Shown here: piece after piece, positions 1 to 21,584 of the stretch
How positions within the stretch are numbered: position 1 is the stretch's first letter
Layout of the letters: the number at the start of each line of letters is the position of its first letter
IMG/VR virus record: IMGVR_UViG_2534682080_000009
Reading direction: 5' to 3' (one strand)
DNA: 21,584 nucleotides
Source: a virus
Taxonomy: Duplodnaviria; Heunggongvirae; Uroviricota; Caudoviricetes
Program-made: the position numbers and the translations under genes
Notes under the pieces: model-generated
The model's database searches: none
The model's input: only the letters and a program-made list of their open reading frames with translations
What the model was told of the DNA's origin: nothing

Positions 1-1283
1 TTACAGACTTCTGGAAGGTTGCGCAGCTCTTACAACACGCGGTTGATCTTCCGCAGCGTCTTCCAGCGCACTTAAATCACGGTCTTTCACCTCTGGCATT
101 TTCAGCGCAGAGATTAAACCAATCACTGAATATGCCATGATCATAATGGCGATCGGATACCAGGATTCCGTCATGGTGCAGAAAATACCCGCCAGGATAG
201 GACCAAAACCGGAAGCGATAAGACCACCAATTTCTTTAGAAATAGCCATCCGGGTAAAGCGGTTTTTACAGCCGAACATTTCTGCCATGGTAATGTTTTC
301 CAGAGCAAATAATCCCAGCACCGCACAGTTATGAATCACAATCAGTGCAACCATAATGGTGCTCGGGGCATAGCTTTTATCTACAATGATAGAAAGCATT
401 GGCCATGCCAGCACAATCGCGGAGGTATTCATAATAATATACGGGATCCGGCGACCAATTTTATCGGATAACCAACCAAGGAACGGAATGGTCATAAAGC
501 CGAGAATCGAACTGATCATCAATGCATCTGTTGGAATTGCTTTGTTAAACAATAACGTCTGCACTAAATAGCCTGCAAGGAAAGTCTGAATTAACCCGGA
601 GTTACCCGCCTGACCAAAACGCAGCCCTGTTGCCAGCCAGAAGGATTTGCTCTGGAACATGCTACCAGCAGGTGCAGGTTTTGCTGTCGGTTGGTTACTG
701 TCGTTAACCTTCTCAAAGACCGGGCTTTCTTTCAGATTCATACGCAACCAGATAGCAAAGACCATCACGACAACACTCGCCAGGAACGGTATACGCCATC
801 CCCACGCCAGCAGTTCCTCTTTACTGAGAATGAAGAACATAAAGGCCCAGATTGCCGTTGCGCTCAAGGTTCCGCAGTTAGTTCCCATAGCCACAAATGA
901 GGAGATAATTCCGCGCTTACCTTTTGGCGCATATTCCGCCAGCATCGTACCGGCACCGGAAATTTCCGCACCTGCACCCAACCCCTGAATAATACGCAAC
1001 GTCACCAGCAAGATGGGTGCAAAAACACCAATCTGTGCATAGGTCGGTAACACACCAATTAAGGTGGTACAGATCCCCATCATGGTGATGGTAATAAAGA
1101 GCACTTTTTACGCCCTATTCTGTCGCCCATTTTGCCGAAAATAAATGCTCCGACAATACGCGCCACATAACCTGCACCGTAGGTTCCCATTGCCAGAATT
1201 AACGCCATTGCCGTTGATGATTCAGGAAAAAATATTTCATGAAACACTAACGCTGCGCCGAGCGAATATAACTGGAAATCCAT
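1..1283 (-). CDS. ydfJ: MFS-family metabolite:H+ symporter (host gene); reading frame broken near 1105-1109, possible pseudogene or sequencing error
   Basis: Two overlapping minus-strand ORFs (1080..1283, 67 aa; 1..1104, 367 aa) together read as one MFS transporter. The N-terminal piece carries the MFS signature GKMGDRIGRKK and the rest is polytopic hydrophobic. The frame switches at an A5 run (minus strand) at 1105-1109. The stop codon is at 1-3. The ydfJ name is inferred from the ydfK-pin-tfa-stf neighbourhood known from the E. coli K-12 Qin region, and is not verified. Confidence 0.7.
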
Positions 1284-1887
1284 AATTCACAGGTGTTTTT
1301 TCCCATCCTGTGGTTTCCTTGGCGTTTTCTAGGTTTTTTCAGATAGTTGCATTTTTTTAAAAAGCATCCTAAGTTCGATCTCAGTGTCTATCTGGGGCCT
1401 ATTTCTGTCCCATATATGCCCCAAAAAAACTCCCCAACAGATAAGTAGTTTTTTCATGGATTTATGCGTAAAATCAAGAACGGCTGGAAATCATTCAATA
1501 CTCACACTATCGAAAAATTTACCAGCCAATCGCAGCACGTTCTTGCATAAGGCGTGTCTGCGGTTTTTCAACTATTCAGATACATCACTCCCATCACATT
1601 CATTCCTCCGCATCAAAGGCATATAGGCTATATCACCTTGATATTTTTCTTTTTCAGATAAAAACTGTTATCTATGTATACTTTTAAACCCAATCCGTGT
1701 AGAGTCTCTGCATAAGATAGTTTGCAGTTGCCGCTTCAGCTTGCGCCATAAACCGCCTGATTTTTGCTGCCACCTGTTAGCATTCCTGTATACCTGAAAC
1801 GACAATGTTTATCTACGAACTTTAAGAACACCCAAGATAAAAATTGTCAACTATATCATATATAACACATTACTAATTCGAGGCTAT

Positions 1888-2001
1888 ATGAACAGCATAC
1901 TGATAATCACATCTCTCCTTATCATATTCAGCATTTTTAGTCATGCCCTAATAAAATTAGGGATTGGCATATCCAATAACCCAGACAAAACCGATGTATA
2001 A
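1888..2001 (+). CDS. candidate small hydrophobic membrane peptide (37 aa), hypothetical
   Basis: ATG at 1888 preceded by GAGG (1880-1883), stop TAA at 1999-2001. Translation [37 protein letters not shown]: one predicted transmembrane helix plus a short polar tail. It is below the 60-aa cutoff of the ORF track. AT-rich context means a chance ORF is not excluded. Confidence 0.25.
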
Positions 2002-2069
2002 GTCAACATATCCTGAATCAGACATACAATATCGCAATGAAAATCAATAATATTTTAAGGAATATCTTC

Positions 2070-2303
2070 ATGAAATCAAAAGACACCCTAAAGTGGTTCC
2101 CTGCGCAGCTTCCTGAAGTAAGAATTATCCTAGGGGATGCTGTAGTGGAAGTAGCAAAACAGGGAAGACCTATCAATACCAGAACATTGCTTGATTACAT
2201 TGAAGGAAACATAAAGAAAAAATCATGGCTGGATAACAAAGAATTATTACAAACAGCGATATCAGTTCTTAAAGACAACCAAAATTTAAATGGTAAAATG
2301 TAA
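2070..2303 (+). CDS. ydfK: YdfK/YnaE-family small prophage protein (cold-shock-associated, function unknown)
   Basis: The ORF 2037..2303 contains MKSKDTLKWFPAQLPEVRIILGDAVVEVAKQGRPINTRTLLDYIEGNIKKKSWLDNKELLQTAISVLKDNQNLNGKM, recognised as the YdfK/YnaE family. The start at 2070 is preferred because AAGGA lies 9 nt upstream, whereas the ATG at 2037 has no Shine-Dalgarno. Confidence 0.8.
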   Translation: MKSKDTLKWFPAQLPEVRIILGDAVVEVAKQGRPINTRTLLDYIEGNIKKKSWLDNKELLQTAISVLKDNQNLNGKM

Positions 2304-2619
2304 TATAATAAACTTACTTTTTTATCATTTTTCCACTTTAACAACATTTTGCTCCACTTTTCCACGACCAAACAACTTGAAATCTGGTTAAAATAACACG
2401 CAACACTATTCTTCTTCCTTGAGTCCGCCCGGAACTCGAAAAACAAACCGAGTTAAAGCCATTTTTCACAAAATCGATTTTGGGTCTCACCAAAATTACG
2501 GGGTTGCATACGCATTCGTTTATTTTCGAACGTGTACATACAAATATGCACAAAAATAATCATAATTATTTTCTGAGATGCATTATGATATGAACACCAA
2601 TTTCGTATAGAGTCTCACT

Positions 2620-3210
2620 ATGTCTCAAATTTTTGCTTACTGTCGGATATCAACGCTGGATCAGACCACCGAAAATCAACGCCGGGAAATCGAAAGTGCA
2701 GGTTTTAAAATCAAACCTCAGCAAATAATCGAAGAACACATTAGCGGCTCAGCAGCAACCAGTGAGCGTCCTGGTTTTAACCGGTTGCTTGCTCGCCTGA
2801 AATGTGGTGATCAATTGATTGTGACAAAACTGGATCGCCTTGGTTGTAATGCAATGGATATCAGGAAAACAGTGGAACAACTGACCGAAACAGGTATCAG
2901 AGTGCATTGCTTAGCATTGGGGGGCATTGACCTGACCAGTCCAACAGGAAAAATGATGATGCAAGTAATTTCAGCAGTCGCTGAATTTGAACGAGACCTT
3001 TTACTTGAACGCACTCATTCCGGGATAGTAAGAGCCCGCGGCGCAGGGAAACGTTTTGGTCGACCACCTGTGTTAAATGAAGAACAGAAACAGGCGGTAT
3101 TCGAACGAATTAAGTCAGGTGTAAGTATAAGTGCCATTGCCCGGGAATTCAAAACCTCGCGGCAAACCATTTTAAGAGCCAAAGCAAAACTTCAGACACC
3201 TGACATATAA
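2620..3210 (+). CDS. pin: Pin/Gin/Hin-family serine site-specific DNA invertase
   Basis: 196-aa ORF with the serine-recombinase N-terminal catalytic region (YCRISTLDQ with the catalytic Ser, [13 protein letters not shown]) and a C-terminal helix-turn-helix ([17 protein letters not shown]). Recognised as close to the e14/Rac/Qin Pin proteins. Confidence 0.9.
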
Positions 3211-3307
3211 AAAATAATCTCGGTGTGAGATGCTTTACGTCTTCCAAGCCCCCTTCCTTGCCGTAAATGGAAAGATACATCTAATTATAGAATTTATATG
3301 TTTTACC

Positions 3308-3883
3308 CTACGGCAGTGCTGGCCATTCAATATCCTGTGCAGTTGACGTATCAACACGGTTCAGCAATACCCGATACTTTTTCCATGCTTCCAGCAACGA
3401 GATTTCTTCCTCCGTTGCAATTTCCAGATCTGCAGCATCCTGAAGCGGCGCAATATGCTCACTGGCTACCTGCATCAGGTTGTTTTTTGTTTCTTCCGCC
3501 TCCCGGATCCGGAACAGTTTTTCTGCTTCCGTATCCTTCACCCAGGCTGTGCCGTTCCACTTCTGAAACTCCCCTTCCGGCGATAACCAGGTAACATTTT
3601 CCGGTAACGGACCGAGTTCAGAAATAAATAACGCGTCGCCGGAAGCCACGTCATAAACCGTTTTACCCCGATGATCTTCAACGAGATGCCACGATGACTC
3701 ATCACTGTTGAAAACAGCCACGAAGCCAGCCGGAATATCTGGCGGTGCAATATCGGTACTGTTTGCTGGCAGACCTGTATGAGGCGGAATATATGCATCA
3801 CCTTCACCAATAAATTCATTAGTTCCGGCCAGCAGATTATAAATTTTTATGGTCCGTGGTTGTTCACTCATTCTGAATGCCAT
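3308..3883 (-). CDS. tfa: tail fibre assembly protein (Tfa chaperone)
   Basis: 191-aa ORF directly downstream of the tail-fibre C-terminus on the same strand. Its ATG overlaps the stf stop as TAATG, with GAGG 8 nt upstream. Recognised as lambdoid Tfa from sequence and position. Confidence 0.85.
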
Positions 3884-4877
3884 TATGCAAGCCTCACAAT
3901 ATAGTTAAATGCGATGTTTTTGACGGTGTTTTCCGCGTTACCAGCAGCGTTAACGGTGATGGTGTGTCCATGTGAACCAATCGCAACGGAGTGCGTATGA
4001 GCACCAATACCGACAGTATGTGCATGTGCGCCTGCGCTTGCAGCAGTGCCGGACAGCGAGTGGGTATGAGCACCATCTGATGATGTCTTCCCTGCATTAC
4101 GAGTCTGGCCACTACCGCTTGTTGTGCTCATAATCCCCGCGCTTAGATTTGAAATCGCGGTATAACCATTAGGGAAAATGCTCGTGTTCGTGCCACCAAA
4201 TGCACCGGAACTCTTGTGTTGGTGCGCACCGGCACTATTTGCGGTCCCGCTAATACTATGGGTATGCGCCCCGGTGTTATTCGTGGATTTGGTTCCGTAA
4301 TCAAACGACGATGTGGTTTTCGTCCCCAAATCCGTACTGGATGCGCTGGCGCTGTGGGTGTGCGATTTAATGCCGTCCTGTTCCTGAGATAATACGGCCC
4401 GACCACTGGCGGGCTTGCCCTTAATCGTCCAGCCACGCATATCAGGGATCACGCCTGACGGATAAGCAACTGCAAGTTTCGGGTATGCAGATTTGTCAAA
4501 AGTCTGCCCCTGCATCAGGGCATAACCAGACGGAACGGTATCTGATGGCCACGGGATTGGTGCACCGACTGGATAAAACTCTGCAGGAGGATGAGCCGAG
4601 GTGTAAAGCTGCGCCCACGGCGACCAGTTTGCGTCGGTCGTATCCCGTCGTGAACGAATAAATGCCGGAGCATGAGCACCGCTTGTACCACTCCAGCCGA
4701 TGAGTAACTCACCTTCGCCAACGGCTGTCATCCCTTTCAGGTGAATGATATTTCCATACGCTGTTGGATATCCGTTGTTATACACCTCGTATAACTCAAG
4801 ACCTGCTGCCCCCTGCGTATTGTCTGTCAGCGCGGTTACCCGACCTTTTGAAGCCAGATTAACTGATGATACTGCTG
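3883..4877 (-). pseudogene. stf: side tail fibre protein Stf, C-terminal portion, separated from its N-terminal portion by IS3
   Basis: ORF 3883..4890 (the last 13 nt lie inside the IS3 end). The protein has Gly/Ser/Thr-rich repeats with GAHTHS/GAHAHT His motifs typical of phage distal tail-fibre tips. Its frame is continuous with the N-terminal part across the IS3 junction (codon phase checked by hand). Confidence 0.8.
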
Positions 4878-4907
4878 TGATCCTACCCACGTAATATGGA
4901 CACAGGC

Positions 4908-5774
4908 CTAAGCGAGGTTCTTGTTTTCAAATTGTTCCGGACTGAGGCCGCCACACCAACTGTGCCGCCGCCACCGATTGTAATCACATTCGATATAATT
5001 AAACACCGTTGCCCGCATTATTTCCCGGCTGATAAAGTGTTCTCCATGGATACATTCCACTTTCAGCGAATGAAAGAAGCTTTCCACGCAGGCATTATCG
5101 TAGCAGCAACCTTTTGCGCTCATACTTCCACGCAGATTATGCCGCTTCAGTTGCGCCTGATAATCTGCTGAACAGTACTGGCCTCCACGGTCCGTGTGAA
5201 CGATAACGTTCCGGGGCCTCTTACGCCGCCACAGCGCCATCTGCAGGGCATCGCAGGCCAGTTGCGCCGTCATGCGTGGCGACATTGACCAGCCAATAAC
5301 GGCACGTGACCACAGGTCAATGACCACTGCCAGATACAGCCAGCCTTCATCTGTACGTAAGTACGTGATGTCTCCTGCCCACTTCTGGTTCGGGCCACTG
5401 GCGTAAAAATCCTGCTCCAACAGATTTTCTGACACAGGCAGGCCGTGTGCGCGGTAGCTGACCGGGCTGAACTTCCGGGAGGCCTTTGCCCTCAGTCCCT
5501 GACGGCGCAGGCTTGCCGCCACGGTTTTTACGTTAAAGGGGTAACCCTGAGCACGCAGTTCATCCGTCAGGCGTGGGGCACCGTAACGCTGTTTTGACCG
5601 GGTAAAAGCCGCGAGGACAACGCTGTCGCAGTGTTGGCGGAACTGCTGACGCGTGCTTATCCTTGTCCGCCGCTGACACCACGTATACCAGCCGCTGCGG
5701 GCCACCCGGAGCACGCGGCACATTGCTTTGATGCTGAACTCAGCCTGATGTTTTTCAATAAAGACATACTTCAT
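4908..5774 (-). CDS. insF: IS3 transposase OrfB (integrase/DDE catalytic part, made as an OrfAB fusion by frameshifting)
   Basis: 288-aa ORF recognised as IS3 OrfB (DDE-type domain, e.g. WAGDITYL...HTDRGGQY). Its start overlaps the orfA stop as ATGA. Confidence 0.9.
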
Positions 5775-6070
5775 TTCAGGCGCTTCGCGAAGTATGTCGC
5801 GGCCTTTTGGAGGATAGCCAGCTCTTCATCCCGTTCTGCCAGCTGGCGTTTGAGACGTGCAATCTCGGTAGACATCTCCAGTTCACGTTCAGAAGACGTC
5901 TGCTGATTTTGCTGTTTACTGCGCCAGTTGTAGAGTTGTGATTCATACAGGCTGAGTTCACGGGCTGCGGCAGTAACACCGATGCGTTCAGCAAGCTTCA
6001 GGGCTTCACTGCGAAATTCAGGCGAATGCTGTTTACGGGGTTTTTTACTGGTTGATACTGTTTTTGTCAT
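5771..6070 (-). CDS. insE: IS3 transposase OrfA (HTH DNA-binding part)
   Basis: Translation [54 protein letters not shown]... recognised as IS3 OrfA. ATG at 6070. Confidence 0.9.
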
Positions 6071-6135
6071 GTGAGTCACCTCTGACTGAGAGTTTACTCA
6101 CTTAGCCGCGTGTCCACTATTGCTGGGTAAGATCA

Positions 6136-8218
6136 CTGTTCCACCTGACGGTAACGCCCCGATCTCTGATGCCGTTGGCTTATTTCTGGAGTTATAGTCC
6201 CTTCGCCAGCCAGGTGAATAATCTGTTCCGTGATTAATATAGGTAAACTGGGCGTTAGTTGTTCCACCACCAGTGGAGGTGGTCGGTGTGGTAATGCGGA
6301 TCGTCATCGCTGACTTTATCCCCATTACTTCAATGACAGCTCCGGCGAGATGAATATTACCGCAGTCAGTATCAGTAATGATTTTATTATTGCCATAAGA
6401 CCAGGAACCCTTGCACATCCAGTATGGATGGTTAAATGCTCCCTGAGAATCCAGCCACTCGATAAACTGTGCAGTCGTCCAGTTTCCTGTTGTTGTGCTT
6501 ACTGACCCACCGAAGGCACGGCAGGCACCAATATTTTTCGTAAAGGTATCTTTGCCAGGGATATCCGCACCGTTCTGATCTTTCTGCAGACGTTTCTCAG
6601 CATTGTCATTGGCTGCTTTTACTGCCTTTGGTGTCGCGGCAAGCGTTTCAGACGTGCTGTTGGTCGCGCTGCTTAGCTGGATTATCCCTTTCTGTGCTGT
6701 CGTTGCATCCTGTGCGGTGTATTTCCCGTTAGCCAGGTCATACGCGGCCTTAACGGCTTTTGGTGTTGCCGCCAGTGACTCGGAAGTGCTGTTAGTCGCA
6801 CTACTGAGCTGTACTATCCCCTTTTTCGTCGTGCTCGCATCCTCAAGCGCCACGGCGGATGCAATATCCTCTGCCCGTTTTGCTGCTGTCTCGGCGCGCG
6901 TTGCTGCGGATTCTGCCGTACTTTTGCTCTGAGCTGCCGCCGTCGCACTGCCAGCAGCCTCTGTCGCCTTCGTGGATGCCGTCGTGGCGCTGCTCTTCGC
7001 TGCTGACGCTTGTCTGGTCGCCTCATCTTTTGAAGCAGACGCCGATGATGCCGATGACGCCGCCGAACTGGCTGACGATGCGGCAGCCGTTTTTGAGGAT
7101 TCTGCGCTGGTTTCCGACGCTTTCGCGTTCGTTTCGGATGTCTTCGCTGCGGAAGCAGACCTCGCTGCTGCGCTGGCCTGTTCAGTGGCTTCGCCAGCCT
7201 TCGTTGTGGCTGTTGAAGCAGACGATGCAGCACTTTCTGCCGATTTTCCGGCGGCGGTGGCACTGGCTGAGGCCTGCCCGGCACTTGTTGACGCGGCACT
7301 GGCAGATAATGCAGCCGCTGTTTTTGAGTCTGCCGCAGCTGAGGCGCTCTGTCCCGCTGCCGTTTCAGAAGACCTGGCGTTCGTCTCGGACGTTTTTGCC
7401 GCCTTCGCAGAATTTGCTGCCGCCGTTGCCGAGGAAGCTGCGCTGCTGGCGCTCGAGGCTGCGTTCGTTTCTGATGATTTTGCCGCCTCTTTTGAAGCCG
7501 ACGCATCCCGGGCTGAGGTGGCAGCTTCTGACGCTTTCGTGGTCGCGGTGGATGCAGAAGTGGCTGCTGATTGTTGTGACGCTGCAGCATTCGTTTCTGA
7601 CGTTTTCGCGGCACTGGCACTGGTAGCTGCCGCGCTTTTTGAGGACTCTGCAGCGGCAGCACTTTTTGATGCTTCAGTGGCCTTTGTTGATGCCGTTCCT
7701 GCGCTGGAAGACGCTGACTGAGCCGACGAAGCGGCCTGTCCGGCTGACGTGCTGGCTGCGCGTGCTGAGCCTGCAGCATCAGTCGCATGGGTTGCCGCCT
7801 CACGGGCAGATGTGCCGGCATCGCCGGCTGACTTCTTCGCGGCTGCCGTGTTCTGTGCCACCGCGGACGCGTTACGCGCCACCTCTTCCACCATCAGTTC
7901 AAAACGGCGCAGAGCCTCCGGACGGGCATCATCCTCCGTCATGGCACCGAGAAAATCATTCAGCGTACCGGGTCGGGAATCTTCATACACGGTGATGGTC
8001 CCGGCATGTGACGGCGGGAATCCTTCCACCAACAGAATAACGCTGTACTGACCGTACTCAACGTCCATGCTGTAACGCCCGGCTTCATCCGGATTTTCTG
8101 AGGCCAGCGTGTTCACCACCACCGCGGTGCTGTTACGTTTTGCTTTCAGCTGGATTGTGCAGTTCTGTACCGGTTTTCCTGTGCCGTCTTTCAGTACACC
8201 TGAAATCTTTACTGCCAT
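6136..8218 (-). pseudogene. stf: side tail fibre protein Stf, N-terminal portion, truncated by the IS3 insertion
   Basis: ORF 6098..8224 reads MAVKISGVLKDGTGKPVQNCTIQLKA..., followed by a long Ala/Ser/Thr-rich low-complexity region and two KGI(V/I)QLSSATNSTSE(S/T)LAATPKAVKAA phage-fibre repeats. The ORF then runs 38 nt into the IS3 end before a stop. The likely start is the ATG at 8216-8218. Confidence 0.8.
6617..6832 (-). repeat. two ~75-bp imperfect direct repeats (period ~132 bp) inside stf, encoding the tail-fibre repeat motif
   Basis: DNA copies at about 6621-6694 and 6750-6828, encoding GI(I/V)QLSSATNSTSE(T/S)LAATPKA. Read directly from the sequence. Confidence 0.5.
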
Positions 8219-8228
8219 ATTCACCCCA

Positions 8229-8256
8229 CAAAAAAGCCCGCCTGAACAGGCGGGCT
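8229..8256 (-). terminator. putative intrinsic terminator downstream of lom
   Basis: Perfect 10-bp GC-rich inverted repeat AGCCCGCCTG/CAGGCGGGCT (8235-8244 and 8247-8256), followed on the minus strand by a run of six T (8235..8230). Confidence 0.5.
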
Positions 8257-8282
8257 GTCATAACACTGTGTTACCTGGCTAA

Positions 8283-8882
8283 TCAGAACTTATAACCGAC
8301 ACCCACGATGAAACCGTCAGTGCGCCAGTCGCCACTGCCGGAGCCTTCATAAGCAATATCAATGGCCACGGATTCGGTCGGGTTAAACTGCACGCCAGCT
8401 CCCCACGCCAGAGACGTGTTGCTGTGGCGACCGTCATCACTTCCGGTCAGCACGTCGTGCGTTTTCCCCTTGTTGTCAGTTACGCGGAGATAATCCCCGG
8501 AGAAAGTCGACACACGGCTGTAAGCCATACCCGCCATCGCATACGCGCTGAACCATTCATTCACGCGCACAGACGGCCCCACCATCACGCTGAACCAGCG
8601 GTTACGCACGGAATCTTCATGCCAGCGGGTATCGCTGTAACGGGTAAGCTGGCGATTCTTGTCTCCTGCATAGCTGAATGACGTCACCAGCCCCAGTGTG
8701 TCCGTAAACTCATAACGGTATTTCACGTTAATCCCGTTAAGATCATCGCTGCCGGGAACGTTCGTCGAGGCATGAAGATACCCCGCGCTCAGCGTGGACT
8801 GATGTTCAGATGCCCATGCAGGCGCACCGGATACGGCCAGACAAATGGCTGCGGACAAAATGGCGGCATAAAGTTTACGCAT
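8283..8882 (-). CDS. lom: Lom outer-membrane protein (Ail/Lom family beta-barrel, lysogenic-conversion moron)
   Basis: 199-aa ORF with a signal peptide ([24 protein letters not shown]) and a C-terminus ending [25 protein letters not shown], recognised as Lom. It sits between J and stf as in lambda. GAGAGG Shine-Dalgarno before the ATG. Confidence 0.85.
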
Positions 8883-8904
8883 AATTACCTCTCGCTTTTC
8901 TGCA

Positions 8905-8930
8905 ATAAAAAAGGCACCATTTCTGGTGCC
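8905..8930 (-). terminator. putative intrinsic terminator between J and lom
   Basis: 7-bp stem GGCACCA/TGGTGCC (8913-8919 and 8924-8930) with a 4-nt loop, followed on the minus strand by TTTTTTATT (8912..8905). Confidence 0.45.
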
Positions 8931-8951
8931 CTTATATGGGTTATAACAATT

Positions 8952-11900
8952 TCAACGAATACTGATGCCGGAAGCGGCTTTTTTGGTCACAATCACCGTA
9001 CAGTCGGTGATATTGCCTGCCCCCTGATTGCCTTTCTGGAAAATCTTAAACTCCAGAGTGACGCTACCACCACCACTAGGCATATCAATAACTGCACTGT
9101 AACTACCGGGAATGGCCCCTTTAGTTTCTCTGGATGCGATTAATACGCCGTTTTTGCGAACTTCAAAACCATAACCCGTGTATCGCGTGCCTCCTGGGTT
9201 ATTTCCGCTCCCCGGATCGTCATACGCTATACCGTTAAAAATAATGGGCGGAATAATAATCTGGCGGTCAAAGTTATGATCATCGCTGATGGTGACTGTA
9301 ACCGTACCGTTTGGTGTTTCCGTGTTACCCCACGTACCGACTTTTTTCGGGAAGGCTTTTGATACAGCTTTAACGATATCCCCTCTGACCTGGGTCGCCT
9401 CCAGCATGCCCTTAATCGTACAGTTCTGGTTAATCGTGACATTGTTGAGCGTTCCTGAGTTCGCATTCACACTACCACTGATATCCGCATTTTTAGCGGT
9501 CAGCTTTCCGTCTGATGTCAGGGAAAATACCGGAGGACTGCCACCGCTGGTAATGGTGGGGGCCGTCAGGCGTTTCAGGAACACTTCATTCATGAATATC
9601 TGATCGCCCTGACCAACAAACATCGGCTTTTGTGTTGCCATTCGCAGGATTAATCATCGCAATCCTGTCTGCTGCCAGCAGCACCTGACTCTGCATGCCG
9701 TCAGGGGTGTTCTCAATACCGGCACCGATACCCGCAATATAAAGGCGTCCGTCCTGCATCTGCTGCAGCTTCACTGCCCACATGCTGTTCAGGTTATTAT
9801 TTGTATCAACCTGAACCTTCTGTATCTGCTGGATTGCCGCACTCTGGTCTTCCAGTTTCTTATTGACGGTCTGTGTTATTTCATTGCTGACATCCGTTAT
9901 GGTCGTCCTGATTTCAGTCAGGTCAGGCGCAAGCTGACCGTTATCAATCTGCGTCCACAGCTCCTGAGCCAGATGGGTTTTCCCTATCTCGCCTTTGAAA
10001 AAATCCAGATAGCCTGATGCATCATCACTCGGCTGACCGACAGCCTCCACGAATGCCGATTTGCCAACGGTGTTCACACTGCGAACGTAAAAATAATAAT
10101 CATGGCCCGGTTTGATATTGATACTGGCGGCTATCCAGTACAGTGCCGTACCAAGATAACGCGCGCTGGTTTCAACCTGCCTGATATCCGCAATCCGTTT
10201 TTCCGAGAACCAGAACTCAAACTGTACCGTCGGGTCATAAACCGCAAGATGCGGCGTGGCGGTTATCTGAAAATAGCCCGGCGTCAGCTCAATCCGCGAC
10301 GGCGCTGCCGGTGCGGCAATCCGGAACGATACCGACGCCGGATCGCCCTGCTGCCCCCACGCATTTACTGCCCGGACTGTCAGCCTGTAGTTCCCCAGAG
10401 CCAGTTGTGTGAAGCGGTAAGTGGTTTCCGTCGTCCGGGCCGTGCTGACCAGCCGCTCACGGCCGTCATCCGCTGCCACGGTCAGGCGAAGCAGGAAGCT
10501 CACGCCCTTCACCACCTTCGGCGTGTCCCAGCGCGCCAGCACCTGGTATTCCCCGCTGTCTGCGGTGACTTCTGCGGTCAGGTGCTGCACCGCTGGCGGC
10601 GTGACACCATTTACCGTGCCGCTCTGGTCGCCGTCAAAGTGCGCCCCGTTATCCACGATGGCCTCTTTTTCCGGTACATGCTGCACGGCGGTGATGGCAT
10701 ACGTGCCGTCGTCGTTCTCACGGATACTCACGCAGCGGAACAGGCGCTGGCGCAACGTCGACAGCTTCAGCCCCCATACGCTGTATTCAGCAACGCCGTC
10801 AGGAACACGGCTCACTTTCACCTTCACGCCGTCGGTGACGGACTGAACCTCCACGCTGACCGGACTCCCCTGCCCGTCAACCAGGCTTATCAGCGTGGTG
10901 CCGGAAGATGGCAGCGTGATTTCACGGTCGAGCGTCAGCGTCCGGGTCTGGCTGTTTACCGCCAGCACGCGCCCGCCGGTGCGGATACCGGCATAGTCAT
11001 CATCGCAGATTTCAATGACATCGCCCGGTACATGGCGAAGCCCTTCGGCACCCACGCTGAAGTCCACGGTCTGCGTTTCCAGCAGTTCTGTTTTAATCAG
11101 CCACAGCCCGGCGCGGTGTGCCTGCCCCCGGCTGGTACAGCCAAAAGCATCCATCTTCGTGACGTTACGACCGTAACGGGCAATGGCCCGCGTGTCCTCC
11201 ACAAGCTCTGTCGCCGTCTCCCAGCCGTTATTCGGGTCAATCCAGTTCACCTCAACGGCATTATGGCGGTCCTTCAGGGCGCTGAAGCTGTAGCGGAACG
11301 GCGCACCATCATCCGGCATCACCACATTACTGCGGTTATAGGTCCACACCTTATCCGACGGTCGGTCCTGCACGAACGTCAGCGTCTGCCCGTTCCATAC
11401 CGGCATACAGCGCATCGCAGAGCAGAAATCACTGAGCACATCCCACGCCTTGCGCTGTGTGGTCAGGTACGCATTACAGGTGATGCGCGGCTCTGTGCCG
11501 CCAAAACCGTCCGGCACCGACTGATCGCAATGCTGGCCGATGACATACAGCGCCCATTTGTCCACATCCGCCGCACCAAGACGTTTCCCCATGCCGTAGC
11601 GCGGATGGGTCAGCATATCCCACAGACACCAGGCCATGTTGTTGCTGTATGCTGGCTTAAACGTTCCGTCCCAGATACCGCTGTATTGCCGCGTCTGCGG
11701 GTTATAGTTCGACGGCACCTGCAGAATGCGCCCGCGCAGATGATAATTACGGCTCACCTGCTGGCTGCCGAACTGCTCCGAATCCACCTGCACGCCGACC
11801 AGTGCCGTGTTCGGGTAGCACTGTTTCACATCGATGATTTCGGTGTATGACGACCAGAGCGTTTTGTTCTGCAGCTGGTCTGTGGTGCTGTCCGGCGTCA

Positions 11901-12450
11901 TCCTGCGCATCCGTATATTGAACGGGCGCGGCGGCAGGTTACCCACCACCACCGAGGCCAGATACTGCGAGGTGGTTTTGCCCTTAATGGTGATGTCTTT
12001 TTCCGTCACCCAGCCACCATTACGCTGGATCTGAACCAGCAGGCGGACTTCCGACGGATTCCGGTCCCCCTTTGAGGTGGTTTCCACCAGTGCCTGCACG
12101 CCGAAGGTAAAGCGCAGACGGTCGATGTTTGCAGACGTAATGGTGCGGGTGATCGGCGTGTCATATTTCACTTCCGTACCCAGCACCGTCTCGGAGCCGG
12201 AGGATTCAAACCCCTCCGGCGGTGTCTGCTCCTGCTCACCGGCACGGAACACCACCGTGACACCGGAGATGTTGGTATTCCCCTCAGTGTCCAGCACCGG
12301 CGTACTGTTCAGCAGCACGCTTTTTAATCCATCCACCGGACCTTCAACCGGCCCTTCGCTGATGGCATCGATCACACTCAGCAGCTGCGTGGACTTCAGG
12401 TTGTCCTTCGCTTCGCGCGGGGTATGCCCCTTACTGCTGCCTTTACCCAT
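8952..12450 (-). CDS. J: tail tip / host-specificity protein J (central tail fibre); frame broken near 9625-9631, possible pseudogene or sequencing error
   Basis: ORF 9586..12450 (954 aa) starts [34 protein letters not shown]..., recognised as lambda gpJ. It is continued in another frame by ORF 8952..9641 (229 aa). The two overlap by 56 bp, consistent with a single-base indel. Confidence 0.85.
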
Positions 12451-12510
12451 TCCTCACGCTCCATAAATGACAAAACCGCCCGCAGGCGGTTTCACATAAA
12501 ACATTTTGCA

Positions 12511-13182
12511 TCAGCGACCAATCACCACAACCTGACCACCGTCCCCTTCGTCTGCCGTGCTGATCTCCTGAGAAACCACGCGAGACCCCACGCGCATTTC
12601 CCCGTACAGAACAGGCAGAACATTGCCCTGGGCAACCATGTTATCCAGTGAGGAGAAATAGGTGTTCTGCTTACCGTTATCCGTTGTCTGTGTACGGGGA
12701 GTTCTGGCTTTCGGTGCCAGCATCTGCGCCACACCACCGAGCACCATACTGGCACCGAGAGAAAACAGGATGCCGGTCATACCACCGGTCCCAATGGCTG
12801 CCCCCCATGCTGCAAGGGTGGCTCCGGCGGTAAAGAATGATCCGGCAATGGCGGCAGCCCCCAGGACAATCTGGAATACGCCACCTGACTTGGCCCCGGC
12901 GACTCTGGGAACAATATGAATCACAGCGCCATCAGGCAGAGTCTCATGTAACTGCGCCGTTAACCCGGACGTGCTGACGTCCCGCCCGGCAATCCGTACC
13001 TGATACCAGCCGTCGCTCAGTTTCTGACGAAACGCCGGGAGCTGTGTGGCCAGTGCCCGGATGGCTTCAGCCCCCGTTTTCACACGAAGGTCGATGCGGC
13101 GACCAAATCGTTGTAAATCCCCGTAAAGGCAGATGCGCGCCATGCCCGGTGACGCCAGAGGGAGTGTGTGCGTCGCTGCCAT
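12511..13182 (-). CDS. I: tail tip assembly protein I
   Basis: 223-aa ORF MAATHTLPLASPGMARICLYGDLQRFGRR... recognised as lambda gpI. Its 5' end overlaps the 3' end of K by 103 bp. Confidence 0.9.
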   Translation of the reverse strand: MAATHTLPLASPGMARICLYGDLQRFGRRIDLRVKTGAEAIRALATQLPAFRQKLSDGWYQVRIAGRDVSTSGLTAQLHETLPDGAVIHIVPRVAGAKSGGVFQIVLGAAAIAGSFFTAGATLAAWGAAIGTGGMTGILFSLGASMVLGGVAQMLAPKARTPRTQTTDNGKQNTYFSSLDNMVAQGNVLPVLYGEMRVGSRVVSQEISTADEGDGGQVVVIGR

Positions 13183-13824
13183 TTGTCGGTGTACCTCTCT
13201 CGTTTGCTCAGTTGTTCAGGAATATGGTGCAGCAGCTCGCCGTCGCCGCAGTAAATTGCGGCGTGATTCGGCACTGATGAACCAAAACAGCACAGCAGCA
13301 CATCGCCCGGCTGTGCCGCTGACAACGGCACCTGATACAGCCCCGTCGCCTCCAGATTATCCAGATAGAGATTCTGGCCGTTACGCCACCAGTCATCCTC
13401 ACGATAAAAGTCCGGCATCTCAATCCCCGCCAGATGATAAGCATCCCGGAACAGTGTGTAACAGTCCGTCACACCGTGCTCAAAGCGCCGCCCGGTGAGA
13501 TGCGGCACACAGCGGAACTTATGAATCGTCCCCCGGCAGACCAGCCACCACGGCAAAATCACTCTGCACCTGCAGCCGCCGGTCGGCCTCACTCAGCCAG
13601 GGCAGACCACCGGGGTGGCTGTGGACCAGCGCCACAATCTCACCCTGCATTTCTGCCTGCAGCCAGTCTTCCGGCGACATACGGAAATACGCCTCCGGCT
13701 CACCGGAGATATTCACGCAGGGAAAATATCTTTCCCCCTCCGGCGTGCTTACCACGAAGCCGCACGACTCCGCTGGCGCACATCGCCGGGCGTGCGCCAG
13801 AATCGCTGATTCTGTCTGTGTCAT
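13080..13824 (-). CDS. K: tail tip assembly protein K (JAMM/MPN-like plus NlpC/P60-like); frame broken near 13555-13558
   Basis: ORF 13519..13824 (MTQTESAILAHARRC..., with the JAMM-like motif HSHPGGLPWLSEAD) and ORF 13080..13592 (..LPWWLVCRGTIHKF..., Cys-containing NlpC/P60-like part) are in different frames. The break falls at a T run (minus strand GATTTTGCC). Confidence 0.8.
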
Positions 13825-13829
13825 GGGAT

Positions 13830-14527
13830 TTACTGCGAAAGTTTGTTAATGGAAAGGAAGCTGCCAAAGTTGCCGACATTATTGCGAAACTTACAGCCAC
13901 TCAGGCATTTGCTGCATTTATCCTTCGTGATATCGGACGTCGGCTGGTCATATTCATCCGCGACCGCCGGACCGCTATAACCGCACTCATCGCCGCGATA
14001 GGTCCAGGTGCAGGTGTTGGCCAGCATGATACGTCCCGGAAAAACAGCGCCATCCGTTTCCGTCGGCGTGGACAGTACAAAGGAGGCACTCACCGCGCTC
14101 AGTTCGCTGCACTGCTCAATGCGCCAGCGGCTGATCACCTCCTGCTCCGGATCGGCGTAACTGTTTCCGTTGACGAAGTTCACCGCATCCAGAAAACGGG
14201 CGTAAACCTTACGCCGGACCACCGTTCCGCCGACCAGACTCTGCATATCTTCCGCCATCCCGGTGACCATACCGTACAGGTTAGAAACCGTCAGCGTGGG
14301 GCGCGTACTGGTGCCTTTGCCATTCAGTTCAAAACCGCTCCCCTGAATGGGATACGGCTGATACTGTCGCCCCTGCCAGGTGACCGGCTCACCTTTTTCG
14401 TTCTGCTCATTACAGAAAAATAACGTTCTCCACCGACCTCTGTCAGGTCGATTTCCCAGAGCACCACGCTGGCCGACTGCTCCGCACGGGTGCATTCATT
14501 CAGTGTTTCCTGCCGGATATCCTGCAT
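13830..14527 (-). CDS. L: tail tip protein L; frame broken at 14416-14420
   Basis: ORF 14324..14527 starts MQDIRQETLNECTRAEQSASVVLWEIDLTEVGGERYF and ORF 13830..14495 carries the remainder, ending with the Cys cluster KDKCSKCLSGCKF. The frame switches at a T5 run on the minus strand. The ATG overlaps the M stop as ATGA. Confidence 0.85.
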
Positions 14528-14856
14528 CAGTTCACCACCTGTTCAAACTCTGCGCTGAACTCAACACGCAACATACTGACCCGCGACGACCATTTTACGC
14601 AGGTCACCTTTATCTGCCGCCACTCATAAGGCGGCGTCCACAGAAAGGATTTCCAGCCCCCGTGCTCTTCCAGAAACGACTCCAGTACCGTGGCCTCCTC
14701 ACGGGGGACAGAAAGCGTCACGCTGTACGTTTTCAGGTTGGCATTCAGCCCGGCAGGCGCTCGCTGAGAATAGCCATCACCAAAGCGCACCTTTCTTACA
14801 GAAGGGACCGAAGCCACATCCATACCGGGTTTCACTTTCCAGCGGAAGGTCTTCAT
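14527..14856 (-). CDS. M: tail tip protein M
   Basis: 109-aa ORF MKTFRWKVKPGMDVASVPSVRKVRFGDGYSQRAPAGLNANLK... recognised as lambda gpM. Intact. Confidence 0.9.
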   Translation of the reverse strand: MKTFRWKVKPGMDVASVPSVRKVRFGDGYSQRAPAGLNANLKTYSVTLSVPREEATVLESFLEEHGGWKSFLWTPPYEWRQIKVTCVKWSSRVSMLRVEFSAEFEQVVN

Positions 14857-17415
14857 CGTCCACCTCCGGAGAACAGGCCACCATCACGCATCTGTGTCTG
14901 AATTTCATCACGGGCACCCTTGCGGGCCATGTCATACACCGCCTTCAGAGCAGCCGGACCTATCTGCCCGTTCGTGCCGTCGTTGTTAATCACCACATGG
15001 TTATTCTGCTCAAACGTCCCGGACGCCTGCGACCGGCTGTCTGCCATGCTGCCCGGTGTACCGACATAACCGCCGGTGGCATAGCCGCGCATCAGCCGGT
15101 AAAGATTCCCCACGCCAATCCGGCTGGTTGCCTCCTTCGTGAAGACAAATTCACCACGGTGAACAATCCCCGCTGGCTCATATTTGCCGCCGGTTCCCGT
15201 AAATCCTCCGGTTGCAAAATGGAATTTCGCCGCAGCGGCCTGAATGGCTGTACCGCCTGACGCGGATGCGCCGCCACCAACAGCCCCGCCAATGGCGCTG
15301 CCGATACTCCCGACAATCCCCACCATTGCCTGCTTAAGCAGAATTTCTGTCATCATGGACAGCACGGAACGGGTGAAGCTGCGCCAGTTCTGCTCACTGC
15401 CGGTCAGCATCGCCGCCATATTCTGTGCAATACCATCAAAGGTCTGCGTGGCTGCACTTTTTACCTGCGACATACTGTCCGTGGCGCTCTCTTCCCACTC
15501 ACTCCAGCCGGACTTCAGGCCTGCCATCCAGCTCCCGCGAAGCTGGTCTTCAGCCGCCCAGGTCTTTTTCTGCTCTGACATGACGTTATTCAGCGCCAGC
15601 GGATTTATCGCCATACTGTTCCTTCAGGCGCTGTTCCGTGGCTTCCCGTTCTGCCTGCCGGTCAGTCAGCCCCCGGCTTTTCGCATCAATGGCGGCCCGT
15701 TTTGCCCGTTGCTGCTGTGCGAATTTATCCGCCTGCTGCGCCAGCGCGTTCAGGCGCTCCTGATACGTAACCTTGTCGCCAAGTGCAGCCAGCTGGCGTT
15801 TGTACTCCAGCGTCTCATCTTTATGCGCCAGCAGGGATTTCTCCTGTGCAGACAGCTGGCGACGTTGCGCCGCCTCCTCCGGTACCGCGAACTGACTCTC
15901 CGCCTTCCACAAATCCCGGCGCTGCTGGCTGATTTTCTCATTTGCTCCGGCATGCTTCTCCAGCGTCCGGAGTTCTGCCTGAAGCGTCAGCAGGGCAGCA
16001 TGAGCACTGTCTTCCTGACGATCGCCCGCAGACACCTTCACGCCGGACTGTTTCGGCTTTTTCAGCGTCGCTTCATAATCCTTTTTCGCCGCCGCCATCA
16101 GCGTGTTGTAATCCGCCTGCAGGATTTTCCCGTCTTTCAGTGCCTTGTTCAGTTCTTCCTGACGGGCGGTATATTTCTCCAGCGGCGTCTGCAGGCGTTC
16201 ATAAGCCTTCTGCGCCTCTTCGGTATATTTCAGCCGTGACGCTTCGGTATCGCTCTGCTGCTGCGCATTTTTGTCCTGTTGACTCTGCTGCTCAGCCTTC
16301 TTTCGGGCGGCTTCAAGCGCAAGACGGGCCTTTTCACGATCATCCCAGTAACGCGCCCGCGCTTCATCGTTAACAAAATAATCATCCTTGCGCAGATTCC
16401 AGATATCGTCCGCTTTCTTAAACGCGGCCTCTGCCTTAATCAGCATCTCCTGCGCGGTATCAGGACGACCAATATCCAGCACCGCATCCCACATGGATTT
16501 GAATGCCCGTGCTGTCCTGTCTGCCCAGGTTTCCAGCGTGCCCATGTTCTCTTTCAGGCGGCGGGTCTGGTCATCAAACCCTTTCGTTGCGGCCTCGTTC
16601 GCCGCCTGCAATGCCCCGGCTTCATCGCCGGAACGCTGCAACTGAGCAACATACGCAATCTGCTCCGCCGTCACGTTACTGGAACTGGCGTGCCATCGCC
16701 GTCAGCCCGACGTCGGGTCTGTGGTCAGCTTCCCGAAGGCTTCAGCGACCTTGTCCACCTCCACGCCGGATGCAGAGGAGAAACGCGCCACACTCTGGCT
16801 GATGGACGCAATCTGAGCCTCACCGCTTACCCCCGCCTTAACCAGTGCGCTGAGTGACTCGCTGGTCTGGTTAAACGTCAGCCCTGCCGCCTGCCCGGCT
16901 CTGGACAGGACCAGCATACGATCTGCCGTCAGTCCCGCCTGATTGCCGGAAAGGACCAGCGTTTTGTTGAAATCGGACAGGGTTGAGTTGCCCTGATACC
17001 AGGCATACGCCAGCGCTCCGGTCGCCACCGCCAGCGAGGTAGCCCCCACCATCGGCAGGGTGATCGCACCGGCAAGCCCCCGGAACATGGGGATCATCCC
17101 GCCGAAGGAGTCCTTCACCTGACCCCCCTGTTGCAGCAGGATCAGCCACGGACTTTGCCCGCCTGCAAGCTGCGTGGCCACGTCGGTGAACTGTGCAGGC
17201 AGCATACGCATGGCGGCTTTATACTGCCCGACGGAAATCCCCGCTTTCTGTGCAGCCAGCGCCTGTCGGCTCAGCGACTGTTCAACGACTGCCGCTGTTT
17301 TTTTCGCATCAGTTTCCGTACCGGAAAAATGACGCCTGACTCTGGCCATCTGCTCGCCAAATCTGGCCGCATCCAGACTTAAATCAACGACCAGATCGCC
17401 TACCGGTTCAGCCAT
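14853..17415 (-). CDS. H: tail tape measure protein H; disrupted by an internal out-of-frame patch with an in-frame TGA (about 16677-16708) and a further frameshift (about 15601-15609)
   Basis: Three consecutive ORFs (16702..17415, 15586..16674, 14853..15614) together give an 853-codon tape-measure-like protein (MAEPVGDLVVDLSLDAARF... to ...RDGGLFSGGGR) with a coiled-coil Ala/Gln/Glu/Lys-rich centre and Gly-rich C-terminus. The first two ORFs are in the same frame, separated by a 9-codon scrambled stretch. Confidence 0.85.
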
Positions 17416-17842
17416 ACCGGACTCCTCCTGCGATCCCTTCTGATACTGTCATCAGCATTACGTCATCCTCCGTCATGTCCGCCACATCCGGGGAAGCGGG
17501 GATAACTTCATTCCCTTCCGGGCCAAAGCGGACGCCTCCGGCAAGCCCTGCCGCTTTCTGCATCAGCACATCATCTTCAGGCTCTTCGTCAGCCTCACGC
17601 CGGTTCAGCAGACTGAAATCCAGCGGATGCATATCCGGATCGCTGAAAAACAGGCTGAGCACGGTGTACGTCAGCCCGGAAAAGTGCATATCCAGCAGAA
17701 CATCATGAAAATAATGGGTACTGTAAAAGCGGTGCCAGTCGGCATACTCCGTGGATGACATCCCGGCAAGCATGGCACGCCAGTCGGGTCGCCCCATCTC
17801 TCGCGCCAGTTTCAGGGCAAAACTCAGCTCACCATCGAACAC
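17408..17842 (-). CDS. T: tail assembly protein T reading frame (expressed as the G-T fusion by programmed -1 frameshift)
   Basis: 144-codon frame overlapping the 3' end of G, translation ...HRFYSTHYFHDVLLDMHFSGLTYTVL... recognised as lambda gpT. No independent Shine-Dalgarno expected. Confidence 0.8.
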   Translation of the reverse strand: MFDGELSFALKLAREMGRPDWRAMLAGMSSTEYADWHRFYSTHYFHDVLLDMHFSGLTYTVLSLFFSDPDMHPLDFSLLNRREADEEPEDDVLMQKAAGLAGGVRFGPEGNEVIPASPDVADMTEDDVMLMTVSEGIAGGVRYG

Positions 17843-18246
17843 TTTCCCGCAGAAACAGGCTCTGCAGGCCCGGCGTCCTCTGTCTGTTCAGGAGCATCAT
17901 TCACCACAAACTCATACATACCGGACAGCCGGTACACCACGTTTTCAGCATGAGAAATTGCCTCCGTGGGCCAGGTGGTAAGCACTTCCTGCTCAATCTG
18001 TTTAACGGCTTCATTCATGGAAGGCAGCTTTGTCTTCTTCGGATGGTTATGCCACAGGGACATCGCCACCAGAAACGCGCCGGTTCTGATGGCGTCTTCC
18101 ACAGTAAACTTCCGGTTGCTGTCTGACTCCGCCTGTTCTGCCTGCCGTTTCATCAGGGCGAGATGCTCAATACGCTGCAGGGCTGACAGTTCAGAAAGCG
18201 TGACGGTCACACCGTTATGTTCAAATGATTCGGTTTTCAGGAACAT
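17824..18246 (-). CDS. G: tail assembly chaperone G
   Basis: 140-aa ORF MFLKTESFEHNGVTVTLSELSALQRIEHLALMKRQAEQ... ending ..AGKCSMVS, recognised as lambda gpG. Confidence 0.9.
   Translation of the reverse strand: MFLKTESFEHNGVTVTLSELSALQRIEHLALMKRQAEQAESDSNRKFTVEDAIRTGAFLVAMSLWHNHPKKTKLPSMNEAVKQIEQEVLTTWPTEAISHAENVVYRLSGMYEFVVNDAPEQTEDAGPAEPVSAGKCSMVS
17842..17848 (-). other. programmed -1 ribosomal frameshift slippery heptamer GGGAAAG (G to G-T)
   Basis: Minus-strand sequence ...TCT GCG GGA AAG TGT TCG ATG GTG AGC TGA: GGGAAAG sits 6 codons before the G stop and the -1 frame continues into T. Confidence 0.7.
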
Positions 18247-18261
18247 CTCTGACTCCCCGGA

Positions 18262-19004
18262 TTAACTGGCGGTGACGGTGATTTCTGCAACCGCAGCAAA
18301 CTCACCATTACCGGATACAACCGGAATGTTGACCTTGCCTGCAGCAACGCCGTTCACGGTGACGGTCATACCACTGACCGACACGGTGGCTTTTGTTTTA
18401 TCCGCAGACACCGCACGAAAGCTCTTGTCGGTTACGCCCTCCGGCTGGAAGGCCACGGTCAGCGTGGTGCTCTGCCCTTTCACCACCGAGGTGCTGGCAG
18501 GCGTCACGGTCATGCCGGTTGCCGCTGTTACCGTGCTGCGATCTTCTGCCATCGACGGACGTCCCACATTGGTGACTTTCACCGTGCGGGTGATCACTTC
18601 CTTCGCCGTCTACCGCCTTACCGATACTGCTGACCCAGCCACGGAACACATCGACCGTGCCGTTCGGGAAGCGGATTTTATAGGCACGGGTATCGCCTTC
18701 ATTAAACCACGCCAGCAGCGCCTGCTGCCCCTGCTCTCCGGGCATCCACGCCAGCGTGAAGCTGGTATCTCCGGCAGATTTCTGCCCCTGCCCGGTCGCA
18801 GTCCAGTCTGCATCTTCATCATCGAGATAGCTGTCGTCATAGGACTCAGCGGTCAGTTCGCCGGGCGTCAGGTCTTTAACTTTTGCCAGACGCGACCAGT
18901 CAACGTCTGAAAGCGGATTTCGCATAAGGGTCACCGCTCCCCTTATAAACCCACAGGGTGGTCCCGGCACCTTTCACCGGCATTGTAGGATTTGGTACAG
19001 GCAT
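18262..19004 (-). CDS. V: major tail tube protein V; frame broken twice (about 18918-18920 and 18604-18612)
   Basis: ATG at 19004 gives [28 protein letters not shown] then leaves frame. ORF 18398..18970 carries ..[29 protein letters not shown]...VSSIGKAV in a second frame. ORF 18262..18597 carries [20 protein letters not shown]...AEITVTAS (Ig-like C-terminal domain) in the third frame. Confidence 0.85.
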
Positions 19005-19011
19005 AGCGTCC

Positions 19012-19407
19012 TCACATTTCATAGGTAATGACATAAGTCAGATCGGCTGAACTCCACAGGCCCGCATCATCGTCGCGCCGGTAGTCATAGCCGCTGGCCA
19101 CCATACTGGTGATCAAATCTGACAGTGCCGGGATATCGCTCATCACCGGATAAATCCGGGACTCCATCCACGCATCCAGCTCTGAATCCGGCACCTGAGC
19201 AGGCAGGAAAACTTCGATATGCAGCTCCGCCTGCCAGGTATCGCTGTCCAGCTCTTCGCCCGTGTATTCAGCGCCGGTGAGATAAACGGCAACTGCCGGA
19301 AAATCCGCCTCATCAAAAACAGCGGGGCGACCATCAAAAAACGTCGCCCCGGTGTCATGCTTCTCCAGTGCATCCAGTACGGCTGCACGGAGTTCAGTAT
19401 GTTTCAT
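19012..19407 (-). CDS. U: tail terminator protein U
   Basis: 131-aa [46 protein letters not shown]... recognised as lambda gpU. Overlaps the Z stop as ATGA. Confidence 0.9.
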
Positions 19408-19982
19408 CGCTTTATTACCATCCTCAGTTGATGCTGCAGCGCATAGCCCAGCTCTTTCGGAAGACGTTCACGCCGTATCCGCTCAATATTCTGTTTAAAC
19501 GCCGTGGTCAGCGGCACCGCCATCGGGATTTTCACCACATCAATGGGGTAACGGTTTTTCCCGGCCACACGCTGCATGACATGCCACCGGCCATTTTTCA
19601 GTTGCTGAATAAACGCGCCGGGAATACGACGGTTACCCACCACAAGCACGCTGCCGCCACCTTTCAGGGATGAACGCTGCCCCTTTTTACGACGCCTGCG
19701 GCGCGAAAGGACAACCCGCGCATTACCCAGCTTGATTACGGGCAAATCCCCCCGGTTAACTTTGATTCTGGCCTGCGGATTTTTGACCGTGGCCCTTTTC
19801 AGCCTGGCCCTTTCCTTTACCAGTTTCCGGCGTACCTTTGTCTCACGGGCAACTTGTGACGCCGACTGCGATATCGCGGATGAAGCAACGCGGTTAATGG
19901 CCATTGCGGCGGCACCAGGCACCGCCGTTTTGCTGATACGGCTGAGGTTTTCAACGGCCTGCTCAAGACCTTTTATGGCCAT
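19404..19982 (-). CDS. Z: tail completion protein Z
   Basis: 192-aa ORF MAIKGLEQAVENLSRISKTAVPGAAAMAINRVASS... recognised as lambda gpZ. Confidence 0.9.
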   Translation of the reverse strand: MAIKGLEQAVENLSRISKTAVPGAAAMAINRVASSAISQSASQVARETKVRRKLVKERARLKRATVKNPQARIKVNRGDLPVIKLGNARVVLSRRRRRKKGQRSSLKGGGSVLVVGNRRIPGAFIQQLKNGRWHVMQRVAGKNRYPIDVVKIPMAVPLTTAFKQNIERIRRERLPKELGYALQHQLRMVIKR

Positions 19983-19993
19983 ACATCCCCCTT

Positions 19994-20347
19994 TCAGCGG
20001 CGACGGTTAACGGCAGGCGGTACGCCCCGTCCAAGCCAGAGATGACAACTTCCGCCATCATCCGGCGAAACCCGATCTACCCAGAAATTTTCCTCACCGA
20101 TGGTCAGCGTGTCTCCACGCCGCAGCTGCCGCACCTCATCAGTCCGGACAAACAGGGACGGGCTGGAGCCTTCAACGCGCACGCCCTGTCCGGCATAGCT
20201 GATATTTTCAGGGTCATCAAAAACACCACGTATCACCGCACCTGACTGCTCACCGGATGTCATGGTGGCTGACGTTCCCATGTACCCGCGTATCGTTTCA
20301 TCGGCGCGGGCAATGGCAGCATCGAACAGGTTATCGAAATCAGCCAC
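19994..20347 (-). CDS. FII: head-tail joining protein FII
   Basis: 117-aa ORF MADFDNLFDAAIARADETIRGYMGTSATMTSGEQSGAVIRGVFDDPENI... recognised as lambda gpFII. Confidence 0.9.
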   Translation of the reverse strand: MADFDNLFDAAIARADETIRGYMGTSATMTSGEQSGAVIRGVFDDPENISYAGQGVRVEGSSPSLFVRTDEVRQLRRGDTLTIGEENFWVDRVSPDDGGSCHLWLGRGVPPAVNRRR

Positions 20348-20358
20348 AGCGCCTCCCG

Positions 20359-20757
20359 TTATTGCATTCTGGCCAGGCCGCGCTCTGTCATTTCGGCTGC
20401 CACACCGGCAGAGACACGAAACGCCGTTCCCGGCAGCACAAATGCCACAGGTTCATCCCGCGTGGCGTGAAGTGCATCAGTATGCAGCTTCACCAGTGCC
20501 ACGACCGTGACCAGTTCAGACGTATCCAGAATCACGGTATCCGGCTGCGCTGATCCCACCTCATTTTCATGTCCGGTCAGCACATTTTCCCGGCTGAGAG
20601 GGGTGTCCTGACCGGCAGTTTCATCCGTGTCATCAAGCTCCTCTTCCAGCTCTGCCACACGGAGCGCCAGTTCTTCTTTCGTCCCCGTCAGGCTGACATC
20701 ACGGTTCAGTTGTTCACCCAGCGAGCGGAGACGGGCAATCAGTTCATCTTTCGTCAT
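20359..20757 (-). CDS. FI: DNA packaging protein FI
   Basis: ORF 20359..20796. The likely start is the internal ATG at 20757 (MTKDELIARLRSLGEQLNRDV...), preceded by GGAGGAG, giving 132 aa as in lambda gpFI. Confidence 0.85.
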   Translation of the reverse strand: MTKDELIARLRSLGEQLNRDVSLTGTKEELALRVAELEEELDDTDETAGQDTPLSRENVLTGHENEVGSAQPDTVILDTSELVTVVALVKLHTDALHATRDEPVAFVLPGTAFRVSAGVAAEMTERGLARMQ

Positions 20758-20798
20758 GGACTCCTCCACAGAGAAACAATGGCCCCGAAGGGCCATGA

Positions 20799-21584
20799 TT
20801 ACGCCAGTTGTACGGACACGAACTCATCAGGGTCAGCCAGCAGCATCAGCGGTGCTGACTGAATCATGGTGAACTCACGCGCCGGATCGCCGGTGGTCAC
20901 CCAGTTTTTCGGGTAACGGGCAGAGGCGTTAATGCCTTCGCGCTGTGCGTCCGCATCCTGAATGCAGCCATAGGTGCGCAGACCGCGTGCCTGAGTGTTC
21001 CCCAGCACCATCGTGTTGTCCGGCAGGAAGTTCTTTTTGACGCCGTTTTCCACGTACTGTCCGGAATACACGACGATGGCCACATCGCCATACATCCCCT
21101 TATAGGACACCGCTTTGCCCAGGTCTTTCACCGCTGTCTCCAGCTCGGAATGAGAGCCACGACGGGTATCCAGCTTCTCCTTGACGGCTTTGAAGGAACG
21201 GAACAGCGCCCAGCCTTTCGGATCGAACACGATGATATTCACCACACCGCTGGCGTTCAGCGCGTAGGCTTCGATATCGTCGGTCGGGTCATACGTGGAC
21301 TTGTCACGCTTGCTCCACTCCGTGCCGCCGGACTGCGTGATGTTATTCTCCTCACTGCGGCCCATATCCACCTCAACCGGATCGAAGGCTTCACCGGTCA
21401 TGGTGTATTTGCCCTTAAGCACGGCAGAAACTGCCTGCATCTCTTCGACCTGAGCAATGGCCAGCTCTTCGTCACGCATGTTCTGCATGATGATGCGACG
21501 GCGGCGGTAAGCCGGGTCCGCCAGATTCTGCGGATCTTCATCCGGCAGGCGACGCAGGGTCATCTGCGGATTCACTTCATGCTT
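20799..21584 (-). CDS. E: major capsid protein E, C-terminal ~261 codons (5' end lies beyond the window)
   Basis: The frame is open to the window edge, translation ..KHEVNPQMTLRRLPDEDPQNLADPAYRRRRIIMQNMRDEELA... ending ..DEFVSVQLA, recognised as lambda gpE. The ORF-track start at 21575 is an internal GTG. Confidence 0.9.
   Translation of the reverse strand, partial: KHEVNPQMTLRRLPDEDPQNLADPAYRRRRIIMQNMRDEELAIAQVEEMQAVSAVLKGKYTMTGEAFDPVEVDMGRSEENNITQSGGTEWSKRDKSTYDPTDDIEAYALNASGVVNIIVFDPKGWALFRSFKAVKEKLDTRRGSHSELETAVKDLGKAVSYKGMYGDVAIVVYSGQYVENGVKKNFLPDNTMVLGNTQARGLRTYGCIQDADAQREGINASARYPKNWVTTGDPAREFTMIQSAPLMLLADPDEFVSVQLA

Follow-up and report, generated by a model that had tools for sequence, protein, structure and literature searches.

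A Qin-type lambdoid prophage with IS3 inserted in its side tail fibre gene, stf

Gene content of the locus

The stretch of DNA analysed here (hereafter the window) comprises 21,584 nucleotides of the IMG/VR virus record IMGVR_UViG_2534682080_000009. At ydfJ, the locus carries a Qin-type lambdoid prophage whose gene order, ydfJ'-ynfT-ydfK-pinQ-tfaQ-stf-lom-J, is that of annotated Qin-type prophages. Its side tail fibre gene, stf, is split in two by a complete copy of IS3; the features are, by position:

2620..3210, + strand: pinQ, serine DNA invertase/recombinase, 196 aa (Pfam Resolvase, E = 2.5e-36; HTH_7)
3308..3883, - strand: tfaQ, tail fibre assembly protein, intact, 191 aa (Pfam Caudo_TAP, E = 3.6e-43)
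3883..4877, - strand: stf 3' fragment, remainder of codon 695 to codon 1024 plus stop (Pfam Collar, E = 1.1e-11; Phage_fiber)
4875..4877: target-site duplication, copy 1, CTG on the + strand, read directly
4878..6135, - strand: IS3, complete, 1258 bp, with transposase and stf in the same direction
4878..4917, - strand: IS3 IRR, from the inverted-repeat comparison and the ends read directly
4908..5774, - strand: IS3 orfB, 288 aa, DDE integrase-type catalytic domain (Pfam rve, E = 5.1e-28; rve_2; HTH_21)
5771..6070, - strand: IS3 orfA, 99 aa, helix-turn-helix (HTH) (Pfam HTH_Tnp_1, E = 5.7e-10)
5804..5808, - strand: A AAA G slippery motif, predicted -1 programmed frameshift joining orfA and orfB
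6096..6135, - strand: IS3 IRL, TGATCTTACCCAGCAATAGTGGACAC..., 28 of 40 positions equal to the reverse complement of the other terminus
6136..6138: target-site duplication, copy 2, CTG on the + strand, read directly
6136..8218, - strand: stf 5' fragment, codons 1-694 and the first base of codon 695 (Pfam phage_tail_N, E = 1.6e-71; Phage_fiber_2, E = 1.8e-37)
8283..8882, - strand: lom-type outer membrane protein gene (Pfam Ail_Lom, E = 1.4e-119)

The J - lom - stf - tfa order of a late-operon end is found here, with stf placed between the Ail_Lom and Caudo_TAP matches, and annotated collinear loci agree. The tfaQ product is identical to annotated TfaQ (WP_000885611.1) at 191/191 residues. The lom-type gene lies upstream of stf, the same as in lambda. 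Outside the insertion, pinQ is convergent with tfaQ, and collinear genomes carry it as an annotated pinQ.

Two further readings of this region were considered and are not retained. One is an invertible segment controlled by pinQ and made of the stf 3' end and tfaQ, that is, a host-range switch of the Gin/Cin/Pin type; no alternative stf-C/tfa cassette was found between pinQ and tfaQ, and neither the stf 3' end nor tfaQ is framed by convincing inverted repeats. The other is a hybrid outward promoter at the right end of IS3 driving 3' stf and tfaQ. A promoter consensus scan gave zero matches at the junction, and a regional total not above that of shuffled controls.

The element, its target site and the reconstructed gene

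The earlier note had recognized a complete IS3 at 4878-6135, and full-length comparison bears this out: over all 1258 bp the element has 100% identity with copies carried by thousands of E. coli genomes and bearing the annotation 'IS3-like element IS3 family transposase'. Its exact ends can be read directly. On the left, the stf flank ...GATGATACTGCTG runs to 4877 and IS3 starts at 4878 with TGATCCTACCCA; on the right, the last letters of IS3, ...GGGTAAGATCA, extend up to 6135 and are followed by CTGTTCC from 6136. The termini are TG...CA, within imperfect inverted repeats that read TGATC(T/C)TACCCA... on both sides and match at 28 of the 40 outermost positions.

Both reading frames of the element are intact. 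The ATG of orfA is at IS3 nt 66 and its stop codon finishes at IS3 nt 365; orfB lies in the -1 frame relative to orfA (frame offset 2), and the A AAA G motif (IS3 nt 328-332) is situated within orfA, 5' of the orfA/orfB overlap. Frameshifting is predicted here, 'programmed frameshift' being the RefSeq annotation on identical IS3 copies. One of these, in strain XJW9B263, has 0 mismatches with the window copy and is annotated as an intact transposase with programmed frameshift. Length and identity, TG...CA repeats, orfA/orfB layout and 3-bp duplication are all those of IS3 (IS3 family, IS3 group), and, on its sequence, the window copy is apparently active. Such elements are common: 3817 of 5426 complete RefSeq E. 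coli genomes contain at least one IS3 place covering at least 80% of the query.

A CTG flanks the element on each side, which taken alone is little proof of a target-site duplication, because a 3-bp repeat matches by chance about 1 time in 64. When 4878..6138 is removed from the window, however, the 1000 bp spanning the new junction are 100% identical to those of over 40 complete genomes of E. coli (strains W and 88-3493 among them), and these empty sites have one CTG only. The repeat is therefore a real target-site duplication, as had been claimed; the possibility that the IS3 ends would map elsewhere and leave no direct repeat is contradicted by exact ends with perfect CTG flanks. For 500 bp on either side of the junction, the flanks are identical to those of intact alleles.

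Removal of the element together with one CTG yields a single ORF of 3075 nt, from an ATG at 8218 to a stop at 3883, encoding 1024 aa. The insertion point falls after the first base of codon 695 of this 1024-codon gene. Against an intact annotated Stf of the same length (WP_000279080.1), the joined Stf shows 1020/1024 identical residues and no gaps. Isolated lambdoid phages, for example mEp460_ev081 and PhiR42_1, have side tail fibre genes that also match its residues 1-1024, so that the colinearity proposed earlier for the joined gene holds throughout. The domains are those of a lambdoid Stf: a prophage tail-fibre domain at the N terminus, then fibre repeats, and a collar and His-rich region at the C terminus. 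The earlier note was right about a single frame and slightly off about its length, which it put at about 1027 codons (1025 are found, stop included). Its description of the insertion as in-phase applies to the restored frame and not to the site, which breaks codon 695 internally rather than at a codon boundary; in any case this is no independent finding, because the frame is regained whenever an insertion sequence and one of its two duplication copies are deleted.

At the DNA level, the nearest full-length intact stf alleles are 99.5% identical. None at 100% was found among full-length intact alleles, because of a mosaic patch at 7229-7459. There, 14 clustered substitutions make the sequence more like a paralogous stf of another prophage than the Qin-type allele is; more than 1 kb separates this patch from the insertion, and the patch affects neither the length nor the frame of stf.

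As it stands, the interrupted stf ORF runs into the IS3 IRL, where translation meets a stop at 6098-6100. The predicted product has 706 aa, the last 12 being encoded by IS3 (VILPSNSGHAAK). The 3' fragment, with its collar domain and His-rich fibre repeats, corresponds to the predicted receptor-binding part.

Origin of the insertion and alternative explanations

We are highly confident that the locus results from one IS3 transposition into stf of a Qin-type lambdoid prophage at ydfJ, with duplication of the 3-bp CTG, and found no sequence evidence against it. In this event, a complete 1258-bp IS3 inserted after the first base of codon 695, in the orientation of stf, and its CTG target was duplicated in the process. 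Translation of stf now stops 12 codons inside the left end of IS3; the predicted product is a 706-aa N-terminal fragment with the tail-attachment domain and shaft repeats and without the C-terminal receptor-binding region. No other rearrangement accompanied it: on both sides the sequence follows intact alleles colinearly, and tfaQ, the chaperone gene downstream, is untouched.

The occupied allele is rare. A 1861-bp query spanning both junctions had no match in the 5,426 complete RefSeq E. coli genomes, the exact junction strings were absent from GTDB species representatives and from JGI metagenomes, and the 706-aa Stf-IS3 fusion ORF was absent from the protein-position index. A literature search for IS3 within side tail fibre genes returned nothing specific. 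The IS3 has no differences from other copies, the empty sites match its flanks at 100%, the two CTG copies agree perfectly and the junction is missing from every collection searched; the insertion is therefore recent and lineage-specific. This agrees with the earlier view of a simple, recent insertional inactivation rather than an old rearrangement, as does the gap-free alignment of the joined Stf.

Could the structure have arisen otherwise? An assembler might have misplaced a repeated IS3 copy, stf being intact in the real genome; the nine single-base indels that separate the window from its closest relative do suggest a lower-quality assembly, and the exact stf-IS3 junction occurs in no other collection. 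However, both junctions fall exactly at the IS3 termini, with a perfect 3-bp duplication of a sequence that is single in the empty site, and a misjoin driven by a repeat would create no such duplication. Moreover, the window event is plausible because independent, properly annotated IS3 insertions occur in stf of finished genomes, and we therefore regard an artefact as very improbable. Still harder to believe is an old or complex rearrangement, in which the two stf pieces come from different fibre genes, or an IS3-mediated adjacent deletion or inversion has taken place, such that removing the element rebuilds no real gene. It is true that stf genes are mosaic and that the 14-substitution patch resembles a paralogous stf, but this patch is remote from the insertion and without effect on length or frame, whereas the 500 bp on each side of the junction are 100% identical to intact alleles and the joined stf is colinear and gap-free over its 1024 codons. 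The empty-site and joined-Stf alignments already refute it.

A different question, compatible with a single IS3 transposition, is whether the stf-tfaQ region is a hotspot for IS3, or whether loss of side fibres is selected in lysogens. Three independent IS3 insertions, with duplications CTG, CAC and CCG, are found within a 3.65-kb stf-tfaQ stretch of Qin-type prophages. Nine complete genomes (XJW9B263, 6409, 10R, VE-F5, Ec73552, EC23, 45E, EM03-18-08 and 23CRST028) have an IS3 in stf, 92 bp from the window site and in the opposite orientation, with the duplication CAC; in the UC4224 group, IS3 lies inside tfaQ, with the duplication CCG. Both share with the window the prophage type, the chromosomal site, the IS3 itself (0-1 mismatches) and a 3-bp duplication, and the consequence is alike, a split tail fibre or chaperone gene. 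They differ from it in position and triplet, and in the stf case also in orientation, and are events independent of the window insertion. Nevertheless, the nine genomes represent one shared event and not nine, and the three target triplets have no obvious common motif. There are some 18,500 IS3 places, spread over 4,686 genomes, and by a rough estimate chance and the tolerance of non-essential DNA to insertions would together produce about this small number of hits in 3.65 kb of dispensable prophage; likewise, the chance that one pair among three events in 3.65 kb falls within about 93 bp is roughly 0.15. We thus consider it unlikely that IS3 strikes stf-tfaQ of Qin-type prophages above chance, whether by local target preference or by selection in lysogens against side fibres. 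If such an excess did exist, the window insertion would illustrate how a prophage tail module is convergently domesticated.

Consequences and comparison with known systems

Because of polarity, 3' stf and tfaQ are probably poorly expressed, and virions, if made, would be without side fibres. Precise excision had been expected to restore an intact stf-tfa pair. On paper it would, the joined Stf having 1024 aa and TfaQ being intact at 191/191 residues, but IS3 is not normally excised precisely: its transposition is of the copy-out/paste-in type, and precise loss would be a rare host-mediated event. Nor would restoration necessarily give a working phage, because J, K, L, the tape measure gene H and V are broken by single-base frameshifts (eight of the nine indels in the window), unless these are sequencing errors. 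They may be such errors, as the nine indels, which lie at 1104, 9628, 13555, 14415, 15604, 16679, 16705, 18611 and 18918, may point to an error-prone assembly. Alternatively, the prophage may have been decaying already, IS3 being one lesion among several and not the inactivating event.

The insertion, an ordinary gene knockout, matters little outside annotation. There, a single interrupted stf pseudogene should replace the two 'tail fibre' ORFs on either side of IS3, which itself should be entered as a mobile element together with its CTG duplication. Whether the site is occupied or empty could also be used as a lineage marker of the source strain. The case otherwise joins the ordinary picture of E. 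coli prophage decay through insertion sequences. It is relevant to phage biology only if the prophage is inducible, in which case virions should be without side fibres, like those of laboratory lambda.

Compared with E. coli IS3, the type element of the IS3 family, the window copy is alike in sequence, length, TG...CA ends, inverted repeats, ORF frames, slippery site and 3-bp duplication. The insertion site is the sole difference, and this site is absent from every collection searched. The prophage itself presumably resembles Qin of E. coli K-12 in its ydfJ integration region and in the right-end order ydfK-pinQ-tfaQ-stf. In K-12, Qin is without most of its tail genes and only an stf remnant survives, whereas the full head-tail module is kept here, as far as the window edge.

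The closest parallel for the lesion is lambda PaPa, in which stf is knocked out relative to Ur-lambda. As in the window, the N-terminal and C-terminal parts end up in separate ORFs, with tfa downstream of them; a frameshift mutation is responsible in lambda PaPa, a 1258-bp insertion sequence here. Lambda Stf has about 774 aa, and the window Stf, with 1024 aa, has a much longer Ala/Ser-rich shaft. The side fibres of lambda are dispensable, in that they speed adsorption to OmpC+ cells and leave plaque counts unchanged (PMC12617516). By analogy with lambda PaPa, loss of the side fibres in the present prophage would slow adsorption without preventing infection.

An IS3 copy within stf of a Qin-type prophage

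The side tail fibre gene stf is knocked out here by an ordinary IS3 insertion, as the earlier note had observed, and its interpretation is supported on the main points. Window 4700-6300 was read directly and the junctions extracted: the left flank (...GATGATACTGCTG) ends at 4877, the first bases of IS3 (TGATCCTACCCA) start at 4878, the last (...GGGTAAGATCA) run up to 6135, and the right flank (CTGTTCC) begins at 6136. The element and both CTG copies thus lie exactly where they had been placed.

IS3 and associated features (window coordinates)
4878..6135: IS3, 1258 bp (direct reading of the junctions)
4875-4877 and 6136-6138: copies of the CTG target duplication (direct reading)
5771..6070, minus strand: orfA, 99 aa, Pfam HTH_Tnp_1
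4908..5774, minus strand: orfB, 288 aa, rve integrase-core domains, in the -1 frame relative to orfA
5804..5808, minus strand: A AAA G slippery motif, inside the element
3308..3883: tfaQ, 191/191 identical to the annotated chaperone

The identification as IS3 is borne out by a search of 5,426 complete E. coli genomes, where the 1258 bp match, at full length and 100% identity, copies annotated 'IS3-like element IS3 family transposase'. IS3 matches occur in 4,686 of the 5,426, and a place with at least 80% query coverage in 3,817. The termini are TG...CA, and the imperfect inverted repeats agree at 28 of 40 positions. Given this anatomy, and its full agreement (no mismatch) with the IS3 copy of strain XJW9B263, whose transposase RefSeq records as intact, with a programmed frameshift, the element is complete and presumably active.

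The insertion lies in a lambdoid prophage of Qin type, integrated at ydfJ. E. coli W and 88-3493 have annotated loci collinear with it, in which ydfI and a truncated ydfJ are followed by ynfT, ydfK, pinQ, tfaQ, the tail fibre gene (3075 nt), lom and J, and then by the other genes of a tail and head module resembling that of lambda. In the window, the prophage meets the chromosome at the truncated ydfJ (1-1284, minus strand); beyond it come ynfT and the cold-shock gene ydfK (2070-2303, plus strand), matching annotated Qin-type loci. Against 88-3493 this ydfJ shows 16 substitutions, none of which appears against XJW9B263, the closer relative on that side. The pinQ serine invertase gene (2620-3210, plus strand) is convergent with tfaQ, and no invertible host-range segment is apparent; a pinQ-controlled one was rejected, as we found neither alternative stf/tfa cassettes nor bracketing inverted repeats.

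Removal of IS3 and one CTG gives an stf ORF from ATG at 8218 to a stop at 3883 (3075 nt), that is 1024 codons plus stop rather than the roughly 1027 proposed earlier. Its 1024-aa product aligns without gaps to the intact Stf of 88-3493 (WP_000279080.1; 1020/1024). The 5' fragment carries the Pfam domains phage_tail_N and Phage_fiber_2, and the 3' fragment Collar and Phage_fiber. Genes of isolated lambdoid phages annotated side tail fibre or tail fibre protein, spanning about 3.07 kb (mEp460_ev081, PhiR42_1, PhiR26_1 and others), match residues 1-1024, the Ala/Ser-rich mid-shaft being uncovered in this comparison, most likely masked by the BLAST low-complexity filter. Neither of the two outcomes that the earlier note named as refuting it, a loss of colinearity or displaced IS3 ends, was observed.

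The empty site and the age of the insertion

A 3-bp match on both flanks arises by chance about once in 64, so that the decisive test of the duplication is the unoccupied site. We removed 4878..6138 (IS3 and one CTG) and joined 500 bp from each side into a 1000-bp query. It matched in a single piece, with 100% identity across the junction, in more than 40 complete genomes (E. coli W, LY180, KO11FL and 88-3493 among them), under CDSs annotated phage tail protein or prophage tail fibre. The pre-insertion allele therefore exists, with a single CTG, and the flanks are unaltered since the insertion. An assembly artefact that misplaced IS3 in stf is unlikely, since a misjoin via a repeat would not leave two copies of a triplet that the empty site has only once. 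An old or complex rearrangement, already disfavoured by the earlier note, is excluded by the gap-free colinearity of the joined stf with intact alleles.

The insertion is simple, with no accompanying deletion or inversion. Its sequence context (an undiverged IS3, flanks 100% identical to empty sites, a perfect duplication and a junction absent elsewhere) points to a recent event. A 1861-bp junction-spanning query found the same structure in none of the 5,426 complete genomes; only four records reached at least 80% coverage, all arranged otherwise. The exact junction strings were absent from GTDB species representatives and from JGI metagenomes, and the Stf-IS3 fusion ORF had no entry in the gene-position index.

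Other insertions, indels and substitutions

An IS3 in the same stf allele is common to nine complete genomes (XJW9B263, 6409, EM03-18-08, 10R, VE-F5, Ec73552, EC23, 45E and 23CRST028; H121-H129). It lies 92 bp from the window site (8787-10044 of their comparison locus, L003; window ~4783-4785), in opposite orientation; the duplication is CAC, and the copy shows 0 mismatches to the window IS3. UC4224 and two relatives carry one in tfaQ (5006-6263 of comparison locus L002; window ~3553-3555), oriented as in the window, with duplication CCG and 1 mismatch. These are independent events in other lineages. The collection has about 18,500 IS3 places and the target is dispensable; on a rough estimate, three events at stf-tfaQ are no more than chance would give, and a hotspot or selection there is quite improbable.

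Nine single-base indels separate the window from the nearest intact prophage, to which it is 99.8% identical.

Single-base indels (window coordinates)
1104: ydfJ remnant
9628: J
13555: K-like C40 peptidase gene
14415: L
15604, 16679 and 16705: tape measure gene
18611 and 18918: major tail gene V

The eight in tail genes frameshift all five genes, which are split in the ORF list. These indels may be real, reflecting multi-gene decay of the tail module; the prophage would then be multiply defective, with IS3 just one lesion among several. With the ydfJ remnant and a patch in stf set aside, however, substitutions number only about eight, an indel-to-substitution ratio unusually high for real decay, and seven of the nine indels fall in short homopolymer runs. 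We therefore lean towards sequencing error, which would also fit the absence of this genome from the RefSeq complete set. The stf patch, in the Ala/Ser-rich shaft (7229-7459), holds 14 clustered substitutions relative to the closest Qin-type alleles. Other genomes have a second stf copy, located elsewhere on the chromosome, and the patch resembles that copy more (98.6%); this suggests a small gene-conversion or mosaic patch unrelated to IS3.

Consequences for the tail fibre

Upstream of IS3, 694 full codons and one base of stf remain, the insertion not being at a codon boundary. The frame continues through 12 codons of the IS3 left end (VILPSNSGHAAK) to a stop at 6098-6100, giving a predicted product of 706 aa devoid of the receptor-binding C-terminus. 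The earlier description of the insertion as 'in-phase' holds in that the frame is restored on removal, but removing any IS with one duplication copy gives back the original frame, so this is not a separate finding. Restoration of stf-tfa by precise excision, also proposed, is formally correct; however, IS3 transposes by copy-out/paste-in, the donor copy staying in place, so that losing it exactly would take a rare event mediated by the host.

tfaQ is intact. Both it and the 3' fragment of stf are probably poorly expressed through polarity; we found no promoter-like site at the right end of IS3 or in its flank. This knockout is already known in kind, and is of use mainly as a strain marker and for correct annotation. 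If lambda is a guide, phage without side fibres would adsorb more slowly but remain infective: laboratory lambda lacks them through a frameshift in stf, and the side fibres of Ur-lambda make adsorption to OmpC+ cells 10-30-fold faster with titre unchanged (PMC12617516).

Follow-up and report, generated by a model that had tools for sequence, protein, structure and literature searches.

A J gene with a phage 434-type receptor-binding end, frameshifted in the draft record of the Qin-locus prophage of Escherichia coli G58-1

Gene content of the prophage locus

The DNA analysed here (21,584 nucleotides; hereafter, the window) belongs to the draft assembly of Escherichia coli G58-1 (contig AFDX01000016.1, GCA_000225165.2), a commensal strain of phylogroup A according to a published strain listing (PMC4725725), and it holds a full-length lambdoid prophage at the Qin locus (ydfJ). 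The locus corresponds to that of the Qin prophage, here at full length, and cspI, ydfO, nohA, pinQ, tfaQ, ydfK and a truncated ydfJ occupy the same locus in close relatives. J lies on the minus strand, with the I, K, L, M, H, T, G, V, U, Z, FII, FI and E genes on its 5' side and, on its 3' side, lom (8283..8882), a side-tail-fibre gene (stf) interrupted by an IS3 element, tfa, pin and ydfJ. Its position is the one expected of a lambda-type gpJ in a tail cluster of the order H-M-L-K-I-J-lom-stf-tfa. Directly after the J stop codon we found a terminator-like hairpin with a T-run (8910..8933, minus strand); a terminator is annotated at the equivalent place in the phage 434 record, and in both phages a terminator and a lom-type gene follow J.

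J is a single gene divided by one extra A

The coding sequence of J is distributed over two minus-strand open reading frames (ORFs). The upstream ORF (12450..9586, minus strand; 954 aa) encodes authentic J over residues 1-940, comprising the hub domains, FNIII, the Ig domains and the alpha-helical shaft, after which its last 14 residues, a shifted Ala among them, are read out of frame to a TGA stop; it is deposited in GenBank as EGX10823.1 ('host specificity protein J [Escherichia coli G58-1]', 1 contig). The downstream ORF (9641..8952, minus strand; 229 codons) is in the true J frame from its fifth codon (KPMFV...) and encodes a beta-prism fibre block (ORF residues 4-92) followed by the C-terminal Ig-like receptor-binding domain (ORF residues 93-229). 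The latter, which is of the phage 434 type, spans 8952..9365 on the minus strand (137 residues plus the stop codon) and is covered by PF12421 over ORF residues 93-228.

The original prediction had J split over two frames, the first ending at 9586 and 229 codons lying in another, and placed a one-base indel near 9625-9631. The ORF list agrees with the split, and alignment with relatives located the indel as an extra A within the run at 9628..9631 (minus strand), which has four A residues in the window (A4) and three (A3) in all relatives. In the alignment with the nearest relatives, the minus-strand site reads ACAAAAGCCG in the window versus ACAAAGCCG in the relatives. The insertion follows codon 940 of 1165, at the junction where the long shaft module gives way to the 434-like module for the fibre and receptor binding. 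Read as deposited, the extra A would shift the frame after codon 940 (A3 to A4, 9628-9631), and the deposited J would stop 14 codons later, without the fibre prism and the receptor-binding domain. The single uninterrupted frame of ~1130-1165 codons expected of a lambda-type gpJ was thus absent from the window, but removal of one A from the 9628-9631 run restored a single J ORF of 1165 aa, equal in length to the J proteins of strains 6409 and AR435 (1165 aa) and different from the strain 6409 allele at three residues (R421Q, T850S and I1025F).

Pfam searches assigned FNIII-A_GpJ, Phage-tail_3, Ig_J, Ig_J_second and the first half of Phage_Tail_Tip to the long ORF, and the second half of Phage_Tail_Tip followed by Ig_GpJ_C (E=3e-26) to the short one, with Phage_Tail_Tip divided at profile positions 1-71 and 68-138. 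All six gpJ domains, as expected of a lambda-type gpJ, are therefore present in order across the two ORFs, and because the two ORFs jointly hold the complete ordered set, a chance pattern was ruled out. The two ORFs are one J gene, encoding the tip attachment protein or central tail fibre, that is cut in the middle of a fibre domain.

Mosaic structure of J

J is a three-part mosaic: residues 1-800 form a lambda-like part with the hub, FNIII and the Ig domains, residues ~815-940 a longer shaft, and residues 941-1165 a beta-prism fibre and receptor-binding domain of the 434 type. Identity to lambda J (NP_040600; PDB 8iyk and 8xcj, with LamB) was 94-100% over residues 1-800, 28-60% over residues 801-950 and 92% over residues 951-1000, where the conserved fibre block lies (80% for the fibre block as a whole); it was 25-50% in 50-residue windows over residues 1001-1150 and 57% over the final 14 residues. 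Domain order and the I-J-lom-stf gene order are likewise shared with lambda. The alpha-helical shaft module (window 9634-10010; J residues ~815-940) is a variant with ~50% identity both to the lambda shaft and to that of phage 434, and it exceeds the 434 shaft by 28 residues, which explains why this J type has 1165 aa and 434 J has 1137 aa. The frameshift sits exactly at the second mosaic junction. A chimera introduced at that junction by assembly was considered and ruled out, since the same junction occurs with A3 in 3,392 complete genomes.

The receptor-binding end and its predicted receptor

The receptor-binding domain was only 34% identical to that of lambda J, in a gapped alignment, and did not show the similarity to lambda J residues ~1000-1132, with their four receptor loops, that a LamB-binding domain would have; lambda binds LamB. 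In contrast, it matched the J protein of phage 434 (OL657226, UMO75286.1) at 133 of 137 residues (97%), which assigns it to the 434 type, and the last 226 residues of J were 96% identical to 434 J. Five residues differed over this 226-aa alignment, four of them in the receptor-binding domain and one further residue in the fibre; the window copy also differs from 434 J in being frameshifted. At the DNA level, the 3' end of J was 97.5-98.5% identical to phage 434, to lambda h434 hybrids and to mEp460, and a 901-base query that includes the whole receptor-binding end was matched over at least 80% of its length in 2,076 of 5,426 complete E. coli genomes.

Lambda comes to use OmpC, which is the 434 receptor, when its J is replaced by that of phage 434 (PMC3509688, PMC11101478, PMC12502783), and the 434 receptor has been given as OmpC since 1978 (Hantke, as cited in bioRxiv 10.1101/2022.09.30.509847). 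On the strength of this literature and of homology to 434, the tail tip of a phage with an intact copy of the allele would be expected to bind the OmpC porin rather than LamB. The suggestion that the last ~150 residues are unlike lambda J was borne out by the low identities over residues 1001-1150 and over the receptor-binding domain, and high identity to lambda J over the full C-terminus was not seen. The further suggestion that the phage lineage may use a different outer-membrane protein stood in part: the C-terminus is not that of lambda, and OmpC is the receptor expected by homology, but the module is far from unfamiliar, being that of classical phage 434 (h434). A new receptor-binding type directed at an unidentified outer-membrane protein, a reading to which the divergence from the lambda domain lends itself, is highly improbable and was rejected because of the 97% identity to phage 434; the near-identity of the 3' DNA (97-98%) to 434 and the h434 hybrids speaks against it as well, as does the fact that the 434 receptor is already known. 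Judged by this homology, the receptor-binding end is an already known one, the textbook 434/OmpC host-range module.

Among solved structures, the best matches to J were the A8 gpJ chimera (9wca, E=2e-70) and lambda gpJ (8xcj and 8iyk, ~1e-61), and the 434-type receptor-binding domain was not found among the structures returned by the PDB search. A8 (9wca/9wcb) is an engineered OmpC-binding gpJ chimera (Brodel et al., bioRxiv 10.1101/2022.09.30.509847) that has a C-terminal domain of the same Ig-like family. The receptor-binding domain of the window, however, is only 39% identical to that of A8, and A8 thus represents a different OmpC-binding lineage.

Distribution of the frameshift

To establish how widely the frameshift is shared, complete E. 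coli genomes were searched with a 69-mer around the site, which 3,416 of them carried. None of the 3,416 matched the A4 version at 99% identity or better, and 3,356 records matched at 98.6%, the value produced by the single gap alone. The exact 954-aa product was found on a single contig (AFDX01000016.1) among 153 billion gene positions. A 38-mer with A4 gave no matches in metagenome contigs, GTDB species-representative genomes or IMG/VR viral contigs, whereas the in-frame control, a 37-mer with A3 run over metagenome and genome collections, gave at least 120 metagenome matches and 6 species-representative matches, including Shigella flexneri, E. albertii and E. ruysiae. The intact J allele of strain 6409 was present on 809 contigs; the exact repaired J sequence was not found in the collection searched.

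The nearest counterparts of the window prophage are Qin-locus copies encoding J WP_000515714.1 (e.g. in strains 6409 and F41), which agree with it in locus, in J length and in DNA sequence (99.9% identity over 12.7 kb). Unlike the window, the Qin-locus copies of other E. coli have A3, J in frame and intact V, H, L and K genes. The frameshift is therefore not a trait of the phage lineage and is confined to this one draft record; across the lineage, J is intact. In addition, a 953-aa partial J that ends 13 codons past the frameshift (window ~9590) was found on 44 contigs, which shows that many drafts break there. That draft J contigs end at this place points to the conserved PMFV...TAPTITSGG fibre block acting as a repeat between co-resident lambdoid prophages.

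The same searches bear on whether the two frames could both be functional, through programmed +1 frameshifting or transcriptional slippage at A-AAA-G or as two separate proteins. The 229-codon ORF happens to start with an ATG at 9641, and A-rich sites allow slippage of tRNA-Lys. Relatives do not share the arrangement, however: thousands are in frame with A3 and none has A4. Transcriptional slippage would need a run much longer than four A residues, GCC in the A site is not known to stimulate +1 frameshifting, and unrelated frameshifts occur in four other tail genes of the region from V to J. The absence of A4 from relatives excludes a conserved programmed frameshift, and together with the shortness of the run it led us to rule out programmed +1 frameshifting and transcriptional slippage. 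We accordingly attach next to no probability to a functional reading of both frames.

Private differences are confined to a block from V to J

With strain 6409 as the reference for the whole window, we identified a block of private differences extending over 9.5 kb from V to J (9377..18920, minus strand), with 15 changes consisting of 8 single-base indels and 7 substitutions. The indels lie in V (18920, +A; 18611, +A), H (16709, -G; 16679, +G; 15606, +A), L (14421, -T), K (13558, +T) and J (9631, +A), and all five genes are broken by them in the window. Insertions outnumbered deletions by six to two, and two of the insertions fell outside homopolymer runs. Among the substitutions, 7 of 7 were nonsynonymous and 6 of 7 were at A/T sites. 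In gene H, a G was lost from a G4 run (16709) and a G was gained (16679) 30 nt downstream, with a stop codon (16702-16704) between them; this pair looks like a displaced consensus base, unlike a functional compensating pair.

The flanks of the block were clean. No difference was detected in the head genes (18921-21584) or in the stretch from the 3' end of J through lom to the N-terminus of stf (7460-9376). The IS3 element in stf showed one substitution, and positions 1-4785 showed only one substitution and a deletion in the ydfJ remnant. Private frameshifts were absent from the head genes, lom, stf, tfa, pin and the adjacent 10 kb of chromosome. Separately from the V-J block, an Ala/Ser-rich repeat region of stf (7229-7459) carried 14 substitutions in 230 bp relative to strain 6409, a patch that could reflect either recombination between repeats or repeat misassembly.

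The deletion in the ydfJ remnant (window 1110) changes an A6 run to A5 and yields ORFs of 67 aa and 360 aa. It was discarded as a private indel because the same products occur in hundreds of assemblies, including those of strains without the prophage, and it is a common natural allele.

In the next 10 kb of the same contig, ydfI, ydfZ, rspR, ydfG, dcp, ydeJ, ydeI and dgcZ were full length, and a single intergenic difference (A7 to A6) was found; only three stretches of these 10 kb were aligned at base level, the remainder being judged by intact genes. Apparent anomalies in dcp and mgtS proved to be gene-calling differences, and a shorter ydeE product (379 versus 395 aa) lies at the edge of the examined locus, where it runs off the end. 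The intact genes in the adjacent 10 kb ruled out indel errors across the assembly, and the errors or mutations are thus local to the prophage tail block.

Origin of the extra A

The extra A is probably a sequencing or assembly error in the draft, one of a sharply bounded block of private defects. Poor local sequence quality is the most likely cause, given that the extra A belongs to a private block that also breaks V, H, L and K. The composition of the block points to a poor consensus more than to natural decay: the ratio of indels to substitutions is near 1 (8:7), insertions are in excess, two of them lie outside homopolymers, and the lost and gained G of H resemble a consensus or phasing error. 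In natural E. coli mutation there are roughly ten substitutions per indel. Two further features point in the same direction: the sharp boundaries of the block, beyond which equally dispensable prophage neighbours are spared, and the position of the site on the border of a conserved stretch at which assemblies from short reads often break.

Alternatively, and with considerably less probability, the extra A could be a real, recent mutation private to the strain, with the Qin-locus prophage of G58-1 decaying and its J truncated. The private indels are confined to prophage tail genes while adjacent chromosomal genes are full length, as decay would give, and stf had already been interrupted by a genuine IS3 with a 3-bp target duplication; furthermore, the uniformly nonsynonymous substitutions are as expected without purifying selection, and A3 to A4 is a plausible natural slippage-type change. 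Neutral decay, however, should also reach the head genes, lom, tfa and the dead stf, none of which has a private frameshift. The near 1:1 ratio of indels to substitutions and the excess of insertions are unlike natural spectra, and a G lost and a G gained 30 nt apart in H would be an unlikely coincidence (about 2%, a rough estimate). Moreover, J is otherwise only three residues from the allele on 809 contigs, and the change is common to no other genome or metagenome searched. It is unlikely that all 15 private changes are real; if they were, they would represent a localised mutation burst, e.g. a single error-prone repair synthesis tract, that silenced the tail module of a prophage otherwise undamaged. 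A sequencing or assembly error remains the reading we favour.

Consequences for the tail tip and for annotation

In the structure described for lambda, the alpha-helical shaft is followed by the beta-sheet prism fibre and the receptor-binding domain (PMC11101478). Should the frameshift be real, the truncated J would retain the hub, which closes the tail tip, but none of the parts that contact the receptor. Together with the breaks in V, H, L and K, if these too are real, this would prevent assembly of a functional tail, and the J frameshift would add another private lesion to a dead prophage. Should it be an error, an ordinary J gene of predicted OmpC specificity is under-annotated in the record; more than a third of complete E. 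coli genomes have this J type. The finding itself is an ordinary one and matters little. In draft genomes, a frameshift in the host-range gene of a prophage should first be compared with close relatives and weighed against how densely private indels occur around it, before any biological meaning is given to it. Comparison with the modules of phage 434 and lambda allows a J gene to be assigned to a receptor-binding type.

Other features of the tail-fibre region

The IS3 element in stf occupies 4879-6136 of the window and is flanked by a 3-bp target duplication (CAG). Strain 6409 carries an independent IS3 in stf, 93 bp away and in the opposite orientation, with the target duplication GTG. The inverted orientation relative to strain 6409 raised the question of misassembly, which was ruled out because the window element is an independent insertion with its own 3-bp duplication; stf may be an insertion hot spot for IS3. 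In the related prophage of strain AR435 (L001 18201-19641), a SMODS nucleotidyltransferase and SLATT pair, which is absent from the window, lies beside the tail-fibre genes and looks like a candidate defence cargo.

Follow-up and report, generated by a model that had tools for sequence, protein, structure and literature searches.

Clustered frame lesions in the tail genes of a lambda-like prophage at the Qin locus of Escherichia coli G58-1 are probably errors of a draft assembly

Introduction

The long form of the E. coli Qin prophage includes the late (tail) operon of phage lambda, and the locus described here has the same gene order, the same gene overlaps and the same G/T slip site. As deposited, however, it departs from that operon in having one-base indels in five genes and an IS3 element in stf. 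The K-12 cryptic prophages (Qin, Rac, e14 and DLP12) offer a second comparison, since the locus is that of K-12 Qin and an insertion sequence interrupts the tail fibre gene. Known prophage decay proceeds mainly by large deletions and IS insertions, with lesions shared within lineages. Unlike the decay of the K-12 cryptic prophages, the present locus has eight private 1-bp indels in a background otherwise identical to that of intact relatives.

The third comparison is with artefacts of 454 and unpolished long-read assembly, in which one-base indels of this kind are found, mostly as changes of run length and private to one assembly. A series of adjacent tail genes flagged as 'frameshifted' is likewise seen in CFSAN029787, at the record origin, and in GCA_045571795.1. 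The changes studied here are unlike the usual artefacts of 454 or unpolished drafts in falling within one 10-kb block, in lying mostly in short runs or in none, and in being accompanied by seven substitutions. For 454 Titanium, insertions are more frequent than deletions and deletions more frequent than mismatches, and the error rate at a single position can exceed 50% (PMC3116506).

An earlier, sequence-only reading of this DNA took the lesions as the decay of a tail module no longer under selection, and offered assembly error as an alternative for part of them. We have compared the locus with its closest relatives and searched for each lesion in other genomes; the outcome favours the alternative, and probably for most or all of the lesions rather than merely some.

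Results

Source and identity of the locus

The window, the whole stretch of 21,584 nt that was analysed (IMG/VR record IMGVR_UViG_2534682080_000009), matches AFDX01000016.1 from the 2011 draft of E. coli G58-1 (GCA_000225165.2) with 100% identity and lies at the end of that contig. The contig terminates 1 nt past window position 21584, within gene E, and this end is 2.6 kb from the first lesion, in V. Window positions convert to those of the contig by adding 98421, which puts V-J at 107373-117425. The tail module has the order V-G-T-H-M-L-K-I-J-lom-stf-tfa, with a one-to-one correspondence between each gene and those of annotated relatives. Across the whole 10.2 kb query, DNA identity to lambda-type phages is 96–98%, and identity to Qin-locus prophages in other E. 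coli is 99.9%. The chromosomal neighbours of the prophage are tfaQ, pinQ, ydfK and a split ydfJ remnant, which place it at the Qin locus. The window is thus a lambda-like prophage at Qin, and the label 'cryptic prophage' given to it earlier fits a locus with ydfJ, pinQ and tfaQ, although the label is independent of the frameshifts.

Eight one-base indels between V and J

Indels were called by aligning the reverse-complemented window to intact copies from strains 88-3493, XJW9B263 and F41 (L001, L006 and L007 in our set). Against these relatives there are exactly eight one-base indels from V to J (Table 1), two in V, three in H and one each in L, K and J, which is the tally of broken genes that had been read from the sequence; the interval named in that reading, 8952–19004, runs precisely from the stop of J to the start of V. 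Six of the eight are +1 changes. Six lengthen or shorten a run of 2–6 bases, and the remaining two are not in a run. There are 40 runs of at least 5 bases in V-J, and only one of the eight indels falls in one of them. Lesions 3 and 4 in H form a -1/+1 pair about 30 nt apart, with lesion 4 downstream.

Table 1. Features of the window discussed in the text. Positions are those of the window; runs are given on the coding strand; residues read refers to translation of each gene from its native start.
Feature	Position	Strand	Description
V, tail tube gene	18262..19004	-	743 nt (741 nt in relatives); two +1 insertions; 34/246 residues read
Lesion 1 (V)	18918..18920	-	+A, AA to AAA
Lesion 2 (V)	18611	-	+A between T and G, outside any homopolymer
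G and T, tail assembly chaperones	17408..18246	-	both intact; slip site GGGAAAG at 17842-17848
H, tape measure gene	14853..17415	-	three indels giving ORFs of 237, 362 and 253 aa; 237/853 residues read
Lesion 3 (H)	16706..16708	-	-G, GGGG to GGG; TGA stop immediately
Lesion 4 (H)	16679	-	+G between A and T, outside runs
Lesion 5 (H)	15604..15606	-	+A, AA to AAA
M	14527..14856	-	intact; carries A87V substitution (14597)
L, tail tip gene	13830..14527	-	one deletion; 67/232 residues read
Lesion 6 (L)	14416..14420	-	-T, T6 to T5; sole lesion in a run of at least 5 bases
K, tail tip gene	13080..13824	-	one insertion; 101/247 residues read
Lesion 7 (K)	13555..13558	-	+T, TTT to TTTT
I	12511..13083	-	intact
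J, tip attachment gene	8952..12450	-	truncated; 954/1,165 residues read
Lesion 8 (J)	9628..9631	-	+A, AAA to AAAA
IS3 in stf	4878..6135	-	1,258 bp; 3-bp CAG target duplication
Ninth indel, ydfJ remnant	1105..1109	-	A6 to A5; sole difference from F41 in the 11 kb downstream of IS3

Read from their native starts, FI, FII, Z, U, G, T, M, I and lom are full length, and tfa and pin are open, with lengths equal to those of the annotated tfaQ (576 nt) and pinQ (591 nt) of relatives. These genes had all been listed as intact, as had E, which runs off the end of the window and of the contig and can be seen only in part. A pattern in which large tail genes are broken while small ones are spared had also been proposed. 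Since V, H, L, K and J occupy 82% of V-J, the chance that all eight indels fall in them is p = 0.20, and we dropped gene size as a signal.

The IS3 element reported in stf was found together with its terminal inverted repeats (TGATC...GATCA) and its target duplication. It contains the orfA/orfB transposase, as ORFs with HTH_Tnp_1 and rve domains, and shares 99.9% identity with the IS3 annotated in XJW9B263. We considered this insertion as a shared lineage marker and rejected it as such: the IS3 of XJW9B263 is inserted 94 bp from this one and in reverse orientation, which makes them two independent insertions. Laboratory lambda also has a defective stf, and for that reason the interruption tells little about tail function.

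The lesions in other genomes

All tail genes are annotated as intact in 88-3493, CFS3246, XJW9B263 and F41, and the 14 best matches to the tail region carry no lesion, as their scores are identical. In 5,426 complete E. coli genomes, the exact 61-mers of lesions 1, 2, 7 and 8 returned no record, with the corresponding sites matched at 1,759, 4,112, 7,493 and 5,404 places respectively; neither lesion 3 nor lesion 4 was shared by any record (site matched at 4,269 places), and lesion 5 had no full-length exact match (4,864 places). Lesion 6 was found in one record, CFSAN029787, among 7,166 places at which its site was matched. Seven of the eight exact alleles, all single-base indels, are thus missing from this set. 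The TTTT change in K also turned up in a single Logan contig of 1.1 kb, which belongs to a phage with only 94% identity.

At the protein level, the truncated products of J (954 aa) and H (237, 362 and 253 aa) were found in a single contig, that of G58-1, among about 15 billion proteins, and the J product corresponds to EGX10823.1 of G58-1 only. A search of Logan and other sources for a second assembly carrying these four products, or the ORF across the IS3-stf junction, found none. Two Logan entries were taken up as possible copies from the same strain, a K fragment in SRR6982927 and an M protein in SRR5487895, and were rejected as belonging to other phages, 94% and 97% identical respectively.

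The L allele with five thymines has a wider distribution. Besides CFSAN029787 it occurs in DEC10F, in a JGI metagenome contig, in an IMG/VR contig (L016) and in GCA_045571795.1. In CFSAN029787 the allele lies at the origin of the record, in a stretch with frameshift flags on G, H, M, L and K, and the JGI contig and GCA_045571795.1 also have several frameshifted genes in the region. In DEC10F, presumably another 454-era IGS draft, L is the only broken tail gene in view. Damage in IMG/VR relatives was scored by in-frame stops, with alignment gaps dropped (divergent copies contain compensated gap pairs); on this measure the window, with five of its genes broken, ranks first for damage among about 140 loci.

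Substitutions and the flanks

V-J (10,053 nt) also differs from its relatives by seven substitutions, all of them nonsynonymous, including V I214V, H D20G and L512P, M A87V and J Q421R. Read from the codon changes, four of the seven are A:T to G:C transitions, an excess of which resembles the spectrum of replication errors. Five of the seven alleles are absent from IMG/VR, where the V reference allele, used as a control, gave at least 120 matches. M A87V and J Q421R occur naturally in other lambdoid phages, and a part of the differences may therefore be real. The protein collection contained no repaired, intact protein with V I214V or with H D20G and/or L512P, such as a resequenced G58-1 with unbroken genes would have supplied; this null would carry no information if the substitutions are errors too.

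The flanks present a different picture. Compared with F41 and XJW9B263, the 10,997 nt downstream of IS3 have no substitution and one indel (the ninth in Table 1), the stf fragment beyond IS3 has no difference at all, and the 2.6 kb of head genes is identical to that of the relatives, giving no substitutions and one indel in 13.6 kb. The concentration of differences in V-J relative to these flanks is significant (Fisher p = 2.6e-5). The mutation spectrum of mismatch-repair-deficient E. coli comprises 5,324 indels to 30,061 substitutions (PMC8510543), and the 8 indels to 7 substitutions of V-J depart from it with p = 6e-4. Such a ratio is improbable even for a mismatch-repair-deficient mutator. 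Under neutral accumulation, substitutions should greatly outnumber indels and neighbouring unselected DNA should be similarly loaded; V-J and its flanks show neither.

Discussion

Taken together, these comparisons make it very probable that the eight frame lesions, and perhaps most of the seven missense changes as well, are errors in the consensus of a poor-quality part of the G58-1 draft. V, H, L, K and J are then most likely intact in the strain itself, as they are in its near-identical relatives. The affected stretch would be the final ~12.6 kb of AFDX01000016.1, where pyrosequencing reads may have supplied chiefly one-base insertions and deletions and a Celera assembly over thin or ambiguous read support, of which the nearby contig end in E is a hint, may have kept these read errors in the consensus. 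One possible source of ambiguity would be another lambdoid prophage in the genome with the same module, although this idea of a collapsed repeat is weakened by the closest complete relatives, F41 and K99S, each of which has one copy of the tail region. The papers found that mention G58-1 use its accession or cite it as a direct submission, and none gives the sequencing methods. AFDU, AFDV, AFDW, AFDY, AFDZ and AFEA, from the IGS project, are Celera 6.0 assemblies of 454 Titanium data with 3-kb paired ends (PMC3491183). As these accessions flank AFDX in the same project, we infer the same platform for G58-1.

Some features of the data sit awkwardly with an artefact. The local error rate would have to rise about 10-fold in V-J. 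Consensus errors from 454 reads are expected mainly in long homopolymers, and most of the lesions are in runs of 0–4 bases. Consensus substitutions are uncommon with this platform, yet V-J has seven.

A mixed origin, in which true slippage at hot spots produced the two long-run changes (T6 to T5 in L and A6 to A5 in ydfJ) and the remaining lesions are artefacts, is a reading to which we give a modest share of belief while thinking it unlikely. It draws on the recurrence of the L allele in five other, independent assemblies, listed above, but three of these themselves have several frameshifted genes in the region. With these three, and with DEC10F presumably of the 454 era, the recurrence of the T5 allele is equally well suited to a recurrent sequencing error at the T6 run.

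It is much harder to accept that the 15 private changes are real and came in an abrupt event, and we consider this very improbable. V-J could have been swapped by recombination with a mutated donor copy, or it could have undergone a local burst of frameshifts and missense changes, for example through error-prone synthesis or break repair, with the adjacent prophage and chromosome left unchanged. The sharp restriction of the differences to V-J would be explained at once, M A87V and J Q421R could have come from other lambdoid phages, a clear recombination patch is present next door in stf, and the substitutions are mostly A:T to G:C transitions. However, the other five substitution alleles and seven of the indel alleles were unseen in any other genome or phage searched, and a donor would itself have to show this implausible 8:7 ratio. 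In E. coli, the known kinds of error-prone repair yield mainly -1 deletions in runs. The indels of V-J, six of them +1 and two of them outside runs, are unlike these.

Gradual decay, the main reading offered from the sequence, in which the tail genes of a cryptic Qin prophage in G58-1 ceased to be selected and accumulated true frameshifts, fares worst of these and strikes us as scarcely credible. Qin is indeed a known site of cryptic prophages, stf is truly interrupted by an IS3 with a target duplication, the break of the contig within E is compatible with a further insertion there, and seven nonsynonymous substitutions out of seven are what would be expected without purifying selection. Decay had been predicted to leave lesions shared by close relatives, whereas the nearest relatives are intact and seven of the eight alleles are missing from the complete genomes. 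The ratio of indels to substitutions is far above E. coli spectra, and 13.6 kb of flanks, which include an unselected fragment of stf, have no substitution against 15 changes in V-J. Once V was broken, later hits must have been neutral, and the flanks show too little elapsed time for them to accumulate. Nor can relaxed selection speed up mutation in a single 10-kb block and leave unselected neighbours as they were; here the stf fragment beyond IS3 has no difference and the ydfJ remnant only its one A6 to A5 change. Selection in favour of tail inactivation can be dismissed by reasoning, as hits after the first knockout gain nothing.

In conclusion, the damage to five tail genes is most likely not a real biological feature of this prophage, and V, H, L, K and J have probably been misannotated as fragments in the G58-1 entry (EGX10823 to EGX10831). 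Read literally, the deposited sequence would record a prophage with five tail pseudogenes and would feed claims of module-specific decay. Such use is unsafe, as the lesions are peculiar to a single old draft and do not behave as real decay is expected to. Where serial 1-bp frameshifts appear in adjacent phage genes of 454-era or unpolished assemblies, comparison with near-identical relatives should come first.

Results

The minus strand of the window carries a lambda-like late operon (E, FI, FII, Z, U, V, G/T, H, M, L, K, I, J, lom, stf and tfa), in which gene E is incomplete, being cut by the window end, while FI, FII, Z, U, G, T, M, I and lom are full length and the G/T slip site is retained. 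Beyond the operon lie pin, ydfK and a ydfJ remnant, which identify the locus as the Qin prophage of E. coli. The tail gene block from V to J (8952–19004) is 96–98% identical to lambda-type phages and 99.9% identical to Qin-locus prophages of complete E. coli genomes, in which all tail genes are annotated as intact. The FI annotation in strain CFS3246 (L002, 8416–8742) is 72 nt shorter than in strain 88-3493 (L001, 8344–8742) and G58-1, and the alignment of the window with L002 falls into two overlapping pieces at FI; a 72-bp length difference may underlie this.

Alignment with 88-3493, XJW9B263 and F41, three strains mutually identical over the aligned stretch, showed that exactly eight one-base indels separate the window from them between V and J.

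One-base indels in the tail genes of the window, relative to the three intact strains
Gene	Window position	Change (coding strand)
V	18918-18920	AA to AAA
V	18611	+A, outside any run
H	16706-16708	GGGG to GGG
H	16679	+G, outside any run
H	15604-15606	AA to AAA
L	14416-14420	T6 to T5
K	13555-13558	T3 to T4
J	9628-9631	A3 to A4

Read from their native starts, the genes run for 34 (V), 237 (H), 67 (L), 101 (K) and 954 (J) residues before a stop. The −1/+1 pair in H (16679–16708), spaced by about 30 nt, would return the gene to its frame were it not for a TGA that follows immediately after the first indel. The alignment and a gene-by-gene reading confirm exactly which genes the sequence-only reading had described as broken and, leaving aside the cut gene E, which as intact. 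Its pattern of damage confined to the large genes is uninformative, since V, H, L, K and J make up 82% of the V–J block (p = 0.20). With five genes interrupted by in-frame stops, the window ranks first among ~140 related loci; the second most damaged, GCA_045571795.1, also has breaks in portal, E and Z.

The truncated products of J (J954) and H (H237, H362 and H253, numbered by residues) occur in one contig only among ~15 billion proteins, under the protein names EGX10823 to EGX10831 of E. coli G58-1, a porcine commensal of phylogroup A whose genome was deposited as a direct submission. The window matches the end of AFDX01000016.1 (GCA_000225165.2) at 100% identity; this contig terminates 1 nt past window position 21584, within the major capsid gene E. 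The break, 2.6 kb from the first lesion, suggests that coverage failed there or that a repeat or an inserted IS is present.

Further sequence of the G58-1 contig was obtained via the open reading frame at the IS3–stf junction. Over the 10,997 nt downstream of IS3 (the C-terminal part of stf, tfa, pin, ydfK, the ydfJ remnant, ydfI, ydfZ, rspR, ydfG and dcp), G58-1 and F41 differ by no substitution and a single indel, and the head genes are identical over 2.6 kb. The 10,053 nt from V to J hold eight indels and seven substitutions, so that 15 of the 16 differences fall in this block (p = 2.6e-5). Some of the flanking DNA, namely intergenic sequence, the part of stf beyond IS3 and the ydfJ remnant, is certainly free of selection, and the flanks have hardly changed. 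From zero substitutions in 13.6 kb, we estimate that the divergence time of the flanks permits fewer than ~2 mutations per 10 kb. The sole flank indel, A6 to A5 in the ydfJ remnant (1105–1109), is either a miscall of the kind typical of homopolymers or a genuine slip.

Probes of 61 or 91 nt, each with one indel at its centre, were compared with 5,426 complete E. coli genomes. There were 1,759 to 7,493 matching places per site, and the exact alleles of seven of the eight indels were found in no record. The T5 allele of L was present in one, CFSAN029787, at the record origin. The same T6 run is read as T5 in DEC10F, a JGI metagenome contig, an IMG/VR contig and GCA_045571795.1, which points to a hot spot of slippage or else to a sequencing error that recurs. 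At least two of these unrelated T5 assemblies (loci L004, L010, L011, L016 and L144) have many other frameshifts nearby. In the CFSAN029787 complete genome (NZ_CP011416.1, 1–7217), frameshift flags are attached to all of G, H, M, L and K, right at the record origin; the site resembles the end of a long-read assembly that was circularised without polishing.

All seven substitutions in V–J are nonsynonymous. Two, M A87V and J Q421R, are natural alleles; V I214V, H D20G, H L512P, J S850T and J F1025I had no match in IMG/VR, where the reference V allele has at least 120, and the protein collection held no intact V or H protein with V I214V, H D20G or H L512P. Mutation spectra of E. coli look very different from this mixture of eight indels and seven substitutions. 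Mismatch-repair-deficient lines accumulated 5,324 small indels against 30,061 substitutions, and their indels cluster in mononucleotide runs (PMC8510543); at least eight indels in 15 events would have a probability of 6e-4 under that spectrum, and 3e-5 with a 10% indel share. Only one of the eight indels lies inside a run of five or more bases, though V–J has 40 such runs, and two are insertions without any run.

The stf gene is interrupted by a 1,258-bp IS3 (4878–6135) with a CAG target duplication. XJW9B263 also has an IS3 in stf (L006, 27536–28799); it lies 94 bp from the G58-1 site in the opposite orientation, so the two insertions are independent, suggesting that this tail fibre gene is a hot spot for IS3. 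Annotation places an IS3 here in five more strains (EC23, 45E, Ec73552, 6409 and EM03-18-08). In the N-terminal part of stf, 14 substitutions relative to F41 are clustered in 230 bp (7229–7459), and the G58-1 version is 100% identical to that of many other E. coli, such as ATCC 11775. The cluster is a mosaic patch of the ordinary kind left by recombination, although it may instead stem from reads of a paralogous stf. An allele common to many genomes is what real recombination leaves; in V–J, by contrast, five of the seven substitution alleles were found nowhere searched.

Discussion

The lesions very probably arose as consensus errors where a draft of the pyrosequencing era is locally of poor quality. 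The accessions that flank AFDX (AFDU, AFDV and AFDW before; AFDY, AFDZ and AFEA after) belong to one IGS project, with 3-kb paired-end 454 Titanium reads and Celera 6.0 assembly (PMC3491183), and from these neighbours we infer the same route for G58-1. Errors in 454 Titanium reads are most often insertions, less often deletions and least often mismatches, and the error rate varies between positions and can rise above 50% at some of them (PMC3116506). Indels in short runs or outside runs, together with seven substitutions, are not typical of a well-covered 454 consensus, so an artefact would presuppose a mixture of reads or very sparse coverage. A further lambdoid prophage with its own copy of V–J could reasonably have caused such local loss of quality through ambiguous read placement, and would fit the contig break in E, although in F41 and K99S, the nearest relatives with complete genomes, the tail region is present only once.

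A real but abrupt event, whether a mutated block brought in from elsewhere or error-prone synthesis in a burst, retains a small probability. Decay of the tail module under relaxed selection, the main proposal of the sequence-only reading, is not supported: lesions fixed and shared by relatives were predicted, whereas the relatives are intact and seven of the eight indel alleles are absent from the complete genomes searched; selection eliminates mutations and is not their source, so relaxing it cannot raise their local rate, and nothing is gained from further hits after the first tail knockout. Assembly artefact, which that reading had offered as its alternative, is favoured for most or all of the lesions. 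The tail-gene lesions are not a new biological feature of this prophage.

Follow-up and report, generated by a model that had tools for sequence, protein, structure and literature searches.

Results

H is split into three ORFs in a lambda-like Qin-locus prophage

The stretch of DNA analyzed here (21,584 nt in full and referred to below as the window) carries a prophage that resembles lambda and occupies the Qin locus (ydfJ). The tail genes of the prophage follow the order V-G-T-H-M-L-K-I-J, colinear with both phage lambda and the prophage of Escherichia coli XJW9B263, with H located between G/T and M, and the neighbors of the tail module are lom, an IS3-disrupted side tail fibre gene, tfaQ, pinQ, ydfK, ynfT, and a truncated ydfJ. 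H (14853..17415, minus strand) is a lambda-type tape measure gene, and a 2901-nt query containing it (14700-17600) is about 99.0% identical to lambda at the nucleotide level. It is equivalent to lambda H (NP_040595.1) and the intact E. coli alleles (e.g. WP_000840342.1), with which it agrees in position, strand, and module order, but, in this record, its reading frame is broken at three points and two invariant residues are altered (D20G and L512P). The gene measures 2563 nt compared with 2562 nt in intact relatives, and, instead of a single ORF of ~853 codons, the ORF listing contains three, of 237, 362, and 253 aa. The first (16702..17415, minus strand) runs from the native start to a premature TGA at 16702-16704 and carries D20G (17357). 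The second (15586..16674, minus strand; EGX10830.1) begins with a GTG start, keeps the native frame up to the last of the three indels described below, and carries L512P (15881). The third (14853..15614, minus strand; EGX10829.1) contains the C-terminal domain of H and begins at a fortuitous ATG made by the shift in frame. The Pfam families TMP_2 (PF06791) and Tape_meas_lam_C (PF09718) match fragments 1 and 3.

Two further features of the window lie outside the tail module. The IS3 element in the side tail fibre gene (4876-6139) differs from the IS3 of XJW9B263 by 1 mismatch and no gaps; it is inserted 97 bp from the XJW9B263 insertion and in the opposite orientation, and other close relatives have no IS3 there. 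It appears that the side tail fibre gene was struck by IS3 independently in two lineages. In the ydfJ pseudogene, a run of six T residues in XJW9B263 is reduced to five at position 1104, and the 67-aa fragment occurs in 108 index blocks (24 contigs read). Either the variant is widespread or the homopolymer is miscalled repeatedly; in both cases, the difference stands apart from the private lesions described below.

Three single-base indels and two substitutions disrupt H

We aligned three H sequences: that of the window, the uninterrupted one of E. coli XJW9B263 (WP_000840342.1), and that of lambda. Only five differences separate the window H from that of XJW9B263, namely three single-base indels and two substitutions. 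First, a base is missing at 16706..16708 (minus strand, alignment column 708; a C-run on the plus strand), where the coding strand reads GGG and all relatives have GGGG. Second, a coding-strand G has been added at 16679 (minus strand, column 738) outside any homopolymer, converting CCA-TAAC into CCAGTAAC. The stretch between this -1 and this +1, which are 26 nt apart (16679..16708, minus strand), contains nine changed codons, including a TGA: intact H reads GGG CTG ACG GCG ATG GCA CGC CAG TTC CAT, and the window reads GGC TGA CGG CGA TGG CAC GCC AGT TCC AGT. Third, an additional base at 15604..15606 (minus strand, column 1811), where the coding strand has AAA and the relatives have AA (GAT-AAT to GATAAAT), places the last 250 of the 853 H codons out of frame. 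The first-pass annotation, which had been made from the sequence without database searches and had called for an alignment of 14853..17415 with lambda H, had described a -1/+1 pair enclosing a nine-codon patch with an in-frame TGA and a separate single-base insertion at an AAA run that shifts the C-terminal third of H. All of these lesions are present in that alignment; the private substitutions D20G and L512P had both been missed.

All private lesions fall in a 9.5-kb block extending from J to V

We aligned the whole window to XJW9B263, its closest complete-genome relative, and counted the differences private to this record, setting aside the IS3 element, a patch of 14 substitutions in stf, and the ydfJ T-run variant at 1104. 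All private lesions fall within 9377..18918 and amount to 15, of which 8 are single-base indels and 7 are substitutions. Besides those in H, the indels are located in J (9628), K (13555), L (14415, a run of six A residues reduced to five), and V (18611 and 18918), and those in K, L, and V are also seen when the window is compared with lambda. In the deposited annotation, J is consequently found as 954 + 223 aa, K as 65 + 142 aa, and V as 175 + 49 aa, and L is a 221-aa protein from a later start. The remaining substitutions are found in J (9377, 9903, and 11189), M (14597), and V (18363). The view that the damage is an event specific to H, as in the first-pass annotation, does not hold because the same 9.5 kb contains five more private frameshifts (J, K, L, and two in V) and seven private nonsynonymous substitutions. 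An extra C at 13690 relative to lambda was considered as a further lesion and rejected as a natural difference between lambda and the prophage; it is common to XJW9B263, whose K is a 247-aa C40 peptidase, and in NC_001416, where the annotated K is shorter, the equivalent position falls just upstream of it.

The lesions are derived in this record. Within the part of the block that can be aligned to lambda (9954-19100), XJW9B263 is identical to lambda at each of the 12 differing positions (12/12); the three lesions at 9377-9903 lie outside this stretch and were left out of the polarity count. The lesion types include +1, -1, transitions, and transversions. All seven substitutions are nonsynonymous, and 4 of the 5 that could be polarized are A:T to G:C transitions. 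The indels fall at runs of length 0, 0, 2, 2, 3, 3, 4, and 6, so that 6 of the 8 are at runs of 3 or fewer, two are insertions outside any run, and the runs of at least 5 are spared in 34 of 35 cases. Accordingly, replication slippage or pure homopolymer error was rejected as a sufficient cause, with only 1 of 35 such runs affected and two insertions outside runs.

The boundaries of the block are sharp. Elsewhere in the window, 9.2 kb of prophage DNA show no private difference from XJW9B263, although ~14 would be expected at the rate seen in the block (P about 5e-7 for none, by arithmetic). The 10 kb of chromosome bordering the window match several complete genomes at 100.0% identity, and every gene there is intact. 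These observations bear on whether E. coli G58-1, the source of the window (see below), might be a general mutator deficient in mismatch repair, in which the lesions would be ordinary mutator frameshifts and transitions. The spectrum of mismatch repair-deficient cells consists of transitions and 1-bp indels, which the A:T to G:C transitions and 1-bp indels seen here resemble, but mutator indels concentrate in long runs, and long runs are spared here. Further, no private change is seen in either flank, be it the 10 kb of neighboring chromosome or the 9.2 kb of prophage DNA. Because the edges of the block are sharp and its flanks clean, a general mutator, like uniform neutral decay, is ruled out, and we regard the mutator explanation as highly improbable.

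The lesion spectrum differs from that of natural divergence

We used natural divergence in the same genes and in the same window as a comparison. Between the H genes of XJW9B263 and lambda, there are 22 substitutions, 16 of them synonymous, and 0 indels. As an internal control, we used the stf patch (7229-7459), located in the gene for the N-terminal domain of the tail fibre. It differs from XJW9B263 by 14 substitutions and 0 indels, 9 of its 13 changed codons being synonymous, and has the look of normal variation between alleles or through recombination. Pooled, the natural controls contain 36 substitutions and no indels, and 25 of the 35 codons affected carry synonymous changes. Assuming a natural indel share of 10%, the probability that at least 8 of 15 changes would be indels is 3e-5, and, given the synonymous share in the controls, the probability of finding 0 of 7 synonymous is about 7e-4 (by arithmetic). 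The spectrum of the block is thus unlike that of natural divergence.

We considered whether the lesions could nevertheless be genuine, i.e. whether the element is a defective prophage at ydfJ (Qin) whose tail module from J to V underwent a local shower of mutations or came in by recombination from a heavily decayed copy not yet sampled. The IS3 element inside the side tail fibre gene is one real disruption already, the seven of seven nonsynonymous changes are compatible with neutral evolution after inactivation, A:T to G:C transitions (4 of the 5 polarized substitutions) are a common natural class, and the error-free flanks indicate that the assembly of this contig is not bad overall. The cryptic Qin prophage of E. 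coli K-12 offers a likeness, as it has decayed at the same site, is flanked by ydfJ', ynfT, ydfK, pinQ, and tfaQ, and has an IS in its tail fibre gene. Known prophage decay, however, proceeds by deletions, IS insertions, and substitutions common to related strains, whereas the block described here carries many private 1-bp indels and has no shared history. Further, the indel share (8/15) is far above the natural expectation and above the 0/36 found in the same genes, 6 of the 8 indels avoid the long runs, and equally dispensable prophage DNA (9.2 kb) is unchanged. One inactivating change would suffice to silence the module, and eight frameshifts would not be selectable. H resembles a pseudogene in that its frame is disrupted relative to functional homologues, but the mutations have neither the spectrum nor the distribution of natural ones (8 indels to 7 substitutions versus 0 to 36, with long runs spared and sharp edges). 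We therefore consider genuine decay to be unlikely, although it is the strongest of the alternatives to an artefact. If all 15 lesions were real, they would amount to a localized mutation shower over the ~9.5-kb tail module, consisting mainly of +1 insertions at nonrepetitive positions, with the flanks left unchanged. We know of no described bacterial mutational process with such a signature and think it quite improbable that one acted here.

The close spacing of the -1 and +1 in H had been taken in the first-pass annotation as something a single random sequencing error would not produce. This is correct for one isolated error. Within an error burst, it is not: when 8 indels are placed at random in 9.5 kb, a pair of opposite sign within 30 bp arises in 7% of trials. 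Selection for compensation does not explain the pair either, because the TGA lies inside the patch, and the +1 therefore rescues nothing. We conclude that the pairing is only mildly unusual and that, given the local burst, no special mechanism is needed.

The lesions tested are confined to one record, with the exception of the L fragment

We searched for the lesions in other genomes and in contig collections. The -1/+1 patch had 0 matches among the 1,374 complete E. coli genomes that carry the stretch, and the AAA site (15604-15606) was not matched exactly along its whole length by any of 3,578 complete E. coli genomes. The D20G allele was absent from the 3,473 complete E. coli genomes carrying the respective stretch, and the L512P allele was absent from 2,859. 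A 47-mer containing the mutant patch had 0 matches in metagenome and viral contig collections; its wild-type counterpart had 95 in metagenome contigs and at least 120 in viral contigs. At the protein level, each of the nine frameshift fragments (from V, H, K, and J) maps to a single contig in an index of about 15 billion proteins, in which the intact neighbor G is present on at least 1000 contigs. The absence of the H lesions from every other genome, metagenome, and viral contig searched argues further against genuine decay.

The exception is the 221-aa L fragment, which occurs on two contigs. The second belongs to a different strain (GCA_045571795.1; JBIGLZ010000001.1), and it was rejected as an independent resequencing of G58-1, having its own, unrelated frameshifts. 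We note that this 4.73-Mb contig shows the identical loss of one A from the run of six in L, as well as split E, Z, H, and J and a fusion of K and I; it looks like an error-rich assembly with many indels. Apart from this recurrence of the L fragment, no independent confirmation of the lesions, either in a second isolate or through shared descent, was found. In GCA_008122345.1 and GCA_003742765.3, the genes ydfI, ydfH, dcp, and a cinA-like gene beside ydfJ, all intact in G58-1, are fragmented, and these two assemblies are further examples in the public record of assembly-level frameshifts.

The same searches bear on the idea that H might be expressed from its interrupted frame by translational recoding, through read-through of the TGA combined with programmed frameshifting of the kind known from G-T. 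Such a -1 shift does operate in the adjacent G-T pair, and its slippery site GGGAAAG is intact just upstream of H (17841-17847, minus strand). Against this, thousands of homologous H genes are all single ORFs, the shifts occur in 0 of 1,374 and 0 of 3,578 genomes, inspection of the sequence reveals no slippery heptamer at any of the three sites in H, and the adjacent genes are broken as well. To our knowledge, it would be without precedent for a single gene to combine +1, -1, and +1 shifts with read-through of a stop. On these grounds of sequence, recoding appears effectively refuted and may, for practical purposes, be excluded.

The window derives from a draft assembly of E. coli G58-1

The exact 237-aa H fragment occurs on one contig only, AFDX01000016.1 (GCA_000225165.2), from E. 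coli G58-1, and the window corresponds to the last 21,584 bases of this contig, which stems from a 2011 draft whole-genome-shotgun assembly. EGX10829.1 and EGX10830.1 were deposited under the strain name G58-1. G58-1 is a commensal of phylogroup A, and its AFDX record is a direct submission. The accessions surrounding it (AFDU-AFDW and AFDY-AFEA) come from one center and were produced from 454 Titanium paired-end reads with Celera v6.0 and no second technology. G58-1 is not named in the paper covering these neighboring accessions, but the accession series makes it probable that the strain was processed by the same 454/Celera pipeline.

The contig (120,006 nt) ends inside the major capsid gene E (position 21584 of the window), and the genomes of close relatives each contain two or three H-like copies. 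This break in E and these multiple copies in relatives imply that G58-1 probably contains a second lambdoid prophage. They also suggest that G58-1 contains a further copy of the head region and that this repeat broke the assembly at E.

Discussion

The first-pass annotation had left open whether the lesions in H are real or an artefact. Its anatomy of the gene stands, and the evidence now favors an artefact. Most likely, the broken H reflects a locally poor consensus in what is probably a 454/Celera draft and represents no biological feature. As would be expected of an error cluster, the lesions tested are, apart from the L fragment, unique to one record; those that could be polarized are derived; and the set is rich in indels (8/15) and bears no sign of selection, none of the substitutions being synonymous (0/7). 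We infer a technical cause from these properties, and the reason for the confinement of the errors to the block is inferred likewise.

We propose that consensus errors occurred in a burst across the ~9.5-kb stretch from J to V and that three of the indels and two of the substitutions happened to land in H. The -1/+1 pair would then be two neighboring errors in a poor stretch rather than a compensated mutation. Consensus errors in 454 data are usually indels, arising from both over- and under-calls, and homopolymer deletions occur in nanopore data. A candidate cause is thin or mixed 454/Celera read support across DNA shared with the probable second lambdoid prophage; alternatively, a finishing product used to fill the J-V module may have introduced the errors. 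Artificial frameshifts in draft and long-read-only assemblies are likewise private single-base indels that split conserved genes. The present case differs from such artefacts in that the errors are limited to one 9.5-kb block of an otherwise perfect contig, and it differs from a simple homopolymer-error model in that the block also contains substitutions and insertions outside homopolymers.

Three observations speak against an artefact. First, the same contig is flawless over the neighboring 10 kb; for this reason, a generally poor assembly fails as an explanation, and a local cause must be assumed. Second, the seven substitutions are unlike the classic 454 signature, and only 3 of the 7 copy a neighboring base. 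Third, the multicopy IS3 in the window is without indels. Two more specific sources of error were considered and rejected as explanations of the substitutions. The "neighbor-copy" pseudo-substitutions known from 454 data fit 3 of the 7 substitutions, which is no enrichment, and mixing of the consensus with a paralogous prophage copy would require alleles such as D20G and L512P to occur elsewhere, and they were found in none of about 3,000 genomes.

If the lesions were real, H would be dead, as the first-pass annotation had correctly reasoned in the conditional, and, together with H, J, K, L, and V would be true pseudogenes, making prophage tails impossible. The interest would then lie in the clustered, insertion-rich signature over five tail genes and not in H. 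As we favor a consensus artefact, the significance of our analysis is mainly cautionary. G58-1 serves as a reference commensal. Fragments among its deposited proteins, one example being "minor tail protein H domain protein", would enter pseudogene tallies or be taken to indicate a defective prophage without tails, and prophage completeness calls, pseudogene counts, and protein clusters drawn from this record would inherit the error.

Follow-up and report, generated by a model that had tools for sequence, protein, structure and literature searches.

Two frameshifts in the tail tube gene V of a lambda-like prophage in the draft genome of Escherichia coli G58-1 are probably local consensus errors

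Results

The prophage and its source contig

The stretch of DNA analysed here (hereafter the window, 21,584 nt) carries on its minus strand the lambda-like gene order E-FI-FII-Z-U-V-G-T-H-M-L-K-I-J-lom-stf-tfa, followed by pinQ, ydfK and a ydfJ' remnant. The presence of these last three after the tail genes places the prophage at the Qin/ydfJ site of E. coli. The window corresponds to positions 98422-120005 of AFDX01000016.1 (120,006 bp; E. coli G58-1, GCA_000225165.2), a draft whole-genome-shotgun contig of the 2011 era, and contig positions are obtained by adding 98421 to the window position. The contig ends one base past window position 21584, inside the major capsid gene E. This end is consistent with a repeat boundary, at which the head genes would be common to another prophage of G58-1. 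Exact look-ups of the frameshifted fragment proteins, EGX10835.1 and its neighbours, deposited under the name Escherichia coli G58-1, led to this record.

AFDX01 belongs to G58-1, a porcine non-enterotoxigenic strain of serotype O101:K28 (PMC4358887). The neighbouring accessions AFDQ, AFDU, AFDW, AFDY and AFEA derive from 454 Titanium sequencing of 3-kb paired ends, with assembly by Celera Assembler 6.0 (PMC3491183). From these neighbours we infer that G58-1 went through the same 454/Celera pipeline, which is not stated for AFDX/G58-1 itself. Our literature search yielded the identity of the strain and the platform of the neighbours, and no paper on the sequencing of G58-1.

Gene V as deposited and after repair

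Gene V, which encodes the major tail tube protein, occupies positions 18262..19004 on the minus strand, between U and G, and measures 743 nt here versus 741 nt in relatives. An alignment of this region to lambda J02459 and to the complete E. coli genomes F41 and XJW9B263 showed exactly two extra bases and one substitution. The first insertion (18918..18920), after codon 28, gives AAA in place of AA, by which GCG AAT becomes GCG AAA T. The second insertion, after codon 131, is an extra A at 18611, between T18612 and G18610 (GGT GAC to GGT A GAC); there is no homopolymer at this site, which lies directly 5' of GACGGCG. The substitution, private to G58-1, is an A to G change at 18363 that converts ATC into GTC (I214V).

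Read from the ATG at 19004-19002, the gene continues to ...TAT GCG AAA TCC GCT TTC AGA CGT TGA, where the TGA is 18902-18900. The deposited V has no uninterrupted ORF of ~246 codons, being closed by stops at 18902-18900 and at 18400-18398. The consequence of the two +1 insertions is that the N-terminal, middle and C-terminal Ig-like pieces lie in three different frames. The first piece (18900..19004), defined from the ORF list and the repair, has 34 codons plus the TGA, and its codons 1-28 are authentic V. The second (18398..18925) comprises V residues 29-131 and then an out-of-frame tail; its GenBank entry is EGX10835.1, 'major tail protein V', of 175 aa with PF16461. The third piece (18262..18610) holds V residues 132-246, including the C-terminal Ig-like domain (Big_2, PF02368).

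When A18920 and A18611 were removed in silico, a 741-nt ORF of 246 codons was restored, identical to lambda gpV in 245/246 residues with I214V as the exception; as deposited, the V DNA departs from its relatives at only three positions. The tube domain PF16461 is followed by PF02368 (Big_2), as seen from Pfam matches on the called fragments of 175 aa and 49 aa, and the order Z-U-V-G-T-H is found both in the ORF list and in annotated relatives. Judged by sequence, domains and synteny, V is a member of the lambda gpV family.

An earlier note on this DNA had recognised the gene as lambda V, broken by same-direction single-base shifts into pieces in three frames, and the comparison with lambda bears this out, both shifts being +1 insertions. 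The extra A that it saw in GCG AAA TCC (18918-18920) is likewise confirmed by AA at this place in lambda, F41 and XJW9B263. At the second site, GTA GAC GGC G, the frame loss is real and due to A18611, and the site is not a homopolymer, as had been said (GGT-GAC to GGTAGAC); the coordinates then assigned were one base off, the motif being 18613-18604.

Fifteen differences confined to V-J

Base-by-base comparison of the whole window with the nearest complete genome, XJW9B263, revealed 8 single-base indels (two in V, three in H and one each in L, K and J) and 7 isolated substitutions, all within 9377-18920. Besides the two extra A of V (18920 and 18611), the tape-measure gene H (14853..17415, minus strand) has lost a G from a GGGG run (GGG at 16706-16708) and gained a G at 16679 and an A at 15606; the missing and the extra G are 30 nt apart. 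As deposited, H lies in pieces of 237, 362 and 253 aa. Downstream, on the same strand, a T6 run of L is shortened to T5 after codon 36 (14416-14420), a TTT of K is extended to TTTT after codon 89 (13555-13558, extra T at 13558), and an AAA of J is extended to AAAA after codon 940 of 1165 (9628-9631, extra A at 9631). J is thereby split into 954 and 223 aa and K in two, and L is called from an internal start only (221 aa versus 232). The genes near V thus contain indels of both signs, +1 and -1, with immediate stops.

The 7 substitutions are I214V in V, D20G (17357) and L512P (15881) in H, A87V in M, and Q421R, S850T and F1025I in J, those of J being located at 11189, 9903 and 9377. All seven are nonsynonymous and none falls at a third codon position; five are transitions, four of them A:T to G:C. 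V is therefore not special within the tail module, and the real, V-specific lesion implied by the earlier note is not supported, since six more indels and seven nonsynonymous substitutions share the same 9.5 kb and the 15 differences are private.

The flanks

Upstream of the affected region, the 2.66 kb from E to U (18921-21584) show zero differences from the reference. On the other side, positions 1-9376, which cover lom, the ends of stf, tfa, pinQ, ydfK and ydfJ', contain no private indel, and the adjoining chromosome outside the window, over 3.9 kb (ydfI, ydfZ, ydfH, ydfG and the start of dcp), is intact and equally without a private indel. Against the closest relative found (L009), a flank of 5.3 kb shows 1 substitution and no indel. 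Altogether, ~14.5 kb of flanks have 0-2 private differences and no private indel, versus 15 differences in the 9.5 kb of V-J; in a scan-type calculation, the probability that all 15 events fall within 40% of the examined sequence is P ~2e-5.

This distribution bears on the possibility of real pseudogenisation, in which the tail module would have gained 8 frameshifts and 7 missense changes in the G58-1 lineage and the prophage would make heads but no tails. Such decay requires 15 mutations in V-J while sparing flanks that comprise intergenic DNA, the head genes of the same prophage and ydfJ', itself a dead remnant, and no neutral divergence comparable to that of V-J was seen in these flanks. 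The clean flanks argue equally against poor quality of the whole assembly, which we rejected given the 5.3 kb without an indel relative to L009 and the absence of private indels from E-U and from lom to ydfJ'. By comparison, two other assemblies, L007 and L011 (GCA_033660135.1 and GCA_033660265.1), have genes fragmented everywhere, including the housekeeping genes ydfI, ydfH and dcp; theirs is genome-wide indel noise, whereas the flank of G58-1 is clean.

Other features of the flanks were examined. In the ydfJ' remnant (~1105-1110) an A6 run is reduced to A5, and 347 blocks list the 367-aa ORF that results. We considered the missing A at ~1110 as a ninth error and rejected it, as it is common to many genomes and represents a true polymorphism of a gene that was dead beforehand. 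The side-tail-fibre gene stf is interrupted by IS3 at ~4879-6135. An apparent inversion of this IS3 relative to XJW9B263 was also dismissed, the IS3 of XJW9B263 being a separate insertion, oppositely oriented and 94 bp from that of G58-1; two independent IS3 insertions in stf suggest a local IS3 target hotspot. Also in stf, positions 7229-7459 hold 14-16 clustered substitutions relative to the nearest relatives, and no indels; this block resembles a patch brought in by recombination, in a fibre region that is repetitive.

Distribution of the alleles

The V-J region (~9.5-9.7 kb) gave one and the same score with 12 or more complete E. coli genomes of human, cattle, pig and turkey origin, and G58-1 differs from all of them; their equal scores imply that these genomes are identical to one another over V-J. 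Among 5,426 complete genomes, the best match to V is 99.6%, which corresponds to the two gaps and one mismatch, and no top-ranked genome comes closer over V-J than the reference with its 15 differences. We screened 136 other lambdoid loci for the 15 G58-1 alleles and found none, the reference alleles being present in 3 to 130 of these loci. A search of IMG/VR found neither of the V insertions, and JGI metagenomes likewise lacked the second; at this second site (18611), at least 120 viral contigs have the wild-type 26-mer. At the protein level, five of six frameshift fragments checked in ~15 billion proteins, including Logan assemblies of public runs, were found on AFDX01000016.1 only, and the fragment of L was also found on a second contig of the same collection. 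The variant is, in other words, private to one assembly, as expected of an artefact. A lesion inherited by related isolates, as expected of decay, was not seen: no relative carries any of the 15 changes, neither L009 nor the 12 or more genomes with identical V-J, and the finding of five of six fragments on a single contig also speaks against real decay.

Two unrelated V genes in public data are frameshifted as well, at positions other than those of G58-1, one in an 841-bp ENA contig (P0002) after ~codon 134 and the other in a 6.2-kb NCBI contig (P0003) after ~codon 143. Both shifts enter the same alternative frame as the middle V piece of G58-1, and the lesion of P0002 lies at most ~10 nt from site 18611.

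A split gene may still yield a full-length product if the ribosome shifts at both V sites by programmed recoding. The tail operon offers a precedent, a genuine programmed -1 frameshift two genes downstream of V (G/GT), and we found the slippery heptamer GGGAAAG of lambda intact at 17842-17848, in the G-T overlap. V and G/GT would have in common a frame change in a tail-assembly gene of the same operon. The likeness ends there: G/GT uses a heptamer that is conserved in all relatives and the V sites have neither heptamer nor conservation. V would need two +1 shifts to restore its frame, and GCG AAA TCC and GGT AGA CGG match no known slippery or hungry-codon motif. The V sites contain no X XXY YYZ heptamer and no prfB-like CUU UGA C, the nearest stop context being CGT TGA C without a Shine-Dalgarno sequence just upstream. 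Recoding sites are normally conserved, and the split arrangement is absent from all homologues examined (136 loci, and the top-scoring matches from 5,426 complete genomes). The indels of both signs with immediate stops in the neighbouring genes further oppose it. We rejected programmed +1 frameshifting in V on these grounds, lack of conservation, lack of a shift motif and neighbouring indels of both signs, and regard its probability as negligible.

Another explanation places the fault in a chimeric consensus of two co-assembled prophage copies, where each inserted base would be the alternative SNP allele kept beside the first (GCG/GCA giving GCGA). In its favour, two IMG/VR contigs carry GCA for GCG at 18920, one IMG/VR contig carries GGGT for GGGG at 16706-16709, and a contig end inside the head gene E is what a repeat boundary would produce. 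Across 8-11 diverse tail modules, however, there is no variation at the six remaining indel sites or at any of the seven substitution sites, and the 136 loci contain no G58-1 allele. Seven nonsynonymous changes out of seven are unlike the natural alleles of a functional paralogue, and two coincidences out of six sites are within chance for a paralogue of 95.6% identity. The idea that collapsed paralogues left both alleles in place mostly fails, with natural SNPs matching at 2/8 indel sites and alleles found in 0 of the 136 loci, and we hold the chimera to be extremely unlikely. Import of the private substitutions as natural alleles by recombination was also rejected, as all are nonsynonymous, lie at otherwise invariant positions and are absent elsewhere.

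Error spectrum and sequence context

In E. coli mutation-accumulation lines, indels and substitutions stand at ~1:10, and in mismatch-repair-deficient lines at ~1:5. The 8 indels among 15 differences in V-J are far above either ratio (P = 1.5e-5 to 1.4e-3 if indels, from these general background rates, make up 9-17% of events), which is a point against real decay. An excess of indels (8 versus 7 substitutions) together with no signature of selection (7/7 nonsynonymous) is what an artefact would leave. A mismatch-repair mutator was considered and rejected, as its indels favour long runs, where only 1/8 of the present ones lies, and it would not spare the flanks.

Six of the eight indels lengthen or shorten an existing run and two lie outside runs. 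Just one is in a run of at least 5 bases, though V-J has 40 such runs, and in this sense the classical 454 profile, a link to long homopolymers, was not found. Substitution errors are uncommon in 454 data.

We compared the sequence context of sites 18920, 15606, 18611, 16706-16708, 16679, 13558 and 9631. The AA to AAA events both occur directly before TCCGCT (AATCCGCT), and the reference locus has only two such sites. Three indel events are followed within 0-6 nt by TGACGGCG, and two 3-base runs with indels directly by GCCG. In a Monte Carlo test, three of eight random sites shared any common 8-mer in that position with P = 0.0006. That the context recurs among these sites, with no such lesion recurring elsewhere, suggests a systematic technical cause and not a natural hotspot.

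Discussion

As judged from sequence comparison, the V frameshifts are likely to be sequencing or consensus errors in a locally poor stretch of a 454-era draft, and not part of the bacterial DNA; they are thus probably not a real biological feature. A possible explanation may be that the V-J consensus was built from few or problematic reads. One plausible cause would be that the assembler took a tail module common to another lambdoid prophage as a repeat, an idea that fits the contig break inside E, and context-dependent read errors could thereby have survived into the consensus. A locally poor consensus would explain at once the privacy of the changes, the excess of indels, the lack of a selection signature, the dependence on context and the clean flanks.

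There are also observations that run counter to an error. The indel profile is unlike that of a textbook, well-covered 454 consensus, and the IS3 copy in AFDX01000016.1, itself a repeat, has no indel. With clean flanks, generally low quality does not explain the changes, and a cause peculiar to this stretch must be assumed. Compared with known indel errors of 454-era drafts, the changes in V-J agree in being single-base indels, 6/8 of them in existing runs, and private to one draft assembly; they differ in that 1/8 is in a run of at least 5 bases, two are outside runs, 7 substitutions come alongside and all are confined to 9.5 kb. In this sense, the earlier note was right that the non-homopolymer second site argues against a purely homopolymer-type artefact; such a site rules out the classical long-homopolymer error only, and errors due to low depth or to context in the consensus are untouched by that argument.

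Real decay also has points in its favour. The deposited sequence does contain the indels; two insertions are not of the homopolymer type, and long runs account for just one indel. Most substitutions (5/7) are transitions, a plausible biological spectrum, and changes that are all nonsynonymous are expected from unselected decay. Moreover, the prophage already has one real disruption, the IS3 in stf. The present prophage shares with the cryptic lambdoid prophages that decay at Qin/ydfJ its site, next to the ydfJ' remnant, ydfK and pinQ, and it is a lambdoid prophage with a real IS3 in stf. The known decay at this site proceeds mainly by large deletions and IS insertions that are common to related strains; the point lesions of G58-1 are, unlike these, private, indel-rich and regionally confined. 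Taken with the evidence from flanks, relatives and indel share given above, real pseudogenisation, the main rival, appears unlikely. A stronger version, in which the 15 changes are a real mutation burst, regional, context-dependent and rich in indels, that disarmed only V-J of an otherwise unchanged prophage, seems to us very unlikely; if true, it would mean that localised error-prone synthesis or a targeted inactivation acts on prophage structural genes.

Taken at face value, V would yield a 34-residue peptide only and no tail tube, with truncated products from H, L, K and J as well. Real frameshifts would leave the prophage of G58-1 unable to build tails, which would be a minor and ordinary case of prophage decay. 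V and its tail module are no new kind of element, and neither reading raises a new question in phage biology. On the likelier reading, that of a local consensus error, the message is a cautionary one: 'pseudogenes' with multiple frameshifts in 454-era drafts can be local consensus errors even outside homopolymers, and the fragment proteins EGX10823 to EGX10835 should not be taken as natural variants.
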